Assembly: GCA_002269645.1 (NCBI GenBank)
Contig: NIVC01002933.1
Span: 62,001-126,000, forward strand
Direction of reading: 5' to 3'
Source: Macrostomum lignano
Lineage: Eukaryota
DNA length: 64,000 nucleotides
The notes under the pieces were generated by a model. That model did not search any database. It was not told the DNA's origin and saw nothing but the letters and a program-made list of their open reading frames with translations. Positions 1 through 64,000 of this stretch are shown here, in pieces (position 1 is the stretch's first letter; each line of letters starts with the position of its first letter). A program made the translations under genes and the position numbers.

Positions 1-28
1 AAAAACTGCATGCCAAACTGTCACCCAC

Positions 29-1072
29 CGAATAAAGCAGCTGATCAGCAGCCACTGGGGCACTGGTGATGAAGTCCTCGGCTGATCTGACTAAATAGCG
101 ATGGGACCGCTGCGGACTCTCAGCAGCTGATGGTTCTAGAATCAATGTAGCAGTGTCAGCGACTGGATACGTATTATCAAAAGTCAAAATCGATTAACAG
201 ATTCCTAAAGCAGATAGTTCTTTACTCACAATAGAAAACTCACCATAAGATGGAAGTATGGAGAAATGAAAAACAATGAACTGCATAAACAAGTCCATGA
301 GCTCAAGGTGAGAGTCCATGCTCTCCCTGTAGTGCTTCTCGAGATCGGACCTGCGCACCATCGCCCTGCAGCCCAGGTGAGAGTACTTGCACTCTACCGG
401 TCTCTCGGGACACTCCGACAGGTGAGCAACATATCCCCGCCTGTCCATCGGTGTGCTCCGCTCCGAGCAGTGAGGACAGCGAGCTGAGAATCTCGGACAG
501 CACACATCGGACTGCAGATTCCTGTGACTGGTCTCCATCTCGCTGTGTGTGACCAGCTGAGAGCACAGGTCGCAGGTCTCCTTCCTGTGGCGACACTCGC
601 TGCTGGTGTGTCGCTGCATGTCCTTCTTCAGAATGAGCTCTTTGCACTGCTCACAGCGGAGTGAGTGCCAGTCGCAGCTCTGTTGCACATGCTGGTCCAT
701 GCGAGCCCATTCGAGTTGGACAGAGCAGCCGGCGTCGCAGTTCGGACAGCGGACTCGCAGCTTGGCGACCTCGCGTCTCGTCGCCATGTCGGGAAAGCAG
801 GTAGCCTGGCTCACCTCGATCTCGACCTCGCCGCCGGGGTCCTCCTCTGAGTGGTGATCTCTGAGTGTGCAGGCCTCGGTGTGTCCGGGACAGGGCCGCT
901 TCTCCACCTCGTGCAGCAGGCCGGTGACGCAGGCCTGGCACAGGCGGCACCCGTGCGGAGTCTGTCGGGCGTTGAAGAGCGGCTTGGAGCAGCTGCTGCA
1001 CTGCAGGTGGATCGGCACAGCGGACACCGGCCGGGCGGCCGACACTCTTTCGGGAAGTTCCAACTGGGACAT
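29..1072 (-). CDS. TRAF-like copy 1: RING + TRAF zinc fingers. Exon 1 1072-244, predicted exon 2 162-29; gene continues off the left edge
   Basis: CSSC..QTPHGCRLCQAC RING, FPDMATRREVAKLRVRCPN (cf. TRAF6 FPDNFAKREILSL) and Cys/His TRAF fingers. Shared sequence stops after ELMD (~292). Phase-1 donor G|GTGAGT at 244/243 and acceptor TATCCAG at 163 give an open frame VADTATLILEPS... Confidence 0.8.
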
Positions 1073-2600
1073 CTCTGACTGAGAGAGCTTTTTTATGATA
1101 AAATATATAAACCTCAATGATATGGTATTGCTGAACAAAATTTTGTCAGCTTCGACGCTCAAAAAGTTATCTGATGTTGCTTTGAAGTCCTTTTTATTTA
1201 TATAAGCGTAGTTTTTATGTCCGAAGCAAGCTATGAATCACTCCGTGTGTGGATAGGGTTGGATTCTCGTTTTTCGATCGCGTTGGAGTAATAGAAGCCA
1301 ATAGAGATTTAGTATATTTGGATAGTACGCTCGTATATAGGATTAAGAGTGACCCTGAGCCAGGATTCCCCTGTTCTATTTTTAGACTTGAACGACGCAG
1401 CTCAACTGAACGACGAAGTGCATTTGGAATTGTGTCAGTAAAAGAAAACACTCTTTTGCGGTATGATTTTTTATAAGTTTCTATGCTTCGTTGCTCCTTT
1501 ATTAAAAACAGATTTTAATCGCTTTCGTGTTCAATTCGATAGGAATGCGTGTTCGTGTATCGCAGGCTCGAATCCATTACTCATGCTGGGCTGTTCGCAG
1601 TACAACCGGCTACTTTTGAGGCAAATTGAATTAAAGTACTCGTTTCTGCCTCAGCCAAACAAACTTCCGCTGTTATTAGGGCCATAATCGTAATTTCCAC
1701 GCTCGTATTTATACCTAGTTTAAAGAAGAGTTCCAAAGTTTTTGTCGATAGTCAAATAAGATTTTACATAGTCAGTAGCATAGTCAGAAGTACCTTAATG
1801 ACGCGCTATTTCGGGGAACTGCGTGGGGTTCTATTTCTGTGCAAACCATGAGCCAGGTTGTTTTTAATATTCTGCCTTAAGGACATTTAGTCTGTCTGCC
1901 TATTATGAATTGGGGAAACGCCCCGACTTTCGCATACAGAGCTTGCATGAGAAAAATAGCAGCTCTCATTGGGTTGCTCAAATCAGAAAGTCGTGTAAGA
2001 AACCAACGCTTAAAAATTTTAAATCTAAGTTTTTTTCAGCAGAATCACTTGGCAGTTTTACTATTTAATATAGCGGCTTTTGCTTTGTGCTTTGCCTAAA
2101 TTTCAGCTCAATTAGACATTAACGTTTTCTCATTTGGTCAGAGCACCACATCTCGTACTCGTACTTACAACAGAAATGTTAAAACAAAAAAGCCATCAGC
2201 GAATGTGATAACAAGTTCTAGATGGCATGGTTGCACCAACATGAAACAAGGTACTACTCGTAGCTTCGAGTGTCAGAAGTGTATGCTCCGAAAATAAAAC
2301 GCAGTTGAACGTTACTTTAGAGATCTCCTGCTGCAAATTTAGAACCCACGTCTTCCATAAAAATAATAGCTAGTACCATTATGTACGAGTATGTTGTATA
2401 AGTATCAGTGTACTGAAGTGCATGACTCAGACCACCTGCAAAGTATTCTGAACAGACAACACTTGAGCCGGCCAAAATTAAACATGACGTTGGGACTAAT
2501 CCTGAACAACTCACAAAGAAGCAGTCGGTCGTTATATAGCGGTTTCTAGCCGTTCTTCACGGTAAAAAAACTATGAAGTCTGCATAGAAACATTTCTAAG

Positions 2601-2843
2601 AAAGATTTACAGAGCCACTCCCAGGTAGAAGGATTTGCAGACCCACTTCCAGGTAGAAGGATTTGCAGACCCACTCCCAGGTAGAAGGATTTGCAGACCC
2701 ACTCCCAGGTAGAAGGATTTGCAGACCCACTTCCAGGTAGAAGGATTTGCAGACCCACTCCCAGGTAGAAGGATTTGCAGACCCACTCCCAGGTAGAAGG
2801 ATTTGCAGACCCACTCCCAGGTAGAAGGATTTGCAGACCCCAC
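2601..2843. repeat. 28-bp minisatellite (GCAGACCCACTCCCAGGTAGAAGGATTT), ~8.5 copies
   Basis: Tandem units read directly; explains the 28-aa periodic spurious ORFs. Confidence 0.95.
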
Positions 2844-3457
2844 TCACCAATTGATTCGCAAAATTCGAAAATGACAAATGAATCTACAGAAAACTTTAGG
2901 CAATATCTTTACAACTAAAAGTTTGGTTTCAATTAAAACTAATTCTTAAAACTAACAACTAAAAGTAAAAAGTTTGGTTTTAAAACTAAAATCTTAAAAC
3001 TAAAAATTTGGTTTCAATTAAAAAAACCGATTTGAGGACAAAAATGCACTTCAAAATAAAAATTTGTATGGTAATAATGACACTCGTGCGTTTTCTATTC
3101 AAGGTGAATTTTCTCTGTAAGGTCCCTCAATTCTCCTACAATGGCCATAAAAAGCTCATCGTCATAGCACTGCTAGACACCTGGAGCGAACAAAAAGACA
3201 TTAAATGAATTGCATGTCACTCTTCAATGCCCGGTACGGGTGCCACTTGTGCCAAACCTGCGCCACCAACCTGCCGCGCTCCTCGCAGTCATTCATTGTT
3301 GTTTGCTAAAAATTCGCTATTGTGCATTTCTGACCGAACAAAATAGCAACTACATGTACATTGTGAAATGAAAGCAAATATATATCTGAGCCCATTGGCT
3401 TTGCTTCAAGTTCCTTCTCAAGATTTTCGAATTAAATTCTCTGCATCAAATTCAGAC

Positions 3458-4677
3458 ATGTCTGAGCTTCCTTCGAGTGTGGCCGCAGCGAGGCCGGTCT
3501 CTGAAGTGCCGGCTCACCTGCAGTGCAGCAGCTGCTCAAAGCCGCTCTTCAACGCCCGACAGACTCCGCACGGGTGCCGCCTGTGCCACGCCTGCGTCAC
3601 CGGCCTGCTGCACGAGGTGGAGAAGCGGCCCTGTCCCGGAAACACCGAGGCCTGCACACTCAGAGACCACCACTCGGAGGAGGACGTCGGCGACGGCGAC
3701 GGCGGCGGCGAGGTCGAGGTGAGCCAGGCTATCTGCTTTCCCGACATGGCGACGAGACGCGAGGTCGCCAAGCTGCGAGTCCGCTGTCCGAACTGCGACG
3801 CCGGCTGCTCTGTCCAACTCGAATGGGCTCGCATGGACCAGCATGTGCAACAGAGCTGCGACTGGCACTCACTCCGCTGTGAGCAGTGCAAAGAGCTCAT
3901 CCTGAAGAAGGACATGCAGCGACACACCAGCAGCGAGTGTCGCCACAGGAAGGAGACCTGCGACCTGTGCTCTCAGCTGGTCACACACAGCGAGATGGAG
4001 ACCAGTCACAGGAATCTGCAGTCCGATGTGTGCTGTCCGAGATTCTCAGCTCGCTGTCCTCACTGCTCGGAGCGGAGCACACCGATGGACAGGCGGGGAT
4101 ATGTTGCTCACCTGTCGGAGTGTCCCGAGAGACCGGTAGAGTGCAAGTACTCTCACCTGGGCTGCAGGGCGATGGTGCGCAGGTCCGATGTGGAGAGGCA
4201 CTACATGGACAGCGTGGACTCTCACCTTGAGCTCATGGACTCGAGGCTCTGACAGGCCGTGATAGCTCAGCGGAGTACAGGTAAAATAGAACTTTTTTAT
4301 AATAAAAAATATTTTAGACTTTCATTACAACAGCCCCAAGGTGTGTCGCTGAGTTCAAGTGAGTCTTTGTTGCAGAAGATGGGGCAGGCCGACTTCCCTA
4401 ATGTTTTTTATACTGAGATTTTATAATGCGGAAAAGTTTTTTAATCATTTGTCAGCGTCTGTGAGGACTGTAGCGGCTTTCCAGAGTCTTGAACAATTTC
4501 AAAATTGCCCACGTGGCGCCAGGATCGAGTCACATGCCGAACAGCTAGTAATTCTTGTGAGCCTTCAAATTTTTATGTTCTAGTGAGTTGTTAAACGCTT
4601 CTAAAAAGTAGAGAGGCATTACCATTTTTCAGCTACTCGAACAGCGGAACTCTGAGCCAGTGGATTCTGCTGCCTGA
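3458..4677 (+). pseudogene. TRAF-like copy 2 with in-frame TGA at 4250-4252. Exon 1 3458-4280, predicted mini-exons 4456-4547 and 4633-4677
   Basis: Same RING/ZF exon. CTC TGA CAG replaces CTC AAG CAG of paralogues just before the phase-1 donor at 4281. Downstream AG/GT-bounded exons stay in frame (ASVRTVAAFQSLEQF...EQL / LLEQRNSEPVDSAA*). Could still yield a 264-aa RING-ZF-only protein. Confidence 0.7.
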
Positions 4678-5271
4678 ACTTGGTGACCGATTTGGCCAGC
4701 TTATCTAGTTACTTTGAGCCTTTCTGTCGTTAATACAATGATATTATTACTCGTGCTTCCTAATATTAAGCCTATTACGAGCTGCGATGGTTGTAAAATC
4801 GCCAAATCAAGCGTTCGAATTTTTGCTGTTTCTGCATGCTGATTGATTTATGTCTCAGTTGTTGTGAAATTTATCCAATATTCTTCGCTCTGAAAGCATC
4901 ACCAAAAGTACACAGAATTCGGGTACAGGTCATCACAACACATGACTATAACGAGGAACGACTTGTTCGGTACTGCCTTGTAGCCTTCCTGTATTTCTTT
5001 ACTAGAATGAAATGTTGACTCACCACTGCTAAAATTATAACTTTCCACAGTACTTAATGCAGTTCCGTTCTACATGGAAAAGCTACAAGGTACTACAGCT
5101 GCACTTTATTAAAAGCCTATGCACTTTAAATAGTACGCACTAAAAGTTAAAACTTTTCGTCTGACAAGTTTCATTGGTATCGAGGAAAACTTCTGCGATT
5201 TGGCTGGACTCGAGGACGATTCAATGGTTCATCAGTGTAACTAAAAACGGTTTGCTTCGAGCGCTTTTATG

Positions 5272-6112
5272 CAGTGTTGGGCAAGTTACTCAAAAAAAGT
5301 AACTTGCGTTACTGTAACTTAAGTTACCAATTTTTAAAAAGTAACTTACGTTAGCCTAGTAACTTTAGACAAAAACCTGGTAACTTTTAAGTTACTGTCC
5401 GTTACTCACTTCCGTTACCCATGTTATTAACAAAATTTTCTGCTTTTTTCACATTGCACATTTTTTCACATTGTTGTTACCGAAATTTGCCATTGGGCAT
5501 TGGGATTAACCGATTAACAGACAGAGACAGGAATTGACGACACGATGTGAGGCAAGTAGAAGGACCAATGGGCAATGGCAATCAATAATTAAAATTATAA
5601 ATGATAAATTAAACGAATATCAATAATTCAATAGAGTAAAATAAATAGAACTGTATAAAATGGTGTAGTGTATACTGCAGTGCCAGTGGAGGGACTTGTG
5701 GAGGCTACAGATGAATTTCTTTCTTTGGTTGTTTGTTTGAATCAAACTTAAAAATTTTTAGTAACGAAAATGAAGGCGAAAATATTTTACCGAAATTAAC
5801 AAAGTAAAACATGTTTCAAGTATTTCTTCATTAATTAAGCGCAATACCATATGATACTATTCACTTAATTTTGAATTTAGGAATGAAAAATGCAAAAACA
5901 TGTGACAACCGGCGTACTAGCTAAGCATTTCAGTTTTAAATTTAAATATTGCGATTGTTGCAAAGTACTCTGTAACGGACTTCTGAAATTTGAGTAACTT
6001 ACCGTTACTCCGTTACTAAAATAAAAAAGTAACTTGCGTAAGGAACGCTTTACGAAAAAGTAACTTGCGTTACCATTTGCAAGTTACTCGGTAACGGAAG
6101 TGCCCAACACTG
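5272..6112. mobile_element. Non-autonomous hAT-type DNA transposon (MITE), 841 bp
   Basis: TIRs CAGTGTTGGGCA...TGCCCAACACTG, subterminal GTAAC/GTTAC motifs, perfect 8-bp TSD CTTTTATG (5264-5271 and 6113-6120). The paralogous site at ~8344 is empty. Confidence 0.92.
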
Positions 6113-6780
6113 CTTTTATGATTAATTAAAATCGACATCGAAAATTCACTTCTACTCTCAGCTCCTCAACGGGCCGTTCCCGATAAAAACTGTACCAAGG
6201 CTAAGAAGCGTCCCAGAGTCACGCCCCAAAGTTGTTTCAGAGCCGTTGCAGGTAACACAGGTAAAATAGGAAAGAGGTGACTCTAAATGACTCTAAAACG
6301 GTGAGATGTCACTGTCAAACTTCGCCGAAAAGTCATCAAAGAGTCACTTAAGGCTCAATCTGATGTGTTTGATTGTCTGCGACCCTGAAATGCCTTTAGT
6401 GTGTGATGGAAGTGACTCTGTGGCGCTTTTATACTGACTCTGGGGCCGGCGCGTCTGCGTTACATTTTGCGTTTATAAAAAAACTCTGTTTAGTCTACTT
6501 GAGTTAGTAATAAGTTACGTGAATACGACTCTTGGACAACTTTTGCGCGACTCATATGATTATACAACTCACTTGATGCGCTCGAGACTCAAGAGTCTCC
6601 TCTAAGCCGCATTGCAGTCGCTTGAGTCGTTACAAGAGTCGCTCCTGAGTTGCTCGAGTAATTTTTGCTACAACTCCTGCTAAACGATAGCGATTCTTGT
6701 CCAAGACTTTGACGTTTTCAGCGTGTGTCCAATCGCCAATAAAACAAATCAAAAAGACGGAACCTACTCTTGAAGCTATC

Positions 6781-7078
6781 CTCGGCTGAAGGTGGCAAGT
6801 TTCACGGATGCAGCAACTGCCACTGGGCGGTCTGACGACTCGGACTCACGAACTGGCTGCATGTTGAACAAAATGCTGTTGTAACTGAAATTTGACTCAC
6901 CTCCACTACATTCCCAGTTCCGAAAAGCTAACACAGTGTACTTGCTAAGCTAACACAGTGTACTTGCTAAGCTAACTCAGTGTACATGCTAAGCTAACTC
7001 AGTGTACATGCTAAGCTAACTCAGTGTACATGCTAAGCTAACTCAGTGTACATGCTAAGCTAACTCAGTGTACATGCT
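6781..7078 (-). pseudogene. Duplicated relic of the WD40 exon 5' end plus its intronic 22-bp minisatellite
   Basis: 6781-6869 aligns to ~10801-10900. The GCTAAGCTAAC(T/A)CAGTGTAC array at 6925-7078 matches 10907-11045. Confidence 0.8.
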
Positions 7079-7493
7079 GTTGCGACTTTCCTAGTCATTT
7101 CTTAGTTCACCTTCACTTGTCTCTGTTTACTCTGTTTTCTCTCTCTCTCTCTCTGTCTAGCTCAATCTTGTTATTCTTATCTCTCTCTCTCCCTTGCTGC
7201 CTTCTGATTGGTTCTCCATTCTCGCCTCTCTATTTAGTCGCGCACTCCACCCCTCTCTTTATTATCTGCAATTCAAACCGCCTAAGTTAATGTCTGGTAT
7301 AAATATACTTGTTTGGGCCCTGCGCCCATTTACTGGCTTATCTTAAATTCAATTTAACTCTAATTTAAATATCTCATAATTCAATCGTTACTAGTATTTT
7401 CTCTACATAATACCTGTTCGGGCGCCATGTAGAGAAAATACTAAGATTTTATAATTCAGAAAAGTTTTCCATTGAACGAGCTACATTCTTCAG

Positions 7494-7688
7494 CGTCGGA
7501 AGCTGCTGTGAGGTTTGCAGCAGCTTTTCAGAGTCTTGAAAAATTTCAACAGCGGCCACGGGACGTCAGGATCGAGTCATCTACCGAACAGCTGGTCATT
7601 TAGTAATTTGCTAAACGAATTCAAAATGATTCTCCCATTTTAGCTACTCGAATTGCGTCATTCTGAGGCAGTCGGTTTTGCGTCCTGA
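7494..7688 (+). pseudogene. Orphan duplicate of the copy-2 C-terminal mini-exons (7494-7594, 7644-7688) with no exon 1
   Basis: ASEAAVRFAAAFQSLEKFQQRPRDVRIESSTEQL / LLELRHSEAVGFAS* aligns with 4456-4677; same splice phases. Confidence 0.65.
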
Positions 7689-9587
7689 ACTTGGTGACCG
7701 ATCTGGCAAGCTTATCGAATTACTTCGAGCTTTTACTTGATACTTTATTACTCATATTTCTTAATATCCTGCCTATCAAAACGCCAAATCAAGCGTTCGA
7801 ACTTTGGAAGTTTTCTTGTATGCTGATGGATCGAGAATTCTTCGCTACAGAAGCATCAACAGAAAGTGCACTGAAGGTCAGAAGTGGCTTGCAGGTCATG
7901 GAAACATAACAATAATGAGAAACGTGACATTTCTAAGGCTTATTCGGTACTACCTTGTAGCCATGCTGCGTTGCACGACAAGAATAAGTTTGTGATTCAG
8001 TGCTATAATTATAACTTCGGACAGCAAATAATGCAGCTCTGTTCTTGAAAATCCTTGAAAAGCTATACAAGGTACTACAGCTGCATCTCAATAACTTACT
8101 TTGCACTTTAAATAGTACACACTAGATGGTAAAACTTTTCGTCTGTCTGACCATTCTTTTGTACGCAGGAAAACTGCTGAACTATTTATTGGCAAGACTA
8201 AAGCGCTTTTCAATGCGCACTTCTGGGATTCACTCTGACTACCCCATATTGACAAGAATCTTCACTAAGCGCTCCTTAAAGCAATTAGGTTGTTTATTTT
8301 CTAGGGGAAATACCAGATGACTAAAAACCGTTTGATTCGAGCACTTTTATGATTAAAATCGATATAGAAATCTTGCTTCTACTCTTAGATCCTCAACGGG
8401 CATTGCAGGTAACACAGGTAAAATAGAAAAGAAGCGACTCTAGTCCCCCTAGACGACTTGTTTAAAGGATGTGTCACTTGATGAATTAGAATCGCATTTC
8501 GAACTTATAACAACTCTATTCAGTCTACTCGAGTTAGTATGAAGCTATGCGTGAATATAACGACTATTAGACAACTTTTTTGCGACTCATACGATTCTAC
8601 GACTTAAAAGTCGCTTCTAAGCCGCATTACAGTCACTTGAGTTGGTAAAACGTCACAAGAGTCGCCCCAGAGCTGCTATAGTAATCTTTGGTATGACTCT
8701 AGCGATTCTTGTCCCGCTACGTAACGTTTTCAATGTGTTTCAACTTGCTAATATAACAAATAACAAAGACAGAACTAACAATTGAAGCTTTTAATTTAGC
8801 AAAAAATCGAAAGATGGAAAACTGAGGCAAGAGCCAGACTATAATTAGAAGTAATAAAACTGGACCTCATCGTTCGACACGCGACTATTTTTTTAATTGC
8901 TTTAAATAGCCCGTGCACACAAAACGCACAAAAATAAAACGATCCATTTGGGGCCGCCATATACGCAAAATTATACGGACGAGATAGAAAAAAAATTTTA
9001 TTGGCAATTTTGTTTGTGCAAAAATCTGACAACCTACTTTAGAATTTCCCATGGAGCTGCATTTATCGGGACACAAATATCAAACCTCGGGAGAGACTTA
9101 TGCACGAGAAACATTATAGAGATCCCTAATGCCTACTGTTCGCTGTAAAATAAATGAAAAATAAAAGAGCTGAGCGTCTCGCGTGTACGCATTCTTTCAA
9201 GTCCGCTAACCCATAAATACAGGCATTCGAATCGGCAACTCACAGTCGAAAGCACAGTTGACCTGATTGAACGGAGAACCACTGGTCCGAAATAATAGCA
9301 AAGTAAACAAAAAGGCAATGTGTACTTTTTCACGCACTAAAAGTACGCAGCGGAGCAATTTCAGATATCGTATGAGTATTCATAAACAATTCTCCCGAGC
9401 TATTTTAAAATCCAACAAGTCAAGCCATTCCGTGAGTGGAAAAATCAATCAAAGACAAGGAGACATGTAAGAAGCAAAATTATGATTTTAAGTAATCACG
9501 AGCTTGTAAAGAAATGGGTAGAATAACTGCAGATGCCTTTGCAATGCATGTTTTACGCTAAGTTTAAAATGCATTGAAAAGTGAATA

Positions 9588-12076
9588 TTACAAGCTTGAA
9601 CCAACTCGCAACTTCAGGCAGAAAACGTTGCCCCGAGCATCTCCGACAAGCAGATGCAGCTGAGCATCGAATGACAGCAGCTTCATCGTAGTAACTTCGC
9701 AGCTGTGCTTGAAGTGCGACACCTGCAAAAATTGCAGGGTTCGAAATATTCTGATAATAAAAAACACAATGCGATAAAAGCTCATGAGGGAGATTTTAAG
9801 CCGCACCTCAGCGAGCTGGTTCAGTGCAGCTCCGGCCTGCATGCGCCAGACGCTGACTTCCCCACCGAGGCCGTGGCGAGGAACGGCAGGACGCCGCTCA
9901 GATCGTCCGTCAGCCGGCAGAGGGCTGTGATTGGCTGCGCGTGGCACTGCGATGGTCGGTGAGAACGGTGCGATGAGATATTTCTTCTGAGGTCAGATTT
10001 TCAAGACGTTGAAATTCTCTGCAGCTGTTCAAAAGGCTTACCAGAAATCTGCTGACCACTGGGCAGAGCTGCATGCTGGAGTCCATTCTGAGCACCGAGA
10101 TCCGCCCGGGTATCCCACAAGGGAATATCAGGCAGGCTTCTCCGGGCAAGTCGCCGGCAGCGAATACCTGCAGCAAGGCCGCAGCTCCGTCCAGCAAGTC
10201 GAGTCGGTCAGAAGCTCGCCAGCCTCCAACAATGGCAGGACCCGCCAACGCGGTGCGCAGCGTCGCCAAGTAAAGCCTGGGGTTGCCGAGCTGCAAGCAG
10301 AGCATGTAGTCCGGCTCCACGATCCGCAGAAGCACCGGCGGCCCAGCCGTCGCATCCAGGTCGCCGGCACCACTTTGGTGCCGAAGGGCGACGAAACTGC
10401 CCTGAGCTGCCACCAAAGCCAAAGTGGAATCTTCAAAGCCTACGACTGCCGCATGATTCTCAGGGATGGGGCAGAGGGCTGTCACGGGCGAGTGGCTGTC
10501 CAGCAGCTCTGCGACTCCAGCATTCAGCATGTCACGCAGAAGCGACTCATGGCCTTGAAGTAGGAGCTGCCCACAGCGGATTCTGACCAGGCCTCTCCGC
10601 TGCTGCCAGCTGAGCAACAGAAGACTACCCGTCGGCGAGTTCAGATGGGTCACGGCGCCCCAAAGCGATGGCGCCAGCATTCGATGCTGCAGACACATGG
10701 AGTCCAGGTGCCACAGCAGCACGGACCCGTCCGCGCCGCCAGTGGCAACAAAAGAAATGTTTCCAAGACGGCAGACTGCGGCGACTCGACTGCTGTGACC
10801 TCGGCTGAAGCCCAGCTCAGCGGGTGGCAAGTTTGAAGGATGCAGCAACTGCACTGGGCGGTCAGACGACTCGGGGTCGCGAACGGGCTGCAAGTTGAAG
10901 GCGAAAAAGCTAACACAGTGTACTTGCTAAGCTAACACACTGCACTTGCTAAGCTAACAAACTACACTTGCTAAGCTAACACAGTGTACTTGCTAAGCTA
11001 ACACAATGTACTGGCTAAGCTACGAACACAGTGTACTTGCAAGTCTTACAACATGCACTTGTTCGGCTCCACCACAAGGAAGACGAAAATGTTGCGTCGC
11101 AATCGACCCGCCGGTTGCAATAAAATTCGCTGAAGGCGCTGCTGGATCCTGGACAGGCTCCTGCGGCGAATCAGTCAGCCTTTCGTCAAACAAAATTCTG
11201 CTGCTGTCCGTGGCGGAGTCACGCGCTGGTCGGCTCCCAGAGTTGCCTGAGAATCCGTGAAGTTGAATAGTTTGCTACTTTTCAGAAAATTGAAGCCAGA
11301 AACACACATGACATAAATTTGTATTTAAAAATGTTTCACTTACCAATAGCTCGCTGCAGCCGTTGAGAAGAGGCAATTTGGCGCTGAGGTGCGATCGAAG
11401 CGCCACGAGGTCTCTCGGGACACTCCGACAGGTGAGCAACATATCCCCGCCTGTCCATCGGTGTGCTCCGCTCCGAGCAGTGAGGACAGCGAGCTGAGAA
11501 TCTCGGACAGCACACATCGGACTGCAGATTCCTGTGACTGGTCTCCATCTCGCTGTGTGTGACCAGCTGAGAGCACAGGTCGCAGGTCTCCTTCCTGTGG
11601 CGACACTCGCTGCTGGTGTGTCGCTGCATGTCCTTCTTCAGGATGAGCTCTTTGCACTGCTCACAGCGGAGTGAGTGCCAGTCGCAGCTATGTTGCACAT
11701 GCTGGTCCATGCGAGCCCATTCGAGTTGGACAGAGCAGCCGGCGTCGCAGTTCGGACAGCGGACTCGCAGCTTGGCGACCTCGCGTCTCGTCGCCATGTC
11801 GGGAAAGCAGGTAGCCCGGCTCACCTCGACCTCGACCTCGCCGCTAGCGTCCTCCTCCGAGTGGTGATCTCTGAGTGTGCAGGCCTCGGTGTGTCCGGGA
11901 CAGGGCCGCTTCTCCACCTCGTGCAGCAGGCCGGTGACGCAGGCCTGGCACAGGCGGCACCCGTGCAGAGTCTGTTGGGCGTTGAAGAGCGGCTTTGAGC
12001 AGCTGCTGCACTGCAGGTGAGCCGGCAGATCGGAGACCGGCCGTGCGGCCGTCACACTCGAAGGCAGCTCGGACAT
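9588..12076 (-). CDS. TRAF-like copy 3 fused to WD40 repeats (chimera A). Exons 12076-11344, 11246-11050, 10887-10042, 9946-9807, 9722-9588; 1-nt frameshift at ~9860
   Basis: All introns GT-AG with compatible phases (1,0,0,0). WD40 motifs SRGHSSRVAAV..VATGGADGSVLLWH, CHAQPITAL..LATAS and LLVGDARGNV. Exon 4 is 140 nt, one base short in a C4/G4 run. Confidence 0.75.
10907..11045. repeat. 22-bp intronic minisatellite (GCTAAGCTAACACAGTGTACTT)
   Basis: Tandem units read directly. Confidence 0.9.
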
Positions 12077-15000
12077 GGCGGTTGAAGCAGGGAACTGTTT
12101 TCAAACGTTTTTAATTGTCAGTCTTAAGTATGTTGCCTTCACTTTACTAGGGTTACTGCTAATGCCACAGGGTTCTACCTACACTCTTCAGTACTGTCTA
12201 CTGTACTGCAGCTCTTTCCTCTGGATAAGGTTGTTCATATCGCGTGCGTTGCTTCCTTGTTAAAGGCTGCCTGTGATTCTGTTTATAGGCGTTTTCATTT
12301 TAGATGAAGTTTTCCTTTTTTACAAAACGTCTAAAATTAAATGTACTGCGGTGTCGTGAGTACACTATTAGCTACAGTGATGGAAATGTAAATTTCCTTC
12401 GCTTTCTTCACTTTGAACAGATAGAAAAACACATTTATACGAGCGTATATCTGCTTAAAACATGATCAGGTACAACCTATGACATTTCACGGACTACTTA
12501 AGTAGACGATATAAACGACAATTAAGTAGTCTGTGAATATGATTCGGTAAATAGCACTCTTTAACATTGGCATCAAATCAAAAGATTGACAAAACTTAAA
12601 ACATTTTTATGGCTCGCAATTCAGGCCACCCATTCGCAATTGAGGTGACATGTTTTCGTCAGGAAGAGGTCGCCGGCGCCCCGACTGGACAAAAAGCGGA
12701 TCCCGCTACCGGCCACAGTGCCAAAATGTCCAACTGGGTCAATGGACTCTAGTAGCTATGATATTAAAACGAAAAGCCATCGTATTCATTGAATTCATAC
12801 ATCATCAACATATAGCCCCTAAATAGTCGCGAACGAGAATGGCTGTTAACCAAACGAAAACAGAAAAATCACTTGAAGCAGAGAAAGATATTTAATTTTT
12901 AATATATTCATTGTCTCCTCTCGGCTTTCCCAGATAGATATTTTAGTACATTGGCTATGAATTATTGGAAAAGAACACTTCAACGCTGCTATCATGATCA
13001 AATTTCTTCAACTTTAACTCAGTGTGCAAAATTATACTCAACTCACAGTAGTGGTGTGTACTCGTAGGCACAATTAGAAGCCACCGATGTGCTTGGGAAC
13101 CAGATTTTTAAGCCGTTGATATTTTAAGCGGCTTTCCACGGATAATCCTTAATATCTCATCGCAAGCGGCAAGTCCAAGTGAAGCCCATAGCAATTCCGT
13201 GGATTCTCCAGCAGTGAAGAACGCATTCAATACTCGTACGAGGCTATTCTACGGCTTTTCCGGCTAAATCAGAATGGTAATGTTTCAAAGAAAAGAACTT
13301 CAAAGAAAACGTGAGTACAGTGCATGCGCACACAGTTGCCGCCCAGTTAAAAGGCGAAATGCAGACTCTACTTAGCTCGCAGTAGAGTGAAACATGGTGT
13401 ACGCCACAAAGTGTTTTTGTATTGCACATTGCAACTAAGTACAGTCAACACTGCACGTTTAAAAGGGAACTTGTTTTTTGCGCTTGGCATTGTACGCAAA
13501 GTTAGTACACTAAGTTTTTCGCAACCAAGCGATGGAGTTTTGCTGCTTTATAAACGCGTATAGGTTTCTCAGCATTGTGTCAACAAAAAATTAAGCAACA
13601 CCTCAAAAGAGGCCCAGAACTTCTAAAGAAATCCCGCAAGAATTGCTGGCTAGTTTTATGAAATGATTGATGTGATCTGATTTGGATAATTGCATTACTG
13701 ATATCAGAATAACTATATGATTACTAAACCCTGTATCTGTTAAACTGCAAGTAATGAGGTGCAGAGTAAGTATTTGTACGATGTCTTCCTTGTTAAAGGC
13801 TGCCTGCATGCATCTATTTATAGGCTTTATTCATTTTGGATGAAGTTCTACTTTTTATGTACGTCTAAAATTAAATGTACTGCGGTGCTGTAAGTACACT
13901 ATCAGCTACCGTGATAGAAATGTACACTTCCTTCGCTTTCTTAACTTTTGAACAGATATAAAAACACATTTATATATCTGCTTAAAACATGATCAGATAC
14001 GAGTACAATCTATGACGTTTTTGCATACAGCTGGTAAATAGGTATGAAAGGCTCATTGTGTATTATTGAAATATCACTAAAGAGTAATGTGAAAGATATT
14101 AGAAAAATAACGTTACTATCTTTTATGCTTCTACACTTCTGTAAACAGAACTTAAAAATTCATAGGTAATAGCTACTTGTTTAGGTATTCTCAATCCCAG
14201 CTAAATATTCATGAATATCCGAGTGTTAAAGGGATAAAACTATGAAATTGACAATAGAAAAATTCTAACAAAAGCAGAATTTGTCATCTGTTGCCTGATA
14301 ATTCTTTGCCTTCATTTTTTGTCTTTAATTTTGCCCAGACAAGAATTCAGTACTAGAATTCATAGACTACTAGAATAGGTTACTAGAATTCATTTCCAGA
14401 GTTCATAGACTACTCGAATAGGTTTCTAGAATTAATTAATAGAGCTCATAGACTACTAGAATAGGTTACTAGAGCTCATAGACTACTAGAATAGGTTACT
14501 AGAGCTCATAGACTACTAGAATAGGTTACTAGAGCTCATAGACTACTAGAATAGGTTACTAGAGCTCATAGACTACTAGAATAGGTTACTAGAATTCATT
14601 ACTAGAGCTCATAGACTACTAGAATAGGTTACTAGAATTAATTACTAGAGCTTATAGACTACTAGAATAGGTTACTAGAATTCATTTCCAGAGTTCATAG
14701 ACTACTAGAATAGGTTACTAGAATTCATTTCCAGAGTTCATAGACTACTAGAATAGGTTACTAGAATTCATTTCCAGAGTTCATAGACTACTAGAATAGG
14801 TTACTAGAATTCATTTCCAGAGTTCATAGACTACTAGAATAGGTTACTAGAATTCATTACTAGAATTCACTACGTTTTACCTTCAAGCCGTTTATAAAAA
14901 TTGCCTGAGCTATTTATAGAAATTACAATGAGATGCTCAATCTCAAAAAAAACTATCAGAAGCTGAGTGAGTACATGGCCAACAAATGCATCGCACTGCT

Positions 15001-15410
15001 CACGCTACTCAGTGTACATCAGCAACGTAAAAGAAGCGAAATTGATCAAAGTTCTTCCTGAAACATGAAACCTTCTACTTAAAACTAAAGCTTTCTTCTA
15101 CACTAACGGTGAGTAGTCAGTGATGTGTGAGTAAATTGAAAAATGAAAAACGAAAATTGAGTAATAGTAATAAAACGAGAACCGTAACTCATAAAGCCTA
15201 TAAACAGAATCACAGAAGCCTTTAACAAGGAAGCAACGCACGCGATATGAACAACCTTATTCAGAGGAAGAGCTGCAGTACAGTAGACAGTACTGAAGAG
15301 TTTAGGTAGAACCCTGTGGCATTAGCAGTAACCCTAGTAAAGTGAAGGCAACATATTTAAGACTGACAATTGAAAACGTTTGAAAACAGTTCACTGCTTC
15401 AACCGCCATG
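12076..15410. promoter_or_regulatory. Divergent intergenic region of copies 3 and 4. ~220-bp inverted duplicate upstream of each ATG (12076-12295 vs ~15190-15410), plus a direct partial copy at ~13790-14010
   Basis: GCGGTTGAAGCAG...CCTTGTTAAAGGCT...TGATTCTGTTTATAGGC is the reverse complement of the sequence before 15408. Promoter function is inferred from position only. Confidence 0.65.
14350..14870. repeat. Minisatellite with 30-bp (AGAGCTCATAGACTACTAGAATAGGTTACT) and ~43-bp variant units
   Basis: Tandem units read directly. Confidence 0.92.
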
Positions 15411-16628
15411 TCCGAGCTGCCTTCGAGTGTCGTGGCTGCCCGGCCGGTCTCCGATCTGCCGGCTCACCTGCAGTGCAGCAGCTGCTCCAAGCCGCTCTTC
15501 AACGCCCGACAGACTCCGCACGGGTGCCGCCTGTGCCAGGCCTGCGTCACCGGCCTGCTGCACGAGGTGGAGAAGCGGCCCTGTCCCGGACACACCGAGG
15601 CCTGTACACTCAGAGACCACCACTCGGAGGAGGACGCTAGCGGCCAGGTCGAGGTCGAGGTGAGCCAGGCTACCTGCTTTCCCGACATGGCGACGAGACG
15701 CGAGGTCGCCAAGCTGCGAGTCCGCTGTCCGAACTGCGACGCCGGCTGCTCTGTCCAACTCGAATGGGCTCGCATGGACCAGCATGTGCAACAGAGCTGC
15801 GACTGGCACTCACTCCGCTGTGAGCAGTGCAAAGAGCTCATCCTGAAGAAGGACATGCAGCGACACACCAGCAGCGAGTGTCGCCACAGGAAGGAGACCT
15901 GTGACCTGTGCTCTCAGCTGGTCACACACAGCGAAATGGAGACCAGTCACAGGAATCTGCAGTCCGATGTGTGCTGTCCGAGATTCTCAGCTCGCTGTCC
16001 TCACTGCTCGGAGCGGAGCACGCCGATGGACAGGCGGGGATATGTTGCTCACCTGTCGGAGTGTCCCGAGAGACCGGTAGAGTGCAAGTACTCTCACCTG
16101 GGCTGCAGGGCGATGGTGCGCAGGTCCGATCTGGAGAGGCACTACAGAGAAAGCATGGACTCTCACCTTGAGCTCATGGACTCGAAACTGAAGCAGGCAG
16201 CGATAGCTCAGCAGAGTCCTGGTGAGATTTGCTTTCCAAATCAGTAAATTGGTTAACCAGAAAAAGCTGCTACGAGCGTATTTTCGGATATTAAAAAAAA
16301 ATTTATACTTTTAGTATCTGCGGTCCCGCAGTCTTCTGTCGGTGCCGGAGCTCTTGCCGCCACAGCCACCGATGGACGCGATGTGGTCGACGTGAAGCGG
16401 CGAGTCGGCAGCGTCTTCGAGCAGTTCAAGAAGCTGCAGGTCAACGTGGCGAACTGGGCTCACAGCACCATGGAGCTCGAGCAGCTGGCTGACAGGTTCG
16501 GAGGCGTCTCGCAGCTGCGGACTCTGCTGAGCGGACTGGACGAGCGGACGAGGAGCGTCGAGCAGCTGCAGCAGCAGGTGCAGGAGCTCCAGCAGCAGGT
16601 GCAGCAGCTGCAGCGACATCGAGCCTGA
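15408..16628 (+). CDS. TRAF-like copy 4: RING + ZF + coiled coil, no MATH. Exons 15408-16221 and 16315-16628, 375 aa
   Basis: G|GTGAG donor, TTTTAG acceptor, in-frame exon 2 VKRRVGSVFEQFKKLQ...QQQVQQL, stop at 16628. Confidence 0.9.
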
Positions 16629-17260
16629 TGAATAAAACTAATACGCTCGTATTTTACTGTGTATGACTCAGTTCCTTGTTCAGTCCCTGGATTCACTTCC
16701 TAGAACCGCTGCAATGTGGAATGACGAAGTATATCCCATTGCTAAATTGTTCACTAGAAAATTCATGCTTTATGCTTCATATATGATTTTCATATCCAGA
16801 ATCAGTTCGTACGCTCAAATGACGACCAAAGGAGAGCTGCCAGTCTTTGCGCAAAGTTCGGCTGTTTTGGCTGACTAAATTAATTTTTTGTTCGGAACAC
16901 ATCCGGAGGTCAGTCCAATTGCTAGTAGAACAAATACACGAACACGGAACTAAATGACTAGCACGGACCCATCAGCGTGTGAGCGAGGCTATATTTAGAA
17001 AATGGACTGGACCTCTTTGTGAGACCAAATTGTCGATCGTGCAACTATTTAATAGGACATGCCACACACACAAACACAAGTAAAAAAGATCAAACGGTCC
17101 AATGGGGGCCACCAACACTCAAAACTACACAGACGAAATAGGAAAAGGAACGATTATTGTCTGTTTTTATTCATAAATCTGGAAACTGTGAACTTGGCTG
17201 GGTGGAATGCTCCGTAGTGCCTGTCAGGAAAATTTGTAGAGGACCAGGTAACTGATTAAA

Positions 17261-17437
17261 TGATTACCTGCTGAATTGATTACCTGCTGAATTGATTACC
17301 TGCTGAATTGACTACCTGCTGAATTGATTACCTGCTGAATTGATTACCTGCTGAATTGACTACCTGCTGAATTGATTACCTGCTGAATTGATTACCTGCT
17401 GAATTGATTACCTGCTGAATTGATTACCTGCTGAATT
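17261..17437. repeat. 16-bp minisatellite (TGATTACCTGCTGAAT) x11
   Basis: Tandem units read directly. Confidence 0.95.
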
Positions 17438-18182
17438 TGAGCACTCCATCTCTTCCTTCGCTTCCTGGATCGCGAATTCGTCCAGCTAGACCGGCTGCGC
17501 AATCCCGAGAGGGTTGAATCAGTGCAACATCTGCGTATTCGATCGATGCTTCCACGTTTGCTTCCCTTTATTTCGCGGCAGACGAGCAGTCGATGATCGG
17601 ACTACAGGTAATGCGCGGAATTCGACAACCCGATGTCCAGTTCCGAGACAAGGACTACTTAAGTAGATCTTCTTAAGTAGATGTAACGTCATCTTCCAGT
17701 GGTCCTTGTCACGAAAATGCGCCAGCGCATGCAATGCTCGAGCTGTGCTTGCCTTCAGGTTGCATTCTGTCCCAAATCGCAGAGGTCGAATGCAAGACCG
17801 CTCGATGACTTGTGACACCATGTCCTGCTTCTCTTGAGAATTAGCGTTCATATAGAACCATGCTCTAAGATGTCTTGAGTCAAATCAGAGCCGCTTCAAA
17901 TCAAACCCCACTGAAACAATGAGCAATGAGCAATGATGCAACCGAGCCAAGGGATTTTTTGCACTTCACTGGGAGCCGAAATGCTGTCGAAAGACAAACT
18001 CATCCGAATACACTTCAGAAACAGTTGGTTTAATTCACTACCCTTTGCATCCCAACGTAAAGCAGAGCGGTCAATCAAAGCACTAAGTGTCGTTGGAGAC
18101 TTTAATCTTTTATGTGAACAATAAAATGTGACCTTACTTGTACCTTATTTTTAGATAAAATTTAGTATATGGGATATTTTTA

Positions 18183-18500
18183 GGGGCCGCACTCCCGTGG
18201 TCTAGCGCGACGTTCTGATGTGCTCGAAGACACAGGCTCGATTTCAAGTGCAGTCACAGTATTTCGGGGCTGAATTGGAAATTGGAATCTTGGTTTGCAT
18301 CTGCTGGTGCAATAAACGACCTTGAGGGCCAACCCCCAAGGCACAGTGAAGTAACATTCATAAAGTTGGGCCGCTGTACACTCCTGTGTGAATGCATGCC
18401 TGTGCGCATGACTGCAAACGTATCCGCGCGCTTGTGTGCCTTCTCAAGAGAGTCGACGGAATGGACAGTAGTGCCTCTCGCCGGTTGTGTGACAATGTCG
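18183..18500 (+). mobile_element. Degenerate tRNA-derived SINE. Related copies at ~32765-32930 (+) and ~36440-36780 (-)
   Basis: Weak A/B-box-like head (TGGTCTAGCG...GGCTCGATTT). Body GGCCAACCCCCAAGGCACAGTGAAG is shared with ~32788; the 36.7-kb copy has B-box GGTTCGATTCC on the minus strand. Confidence 0.55.
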
Positions 18501-19278
18501 CTTAAGATGCGCCAGGGTGCACACAGCCCCCTGCCTCTAACAAAAAATTTTTTTCAGAGCAAATCTTAATAAAATGAATTGAAATGAGGCTTGCACCGCA
18601 AAAGTGCCGAACACATCACTGCGTTCTCTTTAAGCAGTCTTTCATAGCACGTTTGTGTATAATTATAATGTTTTGTATATTTTGTATTTTGTAATACGAG
18701 CTATTTTGTATTTTGTCCAAGCCCATCCCACTCCTTGGTTCGGTAGCTCCCCCTCTCTCTGTTAACTTTTTGTAAGCGAGCTGCGCTTCCAGACTTTGCC
18801 TAAGCCAGGTTTTGAATTAACCATGTTTTGCTGGGCGTCTGCAAATTTGCGTTTCTGCTGTGGTGGAACGGCTGTTCGTGTTATCCGAAACGTCAACAGA
18901 CTTTTTAACCGAGTCCTGCTCAGCACAGCTCAACTCATTCCTCGTCAACTTTCCTCTACGCTTGTACCGACCTGCCTGTGGTTTGTGTCGCTTGCAACGC
19001 TTGGCTGGGATTCTCTCCGTTGCATTGCGTATTTTTCGGGATCTGCTTCAGCCTGCAGTCTTGCTATAAAAAAAGCTGCTTTCAATTCAAAAAGTTCGGC
19101 AAGCGGAACTTCCCATTCTGCTCGACACGCGGCTTCTACAGTTTGGAATGGGGAAGTCAACAGATCGGCGTTGGGATCAGAATGCCTGCTGAGTTAAAAA
19201 AAGCAGCTGCAGTTGCGAAATCATATCTGATTTACGACAGGATGACGGTTTAGCTTGATGTCAAAATACTCCTTGCAT

Positions 19279-20790
19279 AGCAGAGAGACAGCAGAGAGAC
19301 GGCAGAGAGACAGCAGAGAGACAGCAGAGAGAAAGCAGAGAGACGGCAGAGAGACAGCAGAGAGACAGCAGAGAGACAGCAGAGAGACAACAGAGAGACA
19401 TCAGAGAGACAGCAGAGAGACAGCAGAGAGACAGCAGAGAGACAGCAGAGAGACAGCAGAGAGACAGCAGAGAGACAACAGAGAGACAACAGAGAGACAG
19501 CAGACACAGCAGAGAGAGAGCAGAGAGACAGCAGACACAGCAGAGAGAGAGCAGAGAGACAGCAGACACAGCAGAGAGACAGCAGAGTGACAGCAGAGAG
19601 ACAGCAGAGAGACAGCAGAGAGACAGCAGAGAGACAACAGAGAGAGAGAGCAGAGAGAAAGCAGACACAGCAGAGAGACAGCAGAGTGACAGCAGAGAGA
19701 CAGCAGAGAGACAGCAGTGAGACAGCAGAGAGACAACAGAGAGACAGCAGAGAGACAGCAGAGAGACACCAGAGAGACAGCAGAGAGACAGCAGAGAGAC
19801 AGCAGAGAGAAACCAGAGAGACAGCAGAGAGACAGCAGAGAGACAACAAAGAGACAGCAGAGAGACAACAGAGAGAAACCAGAGAGACAGCAGAGAGACA
19901 GCAGACACAGCAGAGAGAGAGCAGAGAGACAGCAGAGAGACAACAAAGAGACAACAGAGAGACAGCAGAGAGACAGCAGAGAGACACCAGAGAGACAGCA
20001 GAGAGACAGCAGAGAGACAGCAGAGAGAAACCAGAGAGACAGCAGAGAGACAGCAGAGAGACAACAAAGAGACAGCAGAGAGACAACAGAGAGAAACCAG
20101 AGAGACAGCAGAGAGACAGCAGACACAGCAGAGAGAGAGCAGAGAGACAGCAGAGAGACAACAAAGAGACAACAGAGAGACAGCAGAGAGACAGCAGAGA
20201 GACACCAGAGAGACAGCAGAGAGACAACAGAGAGACAGCAGAGAGACAGCAGACACAGCAGAGAGACAGCAGAGTGACAGCAGAGAGACAGCAGAGAGAC
20301 AGCAGAGAGACAGCAGAGAGACAACAGAGAGAGAGAGCAGAGAGAAAGCAGACACAGCAGAGAGAGAGCAGAGAGACAGCAGACACAGCAGAGAGACAGC
20401 AGAGAGACAGTAGAGAGACAGCAGAGAGACACCAGAGAGACAGCAGAGAGACAGCAGAGAGACAGCACAGAGACACCAGAGACAGCAGAGAGACAGCAGA
20501 GAGACAGCAGAGAGACAGTAGAGAGACAGCAGAGAGACACCAGAGAGACAGCAGAGAGACAGCAGAGAGACAGCACAGAGACACCAGAGAGACACCAGAG
20601 AGACAGCAGAGAGACAGTAGAGAGACAGCAGAGAGACAGCACAGAGACACCAGAGAGACAGCAGAGAGACAGCAGAGAGACAGCAGAGAGACAACAGAGA
20701 GACAGCAGAGAGACAGCAGAGAGACAGCAGAGAGACAGCAGAGAGACAGCAGAGTGACAGCAGAGAGACAGCAGAGTGACAGCAGAGAGA
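19279..20790. repeat. 1.5-kb purine-rich 11-bp satellite (CAGCAGAGAGA)n
   Basis: Tandem units; source of the long low-complexity ORFs (RQQRDSRETAE / LSLCCLSAVS). Confidence 0.97.
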
Positions 20791-20997
20791 CGGTGGATCC
20801 GCCTATCGAAAAGCCGCCGCCACGCAGCTCAAGCGCAGACGTGGAAGACAGCCAATGAGAAATTGCCAAGCCATAAAGATAAACTGCTCACTGTCTCCAC
20901 GCAACGGAAGATGAACAGCGGAAGAGGAAATTTCCACTGCCTCGCCTAAATGAGCGGCAGCCTGAGATTTGCCGAGGAATTTCTTCGAGCTCTGAAA

Positions 20998-22530
20998 ATG
21001 TTATTCGGAATCATGTCACTTCTCTGTTGCACCGCCCTCGGTAAGTGCAACGCCGAATGTCAATTCTAAGCCCGTAATAGTCGCAGTTTCAACTCGCATT
21101 TCAAACCGATGGCTTGACTGACCTACCTCATGATATGAGAGACTAAAGCTCAATACTTTCGACTCAAACTGAAATTTCACAGGCTTGCAGCCAGACATTT
21201 CCAGCCGCTTCTTCGCCTTGGACCCCGGACCCGTCCGGATCGGCAACGCCTCCAGCAGCGAACTCGTCAACCTGACCGGCGTCAAGTCGCGGCTGCTGTG
21301 TCTGGCAGCGTGCCAGCGGAACGGCTGCCTGCTGGCTTCGCTCATCCCCAGCTCGAGCGTCTGCCAGCTGCTGCTGCTGAACAACGCGTCTCAGGCGCCG
21401 GGACCGGCCGGGACTCACGTGCAGAGACTCGTGGGCTCCGAGCCCGGCGCCAGGCTGTGGACGGCCGAGAACTTCACGGAGCTGATGAGGAAGAGGATGC
21501 TGAATGTCACCATTGAGCTGAGAAGTGAGTCACTCCACCTCATGGCTAGATGTCACTGCGATCTAAACACTCATGCTGTGCTTTGAGAGTCCAAATGGCG
21601 CCCTCTCTCACTGCAGACAGCGGCACGGGCAGGGCCGGCTCCATCCAGTCCGTGACGATCCCCTCGACCGGCTGCTACCGGATCGAAGTGTCGGGCGCCA
21701 GAGGCGGCACCAACTCCTTCTCAGGCAAGGCTGGCGGCAGCGGCGCCTTCGTGTCCGGCGCCTTCAACCTGACAGCCGGCACCCAGCTGAGCGTCGTGGT
21801 CGGACAGGCCGGCGGTCCGCCCAGCTCGAACTACAAGGGAGGCGGTGGAGGCGGCGGCAGCTTCGTGTACAGAACGGCAGACGAGCTGCTGCTGGCTGCG
21901 GCCGGAGGCGGCGGTGCTGGCACCTACAGCTCAGCTGGTGAGTCATTCTAGCAACTCAAACAGTGACCGAACGTGAGCATCATCATTGCCGCTTGAGTAG
22001 TGCAGAGCAAATTTTGATTTGTTTCAGGCCTGCCGGGCGAAGCCGGCCCGAATGGAACAGATGACACAGCGCCAAGCACGAGCCCCAAGAGCTACGGAGG
22101 CAGCAACGGACAGCCGGGCTTCAACAACCCGAGCGCCATGCCCACCAGCCACAACCACGGCGGCTGCGGCGCCGGCTGGCTGGGGAAGCCAGTGAACGCC
22201 AGGCGGGGGCCGAGCGATGGCGACGGAGGAGGCAGTCGGGCTGAAGGCTGGGTCGGCGGCGACGCCGGCGGCTCCAACACCGGCGACGGTGGGTTCGGCG
22301 GCGGCGGAGGCGGCGGCACGACGAACCCCAACTGGGGCGCTGCCGGGGCCGGCAGCGGCTTCAGCGGAGGCGGGGCCGGGTTCTACACCAGCCAGTCTGG
22401 AGGCGGCGGCGGTTCCTTCTGCTCCGGCAGCGGCTGCAGCGGCACCACGGGCGGCAACGCCGATCAGCACGGCCTGGTGTTCATCCGGCTGGTCCTGCCG
22501 CTGGGCGACTTCTGCGAGCACCTGACGTGA
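20998..22530 (+). CDS. Secreted protein: PAN/apple-like domain + ALK/LTK-type glycine-rich domain. Exons 20998-21040, 21183-21524, 21617-21937, 22028-22530; 402 aa
   Basis: Signal-peptide-like MLFGIMSLLCCTALG; CLAACQRNGC...VCQLL; IQSVTIPSTGCYRIEVSGARGG, GGGGGGSFVY, LLLAAAGGGG and GFGGGGGGG as in ALK/LTK Gly-rich regions. All three introns GT-AG phase 1; total length 1209 nt. Confidence 0.82.
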
Positions 22531-23002
22531 GGTGAGAAGGAATCTTCGCATCCTGCCCAAGATGCGTTATCGGGCCGTCCTACGCCCCTGACGAAGTTAA
22601 TAAGAGCAGTTTAAAAGCTGTTTTAATCGAACCTTGGATTGCTGATTGCCGAAATAGTGCTTTTTTCAAGCAGCTTTTTGAAGAAATAAAATCTTCGGTG
22701 CAAATTAGATTTGAGAAGCTCGGTTTTGTTTTTATTATTTTCTGCCTTTTCTTTCTCAAGGTCTTCCCACTGCATACTTCAGTTCTCGTTACTTTTCCTC
22801 TACTGAGCGACTTGCTTCCAGCTTTCAGAATTCAAAGCTGGGTGGCCGAGCGACTCCCGCTCCAAGGATCAAGGATTCGGCCGCGCATTCATTCATGTAC
22901 TTTCGATTTAGATAGCCTGTTGTAAATCTCTATGCAGACAAAGAGGTGTCCCGGTTTATTTTTGGAGTTCCAATGGGAGTCCCAAAGCCCCTGAATTGTA
23001 AG

Positions 23003-23345
23003 AGGCAGAGGGAAGGCAGAGAGAAGGCAGAGGGAAGGCAGAGTGAAGGCAGAGTGAAAGCAGAGTGAAAGCAGAGGGAAGGCGGAGGGAAGGCAGAGTG
23101 GAGGCAGAGGGAAGGCAGAGTGAAGGCAGATGGAAGGCAGAGGGATGGCAGAGGGATGGCAGAGGGAAGGCAGAGGGAAGTCAGAGTGAAAGCAGAGGGA
23201 GGCAGAGGGAAGGCAGAGTGAAAGCAGAGGGAAGGCAGAGGGAAGGCAGAGGGAAGGCACAGGGAAGTCAGAGGGAAGGCAGAGGGAAGTCAGAGGGAAG
23301 GCAGAGTGAAAGCAGAGGGAGGCAGAGGGAAGGCAGAGGGAAGGC
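23003..23345. repeat. 11-bp satellite (GGCAGAGGGAA)n
   Basis: Tandem units read directly. Confidence 0.95.
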
Positions 23346-23819
23346 GGATTCGCCTATCGGCAGGTTTAGGTATTGATACACCTCGCATTGACAGGGGGCC
23401 TAAGGGATTGTGACAAAAATAATGGCGCCCCCTCACAGTAATTTCAGCGCCCCTTCACAACAGGCCCCTGATATGCATGCGAGTTCCAGAAGGGCGCTTT
23501 CCCAAAACAGAAATTCGATATACGAGCGTACGACAATATTTTATCCAGCATTACGAAACAAAACTAGAAAAATTCGTTAATTGGAAGCTGTTTATTTTGC
23601 CGGAGCGTCATTTCGCCGGCAAGAGCGGAGCGGTTTGTACAGAGTACATGAGTAAACCATATACATATACTAATAGATCATTCGGTAGTCAGGTTATATG
23701 CACGAGGCCAAGGCCAAGCCTAAAAAGGTGATGGGTAAAAAGCCGCATCACCCCACAAGGACCAGTCTCGTAAAATCGAAAAAAACGGAAAATCCTTGAA
23801 AATAAATTTCCATAAAGCA

Positions 23820-26800
23820 TCAAAATGCAGTCTGATGAAATGCGTTCGCAGCAAGCCAAGGAAGCTCCAGAGAGAAGGCGTTCCCGCCAGCATCCCCGAC
23901 AAGCAGCAGAGGCCGGTCGGTGGCTGTGAGGTGCAGCCCCAGGGTGGTCACCTCGTGGCCGTGCTCGAAGTGAGCAACCTGAGTGGCAGGGGCGGGTTAG
24001 AAATTGGCGAGAAGTTTGATTAGAAGCGAAACGAAAAATGACTGCACGATGCCTGACCTCAGCCAGCTGATTGACCCCGCTCTGCATGCGCCAAACGCTG
24101 ACTTTCCCTTGAGCAGAGGCCGTGGCCAGGAGCGGCAGGGCGCCCGTGAGGTCGCTCGTCAGCAGGCTGATGGCTCGTATCGGCCGGGTGTGGCACTGCG
24201 GAAAGGGAGACAAATCGCAGGGAGATCGGGGTGAGTTCGGTGTGAGATCAGGGTGAAACCGGGGTGAGATCGGGGTGAGATCGAGGTGAGATCGGTGTGA
24301 GATCGGGATGAAATCGGGGTGAGATCGGGGTGAGATCGTGATGAGATCGGGGTGAGATCGGGGTGAGATCGGGGTGAGATCGGGGTGAGATCGGGATGAG
24401 ATCGGGGTGAGATCGGGGTGAGTTCGGTGTGAGATCAGGGTGAAACCGGGGTGAGATCGGGGTGAGATCGAGGTGAGATCAGTGTGAGATCGGGATGAAA
24501 TCGGGGTGAGATCGTGATGAAATCGGGATGAGATCGGGGTGAGATCGGGGTGAGATCGGGGTGAGATCGGGGTGAGATCGGGGTGAGATCGGGGTGAGAT
24601 CGGGGTGAGATCAGGGTGAGATCGGTGTGAGATCGGGGTGAGATCAAGGTGAAACCGGGGTGAGATCGGGGTGAGATCGGGGTGAGATCGGGGTGAGATC
24701 GGGATGAGATCGGGGTGAGACCGGGGTGAGATCGGGGTGAGATCGGGGTGAGATCGGGGTGAGACCGGGGTGAGATCGGGGTGAGACCGGGGTGAGATCG
24801 GGGTGAGATCGGGTGAAACCGGGGTGAGATCGGGGTGAAACCGGGGTGAGATCGGGGTGAGATCGAGGTGAGATCGGTGTGAGATCGGGATGAAATCGGG
24901 GTGAGATCGGGGTGAGATCGTGATGAGATCGGGGTGAGATCGGGGTGAGATCGGTGTGAGATAGGATGAGATCGAGGTGAGATCGTGGTGAGATCGGGGT
25001 GAGATCTGGGTGAGATCGGGGTGAGATCTTGTGGAGGTTCTGGGTGAATTTGGTGAGAAATGGAAAACATCCTCAGTTTCAGAATTGAACTTCAGCCTGC
25101 AGCAACTTGAAACAATAATTTTAGGTTAGAAATTCAGACATCAGATATTAAAAAGAAACGATTCACCATAAAACCCGTCAAGACGGGATGAATTTTGGCA
25201 TCGGAGCCGAGTTTAACGATGGAGATCCGATTGCGACTTTGACACCGAAACGCCACAATGGCAACTCCGGGACCGCAGCCTGCAGCGCACGCCTGAATCA
25301 CTGGAGAAGCATCCGCCGCCATCTCGTCGAAGCACTGGAAGGTTCGCCAGCCGCTGACAGCCATCCTGCCGTCCTGAGCCGTGTGCAGCTGAGCGGAGCG
25401 GAGCACAGGGCTACTGAGCTGGCGGGCCAGCAGCCACCCGGGCTCCAGAATCCGCAAAAACATCGGCGGGCCAGCCAGAGGGTCGAAACCGGTGAGCCCA
25501 ACCAGCGGCTGAAGACCTCCTTCGGCTGGCACCAGTGCGAGGCTTCTATCGGTGAGAGCGACAATGGCCTGAGCAGATTCGGGAACTGCGCACATGACCG
25601 CCACAGGTGAGTTGCTTTGAAGCAGCTCCGCCTCTCCAGTGCTCAAAAGGTGCTCCAGCTCAGCATCAGTGTCGCACAGATACCCCTCCGGGCACCGGAG
25701 TCGCACGAGTCCATTCAGATTCTCCCAGCCGGCCAACAGAATGTCAGATGCCGGAGACACCAGACAGATGATTGGACCCCAACTCGCAGGGGCCCGGACT
25801 CGACTCTGGAGACGCATTGAGTCGAGGTGCCACAGCACCGCGATTCCGTCCGCGCCTCCCGAAACAAAAATCTGATGCCCGTCTAGAGAGCAGGCAGACG
25901 TGACTCGGCCAGCATGACCCCGACTGAAAACCAGCTCGGACAGCAGCTGATTAGGCCCGCTCAGTATTCGGACAGGCGAGTCGGCAGCAATGGGGTTGCA
26001 AATTGGCTAAAAATGTGGAATGAGTTTAGTGACAGGACTTTCGACTAAGTGAATAAAGGTGCGAATGAATATACGCAAAGTCGCTCACATTCTGCAACTG
26101 CAGAGCTCCACCCAACGAATACGGCCTGTGAAGGAACGATGAAGAGCTCATCGGCGATTCTAGCGGATCTTGGCCGGGGTCTCGGGGCACCGAGGTCAGT
26201 TGTGCGTCGTGTCGGCTTCGGTCGCCAACAGGAACGTCCATGGCCTGCCGTCGGCCACTGAAAACAGCTGACCAGTGATGAAGAGCAAACTGCTAGCATG
26301 CTGAGTAGCAGTACATAAAATTTGTCTCAATAATAGAATCCATTGACCCTACACCATACTGACATACCAGAATTCGAATGAGCTATCGCTGCTTTGAGTT
26401 TCGAGTCCATGAGCTCAAGGTGAGAGTCCATGCTTTCCCTGTAGTGCCTCTCCAGATCGGACCTGCGCACCATCGCCCTGCAGCCCAGGTGAGAGTACTT
26501 GCACTCTACCGGTCTCTCGGGACACTCCGACAGGTGAGCAACATATCCCCGCCTGTCCATCGGTGTGCTCCGCTCCGAGCAGTGAGGACAGCGAGCTGAG
26601 AATCTCGGACAGCACACATCGGACTGCAGATTCCTGTGACTGGTCTCCATCTCGCTGTGTGTGACCAGCTGAGAGCACAGGTCGCAGGTCTCCTTCCTGT
26701 GGCGACACTCGCTGCTGGTGTGTCGCTGCATGTCCTTCTTCAGGATGAGCTCTTTGCACTGCTCACAGCGGAGTGAGTGCCAGTCGCAGCTCTGTTGCAC

Positions 26801-27178
26801 ATGCTGGTCCATGCGAGCCCATTCGAGTTGGACAGAGCAGCCGGCGTCGCAGTTCGGACAGCGGACTCGCAGCTTGGCGACCTCGCGTCTCGTCGCCATG
26901 TCGGGAAAGCAGGTAGCCCAGCTCACCTCGACCTCGCCGCCGCCGCCGCCGTCCTCCTCCGAGTGGTGGTCTCTGAGTGTGCAGGCCTCGGTGTGTCCGG
27001 GACAGGGCCGCTTCTCCACCTCGTGCAGCAGGCCGGTGACGCAGGCCTGGCACAGGCGGCACCCATGCGGAGTCTGTCGGGCGTTGAAGAGCGGCTTGGA
27101 GCAGCTGCTGCACTGCAGGTGAGCCGACAGATCGGAGACCGGCCGGGCGGCCGACACAGTCGAGGGCAGCTCGGACAT
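23820..27178 (-). CDS. TRAF-like copy 5 fused to WD40 repeats (chimera B). Exons 27178-26368, 26267-26089, 26006-25167, 24195-24058, 23978-23820; 708 aa, intact
   Basis: Exon lengths 811+179+840+138+159 = 2127 nt with no internal stop found; GT-AG introns. WD40 motifs SRGHAGRVTSA..FVSGGADGIAVLWH, CHTRPIRAI..LATASAQGKVSVWR and LLVGDAGGNA. Exon boundaries are homologous to chimera A. Confidence 0.8.
24221..25027. repeat. 11-bp satellite (GAGATCGGGGT)n inside intron 3 of chimera B
   Basis: Tandem units between the donor at 25166 and the acceptor at 24196. Confidence 0.95.
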
Positions 27179-28726
27179 GGCGGTTGAAGCAGTGAACTGC
27201 AAGTTCTTTCTGTTCCTTGCTAAGCCTTATATAGGCATTTTCTAGTTTAGAGGGTCAATTGCTTTACAAGGTTCTACCTGAGCTCTACAATACTCCCTAC
27301 GGATTTCAACTGCACTGCAGTTTACTTCTGAATAGGCTTTTTTATAGCGCGTAGTTGCTTCCTTGTTAAAGGCGGCTCATGCTGCTTCTATTTTTAGGCG
27401 TTATGATTTAAGGTACTGGTTTATTACTCAATTTTGCCAGTATGTCTGTTTGGTTTCTTCTCGTGAAGTTTTCTGAAAGTTCAGACTTTTTATTTATGAA
27501 TAATTTTATCTATTAAAAATAAAAAAAACTTTATGCTTAGGGGTAGTACATTTTCGAAACCAAATTACTTCTCCTTAGCCAAATGATATTGCGACGTCAC
27601 TCCTATGAGCAGACACAAAACACCGCATCGGTGTATTGCTATCATACTCGTATGGCTATAGAAAATCAAGTTTTTTGACTGTCTATAGCATCAGTTTCTA
27701 CCAACGTAATAATAATTCCTCCCCAGTCTCACAGTCTCCATGAAGCTGCAGTAAAGAGCATGGTAGCCTTTGTTCTAGATCGCTAAGTACGAGTATACAG
27801 TATTTAGGAGCGCGCCGGATCCATATACTAAAAATTCAATCTAAAATGCATTCTGCTTGGTGCACTGCCTACAAAACAACCTGGATCGAGCCGTGTGCTA
27901 TTTTTATCACGGCGTGTGATCTATTTTTGGAAACATCAAACACAACTCTAATAAATAATAAATAACATAATAAAACATACATAATAAATAGAACATAATA
28001 AATAAACTGCAATGATTTTGTCTGATTGTCAAAAGCGTCGCAGCAGTTTTTGGGAGACGGCTACTCGTTGCCTCCTCTTCTGGCTGTCATCCAGATGATG
28101 CAGCACCCACCAATCGCTCAGTGACCCTCTGTAGACCCAGGTTCTCTGTAAGAATGCTGTATGATGCTGTATGAAGGAATTCCGCTGAGTTCTGCCATTT
28201 CGATTTCCAGTAGACCACAGATGAGCTCGATTTTGCTCTTGGTCCCCACTTTCCGGGGCCTCCCAGATCTCGGCTCGTCCAGGGTCGAAGTGCAGCCGCT
28301 CTTGAAGCGGTCGTACCGCTTGTACTCAGCTCACTGGCACGCTGCATTCTTGCCGGTGGACTTGCACAGCCGAAGTTTCTTGCAACCATTCACTTTTTAT
28401 TTGACACCGTCTTGGCTTCAGCTTCTTGCTTGGCTTCCTACAGATCCATTTATTCAAACAGCAGTTTGATCTTGAATAATGGAAATACGAGCGTATATTT
28501 TAGACGATTTTACATTTTTGTCTACTTCCCACTGGTCCTCCCCACCTCCGCGCCATCCTCCGCCGCACGCCATGTGGTTTTTAACCTCTCTTCTTTTCAG
28601 CCTTGGCCTTGGTGCTGCGTTCCATTGTTTGGAATTTTATCTGAATGTTTACAACTTATTGAAAAATTTTCCTTTAGAAACTGGAGTCGGCTCGGGTGCC
28701 TGAACTTGAAGGCAGAGAATTTGACG

Positions 28727-29179
28727 AGCTACAGAGGGGGCGCCAGCTACAGAGGGGGCGCCAGCTACAGAGGGGGCGCCAGCTACAGAGGGGGCGCCAG
28801 CTACAGAGGGGGCGCCAGCTACAGAGGGGGCGCCAGCTACAGAGGGGGCGCCAGCTACAGAGGGGGCGCCAGCTACAGAGGGGGCGCCAGCTACAGAGGG
28901 GGCGCCAGCTACAGAGGGGGCGCCAGCTACAGAGGGGGCGCCAGCTACAGAGGGGGCGCCAGCTACAGAGGGGGCGCCAGCTACAGAGGGGGCGCCAGCT
29001 ACAGAGGAGGGCGCCAGCTACAGAGGGGGCGCCAGCTACAGAGGGGGCGCCAGCTACAGAGGGGGCGCCAGCTACAGAGGGGGCGCCAGCTACAGAGGGG
29101 GCGCCAGCTACAGAGTGGGCGCCAGCTACAGAGGGGGCGCCAGCTACAGAGGGGGCGCCAGCTACAGAGGGGGCGCCAG
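28727..29179. repeat. 18-bp minisatellite (AGCTACAGAGGGGGCGCC) x~25
   Basis: Nearly perfect tandem units. Confidence 0.97.
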
Positions 29180-30723
29180 TTCATAAGGGTGTCTCCGCAG
29201 ACTGAGATGTCGCTGACCTGTTGTCAGCACTGCTGAGAGTGAGAGCTGCTGCACCTGCCTAGGGACGTACGACTCTGATGATAGTAGTATTCATATCATT
29301 TTAGCGGTGTTTGCTATTTGGTCAAAATAGTCATTGACCATTTTGATGACTAATGCTTGTACATATGTTTGCCCAAAATGACATATGTTCTATTTTTAGA
29401 CAATTCACAAAAGCAAAGTACGAGCGTAATATAATAATTCACATAGTTTTCTTTTCATTTCTTTCACGTGGTCTTTTTTCTCTCTGCACCCATTATTTAA
29501 GCCAAGTGTTGCTCTTACGTTTGACATTGAAAAACTCGCTTGCTGTTTAAAAGAATCCTGCGGCTGTTTGGGTTGGCAGAAGATCGACTCTTTTAAATTT
29601 CAACATTCATAGTTTTATAATCAATCGTAGTTTAGAAACAAAGCAGTTTGTGATTAAAGTCACAATAATCTTAATCAGGTAACTGACTAGAATTAGGCTA
29701 TAAATTTTATCTATCAATTGCTCGCGAGTCTCATGTACGACGTACTCGCTTCATTTTTGAGTAAAGAAATACACTGCAGTTTGGGAAGTTCCTTCAGTGA
29801 AACGGTGAAACTTGATTTCTTTGCCTAAATGAGCTTGGTTGGCTTTTTAATTTTTTCGATGCCAATAGTTTTATTATTCAATGTCTTTATTTTATATACT
29901 TTTTTATCTTTTATGCCGCGAAACTGCGGACTTTTGTGTCTTGGATTTAACTAGGTTAATTGGAACAGAAACGACACTTTGTTAAAGTATTTAGAATTTT
30001 TATTAAGCAATTTATAATAGTTGTTGTCAGCTGCCAGAACAGCAGAGGTCACAGCAGCCTTTCGGCCCTTTCGGCTCTCTTTTAGGCTTCTAAAATCCTG
30101 ACTCACTGACAGGTATCAACTTTGTTGCCATATCAATAGGAAATCATCTTCACCTGCCTCCAGGAGAAGTTCATAAAGATTTTGCAGTAGCTCTTGAGGA
30201 TCTCCGCTTCTTCTTAGTCGATTTATTGTGCCATCTTGCGATACCCGACGGTTGAGCAGCTGCGTCCAGCTTCTCAGCATAAGCCTTCATCTCACAGTTT
30301 TAATTAGTTGTAGCTAGCCCCGATTTTGCAACTTCGAAACTGTTAGATAGAGATTATTAAATTCCCACAAGACGCTGCAATATTTCGTATTCAGCACAAA
30401 AACGATAGTGTGACAAATTTTTAACTCCTTAAAAATCAATTACGTTTTTTGTTGGATGAAGTCTGGTGAAAACGGCAAAAATTTTATGAATATTTGATAT
30501 AATGGCATGACACTAGTAACAGGCCAAGTTTACCTACACGAATTTCTAAAAAAAATTGTGCCAAAACGAGTCATGAGCAAGCTTTCGTGTTTCATGGACT
30601 CGGCACGCAGCTAAAAAGGAGCATTGCAGCGTTTGATGACAAAAAACAGAGCCACACCCTTTCACAAAAACGCCTAAAGTTTTTAAAAGAAGACTTCTCA
30701 CTTTTCAGCAGAACACATGCGTC

Positions 30724-31969
30724 ATGTCAGAACTTCCACAGCGAGTGTCGGGAGCCCGGCCGGTCTCCGATCTGCCGGCTCACCTGCAGTGCAGCAGCTG
30801 CTCCAAGCCGCTCTTCAACGCCCGACAGACTCCGCACGGGTGCCGCCTGTGCCAGGCCTGCGTCACCGGCCTGCTGCACGAGGTGGAGAAGCGGCCCTGT
30901 CCCGGACACACCGAGGCCTGCACACTCAGAGACCACCACTCGGAGGAGGACGTCGGCGGCGGCGGCGAGGTCGAGGTCGAGGTGAGCCGGGCTACCTGCT
31001 TTCCCGACATGGCGACGAGACGCGAGGTCGCCAAGCTGCGAGTCCGCTGTCCGAACTGCGACGCCGGCTGCTCTGTCCAACTCGAATGGGCTCGCATGGA
31101 CCAGCATGTGCAACAGAGCTGCGACTGGCACTCACTCCGCTGTGAGCAGTGCAAAGAGCTCATCCTGAAGAAGGACATGCAGCGACACACCAGCAGCGAG
31201 TGTCGCCACAGGAAGGAGACCTGCGACCTGTGCTCTCAGCTGGTCACACACAGCGAGATGGAGACCAGTCACAGGAATCTGCAGTCCGATGTGTGCTGTC
31301 CGAGATTCTCAGCTCGCTGTCCTCACTGCTCGGAGCGGAGCACACCGATGGACAGGCGGGGATATGTTGCTCACCTGTCGGAGTGTCCCGAGAGACCGGT
31401 AGAGTGCAAGTACTCTCACCTGGGCTGCAGGGCGATGGTGCGCAGGTCCGATCTGGAGAGGCACTACAGGGAAAGCATGGACTCTCACCTTGAGCTCATG
31501 GACTCAAAACTCAAGCAGGCAGCTGCTGTTCCGTCGAATTCTGGTAAGCTTTTCTGTTGATTAATAGCAAAGATCAATGTGCGCCAATACATTAAGGTGG
31601 TTGGATGCGAATGTTTTGTAGGCCGCTATTGCAATAATGTTTAATTGTTCATTTCCAGCAGCTGCGGTCCCGCAGTCCTCCGCCGGTGCCGCACCTCCCG
31701 CCCCCACAGCTGCCGACGGTCGCGAGGTGGCCGACGTGAAGCGGCGAGTCGGCAGCGTCTTCGAGCAGTTCAAGAAGCTGCAGGTCAACGTGGCGAACTG
31801 GGCTCACAGCACCATGGAGCTCGAGCAGATGGCTGACAGGTTCGGAGGCGTCTCGCAGCTGCGGACTCTGCTGAGCGGCATGGACGAGCGGACGAGGAGC
31901 GTCGAGCAGCTCCAGCAGCAGGTGCAGCAGCTCCAGCAGCAGGTGCAGCAGCTGCAACAGCGGGCTTGA
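30724..31969 (+). CDS. TRAF-like copy 6: RING + ZF + coiled coil. Exons 30724-31543 and 31659-31969, 376 aa
   Basis: G|GTAAGC donor, ATTTCCAG acceptor, in-frame coiled-coil exon. Confidence 0.9.
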
Positions 31970-32315
31970 TGGTTAAAATGCTTTAATCAGGAAAAATTAT
32001 GCATTCAACTGCTTTAATTGTAATCGGCCAGCATAGATGTGATGTTTATAATGTAAATCTGCCTTTCGCGATTATTATTCAGAAGGAAATGTGATTTTTT
32101 CCAGCAAATTGGGTCAATATCAATATTGGGTCGGATTTCAAGTTTTGATTGTTGAATAACCTGTTTAAAATTTTAAGCAGTTTTAAAACGCTTTCCTAAC
32201 TTCGTTGACAGAACATTTTTGTGCAATTGGTATCAACTATTAAACAAATTTTGTGCCCGACTCTAAAGTCCGTGCTGACCGCTGCAGTATATTCTGACTT
32301 TTTACTAACCTTCCA

Positions 32316-32700
32316 GTCGGCCTGCACTGAGGTCTCTCCAGTGTGCACTGCCCACCTACATTGTAAGTCGGCACTGAGGTCTCTCCAGTGTGCACTGCCC
32401 ACCTACATTGTAAGTCGGCACTGAGGTCTCTCCAGTGTGCACTGCCCACCTACATTGTAAGTCGGCACTGAGGTCTCCAGTGTGCACTGCCCACCTACAT
32501 TGTAAGTCGGCACTGAGGTCTCCAGTGTGCACTGCCCACCTACATTGTAAGTCGGCACTGAGGTCTCCAGTGTGCACTGCCCACCTACATTGTAAGTCGG
32601 CACTGAGGTCTCCAGTGTGCACTGCCCACCTACATTGTAAGTCGGCACTGAGGTCTCCAGTGTGCACTGCCCACCTACAGTGTAAGTCTGTCTGAAGTCT
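32316..32700. repeat. 45/47-bp minisatellite, ~8 copies
   Basis: GTCGGCACTGAGGTCTCCAGTGTGCACTGCCCACCTACATTGTAA tandem units. Confidence 0.95.
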
Positions 32701-33139
32701 CTTCACTGCATTCCAAGTGCAGTCACGTTAATTTGAGACTAAATTGGAATATCGGCTTGGCTCTGCTCGTTAAATTAAGGTCCTTGATGGCCAACCCCCA
32801 AGGCACAGTGAAGTGTACATGCCTAACAATAAATAAAGTGAGACTCCTGTGCGAGTGTGTGTCTGTGCGAATGACTGCCTGCTCAGGGGTCGGCGGAATG
32901 GGCAGTAATGCCTCTCTCACCGGCTGTGTCTGTTTAAAAAATGGCTCATTTCTCTATGTCCAGTTAATTAGCAATGTGCGTCCCCCACCCGTTTGGGAGG
33001 CAAAAAAGAAAGAAATATAAATATGTGAATAAACTGCAAGTAGGTTTTGACCTTGTACAATTAACATTTGCTATTATTATTTTCTAAAGGAAAATTATGT
33101 TTTAAGCAAAAAGCATACGCTCTGAAATCCAGCTATCTT

Positions 33140-34115
33140 AGGCTTCTGAGCATGAACCTTGACATCTCAGCAACTCTCCCGATGAGCCACAAAATTTTAA
33201 TAGTACCTCCATGAGCATTGAGATCTCAGCAATTTCCCACTTGAACATTGATATTTCAGCAGTTCTCACTGACCCACAGAATTTCAGAGATTTCCCCATG
33301 AAGCCTTGACGTCTTGTAGCAATTCCCCCCACGAGCCTTGACATCCTAGCATCCCCCCACAAGCCTTGACATCCTAGCATCCCCCCACGAGCCTTGACAT
33401 CCTAGCATCCCCCCACGAGCCTTGACATCCTAGCATCCCCCCACGAGCCTTGACATCCTAGCATCCCCCCACGAGTCTTGACATCCTAGCATCCCCCACG
33501 AGTCTTGACATCTTAGCATCCCCCCACGAGCCTTGACGTATTGTAGCAATTCCCCCCCCCACGAGCCTTGACATCGTAGCATCCCCCACGAGTTTTGACA
33601 TCCTAGCATCCCCCCACGAGCCTTGACATCTTAGCATCCCCCCACGAGCCTTGACGTATTGTAGCAATTCCCCTCCACGAGCCTTGACATCGTAGCATCC
33701 CCCCACGAGTCTTGACATTCTAGCATCCCCCCACGAGTCTTGACATTCTAGCATCCCCCACGAGTCTTGACATCTTAGCATCCCCCCCACGAGCCTTGAC
33801 ATCTTAGCATCCCCCCACGAACCTTGACATCTTAGCATCTCGCCATGAGCCTTGACATCTTAGCATCTCGCCATGAGCCTTGACATCTTAGCATCTCGCC
33901 ACGAGCCTTGACATCTTAGCATCCCCCCACGAACCTTGACATCTTAGCATCTCGCCATGAGCCTTGACATCTTAGCATCTCGCCATGAGCCTTGACATCT
34001 TAGCATCTCGCCATGAGCCTTGACATCTTAGCATCTCGCCATGAGCCTTGACATCTTTGCACCCACCCATGAGCCTTGACATCTTTGCACCCACCCATGA
34101 GCCTTGACATCTTAG
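33140..34115. repeat. ~28-bp minisatellite (GAGCCTTGACATC(C/T)TAGCATC...) with a positional gradient of variants
   Basis: Tandem units; degenerate units at the 5' end. Confidence 0.92.
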
Positions 34116-35113
34116 AACCCTAAACCTAGCCCAAACCCTGCCGAGAGTGATAGAATTTCAGCAACAGCCGCCAGGAAATGGAGATCGGAAAATTTCTGAT
34201 CGAACGGGGCAAGTTTTATGAAATTTTGTTGAGCCGTTTTTCTCTGAAATCAATCACATACCTACCTATATACCCAGATAGATAGAGAAAACTCATTTTA
34301 GTATACCGGTTATGTTAAGGCTAATCACATTTATATGTAGACTTTAAACCTTTTTTATCATCCATTAAAAGTGTGGCCCAGTGAATGTTTACGCTCGTAT
34401 TGCATTATCTTCTGCTTAAGTAGTCCTTGCTATTAATACTATTTTATTTTATGATTACTCATTACTGTTCCCCACTCTCATCTTAAAAAAGCGATTTGTC
34501 GGCCAGCTACTCAGACGAGCCGCTCATTCTAAATTTTTATTTAGAATGAGCAGCTTCATGCCTTCAGGCCTCGCCTGAAATGAGGCCTTCAGGCCTCGCC
34601 CAGAACTGAAAAAAACACAGCTCACTTGTCCTGTTTATCTGGCACACGAAGCTTCACTCGTGGCGGGGTTCTGAGATTCTAAAAATAGAACTTGCGTTTC
34701 CAGACAGGCAATTTGACTGAAATGAATTGAATGTACACTGCATGTGTGGGACTGACAAGTACATGTATACTGGGTACGTGTTGGAGTGTACATTTGGAAC
34801 AGGACGTATCTTATTTCCCTACCCACACGTACAATATAAGCTAGACTTATAATAAGCAAGATATTTGTGATGTTCAAATTAATGGAATTTTCCACAACTA
34901 GCAGACATTTCCGTCACGTGAATTTTAGTCATAAAAAGCATGATTGCTCTTTATTAATTCTGTCAGTATAGAAAAGAGCTGAAAAAAGCCGAGACTGGCT
35001 CGCATTGTTCACTAACAAGTGAACCTAAAGTAAATGCGACATCAGCCAAGTGAATTCCTGCGACAGCTTATCACAAAAGCAGGGTTTTATCCAGCGGCAC
35101 CTCCAACTCATTG

Positions 35114-35869
35114 ATGGTCAGAAGCTTCCAGAACACCCAGCAGTCCTGGTGGGTCCCAGTCGGTCGCATCTCCAGCCAGGCTGAGGCCCTGTCCCAGGCT
35201 CAGCTGTTTGAGGCCCGTCATCCGGGACTAAAGTACACTGGCAGCTGGAACTCCGCCCCGAACTCAAAGCTCTGCTCCATCGAGGTCGCCTCCGCGGGGT
35301 CAATTATTGTCTCTCTGGGCGCCACCTCCAGCCGCAGAGATGCGCAAGACAAGGCTGAAGCCTTCATCGCAAAGCATCCCTACCTGAAGTGGACAGCCAG
35401 CTGCTCAGAGCTCGGCTGGCTCCAGAACTTCCAGATTGTGGTCGAAGCTTTCCTGCCCACCGAGTGGCACATGAAGGAAGGCACAGTTGGGATCTGCCTA
35501 CCAGTGACCACCAGCCTGCGGCTGAGGAACCTGACCTCCGAGAAGGTGACCAGGATTACTGCAAGGGGCTTGGAGCCCAGCGACTGGGGCCAGCGGCGGC
35601 CCTGCCTCCAGTTCTCCGACGGGCATATCGCCGAGCGAGGCGTCCTGGAGAAGGAGCTGGACGTGAACTTCTGGAGCCACACGGCCAAGCTGGCGGTCTG
35701 GCTCGGCTTCCAGAGCGGCCGCTACCTGCAGTTCCAGGTGAACAGCCGGCTGGCCATCGACAGCTCGGCGAAAAATCATTGGAAATTCTCCTCTGGAGCT
35801 GGCCTGTCGGTTTACCACAAGGTGGAACCCGGAGCCCGCCTGCTAGAGGTGGTCGTGTGCGACTCATGA
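35114..35869 (+). CDS. Intronless protein: two MVL-like (mannan-binding lectin) repeats + ~130-aa beta-rich C-terminal domain (paralogue 1)
   Basis: Repeats VPVGRISSQAEA...HPGLKYTGSW...CSIEV and VSLGATSSRRDA...HPYLKWTASC resemble Microcystis viridis lectin (GPLWSNAEA...FTGQW...VVEV). Collinear with 40818-41585. Family call is by eye. Confidence 0.7.
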   Translation: MVRSFQNTQQSWWVPVGRISSQAEALSQAQLFEARHPGLKYTGSWNSAPNSKLCSIEVASAGSIIVSLGATSSRRDAQDKAEAFIAKHPYLKWTASCSELGWLQNFQIVVEAFLPTEWHMKEGTVGICLPVTTSLRLRNLTSEKVTRITARGLEPSDWGQRRPCLQFSDGHIAERGVLEKELDVNFWSHTAKLAVWLGFQSGRYLQFQVNSRLAIDSSAKNHWKFSSGAGLSVYHKVEPGARLLEVVVCDS

Positions 35870-36937
35870 CGCCGCACCGCTCAAAGACGCGCGGCACTTC
35901 TTGTACAAATGTTAAATAGGAGCGTAAATTGCCTGACAACTGACTTATTATAGTGTACGATTGATTTTATAATTTGTAAACAACGCTAAGCATACAATCA
36001 AAATACTTGACATTGTATTGTACTGTACAGAACAAAAATAGAAACGAAAATACACCTGAGAGCCATGTTTTTGCCACGGTCGCAGCTCTCTACCGCACGG
36101 ATTTTCCATGGAAAAAACTTTGGTTATTGTACAGTTCCAACAAATCATGTGACAGAAATGTCTATTTTAAGCAGCCGCCAGCCAGAGCAGCCAGGCCAGG
36201 CGGACTGCGACCTGAAGTTGGCTGCCGAGCTCGAACTCAACTCAAGCAGGAAGCAAGTGCGTGGCTTCTCTGTTATAATCATACTTCAGTATTTGCTGAA
36301 AGGGATAAAAAATTAAGCTCAGCATCGCCCACTGCACCTGCGCTCCCATCGCCCACCCTGCCAGCCCCGGGTCTCCAGGTTGAAAGCAGCCCCAACAGAA
36401 AGTACATCTGCGGGAAATTTCATGAATAATCGCTGGAGGGTTTGGGCTACACTCGCAAATCACAATAAGGGCTGATGAAGGATGCAGGAGGGCTGTGGGG
36501 CACCCTGTTGCAACGCTCTCGGCGGCATCGCCTGCACAACCCAACCAGCGCTGAGGACATTCTGCCCATTCCGCAGACTCCCAAGCAAATACAAGCGCGC
36601 CAATACCACACACAGGCACGCACTCGTGCACTCAGCTCACACAGGGTGTAGCGTGTACCGGGTGTACATCGTTGGCTGGCCCTCATAAGTACCTCGTATG
36701 AATTGCATGACAATAACTCGAGAGGAATCGAACCAGGGGTCGTGACACGAATCAGACGCGTTTAATGCTGAGCTGCTCTGTCTGATACCTGAACTGAGCG
36801 AATAACTGATGACAGAGAGCTCAAATTTTATCCTTTAGCCGGCACAGAAACTCGCCATTTGCAGTGAAATATCGACAGAAAGGAAAACTCAGGTAAAGTT
36901 GCTCGCTTGGCAAGTATGATGAATAGGAAGGCAAAAA

Positions 36938-37343
36938 TCAACAATAAATTAATTTAATTGAACTACGCGTTTCGCACGATACTGTGCATCTTCAGGTTTA
37001 TTTTTGAGCGAAAGAAACGAGTGAGATCGGCAGTAAATAAATACAAAATTTCGGGGTGCAAATTCAATCAATATTTTTGAATTTGTTCTCCGTGTGTTCT
37101 GAGGGAGGGGACACTGTATGTACATTATGTACTTCAAACTATATCGCTATCATTCCGTCCCTGGACTTTTCCTCTCGACTTTTGGACCAACAAACATGTA
37201 CTTCAAATATTGATTGAATTTGCACCCCGAAATTTTGTATTTGTTTACTGCCGATCTCACTCGTTTCTTTCGCTAAAAAATAAACCTGAAGATGCACAGT
37301 ATCGTGCAAAACGCGTAGTTCAATTGAATTAATTTAATGTTGA
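36938..37343. repeat. Fold-back / MITE-like inverted repeat, arms ~135 bp (36938-37076 and 37204-37343)
   Basis: GAACTACGCGTTT..GATACTGTGCATCTTCAGG..CGGGGTGCAAATTCAATCAATA recurs in reverse complement; no clear TSD. Confidence 0.8.
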
Positions 37344-37713
37344 AAGGAAAACTATTTTTAGTCCTGAAAACTGAATGCCCTGCCGAGTTGCCGCCTCGCG
37401 AGTTTACAGAACCGCAGAAAATGATAGAATCGTGCTGGAAATACATCAAGCACGATCAATTTTAGAGTAGCCATTAGAAGTTTTCAGTAAAATTGCAGAC
37501 TTGATCTACTATAAATACCCAAAAAGCTATTAATACCAAAATTTGTGCCTCAAAATTCCTATTTCTGCTTCATATAAAACTATGGAACGATTTTATTGCA
37601 GGTAATTTAAATATTCCGTCTTCGATCCCTCCCTGTCTGGGCACCACGCTCATAAAAAAGATTTGCATGCCACTTTTAAATTGCAGTCTGACTCTTAGGA
37701 CGTTTGGACAACA

Positions 37714-38924
37714 ATGTCGGAGCTGCCTTCGAGTGTGTCGGCTGCGAGGCCGGTCTCCGCTCTGCCGGCTCACCTGCAGTGCAGCAGCTGCTCCAAGCCG
37801 CTCTTCAACGCCCGACAGACTCCGCACGGGTGCCGCCTGTGCCAGGCCTGCGTCACCGGCCTGCTGCACGAGGTGGAGAAGCGGCCCTGTCCCGGACACA
37901 CCGAGGCCTGCAAAGACCACCACTCGGAGGAGGACGTCGGCGGCGATGTCGAGGTCGAGGTGAGCCGGGCTACCTGCTTTCCCGACATGGCGACGAGACG
38001 CGAGGTCGCCAAGCTGCGAGTCCGCTGTCCGAACTGCGACGCCGGCTGCTCTGTCCAACTCGAATGGGCTCGCATGGACCAGCATGTGCAACAGAGCTGC
38101 GACTGGCACTCACTCCGCTGTGAGCAGTGCAAAGAGCTCATCCTGAAGAAGGACATGCAGCGACACACCAGCAGCGAGTGTCGCCACAGGAAGGAGACCT
38201 GCGACCTGTGCTCTCAGCTGGTCACACACAGCGAGATGGAGACCAGTCACAGGAATCTGCAGTCCGATGTGTGCTGTCCGAGATTCTCAGCTCGCTGTCC
38301 TCACTGCTCGGAGCGGAGCACACCAATGGACAAACGGGGATATGTTGCTCACCTGTCGGAGTGTCCCGAGAGACCGGTAGAGTGCAAGTACTCTCACCTG
38401 GGCTGCAGGGCGATGGTGCGGAGGTCCGATCTGGAGAGGCACTACAGGGAAAGCGTGGACTCTCACCTTGAGCTCATGGACTCGAAACTCAAGCAGGCAG
38501 CGATAGCTCAGCAGAGTCCTTGTAAGAACTGATGTCAAAATCAGTAATATAATCACGCAGAAGATGCTGTTCTGTGGTTTAATTTTTTTTCCTATTTTTA
38601 GCAGCCGCCGTGCCGCAGTCTTATGTAGGTTCCGCAGCTCCCGCCGCCGACGGTCGCGATGTGGCCGACGTGAAGCGGCGAGTCGGCAGCGTCTTCGAGC
38701 AGTTTAAGAAGCTGCAGGTCAACGTGGCGAACTGGGCTCACAGCACCATGGAGCTCGAGCAGCTGGCTGACAGGTTCGGAGGCGTCTCGCAGCTGCGGAC
38801 TCTGCTGAGCGGACTGGACGAGCGGACGAGGAGCGTCGAGCAGCTGCAGCAGCAGGTGCAGCAACTCCAGCAGCAGGTGCAGCAACTCCAGCAGCAGGTT
38901 CAGCAGGCGCAGAGCAGTCAATAG
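37714..38924 (+). CDS. TRAF-like copy 7: RING + ZF + coiled coil. Exons 37714-38521 and 38602-38924, 376 aa
   Basis: T|GTAAGA donor, TTTTTAG acceptor; in-frame deletion after the RING (EACKDHH instead of EACTLRDHH). Confidence 0.9.
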
Positions 38925-40817
38925 TTTTGACTGATGAACTGAATTCACATTGGAAGCTGATGTATGAGATTTCGGCAGCGTGATGCACTCGAGTGTTGAT
39001 GCAATCCATGTCTCTTGGATCCTTTGACTTACAAAATTCTGCTTTTGCGGTTAAGGAGACCTTCTATTGGAACTTTTTTGATGCCAGCTGAAGCCGAAGG
39101 TGCTGCAGTCTGGCGGAGCCGACTTGATGCTGTAGTAAGGCTCACAGCGATTTTTTTCGGCAAGGAAGATCCAACCTTCCGTATTAGCTGATTATCCCAC
39201 CACAGAGGCTGCCTCACCTGACAGAAGATCTATCCTATACCCATCATTTTTCTCATTGTATAAAACCATTGGACTTGATTTTGTACATCTTATCCAATGA
39301 AATTTTGGAAAATTGCGACATTGCGACTTGTTATTGCATTAGTTCGTGGGTCTGCGGGGGACTCTGAAAGAAATCAAGGCCCATCGGACCCTCAGAAAGC
39401 GAGGACGCGTGCCAGATCCTCTACCAGGTCCTCTGCTCGAATCTTTAACTTACAATTTATTCAGGAATTAAGCTTTCTGCTTCACTGCGTTTTCGTTATG
39501 TGTGCTTTGTGGGCGGCCGTAGGCCGCGTACAAAGTGTGTTAGGGGTGGCGGGGTGGCGTGTGCGTTGGGGGGGTTGTCGCGGGGCGGCTAGCTTTTAAC
39601 CCCCAGCTTGTGCTCTGCTCGCGGTGTCGCACACCTGCTCGACACTCGTCGAACAGCCAGGGGTTGCTCCCCTGCTCGCTGCTTTGTGCCCACGTTCTGC
39701 GTTCGGTCTTCGTCACTCGCCTAACCCCTAAGTACTTCTTAAATTCTTCAAATAGCTTAAAATTCTTTAGTGACCATGCATGGTCTCTATGCATGACTCT
39801 GCAGCAGTCCGACCGCTTGGTAATTTTGTTTTTCATGCGCCCCCTGCTGCGGCTACGCGTTGGCTGGTGGTTAATTGTTTTCAATAGTCAACCTCCTTGG
39901 TATTTCGCATACTATAATCTCTAAGGCAAAAGTGCATTTTTGCATGGTTTGGAATGTGTCAAACAACTAAACCTAATATGGAAGTCGCGGTGTTACAGCA
40001 CCTGTTATCAGAGTTTCATCAGAAATAAATCAAAACCAAATACGACGTAGGCAAGTCTCTTGACTGCACGGATTGCCCCCGTGGCATGCGCGTACAATTT
40101 GCTTATTCATGTATACGAGCCAGCTCTATTTAAGAAAAGCGACCTTTGGATCGGGGCGTCTTCCGCCCGGTGCTAAATTTTTGGAGATCGAGGTGAGTGA
40201 CGCATCTCTTGCAACTCTTGCAAAACTATTTAATAGTTTATTTTCTGTGCTAAATCCACGAATGTAGACGAAGAAAAGATTGGTCAGATCACAAAAAGTT
40301 TTTTAAATACTACTCTGAGGTGAGAGTGAGAATTTTCACGAGAATTAATAGACATTACAGACTTGTCTCGACTTTCGTGCTTATCTTATTCTTCTGTTCT
40401 CACCTCTCTGTTTACTGTGCTCTCTCTCTGCTTAGTTCAATCTGATTCTTCTTATTATCGTCTCTTTCTTTTTCTCACTTCTGACAGTCTCTTCCCACTC
40501 ACTAGTTTATTTAGTCGATCTTTATTTTCATCGAAGTCAAAAAAGCTCAAGACTTGTTTTTGCCCTCACGTCTTTTTCTACAAATGCACACACTGGTAGT
40601 GTAGCGGATTGCTGGTGCAGTGCTCGTGGCTCACTCACAGAGATTTGCTCGTATTGTTCAAACTGTCAGAGTCAGTGCACCAGATCGAGCATTTTATATA
40701 TGGTCATCACGTCTGCTGCAAACCATGTTAGATACAAGACAGGGAGTAGTACCCTGCAGTAGTACACCGGAACTGAATTAATTGTGACTGGTTTCCGCTC
40801 TCCTACTCACCCAGGAC

Positions 40818-41585
40818 ATGGTGCTCACCCTCCCAGTCCCGCCGGCCGTGCGCTGGACGGTACAGCTCGGCCCCGTAACTGACGCATCAGACGCGAATTC
40901 GAAGGCGCTTGCCTACATGGCGGCGAACCCGGGCCTGCGGTGGCTGGGCTCCTGGAAGGCCATCCGGGACGGCAGGCTGACCGAGATTGAGGTCTCGTCT
41001 GAGGGGAGCATCGTGGTGTCCGTTGGAAGCACATCCGACAGTCGGGATGCGAAAAGCAAGACTGAGCTCTTTCTCAGAAAGAAGCCGTACCTAAAGTGGA
41101 TCGGAGACTGCACAGCCGCTGGTTGGCACGAGAACTTCGAGATCCTGGTGGAGCCGTACCTGCCCAGCCAGTGGCCTATGCAGGGGGGCACCGAGGGCTC
41201 GTGCCTGCCCGTGCAGATGCAGCTCAAGATAAAGAACGCGACGCCAGAGGCCGTTACTCGAGTTGTCGCGTGGGTCCTGGATGAAGAAGAGTGGGGCGCC
41301 AGGTCGCCGTGCCACCAGCTGACGGGATGCAGAATCGCAGCCGGCCAGAGTCTGCAGAGGCAGCTGGACCTCAACTTCTGGCACTGGTTAGCCCAGTTCG
41401 GCCTGCGGCTAAAATTCCAGACTGGCCGGTGGCTTGAGTGCGAAGTCAACGGCAGAATTGCCATAGACTGCGCCGCGGAAAAGAGCTGGAGCTGTAGGTC
41501 GGACCGCCCGGGTCTGTCCGCCTGCCCCCTGCCGCATCCGGACTCGCAGCTGCTGGAGCTGCTGGCAGTGCCAGAGCGCGTCTGA
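40818..41585 (+). CDS. Intronless MVL-like tandem lectin + beta-rich domain (paralogue 2), 255 aa
   Basis: VQLGPVTDASDA...NPGLRWLGSW...TEIEV. Aligns end to end with 35114-35869 (e.g. PYLKW, CLPV, LDxNFW, RxAID), roughly 40% identity by eye. Confidence 0.75.
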   Translation: MVLTLPVPPAVRWTVQLGPVTDASDANSKALAYMAANPGLRWLGSWKAIRDGRLTEIEVSSEGSIVVSVGSTSDSRDAKSKTELFLRKKPYLKWIGDCTAAGWHENFEILVEPYLPSQWPMQGGTEGSCLPVQMQLKIKNATPEAVTRVVAWVLDEEEWGARSPCHQLTGCRIAAGQSLQRQLDLNFWHWLAQFGLRLKFQTGRWLECEVNGRIAIDCAAEKSWSCRSDRPGLSACPLPHPDSQLLELLAVPERV

Positions 41586-42191
41586 ATGAACTCGGAACTC
41601 AGTGTCTGTGGCGTATTACTCAGATGTAAAATCTGCTCTCAGCAGTATTAGTAATCTCATTGCTCAATAGTATAGAAAATAGATTTTATACAGACACCCG
41701 AAGAGGGACCACTTTTGACGAAAATGTCAAAACCTTCCAGGGGTCATGAGCAAACGCATATACTTTATCGAGGTTGTGTTAAATATTTAACATACGAGTA
41801 TTTGCCCAACTATACTGCTTCGTTGACTTTTTCGCGCTTTTTATGAACAAATGATTATACTACTGTACTCCATTCCATCCACTCTACAGAGTTACATTAT
41901 AAAATTTGCTAAAAAGCTCAGCTGGTTCGGATTTTCACTAGAAAAAAGGAATTCAGAAAATTACTTTGAAATATCAAGTACGACTAAGCTTAATACGTCA
42001 GGGAGTCGACGCTACAGGCAGCTACAGGCACATCAACAAAGCGGCACCCGATCGCTACGCCGCCACATCATCTGCGCCCAGTCGCACTGCCTGCAGCCGG
42101 TACAAGAGCTGCTGCTGCTGACACTGCAGGTACCCTACCGGCGAGGGAAGGCGTTTTTCGACTGCCTGCTGGATGACGCCGGCGTCCCAGA

Positions 42192-43573
42192 TGTAACAGG
42201 TAGGATTTTGTGTCCATCCTGCCTGCACCTTCTGCTCACGTCGGATAACAAAGAATTGAACTCGAAGCACGGTTTTTCTGGGCCCAGGCTGCTGCGGCCT
42301 ACAGCCCAGCCGAGGCAATGGCCATGCCTTTAGGCCCGCAGATGCGGGCGAGAGCAAAGTGAAGCGAGCGCCTCCACTGTCTCTCCTTTTATTTAAAACA
42401 CTGCAGAACAGGCGCGTGGGAACGTAAACTCTTAAAGGCTACACAGAACAAAATGCAAATTTCGCAGCAAGTTTTTGGTGCAGACGTCCTTCGCAAATAT
42501 GACTGCATTTTATGCAGCTCATATCCCTCCGTGGTTCAAAAAAACTTCGACACCTCGAAGTATTGTTGAAAGTTGAACCGTACTTGAAAATATCAGCCAT
42601 GAGTATAGTAATGTTGGACTCCTCCAGCCGGGTCGCTACCATTCTTCAGTTCGCGCTGCTCTAAGGGGGTCAACCTTGAAGTCCGCCACCTCGGAAACGG
42701 GCATGCAGTCCTCGTGAGCTATCCTAAGTAGCTTCACCGGCATGTCTATGGCATGCACAGATCGTGCTCCGGTCTTCCTGCCGGATGCACCGCAGATTTC
42801 CCTCACCGTCTTCTTGCTGTGGGGAGACGACTCTTGGCCTTTGGGCCGAAAAACTGCTCCGCTTTTGAGACGCATCGCCTCTCAGGGCAGGAAAATTGAT
42901 CTGCATGCCGGTCGCCGAGACAGTGACGCCGGGGCTGACTCTCTTCTTGTCGATCCATCCGAACGGCTGTTGAACACGCGTCAGTTGGGGCGGCGGCTGC
43001 ACCGTGGTGGCAGTTAAACTGAACCACCGTTGCGACTTAATGCAGTCAAGCACGCCAACGACGCAAGATGTCCTCTGGTCGCCGGATCTCGATTTGCTGA
43101 TGTTGTGCTGTCCTTCAACCGGCTTCTATTCAACCCTCTGTTATCCTTCGTGACAGGAACTTCGTCTAGCAGACTGTATTCAAGCGCGTTTCAAATTTCA
43201 ACCATACTTCGAGGTGTCGAAGTTTTTTCAACCACGGAGGGATATGAGCTGCATAGAATGCAGTCATATTTGCGAAGGACGGCTGCACCTAAAACTTGCC
43301 GCGTAATTCGCATTTTGTTCTATGTAGCCTATAAGAGTTTACGTTCCCACGCGCATGTTCTGCAGTGTTTTAAATAAAAGGAGAGACAGTGGAGGCGCTC
43401 GCTTCACTTTTCTCTCGCCCGCATCTGCGGGCCTAAAGGCATGGCCATTGCCTCGGCTGGGCTGTAGGCCGCAGCAGCCTGGGCCCAGAAAAACCGTGCT
43501 TCGAGTTCAATTCTTTGTTATCCGACGTGAGCAGAAGGTGCAGGCAGGATGGACACAAAATCCTACCTGTTAC
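42192..43573. mobile_element. Ginger-like TIR DNA transposon derivative, 1382 bp, ~385-bp TIRs
   Basis: Termini TGTAACAGG...CCTGTTACA and 5-bp TSD CCAGA (42187-42191, 43574-43578). The internal minus-strand stretch GNLRCIRQEDRSTICACHRHAGEAT weakly resembles the integrase N-terminal His motif. Confidence 0.75.
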
Positions 43574-44523
43574 ACCAGACTCACGTTTGCTCAGAGACGC
43601 ATCTTGTGACGCTGCTTTATTAAGACCGGAAAGCTTATTCTGTTTGCTGTTGTTGTGAACGCAACCTGAGCATAGTTATAAAATGGAAAACTTTAAATGC
43701 ACTGAAATTCTCGACAAAGACAGTCCGCAAAAATCAGTTTCAGCAAAAATGAGGAGTTTGGGACAGACTTTACGGCTGTCTTTGATTCTATTTTCGGCTA
43801 ATTTTACATACGCAATTCAGTAGAAGTGTTGGATTCCAAATCACTAATTTAGGTACCACATAACTACGTCATTAGGCATCAGCTACTTACTCATTGAAGG
43901 CGATCAGGTATAAAACACGCACTAAACTAATGCGGTAGTACTGCTCGCATCACAAGTGGTCGTCTGCATGCGTCATGCCCAAGATATACTGTAGAGAAAA
44001 GCAACTAAAACGGAAACCAAATAGGACTGAACGCACAAGGTACAACTCAGTCTATTCAAGTGTGCGGTGAGCTACTAAGAAATCTTTCCCACCCCAGAAG
44101 GAAGAGTGTACAAAGCATTGTACACGGTACAACTAATTAATTTGGCAACCAGTGGTGAAAGCAAATGGCGGCAATCCTGGGTAAGCAAGCAAGTACCAAG
44201 GACAACTTAAGTAGTATATATATATATATATAACGTATATATATAACGTAACTTCAGTTGTCCTTGGCAAGTACATTGTTATCTTTCCCTCTATTTTTGT
44301 TCACTGCCGTCATTCCGATCTACGCTCTTCTTTGCTTTCATTGCACGATTGTGCATTAAGGCAAAATAGAGAATACGTACCGGATGCACCTTGCAAAATG
44401 AAGGCAAAGTCTCACTCTATTTCACTCACCCCACAACTAAAATTCTGTATATATTTAGATTGACGGGTCCATGCTAACAATTCAATTATCAAGTTAACAA
44501 ACTTCTCTGCTTCCAGTTCAGCC

Positions 44524-45787
44524 ATGTCCGAGCTGCCTTCAAGTGTGTCGGCAGCGAGGCCGGTCTCTGATCTGCCGGCTCACCTGCAGTGCAGCAGCTG
44601 CTCCAAGCCGCTCTTCAACGCCCGACAGACTCCGCACGGGTGTCGCCTGTGCCAGGCCTGCGTCACCGGCCTGCTGCACGAGGTGGAGAAGCGGCCCTGT
44701 CCCGGACACACCGAGACCTGCACACTCAGAGACCACCACTCGGAGGAGGACGGCGGCGGCGGCGGCAGCAGCGGCGAGGTCGAGATCGAGGTGAGCCGGG
44801 CTACCTGCTTTCCCGACATGGCGACAAGACGCGAGGTCGCCAAGCTGCGAGTCCGCTGTCCGAACTGCGACGCCGGCTGCTCTGTCCAACTCGAATGGGC
44901 TCGCATGGACCAGCATGTGCAACAGAGCTGCGACTGGCACTCACTCCGCTGTGAGCAGTGCAAAGAGCTCATCCTGAAGAAGGACATGCAGCGACACACC
45001 AGCAGCGAGTGTCGCCACAGGAAGGAGACCTGCGACCTGTGCTCTCAGCTAGTCACACACAGCGAGATGAAGACCAGTCACAGGAATCTGCAGTCCAATG
45101 TGTGCTGTCCATTGTTCTTAGCCTACTGCCCTCACTGTAGCTACAGAAGCAGGAAGATGGACAGGCGGGGATATGTTGCTCACCTGTCGGAGTGTCCCGA
45201 GAGACCGGTAGAGTGCAAGTACTCTCACCTGGGCTGCAGGGCGATGGTGCGCAGGTCCGATCTGGAGAGGCACTACAGGGAGAGCATGGACTCTCACCTT
45301 GAGCTCATGGACTCGAAACTGAAGCAGGCAGCGATGGCTCAGCAGAGGCCTCGTAAGACAAATTTTAATCAGTGAAATAATCATGCAGGCGAAGCTGCCA
45401 GCATCAGATGCTTTCATTCTTGATAAAAAAATTTTCTCTTTTACAGCAGCTGCGGTCCCGCCGTCCTCCGCCAGTGCCGCAGCGTCCACCGATGCTCATG
45501 AAGTCGTCAACGTGAAGCGGCGAGTCGGCAGCGTCTTCGAGCAGTTCAAGAAGCTGCAGGTCAACGTGGCGAACTGGGCTCACAGCACTATGGAGCTCGA
45601 GCAGCTCGCTGACAGGTTCGGAGGCGTCTCGCAGCTGCGGACTCTGCTGAGCGGACTGGACGAGCGGACGAGGAGCGTCGAGCAGCTGCAGCAACAGGTG
45701 CAGCAGCTCCAGCAGCAGGTGCAGCAGCTCCAGCAGCAGGTGCAGCAGCTCCAGCAGCAGGTGCAACAGCTGCAGGAAAGGATTTGA
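44524..45787 (+). CDS. TRAF-like copy 8: RING + ZF + longer coiled coil. Exons 44524-45352 and 45447-45787, 389 aa
   Basis: C|GTAAGA donor, TTACAG acceptor; divergent patch PLFLAYCPHCSYRSRK. Confidence 0.9.
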
Positions 45788-46322
45788 TGCTATCATTGGT
45801 TCTCCTCGGATGTTCATGAACCAATGGTGCAGCTGCACACAACTTCGAATTTTATTCGTAACCTGATAGATTAAATCAATAATCAATGATCGATGCCTTT
45901 TAAGCACTAGCAACTTAGCATCTTAATGGAACTTGCATGTTGTTTTGCAATGGTATTTCAAGCATAAAAGTGACAACCGAAAAAATTGCTTATTAAAAAT
46001 CTGTAATGCTTAATACCTTGTTGTTTGTGGTGCAGATAGCCTTTGTTAATGATACGCTGGTATGCTAAAATATACAAAAAATGGCTCATTGTCGTCTCTG
46101 GCAGCACTGGATTAGGGCAATATACTCGTGGTACCTGAGCACTGCAAGGCTCCAATCATTACCAAAAAATGATACGCCTCAAAGTACGGAACAGTGGAGG
46201 TTAGTCTAAGGAATTCGAAAACAAAATTGGTCATAGTGGTTCAACTGCCTGAGGTTTTATAAATGAGGTTTATTTACTATTCGAGATGCTGGATAAGCTA
46301 GTCAATATCTTTAACAAGGCCA

Positions 46323-48017
46323 TCACGCCACAGTTTTTGACACTTGCGTCACAGTAAGCGGTAGCGAACCTACGGAGGAGCAAGTCGCCTTCCGCCGAGA
46401 GCTTGCCAGCCTGTACAGCAGGTCGACCAGCTCGGCGATGATCGCGATGGACAGCCCGCACCAGATGCCGCAGATGCTGCCCACCTGGCACAGGAAGACA
46501 GCCGGAGTGGTGATTGGAGTCTGGCGAAAGCTCTGCAGCATGAAGGGGTTTCTGCTTACCTCGGCCATGAAGGCCCGTGGTCGAGAGACGTTGGAGCAAA
46601 GCTTCTCTGCTGAACTCTTCGAGCTGGCGTTGGTCAGCAGGGCGGCTTCGACATCCGAGATCCCGGCGCCCTGGTAGTTGACCTCGTAGATGGCCTGCTC
46701 CATCACGCAGCGCTGGAGATCATTCATGGGGACGTAGCTGGCACCCGAGACCGTGGCCGGGAACCAGAACTCTCGGCAGGAGCTCTCGCAGTTTTCATCG
46801 TAGACCTGAGACGAGCTCAGGACGTCGTCAACGCAGAAGTCCCTTTTGGAGAAAGCTTCAACTGAGTCGTCTGGTGTGAAAGCGTTGCATCGCATCGTGC
46901 GGTCCGTCAGGTTCAACAGGCCGATGTCGAGAGTACAGTTGCATCGCCGATGCACTTCTTTGCGAATCGCCTGCACTATGCACATCTCTTTGGTGTACTT
47001 AAAGTGCCGGTGCCGCACCGTTCCGTTGTCTACGCGGTACTCTGTCGACCATCCAGACAGGCTGTTGCACTTCAGCCTTTGCAGCCTACTCTGAGTGAAC
47101 TTCACCTGGTTGTAGTAGTTGCTTGGCAGTAGCAGTCTGTTGTGGGTAAAGGGCACCTCTAACTCGCTGTGCAGGTCGAAAACAAAGCCATTGGTGGAAG
47201 TGAGACCGTCGATGGGGAATCCAGTTGAAAAATGATTGTCAGTTGACGAGTTGGTGGCGTTTGCTGCGTCCGGAGCGGTCGGAATCACCAGAACAATTGA
47301 CTGGGTGAGCTTGGACAATGCGGCTGGCAAAGTCACTGTGTAGCAGCTGAGGTAGTCTGGATGGTGGAATGGCACGAGAGTGTAATCGCTGGGCACCAGC
47401 CAGATCACTCTTCCTGTCACCTGCAGCATGCGAATGATGGGCGCCCCGATGCTTGCTCTCAGACTGGAGACTTCGTGCAAGCTTCTATTGGCCCGCGACA
47501 GGGTTCCCAGCACAGTGGCTATGTAGTTTCTGAAGCTCTCGATGAGAAGCAGGAAGCCTCTGTCAGCGCTTGGATGCCTCAGATAGAACTTCTGCACGCG
47601 ATCGCGAACGTGGCTAGAAAATTCGGCCGGAGTGAGGACTCGGCCGGCCGACAGGTAACTGAGTGCGCTTTGACTCAAGCGCGTCCCGTCGCAGTAGGAC
47701 ACGCTGGGGAATGGCTGGTTCGCGCTGGAAGCGAAGTGCAGATCAACAAGCAGGTCGCCCTTGACAAAGTTCAGAGTCAGCAACGTCAGGTGGCAGGTCA
47801 TGCCCGCAAAGCAGGCCAGCACAAAGCAGGTCCAGAACGCGCGCAGCAGGGCGCTGTCTGAATGAACCGTCCGACGCAGCGATCGAATGGACGATTCGGC
47901 AGCGAACTGGGTCAGGTACGAGGATATCGGTGAGGCGTGCTGCATTGAGGAGCGTTCGGTTGCACTTGCGGAGCCAAGCCTTTTTCTGTTAGGCAATCTA
48001 CCCTGTCTTGAATCCAT
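46323..48017 (-). CDS. DEG/ENaC (amiloride-sensitive sodium channel family) subunit, single exon, 564 aa
   Basis: TM1 RAFWTCFVLACF, FPSVSYC, Cys-rich thumb (YTKEMC..CNC..C..CESSC), TM2 FLCQVGSICGIWCGLS with GxS filter. Confidence 0.9.
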   Translation of the reverse strand: MDSRQGRLPNRKRLGSASATERSSMQHASPISSYLTQFAAESSIRSLRRTVHSDSALLRAFWTCFVLACFAGMTCHLTLLTLNFVKGDLLVDLHFASSANQPFPSVSYCDGTRLSQSALSYLSAGRVLTPAEFSSHVRDRVQKFYLRHPSADRGFLLLIESFRNYIATVLGTLSRANRSLHEVSSLRASIGAPIIRMLQVTGRVIWLVPSDYTLVPFHHPDYLSCYTVTLPAALSKLTQSIVLVIPTAPDAANATNSSTDNHFSTGFPIDGLTSTNGFVFDLHSELEVPFTHNRLLLPSNYYNQVKFTQSRLQRLKCNSLSGWSTEYRVDNGTVRHRHFKYTKEMCIVQAIRKEVHRRCNCTLDIGLLNLTDRTMRCNAFTPDDSVEAFSKRDFCVDDVLSSSQVYDENCESSCREFWFPATVSGASYVPMNDLQRCVMEQAIYEVNYQGAGISDVEAALLTNASSKSSAEKLCSNVSRPRAFMAEVSRNPFMLQSFRQTPITTPAVFLCQVGSICGIWCGLSIAIIAELVDLLYRLASSRRKATCSSVGSLPLTVTQVSKTVA

Positions 48018-48789
48018 TTTCGTAGTCAGGTTGATGTTTGCATTCCCAGTGCCGCATCAGCTCAGGTTGATCAGCTGGATGGAAACTGTAGACAGTGAGA
48101 GATGATTGAGGCAGCTTTCATCGGTTGGTTGCGGAGGTCCGTAGTGTCTTTTAGCTGATCAGCAAATTGGGAGCGATCTGGCAAACAAGTGCTGAAACCC
48201 AGGCCATTAATTCCATGAGTTTAATTCCCACTCCCCGAACTGCGGCTGGGCAAACACGAGACGCAAACCCGTGAACTGCAAACAGAGCGCTGCTCCTGCT
48301 CAGTTTGCAGTTCCTGTTGGTTCGCGCACCAAGTTCTGGTGCAGTACTGCGTCATGCTCGTATTTGCTAATACTGCGCTCTTGCAAACTCCTACCTGACA
48401 GAATCCCTTTGCAGTCGCTTGTCTTGCGGCTGTGGCCAGTTCTGTCAATGAGTTGCGTAGGAGGCGGTCCTGACCTGTAAGAGCGGTGTCATTGATTGCA
48501 AGTTTGGACCAAAATCACAGAAAAACACTCGCACCACCCAGCGGCTGCACCCATCTTGATGCAATTGGCGATTCGAAGGCATAAAAGAAGCATTAAAGCC
48601 CTTCCCGTTAGTGTGAAAGTCAAAATTGTAATAGTAATAATTGTAATTGTAATAGACGAAATTACAATTACAATGCATATCTCAAAACTACACAGTGCAA
48701 TGTTTTTGGTAAACTTACGAACGTATTATTCACACCAATAAAAGCAGCTGATTCACACCATAGATTCGAGTCGAGCCAGCCTCAATCCT

Positions 48790-49560
48790 TTTCACTGCAT
48801 AGTTTCCAATTAGCTCTGGCGTGCAGCCGGCGACACCCCCTTTCCCTCGAGCTGTTCGTCCTGCCTGCTGATGGACTGCGTGCTCCGCAGGACTATGCAG
48901 GAAGAGGATGTCTTTGTAATCCCCAGCGCCGCAGCTCGCGGCATTCTGAGGTCTGAACCTCCTGCCTGGCCTATGCTGACGACATAGCCCTTGTCTGCTG
49001 CGGCCCAAAGTCAGCACAGAGAGCGACAAACGTACCAGCTCTTCGAGGAGGTGCCCGCGTGGATTTGCAGATCAGCGCCAAAAAGACCGAGGTGCTCCAT
49101 GTGGGCACTGAGACTGCCCCGCCTCAGCCGCTGCCCAATGGGGAGACAAGAGCCGCCTACCAGGACTTAAATACCTCGGCGTCCCGGTCATGCGACCCAG
49201 TGTCATCATTCAGGACTGGCTGCAGCAGACTTGGCGTGCCTCCCACCAACTCGGCAGTTTTTCCGCTCAGCAACAACACTAATATTCTGCTGTTCAGGAG
49301 AGCTGTGGAGCCCATCCTGCTCTATCGGCTGGAGGCGGTCCGCACGACAGCAACCCGCTTTGCTGCTCTGAACGCCTAGTACCGTACCATCGACTGCTGC
49401 GCAACTCTCTCGGATGCCGCTACCCAGAGTTGCTGAGCAACGAGCAGCTGGCGGCCCGATCGCAAGCACCGCCCCTGAGCCGACTGGCCCTGGTGAGCCG
49501 CTTTTGGGGGGATGCCTTCCCTCTAGCCTCCCTGATGCTGCACGACCCAACGAAGTCAAA
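48790..49560 (+). mobile_element. Degenerate non-LTR retrotransposon (LINE) reverse-transcriptase relic
   Basis: LAYADDIAL at ~48966, then (G)LQISAKKTEVL and a frameshifted KYLG; multiple frameshifts. Confidence 0.8.
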
Positions 49561-49987
49561 TTTAAATTTAAAGAGCAACACAACTATCAGTCAGGCAGAA
49601 CCAGCTCTGAGATAAGTTCATTTTCAACCGCTAGCTTTTCCACGTTGCAAAAGAGATCTATTTTACCTTTTACTTGAAGGGGCTACTGCAGCCACAGAGA
49701 GCTTGTTCCAGCATAGAGAGTAAGAGAACAACAAAACATATAAGCTATTGTAAAAAGGCGAGATACCTAATTGCAAACGACATCCATTCGTGCAGGAGCG
49801 TAAGCGGCCAACGGAGAACTACCCAATAAATCATGAAGGCGGTACAGCCGAGTAAGAGAATCTATATAACTAAATCTCTAATATCTACCTAAAGATAGCG
49901 GGTACCACCGCATACCTAAGCAAAACGTTTTAAACTCGACGCTCAAAACGAAAGCTAGTTGGATCAGCATCGCACCAAAAAATTCAA

Positions 49988-51341
49988 ATGGCCTTTGAGC
50001 TGCCCCAGCGAGTTTCGGGAGCCCAGGCGGTCTCCGCTGTACCGGCCCATCTGCAGTGCAGCAGCTGCTCCAAGCCGCTCTTCAACGCCCGACAGACTCC
50101 GCACGGGTGCCGCCTGTGCCAGGCCTGCGTCACCGGCCTGCTGCACGAGGTGGAGAAGCGGCCCTGTCCTGGAAACACCGAGGCCTGCACACTCAGAGAC
50201 CACCACTCGGAGGAGGACGCTGGCGGCGAGGTCGAGGTCGAGGTGAGCCAGGCTACCTGCTTTCCCGACATGGCGACGAGACGCGAGGTCGCCAAGCTTC
50301 GAGTCCGCTGTCCGAACTGCGACGCCGGCTGCTCTGTCCAACTCGAATGGGCTCGCATGGACCAGCATGTGCAACAGAGCTGCGACTGGCACTCACTCCG
50401 CTGTGAGCAGTGCAAAGAGCTCATCCTGAAGAAGGACATGCAGCGACACACCAGCAGCGAGTGTCGCCACAGGAAGGAGACCTGCGACCTGTGCTCTCAG
50501 CTGGTCACACACAGCGAGATGGAGACCAGTCACAGGAATCTGCAGTCCGATGTGTGCTGTCCGAGATTCTCAGCTCGCTGTCCTCACTGCTCGGAGCGGA
50601 GCACACCGATGGACAGGCGGGGATATGTTGCTCACCTGTCGGAGTGTCCCGAGAGACCGGTAGAGTGCAAGTACTCTCACCTGGGCTGCAGGACGATGGT
50701 GCGCAGGTCCGATCTGGAGAGGCACTACAGGGAGAGCATGGACTCTCACCTTGAGCTCATGGACTCGAAACTCAAGCAGGCAGCGATAGCTCAAAATAGC
50801 CATAGTAAGTTTTAAGCTGCTAGTTGAAGTAGTTTGACAGTTTTTTGTTGCTATTTTCGAAATTACTAGTAAATAACAAAAAGTGTTGTGTTACAAAGCT
50901 GCGCTTAATGAATCATAATTTTATCACTACCAGAGTAGCAGATACAATAGCTGCTTTTCTAGCTGCGATCAGCAGAACCAATTAGTAACTCGAAAGCCCC
51001 ATACAAGTTCGTTGCCAACCTCCTCTTCCACAGCCGCAGTCGCGCAGCCGACTGTCCGGCCCGCTGACATCCCCGAAGCGGCCGCCATGAACCGGCAGGT
51101 CGGCAACATCTACGGCAAGTTCAAGGCGCTGCAGAAAGGCGTTTCCGACTGGGCTCACAGTACCGTCATGTTTGAGAAGTTGGTTGAGTCTTTAGGAGGC
51201 ATCACACAGTTGCAAACCCTGCTCAGATTGTTCGATGAGCGCACAAGGCAGTTTGAACAGCTGCAGCAGCAGGTGCAGCAGCTTCAGCACCAAGTGCAAC
51301 AGCTGCAGGCCGCGCAGCCTTCAAATTCGTATCGGGCCTGA
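49988..51341 (+). CDS. TRAF-like copy 9: RING + ZF + divergent coiled-coil exon. Exons 49988-50804 and 51034-51341, 374 aa
   Basis: A|GTAAGT donor, TTCCACAG acceptor. Exon 2 RQVGNIYGKFKALQKGVSDWAHST is homologous to, but clearly diverged from, the other copies. Confidence 0.88.
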
Positions 51342-51493
51342 CCTGCGCTCAGACACGGCTTGGAGCGCTTTTGGACTCTACAGAATCACTGATTTGAGAT
51401 TTGAGAGTCTTCTTTGCATCTCAAACTTTGCATAAGTACAAGTATATTTGAAAATTCAATAAAGTTATATCCAGATTGAAATCTAATTTTAAA

Positions 51494-51752
51494 CATCAGC
51501 ACACCTCACAGGTACATCAGCACACCTCACAGGTACATCAGCACACCTCACAGGTACATCAGCACACCTCACAGGTACATCAGCACACCTCACAGGTACA
51601 TCAGCACACCTCACAGGTACATCAGCACACCTCACAGGTACATCAGCACACCTCACAGGTACATCAGCACACCTCACAGGTACATCAGCACACCTCACAG
51701 GTACATCAGCACACCTCACAGGTACATCAGCACACCTCACAGGTACATCAGC
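51494..51752. repeat. 21-bp minisatellite (CATCAGCACACCTCACAGGTA) x12
   Basis: Perfect tandem units. Confidence 0.97.
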
Positions 51753-52320
51753 AGGAGTCCCAAAGGCCCTTAAAAGACTCCCAAATCAAAGCCATAACTT
51801 GGTTAAAGCACAAAAATGAAACAATATATTTAAAGCATCAAATTTCAAATACATTAATGTTTACGTAAAAAATCGGTTATATCGAGCATTATTTATTACG
51901 GTGTAATCCATGATTTACATATGGATTAAATGTTAAACTCAATCGTATTAAATTGCAAGCTAGTCGTCAAATAAAAAAATTCAAATTGCCAAAAATTTAT
52001 CAATTAATGCTGCAAAACACTGAAAAAACTTAATCAGAATAGGCTTCAAATGCCAGCGAAACGCATGGAGAAGGTAGAAAGTTTTTGACAATACCGGTAT
52101 TAGGCAAAAATCGCTTTAAGAATGCGCCACAAGTTATCAGAAAGAGAAAACTGAAGCTCGAGACAAATTTTGCACCTCCTAACGCTAATGCGCATGCCAG
52201 AATAACAAAAATATTAAGTTCTGAAAGATACTTTTATTGAGAATACTTTTTCAGATTTTCTATTCTCTAGCATCAAGTCTCTTGGCCTCAGTACTTCAAA
52301 AGAAGCAGGCTGTCAGTGGC

Positions 52321-53565
52321 TCATGCCCTTGGTTGTTGCAGCTGCTGCACCTGCTGCTGGAGCTGCTGCACCTGCTGCTGGAGCTGCTCGACGCTCCTTG
52401 TCCGCTCGTCCAGTCCGCTCAGCAGAGTCCGCAGCTGCGAGACGCCTCCGAACCTGTCAGCCAGCTGCTCGAGCTCCATGGTGCTGTGAGCCCAGTTCGC
52501 CACGTTGACCTGCAGCTTCTTGAACTGCTCGAAGACGCTGCCGACTCGCCTCTTCACATCGGCCACCTCGCGACCGTCGGCGGCTGTGGGGGCGGGAGGT
52601 GCGGCACCGGCGGAAGACTGCGGGACCGCGGCTGCTGGAAATGAACAATGAAATATTATTGCAATAGCGACCAACAAAACATTCGCATTCAACCACCTTA
52701 ATGTATTAGCGCACATTGATCTTTGCTATAATTCAACAGAAAAGCTTACCAGAATTCGACGGAAGAGCAGCTGCCTGCTTGAGCTTCGAGTCCATGAGCT
52801 CAAGGTGAGAGTCCATGCTGTCCTTGTAGTGCCTCTCCAGATCGGACCTGCGCACCATCGCCCTGCAGCCCAGGTGAGAGTACTTGCACTCTACCGGTCT
52901 CTCGGGACACTCCGACAGGTGAGCAACATATCCCCGCCTGTCCATCGGTGTGCTCCGCTCCGAGCAGTGAGGACAGCGAGCTGAGAATCTCGGACAGCAC
53001 ACATCGGACTGCAGATTCCTGTGACTGGTCTCCATCTCGCTGTGTGTGACCAGCTGAGAGCACAGGTCGCAGGTCTCCTTCCTGTGGCGACACTCGCTGC
53101 TGGTGTGTCGCTGCATGTCCTTCTTCAGAATGAGCTCTTTACACTGCTCACAGCGGAGTGAGTGCCAGTCGCAGCTCTGTTGCACATGCTGGTCCATGCG
53201 AGCCCATTCGAGTTGGACAGAGCAGCCGGCGTCGCAGTTCGGACAGCGGACTCGCAGCTTGGCGACCTCGCGTCTCGTCGCCATGTCGGGAAAGCAGGTA
53301 GCCCGGCTCACCTCGATCTCGACCTCGCCGCCCCCGTCCTCCTCCGAGTGGTGGTCTCTGAGTGTGCAGGTCTCGGTGTGTCCGGGACAGGGCCGCTTCT
53401 CCACCTCGTGCAGCAGGCCGGTGATGCAGGCCTGGCACAGGCGGCACCCGTGCGGAGTCTGTCGGGCGTTGAAGAGCGGCTTGGAGCAGCTGCTGCACTG
53501 CAGGTGAGCCGGCAGATCGGAGACCGGCCGGGCTGCCGACACACTCGAAGCAGCTCGTAGGCCAT
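52321..53565 (-). CDS. TRAF-like copy 10: RING + ZF + coiled coil. Exons 53565-52750 and 52634-52321; 1-nt deletion at ~53550 (pseudogene or assembly error)
   Basis: ATG GCC TAC GAG CTG CTT CGA vs CTG CCT TCG in paralogues. Intron and exon 2 are nearly identical to copy 6. Confidence 0.8.
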
Positions 53566-54770
53566 GTTTAGACTTAAGTCATGAGATGATGAAAACTGTT
53601 GATGAAATCGTGAATACGTGGCAAAGCAGTTGCCTCAGTGCATTATAAACTCTGTTCGTTTTTTATCTTGTTTGGTAACGTGGCTGCTTCGTCACCGATC
53701 TATTTATAGCGCTTGCCCGAAATGGAAATTCCAAGGAACTGTTCTATTTTTAGAAGCGACCACGCATTTTCGCTTATGCGTGGTCGCATAAGGGAAGCTT
53801 AGGGAATTTCCCAATGAATTATTCTGTTCTTGCAACACTGTACAAGAAATCTGTGCCTTAACACTCCACAGGACTCCGCCTTAGCTATTGCTTTGCGAGA
53901 CGCGGTATGGCATCTATGTATAAGGCATTACCTCGTAATTGTGTTATTGTGTGTAATTTTCAAAAAGAATCATTAACAAAATAGCTTGTGACACAATACC
54001 TTGGTAGAGAATTGCTCATTTGGCAATTGCATGTCATAGTGTAATGCGAACTTTGCATAGACAACACCAGAGTTAAGAAAGTAAAGAGACGCAACCGGAA
54101 AGAAATACCATAGACAAAAGAAAACAAGTGCAGTCTGTAAGAACAGTTAAGAAGAGCGTCCACAGCATACAGGGGCCTTTGCTGTAGAATACTCCTAAAT
54201 CATAAATCCATGCGAGTGTCCTAACTCCAAGGACCAAATCTTACTCTTAGGTTAGTAGGAGTGTCATTTTATCATGTTTTCGGGCAGCAACCTCGGCTCG
54301 GACTCGGCTCGGAGCCAACGATCGACGACCCAGGAAATCTAAGCAAAGAATAAACTTTTTAGAACAGTTTCATACTGTGTCACGATTTCGGCTCAATGCG
54401 AAACAACTCGCTATCTGGAAAAATCGAATTCCAAGCCGGACTCGTTGCAACTATGATTTTAGTGCCGAGCAGCAGGTTTTAGTAATAGCAGGCGAGCGGG
54501 CACCGAAAAGTGCATCTTTTAGGGCCGCAATGGCTTTAACGAATGCATTTTTTTGGCTGACTTGCATTGTTGAATTACTCCTGAAGGTGACATCTAGGAG
54601 TTTATAATATCGCACGCAGATTGGCAGGACTCCCTAGCCAATCACCTTACACTCCTTAGAACTCCTCGATCCCATGCTGCACTCCATCGAACAACTCCTA
54701 GCCAACTCCGAACTATTGGTTCTTGAACTGGCTATAGCACTCAAAATCGATTCACTCCTTGCTAGGAGCA

Positions 54771-54783
54771 CTCCTGACTCCTA

Positions 54784-54825
<42 letters not shown>

Positions 54826-54902
54826 ACTCCTGACTCCTGACTCCTAACTCCTAACTCCTGACTCCTGACTCCTGACACCTAACTCCTGACTCCTGACTCC
54901 TA

Positions 54903-54944
<42 letters not shown>

Positions 54945-55042
54945 ACTCCTGACTCCTGACTCCTGACTCCTAACTCCTAACTCCTGACTCCTTACTCCTA
55001 ACTCCTGACTCCTAACTCCTGACTCCTGACTCCTGACTCCTA

Positions 55043-55077
<35 letters not shown>

Positions 55078-55133
55078 ACTCCTGACTCCTGACTCCTAAC
55101 TCCTGACTCCTAACTCCTGACTCCTGACTCCTA

Positions 55134-55168
<35 letters not shown>

Positions 55169-55182
55169 ACTCCTGACTCCTA

Positions 55183-55217
<35 letters not shown>

Positions 55218-55371
55218 ACTCCTAACTCCTGACTCCTGACTCCTAACTCCTGACTCCTAACTCCTGACTCCTAACTCCTGACTCCTGACTCCTAACTCCT
55301 GACTCCTGACTCCTGACTCCTAACTCCTGACTCCTGACTCCTAACTCCTGACTCCTAACTCCTGACTCCTA

Positions 55372-55448
<77 letters not shown>

Positions 55449-55680
55449 ACTCCTGACTCCTAACTCCTGACTCCTGACTCCTAACTCCTGACTCCTAACT
55501 CCTGACTCCTGACTCCTAACTCCTGACTCCTGACTCCTAACTCCTAACTCCTAACTCCTAACTCCTGACTCCTGACTCCTAACTCCTGACTCCTAACTCC
55601 TAACTCCTGACGCCTGACTCCTGACTCCTAACTCCTGACTCCTAACTCCTGACTCCTGACTCCTGACTCCTAACTCCTAG

Positions 55681-55714
<34 letters not shown>

Positions 55715-55724
55715 ACTCCTGACG

Positions 55725-55761
<37 letters not shown>
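54771..55761. repeat. 7-bp satellite (CTCCTGA/CTCCTAA)n, ~140 units
   Basis: Tandem units read directly. Confidence 0.97.
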
Positions 55762-55762
<1 letters not shown>

Positions 55763-56361
55763 TGCTCTTTAATCTATAGCACGGGCACCAGTATCGTTAT
55801 CATGAATTAATTGGAATGCAAGAATAGACTTAAAGATATCATGATTAACTGGGCAAATCTTCCAACTGACTCCATTGACGGCTTATCCGGCTGTGAGGTC
55901 AGTTTTCTCAGCGATCTTAGCATGCGAGAACGGAATGACCAGCTACTGAGGTTCATTAGACTTCCTGAACAAGACAATCTTGCTGATCATGCAAATCGCC
56001 ATGCCATACCGATGTTTGAGCATGGAGACCGATTTGCCCGATTTGCCAAGTTGAAAAGTAGCACCGCTGACCAACTTCCATGGAACCGGATGCGAGTTCA
56101 AGAACTGTTCGTTTGTCTTCAATCCGAAAGAGTGAACTGTCTCAATGTAACTTGACTATTGCAACATACTCAAAGTCCCTGACTAACGCTGCATACAATT
56201 AGTCTGTTAATCCTATGTTTTATATACTCGTTTCCTGTTCCTTTTAAATAAACCGAAAACCAAGTGAACAGTTTCCGTTTAAAAAATTCCAACTAAGTCT
56301 GTGGCTTAACGGAATTTAGGCACAATATATCTTGCCTGTGAAGTTTCCACTTAGTGCTAAG

Positions 56362-56960
56362 CAGGGGCGTAGCCAGGAATATTGATTGGGGGGGCGTGAG
56401 TTAGGGGGCGCCAGTTTCTTATAGAGGGGGGGGCGCCAGTTTCTTATAGAGGGGGGGGCGCCAGTTTCTTTTAGGGGGGGCGCCAGTTTCTTTTAGAGGG
56501 GGCGCCAGTTTCTTATAGAGAGGGGGGCGCCAGTTTCTTTTAGGGGGCCAGTTTCTTATAGGGGGGGGCGCCAGTTTCTTTTAGGGGGGCGCCAGTTTCT
56601 TTTAGAGGGGGGCGCCAGTTTCTTTATAGGGGGGGGGTGCCAGTTTCTTTTGGGGGGCGCCAGTTTCTTTTAGGGGGGGGGGGCGCCAGTTTCTTTTAGA
56701 GGGGGGGGCGCCAGTTTCTTTATAGGGGGGGCGCCAGTTTCTTATAGGGGGGGGGTGCCAGTTTCTTTTGGGGGGGCGCCAGTTTCTTTTAGAGGGGGGG
56801 CGCCAGTTTCTTTATAGGGGGGGGGGGCAGTTTTTTAGGGGGGGGGGGGCGCCAGTTTCTTTTAGGGGGGGGGCGCCAGTTTCTTATAGGGGGGGGGGCG
56901 CCAGTTTCTTTTAGGGGGGGGCGCCAGTTTCTTTTAGGGGGGGGCAGTTTTTATAGAGGG
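56362..56960 (+). repeat. hAT-like left end (CAGGGGCGTAGCCAGG) followed by a GGGGGCGCCAGTTTCTT(A/T)TAG minisatellite
   Basis: TIR-like start at 56362 and tandem units 56400-56960; matching right TIR not found. Confidence 0.7.
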
Positions 56961-57729
56961 GAGCAGTTTATTTAGTTTATTTTAGCAGTAAAAGAAACAG
57001 TTAAAAATGTTTTGAGCACCTGCGCATGTACATGTAATAGACCTGCCAGAAAAACCCAACCCCAGAGGCTGACTACGGAACTGTGAATTCGCCTGACTTT
57101 CGCAAGACGCAAACAGAATCATTGACGGTTGAGTTCGCGTCGGACCACAGCTGGCTTGGGGCATGTTATGCCATTTGCGCCTAATGAGAGCCAATCTCAG
57201 CGCACTTTGATCGGACTGAAAGTTGATTCTGCTAGATCCTCAGGCTGAGCAGCCACCCTCTCAGATCCTCAGGCTGAGCAGCCTCCCTCTCAGATCCTCA
57301 GGCTGAGACACACCTGTTGTGCTGAAGGCTGAATAGGCCGCGCTGTACAGTAGACCCTATGTGCGGGAGTGCATTATGAATTCTGGCCGCCATCCCGCAC
57401 AAAAAGCTAATTATAGTCGGTTGGCCGTACGCGGGCAGACTTTCAAAAAATACTGGCCATACAAAAACTGGCTTTCCAAGCAGTAAACAGTGAAAATCCA
57501 GCTGGTACAAGAGCTGCTCCAATCCGGTTGGGTCAACTTCTAGCCAAACCAGAAAACCCACAGCTGCCAATTTGCTGTCACATATCTAGAAATTTTTGAC
57601 GTGAGAACAAACTGTCCTATTGGCTAGAAACACTGGGTCATTTTACAGAATCGAAGCTTCGAATTGTCGAAGACAGAAGCTGCATGTTACAATTAAATAA
57701 TCACAATAGTAATTAATAACTGATTACGG

Positions 57730-57972
57730 TACACCTGTCCCAATGAGCAGATGTGCTACCGACAGCTCAGCCGCAGCTGCGTACGGCTGTTCAGCCCAAG
57801 GACCCACCCTCAATTTCCCCAACTAATGCTGGCACCCATTTTACAGCTGGGTAATCTGAAGCAATAGCGAGTTGAGTGCCTTGCTCAAAGCGACACAAAT
57901 TGTTTCGAGTGAGTCGAGAATCGAACCCCCGAACTTTCAGTCGTGAGTCCGACGCTCTAACCACTAGGCTAC
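57730..57972 (-). mobile_element. tRNA-derived SINE
   Basis: Minus strand reads GTAGCCTAGTGGTTAGAGCG (A box)...GGGTTCGATTCTCG (B box), then GTGTCGCTTTGAGCAAGGCACT...CCCAGCTGTAAAATGGG body. Confidence 0.8.
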
Positions 57973-59052
57973 AACTGTAAAGTGCATGCTGTACTTTTCA
58001 GTCTCGGAACTGCACAATTCCATAACTGAAGTTAAAACAGCAAGTCTTCAAGCCTGAGAAACGACCTCAAAACAAAGCCTGCTTGATGAGTAGAGCCGAT
58101 TAACCTCCAAAAGTCTGATGGTAAGCACTGCTTACCATGCGCACACCCTAGTTTCAGTCTAGGCAGAAGTCAGATGATTCAGATCAAATATAATCTATGG
58201 TAAAATTCACACTCCGTTCCGGTCGGCTATGGTAAGCAGAACTTTTAGAACGATAGCTTCCCTGATTTTTTTACTCGTAGTTTAGATCTCTTTCTCAATC
58301 AAAATAACCAACAGACGGTACAAAAATTTCAGCTTCCTTGAAATACAACTGTATACAGTAAGATCAGTTTTCGTTTATATAAATTTGATGTATATTTTTG
58401 CTGAGTGAGAAAACAATTGAGTAAGAATAAATTGAGTAACACCGTACGCGTAAGTTAATTAAAATTTTCTGAAGAGAAACAATCCACTCGTACCAGCGTA
58501 TGATGCAAACATGAAAACTGGGACATGAAAAATGTCAGCAGAACAGAGGCGGATGCAGATTTTTTGACCCAGGAAATTATTAAGTAGTGCAGAATTTTTG
58601 TACCTAGGAGGCGGCAGCAAAGGGAAAAGACACAACAAAGGCGAGCTGCGCAGCTGGGGGCGCCACAGATGTAAGTTGTTTGGGGGGCAGTTGCCCTCTT
58701 TGCCCCCGCATAAACCCGTATTTGGAGCAGGACAGAATTGATAACAGAAAAAGTAAATGTTATTTAATTACTATCACTTGTTTCTTAGATCTTTAAAGAT
58801 GTTTTATCACGAAGTATACAAACGATTCGTTTTTGGCATTCATTCAAACAATTCTTATGGCGCATTCTCAGCAACTCGAGATGTTAGCGCCACTAGTATT
58901 CTGAATTAATTTTTAATTATAGTCTCAGAAAGAAGAAGCTAACTGGGAGAAACCCATTTCCTCAATTTTCTTTCAGGCACACGTATAGAAGGGAATATAG
59001 CAGGAAATATTCTTCCAGCATGCGTGCACTGGGAACAAAAACTGTCAAGAAT

Positions 59053-60060
59053 TCAAGAATGCCATTGCTGAAAGCAGGTCTCCAGACACAGTCCTGGTTC
59101 ACCTGGACACGCAGGGCAGCAGTAAATTGATCGTTTGATTCTTTCAGCTCAGTAGCAGACGCGACACCGCTTAGTTGGCCTTGGCTGACTTTCTCGGGCC
59201 GCAATTCGCATTGGGAAATGCGGGCTGACTTGGCCGAAGGCTTGAGCTGCAGCGGCTGCTCGCCTTCTGCTCATCCCAGTGCTCTGCACGAATTCACGAA
59301 TGCTGGCTTCCAGAAACTTAACGAACACCTTTCGGCCGCCGCACTTACAGTATACAATCCAAGCATTTCGGACCATCTGCAAGCACAGGTGCAAACCAAG
59401 TTTCAAAAACCATTTTCTGGTTTTCCGAGCAGGCTGGTAGGGCTGCATGTGGCCGTCCATTCGATCGACGCCGCCCATGCAGCGGTTGTAACTCAAAGCT
59501 GAGCGGCACTTCTGCACTGCAGCCGCTGCTCCACCTCGGGCGATTCGTCGGACTGGAACTTTTGATGCTGCCTCCTTTGTGTCCAGCAAATACAACGTTT
59601 TTAGACCGCTTTCCTTTCTTTCAACAATCTTTGCGGCCAGTACGGCACCCTTGCGCATGAAGCCGACATCATTGGGCGGCACATTTAACTGCCTGAGCTC
59701 AATCGGCACGCCTCGGTCAGCTCGTATGGTGCAAGTCAGATGAGTATCTCGATCCAGGAGGTACATAGCCAACCGATAAGAACCAAACCACTTGTCGGCA
59801 AAAATGCGGTAGCCTTGGTCCAACAGATCTTGGCAAAGCTCGACAACAATTTTTTCGCTGAATGACAGGTTTCCGCTTTGTGGATCTAAAGCAAATCTAC
59901 GATTCTCCTCCGGAGTAGCATGAACTCGAAAGTTGAACAAGTAGCCTGTTTCAGACTCACAAGCACAGTACACCTTGATGCCATACCTGGCGCGCTTAGT
60001 TGGAATGTATTGCTTGAAGCCTAATCGTCCTTTGTAAAGAACCAACGATTCGTCAACACT
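59053..60060 (-). pseudogene. piggyBac transposase, C-terminal part, 5'-truncated by the Polinton insertion
   Basis: SVDESLVLYKGRLGFKQYIPTKRARYGIK, FADKWF, YNRCMGGVDRMD (DDD triad). Cys-rich tail CRVCY*...CPACPGEPGLCLETCFQQWH with an in-frame TGA at 59149-59151. Confidence 0.92.
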
Positions 60061-60327
60061 AGTAGTATAGAAAAAGACGCTTCTAGACCCAGAGCACTTT
60101 TTTAATGACCGTTTTAAGGGTCTAGAGGGGGGACACGGGGGGTAAATAAAAAAACACATCTAAACACCCTTAACACATCTAATCACCCATAATCACCCCT
60201 GACAATAAAAATCATTCCCAACACTTCCAAACACTCCCCAACACTCCCCTCGCGTCCCCCCTCTTAAGACCTTACAAACGGTCATTAAAATAAGGTCTGA
60301 TCTAGAAGCGTCTTTTTATATACTACT
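60061..60327. repeat. Imperfect terminal fold-back: ~80-bp arms 60061-60142 and 60246-60327
   Basis: AGTAGTATAGAAAAAGACGCTTCTAGA...TCTAGAAGCGTCTTTTTATATACTACT. Confidence 0.9.
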
Positions 60328-60741
60328 ACTCTATAACCCCTTGCCCGCGCCGCAGGCGCGAAGGGTCACAAAAGAGTTTAAACTGAGTCATGGTAATAGT
60401 AACACTCAACAAAAAATTACTCTCATAGCCACTATTGGCTAGCTTGCAAAATCTTGCCGTAGCAGGAATTGAACGCCCACTCAGCCATCCAACTCTATAA
60501 AAACCACAGCCATCAACCCAGTTCTAGCTCATCTCTCAGGAAGAAGAAGACAGGCTCCGCGCGTCACAAGTAAAATGGGGTGCCCACCATCAATGAATAA
60601 GTTTTTAACAAATCGTCCAGAAAAATTCTGGACGTCCAGAAAAAAATGACTCAATGCAGTATATACACCATCTTGGGTTGAAAAATATTCTTTTGTGTGT
60701 TCTCGTATTCTTTTTTTCTGTTACTAAAAATAGAACAAAAA

Positions 60742-61140
60742 ATGACACACGTTACACATGTGCAAAATATAAATGAGTATCAGGTAGGAGATCCAATTGA
60801 ATACCGAGGTGAGGGACTTTTTGATTTGGTTGGAACAGCAGCAAATTTTGTTAAAGACAATATGGGGCTTATAGGGCAAGCTGGCTCTGCAGCAGGCTCT
60901 ATAACAAATGCTGTAAAAGGAGGAATTGAAGCAGCTAGAGCGGCAGAAGAACTAAAGAAATTGAGAGATTTTAACGACACCCTCTCACAAATAAATGCAA
61001 TAAAAGATTTAAAGCTGGCACAAGCCGCACAACCAACAGAAACCCCCACGAAAACCACGCCAATAAGTAATAAAGATATTCAGGATTTTAATAAAATGTT
61101 AAATACTATTAAAGGTGGAAAAGGATTAAAGAAATTTTAA
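60742..61140 (+). CDS. Polinton putative virion core/membrane-active protein, 132 aa
   Basis: YRGEGLFDLVGTAANFVKDN amphipathic helix after a GxG motif; C-terminal GGKGLKKF. Confidence 0.65.
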   Translation: MTHVTHVQNINEYQVGDPIEYRGEGLFDLVGTAANFVKDNMGLIGQAGSAAGSITNAVKGGIEAARAAEELKKLRDFNDTLSQINAIKDLKLAQAAQPTETPTKTTPISNKDIQDFNKMLNTIKGGKGLKKF

Positions 61141-61150
61141 CAATATAAAA

Positions 61151-62145
61151 ATGGACTCAGTTAATGATGATGAAAACCGGTTATATTTTATAGGAGAAAT
61201 TGTAGATACCTTAAATCTTGATGATAATAAGCAAACCCACACAATGTTAAAAAGATTGGATCGATTAGGTAAAAAGTTTGACTACGACATCGATACATTT
61301 AAACTCGCAGCAAAATATGCACAAGAAGGAAGGCCAATATCCTTTAAGAATCGCGGCAGAAATTATAGGTTGACAGACTCCGATGTGAAATTTTTAATGG
61401 AGACTCACACTAAAAAGGACGGCGGATTACTACCCATTCTACCGCTTCTTTTAGGACTTGGCGCAGCTGGAGCAGTCGGTTTAGCCGGAAAAAGAATTCA
61501 TGATAATGTAAAACAGCTAGGAGAGTTAAGAGCGAAACAGGGGGAATCTTGCCCCTTGCAGCTTTGCTCCCAATAATTTTTGCAGGAATTGGAGCAGCTG
61601 GAGGAGTTGCTGGCGGAGCAGCTGGAATTGCAAAAGCAGTAAATGACAAAAAAGCTGCGGACGAAAAAGCTAAAAGAGAGGCCGAATTTCAAAGACAGCA
61701 AATAACGCAGGACGCACAATTCAAACAGAAACTTATTGATACCATTAATAGTAGTTCAGCAACAGCAGAGCAAAAAAGAAATGCAGAAGCTAGGTTAGCA
61801 GCCGGAAAAGGTTTACTCTTGCAAGGAACAAATCACGGGAATGGTTTGGTACTAAAAGGAACAACCCAAGGAAGTGGAGTTGTCGCAGATAAACTACATG
61901 AATTTGGCCAAACTTTAGAAAAAACGGGTGAGAAAGCTAAAGGATTTTTTGACAATATTGGATCCAATTTTAGGCCAGCAGTTCAGAAGATTTTTACTAA
62001 GTTAGGAAAAGATTTTAACATCATTGAAAAACACGACGGAAGCGGATTATATCTCGAAATGCGACCAAAAGCAGGTTCAGGAATTTTCTTAAATTCAAAT
62101 GTTATGGGCAATGGATTGCTATTACCAAAAGCAGATCTCGAATAG
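61151..62145 (+). CDS. Polinton pX-like core protein, one gene split by a 1-nt deficit in the G run at 61540-61544
   Basis: KDGGLLPILPLLLGLGAAG and, after adding one G, KQGGILPLAALLPIIFAGIGAAGG (cf. adenovirus pX RGGILPLLIPLIAAAIGA); repeated GxG-hydrophobic motifs. Confidence 0.75.
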
Positions 62146-62228
62146 ACTCCTGGGGGGTGGGTCAAGACACCAAAAACGCAAATTAAAAAATCAATAATTC
62201 AAACATTATATAAATTTTATTCTATAAA

Positions 62229-64000
62229 ATGGAAGCAATTTTAGCTCAAATCGACAACCCTGAACTTAGAGCACAATTAATAGCTCAAATCGATGCACAA
62301 CGAATTGCCGATAGGGCTGAAATAGAAGCAAGAATTAGGGCAGAAAATGAGATACGTTTAGAAAGACAATTAAATGATATTAATAACCCCCAACCACAAG
62401 GACAAAATGGAGCTGAAGTAATATATATAGATATAGATATAAATACAAATTATAAAGAATATTTTAAACAAATGAAAGATAAATTAAAGACTATATTAAA
62501 CAATTATACTATAAGGCCAAATAACAAACGACAGCCAATTAAGTATAAAATAGAAGTTGAAACAGAATTTAAAAACCAAATATTCTTAATGCAAATTCAG
62601 AAATTGAAGTAATAAATAACTTTTCACAAGAATCATATAAAACATTATTATCAATGGGAAATTACAACAATCAATTCGATCAAATAGAAGCTGAGTTTGA
62701 TGAATGGATAGATAAGATGACAGAAAACGGATCTGGGTTTATATTTGTATCTTGTAATTCAGCAATAGTAAAGATTGCACCTATAGAAATTCTTAAAGGA
62801 CGATCACATATGAAGCTCAAATTTAAATCACCTATGATTATAAATCCAGACAATAAAGATAATAAATGTTTATTATGGTGTTTATTAATTCATAAATATC
62901 ACAATCAAGTAGAATCACACATTAATAAAATATATAATTATAGACAATATGAGGATGAAATAATAATGAAAAACATATCATACCCAGTAGCAATAGATGA
63001 TATATATAAGATTGAAAAAATGAATGGTTTAAATATTAATGTTTTTACAATTGAAGAACCAGAAGATCTAGAAGAAATTCAGCAGGTCGATCCAGAATGG
63101 TATAAGAAAAGGTGTTATCTTGTTAAGCCAGCAACTGATATAACAGCACCAGATCAAATCGATCTTTTGTACATGCAGCGCGAAAATGAAACACATTATA
63201 TATACATAAAAGATATTAGTTCTTTTTTAAGAGAAAATAGAAATAGATATCCACTATGTAGAAATTGTTTTACATTTAAAAAGGATGAAACAGCTCTTAA
63301 AAACCACCAACGATTTTGTTTAGATCACAAATTTACTAATGCTATAATGCCAGCATCTTCAGATGCAACCCTAAAGTTCCAACAACATTATATGGCAGTT
63401 AAAAAACCAATAGTAATATATGCTGATTTTGAAGCAACAAATGTTCCCTTAAAAGAATCACAGACGGCATCTGATGACGGTCATGCAAAGCATGCGACCC
63501 TACGGGACGGTGAATGCACAAAAAAATTAGCACAACAGTTTCCTAATAGTTATTGTTTATATGTACACTCCGTAGCTGATCATATATTTAAATCAAGGAT
63601 GATTACTTACCACGGTAATGATGCAGCTAAGCACATGGCAGAATCATTAGTAAATGTATTTGAATATATTCAAAATCAATATGATAAATTATCAAAAAAT
63701 ATTAATATGACAAATAAGGATAGAGACAATTATAAAAATGCAACAAATTGTTTTATGTGCAAAAGATATTTAAGTAAGAAAAATAAGATACGAGAACATT
63801 GTCATCTAACGGGAAAATATCGAGGGGCAGCATGTAGATCATGTAATGCAAAAGAAGGAAAAGGATGTAAGGAAATACCAGTATTTTTTCATAATGGTTC
63901 CGGATATGATTTTCATTTCTTAGTTCGAGAATTGCTTCATTTAGGAAAGGATGAATATGAAATAAATATATTACCTAAAACATCAGAAAATTACATATCA
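62229..64000 (+). CDS. polB: Protein-primed family B DNA polymerase of Polinton type, N-terminal part. 1-nt deficit at A run 62571-62575, then open to the window end
   Basis: NGSGF, IINPDNKDNKCLLW, YPVAIDDIYKIEKMN, HYIYIKDIS, ExoI IVIYADFEA, endonuclease-VII-like HCHLTGKYRGAACRSCN, ExoII FFHNGSGYDFHF. Confidence 0.92.

Follow-up and report, generated by a model that had tools for sequence, protein, structure and literature searches.

CEL-III, LSL and similar haemolytic lectins join a ricin-B domain to an aerolysin-like or CEL-III pore module and are self-sufficient pore formers, and actinoporins (PF06369: sticholysin II, fragaceatoxin C, equinatoxin II, Fav, HALT-1) form their pore by inserting an N-terminal amphipathic helix into the membrane. 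Aegerolysins (PF06355: ostreolysin A6/pleurotolysin A, Cry34Ab1, AfIP-1A, RahU) target sphingomyelin/cholesterol or ceramide phosphoethanolamine and have MACPF or Toxin_10 proteins as partners. They are lipid-binding beta-sandwiches that resemble actinoporins and act with partner proteins, secretion without a signal peptide is documented for at least one well-studied member, and the group has been reported in bacteria, fungi, plants, protozoa, some insects and viruses (PMC9505663). The mannan-binding lectin of Microcystis viridis (MVL), 113 aa long and not part of a larger protein, is a homodimer with four glycan sites that binds the Man3GlcNAc2 core (PMC3407925). In the literature searched, we found no paper on aegerolysins or actinoporin-like proteins in flatworms and no description of an MVL fold combined with an aegerolysin-like sandwich.

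We analyzed a 64-kb stretch of DNA (the window) from a Macrostomum lignano-like flatworm, which contains two unannotated single-exon genes, W1 and W2, whose products are predicted to join an MVL fold to an aegerolysin/actinoporin-type beta-sandwich:

35114..35869, + strand: W1, complete single-exon coding sequence, 251 aa plus stop (ORF; paralogue W2; full-length alignment to the relatives P0025, P0002, P0003 and P0035)
40818..41585, + strand: W2, complete single-exon coding sequence, 255 aa plus stop (ORF; 43% identity to W1; dN/dS 0.12 against its copy at M. lignano locus L005)

The two proteins align end to end (BLASTP, E 1e-72), with Met-Val kept at both starts and two internal repeats of ~50 aa in each, and the conserved C-terminal motif described in an earlier note on this DNA is visible in the same alignment. 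That note's picture of two leaderless, intronless paralogues of ~250 aa with paired repeats is borne out: both ORFs are intact, the region homologous to the relatives is one unbroken ORF in each, and neither protein has a hydrophobic N-terminal segment (9-residue hydropathy maximum in the first 30 residues, 0.4 for W1 and 1.4 for W2) or a TM-like window in the hydropathy scan. An in-frame stop at 35051-35053 lies 20 codons 5' of the W1 ATG; the ORF lister set the W1 start at a TTG at 35111. Resemblance between the two loci is confined to their coding parts, and the ORFs are far beyond chance. Their codon composition is host-like and matches that of neighboring genes (GC3 0.80 for W1 and 0.79 for W2, compared with 0.77-0.78 for TRAF genes and 0.72 for an ASC gene; window GC 0.48). 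W1 has an identical copy at L005 in the M. lignano assembly. W2 differs from its L005 copy by 13 synonymous and 5 non-synonymous changes (Nei-Gojobori), a dN/dS of 0.117 (binomial p 2e-5), and is under purifying selection.

These observations bear on whether W1 and W2 could be decaying, non-functional ORFs, unexpressed relics of a longer gene that lost a helical C-terminal region. Searches of M. lignano protein sets found neither, gene calling at the syntenic M. lignano locus missed both, no AATAAA or ATTAAA occurs within 600 nt of either stop, both proteins are shorter than all four full-length relatives, and their MVL motif is degenerate. However, the two ORFs have stayed open despite diverging to 43% identity and are again intact in the second genomic copy at L005, W2 is constrained, GC3 is that of neighboring expressed-type genes, and both proteins stop at the same domain boundary, directly after the beta-sandwich. 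We therefore regard decay as very improbable.

The N-terminal half of each protein consists of two MVL-like units:

35144..35293, + strand: W1 repeat 1, aa 11-60, strand-helix-strand-strand (AlphaFold secondary structure; repeat alignment; hhalign)
35300..35449, + strand: W1 repeat 2, aa 63-112 (repeat alignment; hhalign; AlphaFold model)
40851..41000, + strand: W2 repeat 1, aa 12-61 (alignment to W1)
41007..41156, + strand: W2 repeat 2, aa 64-113 (alignment to W1)

The modeled W1 elements (repeat 1, E11-17, H22-35, E39-47 and E54-60; repeat 2, E63-70, H74-87, E91-100 and E105-112) resemble MVL (PF12151; 1ZHQ/1ZHS), likewise a tandem of ~50-54-residue units, each strand-helix-strand-strand. 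A W1+W2 profile gave 22 matches among 1.8 billion representatives, the best being full-length relatives (7e-39), and it recovered Pfam-verified PF12151 proteins at E 1e-13 to 4e-4 and a cyanobacterial MVL-like protein at E 2.7e-4. Comparison of the four window repeats with 13 classical MVL repeats by hhalign gave 96.2% (E 2.1e-9). In Foldseek, 1ZHQ_A was the top match of the first model (E 3.6e-3, probability 1.0, TM 0.46), and 1ZHQ ranked fifth for the second (E 2.3e-3, probability 1.0); the rmsd to 1ZHQ is high because the mutual orientation of the two MVL units differs. On these profile comparisons, the N-terminal half of W1 and W2 is homologous to MVL, as the earlier note had proposed, and the structural match it looked for is present. 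Its Pfam test divided: the profile search and hhalign succeeded, whereas neither protein matched PF12151 directly even at E<=10 (gathering score, 25 bits).

The differences from MVL are that the tandem forms the N-terminal half of a longer chain rather than a stand-alone lectin, that it falls below Pfam detection, and that most family-invariant positions are lost. We scored each repeat at nine such positions (G-P-x-W ... A ... T-G-x-W-x-T ... S), taking them to represent the glycan cleft. Five of nine are kept in repeat 1 and three of nine in repeat 2, in W1 and W2 alike; none of the four repeats retains the GPxW tryptophan, and in each second repeat Cys replaces the second Trp. Because the motif is mostly lost, canonical glycan binding appears doubtful, and at 3-5 of 9 positions per repeat even the label "lectin" is uncertain. 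The high-mannose lectin of the earlier note is weakened by the missing direct Pfam match and the replacement of most GPxW...TGxWxT...S positions.

The C-terminal halves correspond to a second module:

35492..35866, + strand: W1 beta-sandwich, aa ~127-251, aegerolysin/actinoporin-like fold (AlphaFold; Foldseek)
41199..41582, + strand: W2 beta-sandwich, aa ~128-255 (alignment to W1; fold predicted from the W1 model)

The AlphaFold model of W1, which rests on a 7-sequence alignment, has a pLDDT of 79.1 and a pTM of 0.70, with most of the beta-sandwich at pLDDT 80-96. The best Foldseek matches to this region are aegerolysins, ostreolysin A (6MYI_A, E 1.1e-4, TM 0.50), Cry34Ab1 (4JOX, E 4.5e-4, TM 0.65, rmsd 3.7 over 127 columns) and AfIP-1A (5V3S_B, E 3.2e-3, TM 0.57), which are also of similar size (~120-140 aa). 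Actinoporins, of the same beta-sandwich class, match at probability 0.99-1.0 and TM 0.42-0.51 (including 9GKI sticholysin II, 4TSY FraC and 1IAZ), with 9GKI and 4TSY ranked between 4JOX and 5V3S. Unlike the small, free-standing aegerolysins, the W1/W2 sandwich is fused behind an MVL-fold tandem and has no detectable sequence relationship to them: none of seven C-domains matched Pfam (PF06355 included) at E<=10, the C-domain profile matched no PDB sequence, and hhalign against OlyA6 gave a probability of 0.1%. In contrast to actinoporins, the W1 model has no helix before the sandwich, where residues 113-130 are predicted as a low-confidence linker (pLDDT 51-66). The model thus supports an aegerolysin/actinoporin-type beta-sandwich in W1 at the level of fold only. 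The earlier note had offered this resemblance as speculation; it is now the top structural match, unaccompanied by a sequence-family match. CEL-III and LSL are alike in joining a carbohydrate-recognition-type module to a membrane-acting one, but both folds differ, and W1 and W2 show no obvious pore-forming segment.

The four full-length relatives all lie on environmental or SRA contigs of low coding density and eukaryotic type, one bearing a DEG/ENaC (ASC) exon; these contigs are eukaryote-like and probably animal. All four relatives share an additional conserved helical region of ~200 aa, with hydrophobic, TM-like C-terminal helices in three, and no such extension is encoded in the 64-kb window. 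P0025 keeps 8/9 and 9/9 invariant positions, and the second repeat keeps 8-9/9 in three of the four. Of the relatives compared with PF12151, P0003 scores 23.4 bits and P0001 16.9 bits, and P0035 has a precomputed PF12151 match. The best-scoring MVL matches share an HPxLxW signature with W1 and W2, the bacterial Cys-containing type scores worse, and those HPxLxW proteins with a known source or contig are eukaryotic or eukaryote-like (Ectocarpus; a 1.09-Mb low-density contig).

Such data speak to the suggestion that W1 and W2 are functional glycan-binding sensors or effectors of recent bacterial origin, which would bind the high-mannose core in the cytosol and be coupled to TRAF proteins in a defense island. 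The MVL homology is real, MVL itself binds the Man3GlcNAc2 core (PMC3407925), the proteins lack a signal peptide, and a 10-copy TRAF array surrounds the genes with a DEG/ENaC gene nearby. Against this stand the lost tryptophans and the 3-5 invariant positions per repeat, the absence of a Pfam match and a GC3 equal to that of host genes. A recent bacterial transfer is moreover unsupported because the full-length relatives come only from contigs that look eukaryotic and are probably animal. Horizontal acquisition, proposed in the earlier note, is not favored as a recent event by host-like codons, by homologues on eukaryotic-type contigs, probably of other animals, or by best MVL matches of the HPxLxW type. 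Taken as a whole, this combined proposal seems unlikely.

W1 and W2 lie, as previously claimed, inside a TRAF cluster, and the window carries the TRAF N-terminal exon 10 times. A DEG/ENaC channel (ASC) gene is located near them, and a DEG/ENaC gene also neighbors the relative on contig L002. TRAF copies 9 and 10 are convergent, with ~1 kb between their ends. Two other TRAF copies are followed by WD40-like ORFs instead of the coiled-coil exon, so the TRAF genes here look modular. This arrangement could mean that the W1 and W2 ORFs are alternative 3' terminal exons of upstream TRAF genes (RING - TRAF zinc fingers - coiled coil - MVL fold - beta-sandwich), in which case a lectin/lipid module would take the sensor role in an E3 ligase that lacks its MATH domain. 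W1 and W2 lie 3.1 kb and 1.9 kb, respectively, downstream of a TRAF coiled-coil exon on the same strand, the Q-rich coiled-coil exons contain several CAG|GTGCAG donor-like sites, and acceptor-like sequences precede both ORFs:

40795..40814, + strand: candidate acceptor made of a polypyrimidine tract and CAG (tttccgctctcctactcacccag); its end is 3 nt upstream of the W2 start codon
35084..35094, + strand: candidate acceptor (gttttatccag), kept in L005; its end is 19 nt 5' of the W1 start codon

The W2 site is strong, in frame and kept in L005. On the other hand, the best W1 acceptor is out of frame, W1 has its upstream in-frame stop, and Met-Val starts are conserved in both proteins. In the relatives the protein starts with the MVL repeat: Met stands 3-5 residues ahead of it and in-frame stops occur 6-20 codons upstream. 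No TRAF-MVL fusion occurs among the matches listed from the 1.8 billion representatives searched. The coiled-coil exon itself ends in a conserved R-A-stop in four of six copies, where similarity also ends; in T7, which precedes W2, a separate stop occurs near this position, and annotated M. lignano TRAF proteins (367-378 aa) end in ...YRA or ...PRA exactly at the coiled-coil exon end. Because the TRAF genes end at this conserved stop, W1 and W2 appear to be separate genes rather than TRAF exons, and we consider the fusion quite unlikely. Judged from the exon sequences, the flanking TRAF genes appear to be MATH-less, to be separate from W1/W2 and to end at the coiled-coil exon, and the interleaving probably reflects genomic neighborhood rather than gene fusion. 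The W2 site may serve as acceptor for a 5'UTR intron or for the spliced leader; ~30% of M. lignano genes are trans-spliced, at YTNCAG-type acceptors, and the spliced leader ends in ATG (PMC8629364).

We propose, with slightly better than even confidence, that W1 and W2 are leaderless, membrane-lipid-targeting MVL-fold/beta-sandwich proteins that are probably partner-dependent. They would be two old paralogous, independently transcribed genes with a single coding exon, each encoding a soluble, ~28-kDa protein with no leader and two modules, the MVL tandem (residues ~11-112) and the beta-sandwich (~127-251). With aegerolysins as the model for the mechanism, the sandwich would dock the protein onto particular membrane lipids, and the tandem may provide dimerization and multivalency, perhaps with a ligand site of a non-canonical kind, since the canonical glycan-binding motif is largely gone. 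Because the Macrostomum proteins end right after the sandwich, without the helical region of their relatives, by analogy they are most likely partner-dependent binders: membrane-targeting components that would need a partner for membrane damage or signaling and would not form pores by themselves. No MACPF or Toxin_10 domain was found among the ORFs scanned or in the list of ORFs of at least 150 aa in the window, a partial scan to which split exons are invisible.

A broader and improbable extension of this proposal is that W1, W2 and their relatives represent an undescribed animal family, [quoted passage not shown] of which Macrostomum split off the binder part and kept it beside MATH-less TRAF E3 ligases and a DEG/ENaC gene, to form an intracellular sensor with them. 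If so, the proteins would sense exposed membrane lipid or glycan inside the cell, acting as a damage or pathogen sensor that feeds ubiquitin signaling.

W1 and W2 are intact and paralogous:

35114-35869 (+): W1, intact ORF of 251 aa
40818-41585 (+): W2, intact ORF of 255 aa

The two proteins align end to end with 43% identity (E 1e-72), and both contain the C-terminal motif by which the earlier note had characterized the pair; similarity between the two loci is confined to the coding parts, and no third copy was found in the 64-kb window. Each protein comprises two internal repeats of ~50 aa followed by a C-terminal region of ~125 aa. Both lack a hydrophobic leader and any TM-like segment, in agreement with the proposal that they have no signal peptide. 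Both ORFs are also intact in L005, a collinear M. lignano locus (NIVC01000672.1:44605-77298):

7326-8078 of L005: W1
13093-13857 of L005: W2

Between the window and L005, W2 differs at 18 nucleotide sites (2.3%), 13 synonymous and 5 nonsynonymous by Nei-Gojobori counting, which corresponds to a dN/dS of 0.117 (binomial p 2e-5); the W1 CDS is nucleotide-identical in the two, so its comparison is uninformative on selection. GC3 is 0.80 and 0.79 for W1 and W2, 0.77-0.78 for the TRAF exons nearby, and 0.72 for the DEG/ENaC gene, vs. a GC content of 0.48 for the entire window. The sequence evidence argues that W1 and W2 are real genes. Three observations count against this: no AATAAA or ATTAAA occurs within 600 nt 3' of either stop codon, the proteins are absent from the collection searched, and the gene calls at L005 list neither ORF. 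A word-indexed homology search with W1 of a 15-billion-protein collection returned no match, W1 itself included, indicating that the W1/W2 proteins are absent from that collection.

L005 (32.7 kb, GCA_002269645.1) is collinear with 30.5-56.3 kb of the window at 90-98% identity; since M. lignano is described as a hidden tetraploid with extra duplicated chromosomes (PMC5704211; PMC8629364), the window and L005 represent different haplotypes or homeologues. Identity between them is patchy: in the stretch compared (window 35004-36669), the ~110 nt directly 5' of the W1 CDS are identical and the 800 nt 3' of it hold two mismatches, while farther 5' identity is only ~95%. This pattern suggests recent gene conversion or an assembly/haplotype mosaic. 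The gene calls at L005 are TRAF models only, with 9-12-kb spans that cover both ORFs. The deposited models (L005 1946-22694) appear to link the N-terminal exon of a TRAF copy with the coiled-coil exon of the following copy, which leaves W1 and W2 unannotated inside the "introns" of TRAF models; neither appears in the M. lignano gene calls inspected.

MVL is regarded as a cyanobacterial or microbial lectin. Direct scans of W1 and W2 against Pfam and NCBIfam gave no match, nor did W1 against PDB sequences; however, more sensitive comparisons bear out the MVL-like repeats that had been proposed from the sequence. An exhaustive search of 1.84 billion representatives with a W1+W2 profile gave 22 matches: three are full-length (P0001/P0025, P0002, and P0003, on environmental/SRA contigs; E 7e-39 to 1e-20), 18 cover the repeats only, and one, P0022, covers the C-terminal domain only. 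The repeat-only matches that were scanned are proteins of the MVL family PF12151, including a 114-aa cyanobacterial MVL-like protein. Alignment by hhalign of the four window repeats with 13 classical bacterial and cyanobacterial repeats reached 96.2% (E 2e-9), and Foldseek placed apo MVL (1ZHQ) first with the first model and fifth with the second. These comparisons identify the N-terminal half as a predicted MVL-fold module. In MVL itself, each domain has a cleft at its end where the Man3GlcNAc2 core binds (PMC3407925). As a proxy for sugar contacts, we took nine positions at which classical repeats do not vary (G-P-x-W, A, T-G-x-W-x-T, S). Of these, the four window repeats keep 5, 3, 5, and 3; the first tryptophan is lost in all four, and the second is replaced by cysteine in the second repeat of both proteins. 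The repeats of P0025, in contrast, retain 8 and 9 of the nine. Because so few of these positions remain, canonical lectin activity of W1 and W2, as the earlier note had envisaged, appears doubtful.

For the C-terminal half, AlphaFold with the two paralogues only gave pLDDT values below 35, and we therefore used a seven-sequence alignment, which yielded a model of pLDDT 79.1 and pTM 0.70 whose per-residue values are 80-96 over most of 130-250. Foldseek against the PDB ranked ostreolysin A first (6MYI, E 1.1e-4) and Cry34Ab1 second (4JOX, E 4.5e-4, TM 0.65, rmsd 3.7 Å over 127 columns), followed by sticholysin II, fragaceatoxin C, MVL, AfIP-1A, and further actinoporins. The model thus bears out, at the level of the fold, the aegerolysin/actinoporin-like sandwich that had been suggested for this domain. 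Family membership finds no support at the sequence level: Pfam and PDB profile searches gave no match for the domain, and hhalign to ostreolysin A6 (OlyA6) gave no signal, so that we do not file it under PF06355. Actinoporins carry an amphipathic helix ahead of the sandwich, whereas the W1 model shows no such helix. Aegerolysins are lipid-binding beta-sandwiches resembling actinoporins; at least one studied aegerolysin is secreted without a signal peptide, and pore formation by the family requires a MACPF or Toxin_10 partner (PMC9505663).

The searches yielded only four full-length relatives (P0025, P0002, P0003, and P0035), with no further family members in metagenome and viral contigs. All four have a Met 3-5 residues ahead of the first repeat, with an in-frame stop 6-20 codons 5', and all run on beyond the sandwich into a conserved helical region of ~200 aa, in which three of them (not P0035) have hydrophobic, TM-like C-terminal helices; tblastn found no counterpart of this extension in the window. 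Two partial relatives are built differently: in P0004, a Sina-type RING finger (PF21362, E 3e-10) is joined to three repeats of the MVL type, and P0022 has the aegerolysin-like domain behind a TPR-like helical stretch, with no MVL repeat. The MVL and C-terminal modules thus each occur independently elsewhere.

The relatives' contigs have very low coding density and contain microsatellites. The final exon of a DEG/ENaC channel gene (PF00858, E 1.4e-13) lies on the contig of P0002, and such channels are a family typical of animals. The best-scoring repeat-only matches share an HPxLxW signature with W1 and W2 and those of known source or contig are eukaryotic or resemble eukaryotic sequences (one groups with an Ectocarpus protein, one is encoded on a low-density contig of 1.09 Mb, and one has a Sina RING joined to it); bacterial types, with signal peptides and cysteines, score below them. 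The host-like GC3, the nature of the relatives' contigs, and the HPxLxW relatives disfavour a recent acquisition from bacteria, which had been raised as a possible origin.

The channel exon on the P0002 contig (5861-6199, +) lies 2.5 kb from the P0002 gene, with no further ASC exons recognisable between them, and in the window a gene of the same family lies 4.7 kb from W2:

46323-48017 (-): DEG/ENaC (ASC) channel gene, intronless, 564 aa (PF00858, E 9e-30)
48957-49376 (+): reverse-transcriptase fragment, between the ASC gene and TRAF copy 9 (PF00078, E 6e-4)

The proximity of ASC to both W2 and P0002 may reflect conserved linkage or nesting, or chance in ASC-rich genomes.

In the surrounding array (window 194-53548, both strands), an exon encoding a RING and TRAF zinc fingers occurs ten times; the copies are 89-97% identical to one another and 93-97% identical to annotated M. 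lignano proteins. A coiled-coil exon follows six of the ten; a conserved R-A-TGA closes the frame in four of these six, while copy 7 (T7) uses a nearby stop of its own. Similarity among the copies stops at R-A-TGA, with AATAAA shortly after in three, and annotated M. lignano TRAFs (367-378 aa) terminate in ...PRA and ...YRA. The conserved stop and these protein ends indicate that the TRAFs here are MATH-less and end at the coiled-coil exon. W1 lies 3.1 kb 3' of copy 6 (coiled-coil exon end at 31966) and W2 1.9 kb 3' of copy 7 (coiled-coil exon end at 38924), and a TRAF-fusion isoform containing them is very unlikely given the same stop and protein ends; W1 and W2 are best read as separate genes. 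An operon shared with the TRAF genes appears unlikely: the gaps to the TRAFs (~1.9 kb for W2 and, with minisatellites subtracted, ~2.0 kb for W1) both exceed the 1-kb intergenic criterion used for M. lignano operons (PMC8629364). Just 5' of W2, the tract tttccgctctcctactcacccag|GACATGG is a good acceptor sequence, with its CAG at 40814; 5' of W1, a candidate site has its CAG at 35094. In M. lignano, a spliced leader (SL) is added to about 30% of the genes, at YTNCAG-like sites, and the leader ends in ATG (PMC8629364); the W2 tract could therefore serve as an SL acceptor, with the SL-borne ATG in frame with W2, or as a 5'UTR-intron acceptor. The TRAF exons are far closer to one another than W1 is to W2, suggesting that only the TRAF exons evolve in concert. 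Copies 9 and 10 are convergent, ~1 kb apart. Two other copies are followed by WD40-like ORFs, with no coiled-coil exon, suggesting TRAF genes with exchangeable C-terminal modules:

11336-12076 (-): TRAF N-terminal exon
9910-10893 (-): WD40-like ORF following it
26327-27202 (-): TRAF N-terminal exon
25137-26006 (-): WD40-like ORF following it

Further features of the window are:

21550-22922 (+): ORFs with an ALK/LTK-type glycine-rich domain (PF12810, E 3e-9)
19250-20869, 24435-25070, 28412-29236, 32324-32688, 33294-34115: coding-looking tandem arrays/minisatellites
59149-60159 (-): piggyBac-type transposase ORF, 336 aa, adjoining a low-GC element (PF13843, E 4e-38)

The glycine-rich ORFs occupy a GC-rich stretch of strong AT skew and represent an unrelated gene inside the TRAF array. 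The tandem arrays are long, with several frames open on both strands, and have units such as SLLSLCCLSAV / RETAERQQRDS, HPDLTPISPRS, and ASYRGG; eight copies of a 45-bp unit and 29 of a 28-bp unit stand between TRAF copy 6 and W1. At 60697-64000 (+), small ORFs on one strand are closely packed in DNA of 29-40% GC, against the window mean of 48%, and Gly/Ala-rich, membrane-like segments occur in several of their products. The final ORF starts at 62573 and runs to the edge of the window; it contains an Endonuclease VII motif (PF02945, E 1e-7), and inspection by eye shows exonuclease motifs (YADFEA, HNGSGYDFHF) as in protein-primed DNA polymerase. This group of ORFs resembles the margin of a Polinton/Maverick-like or virus-like insertion. 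The "defence island" of the earlier note is an observation on the neighbourhood only.

We propose that W1 and W2 would be leaderless soluble proteins in which the aegerolysin-like sandwich may recognise a particular membrane lipid environment, and the MVL-fold tandem would provide dimerisation or multivalency, or a diverged ligand site. Because both the helical region of the relatives and the actinoporin-type helix are absent, they may be binders that require a partner, for membrane damage (toxin/defence) or for signalling. Sandwiches of the aegerolysin/actinoporin type are the lipid-recognition parts of pore-forming toxins and serve as lipid probes. The combination of an MVL fold with such a sandwich appears undescribed in the literature searched. 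The MVL fold reaches into animal genes, and a wider, unnamed set of eukaryote-type MVL-repeat proteins is also seen; the pairing of the sandwich with a lectin fold in one protein is a new arrangement, which may offer new lipid or glycan specificities, or a new two-component cytolysin.
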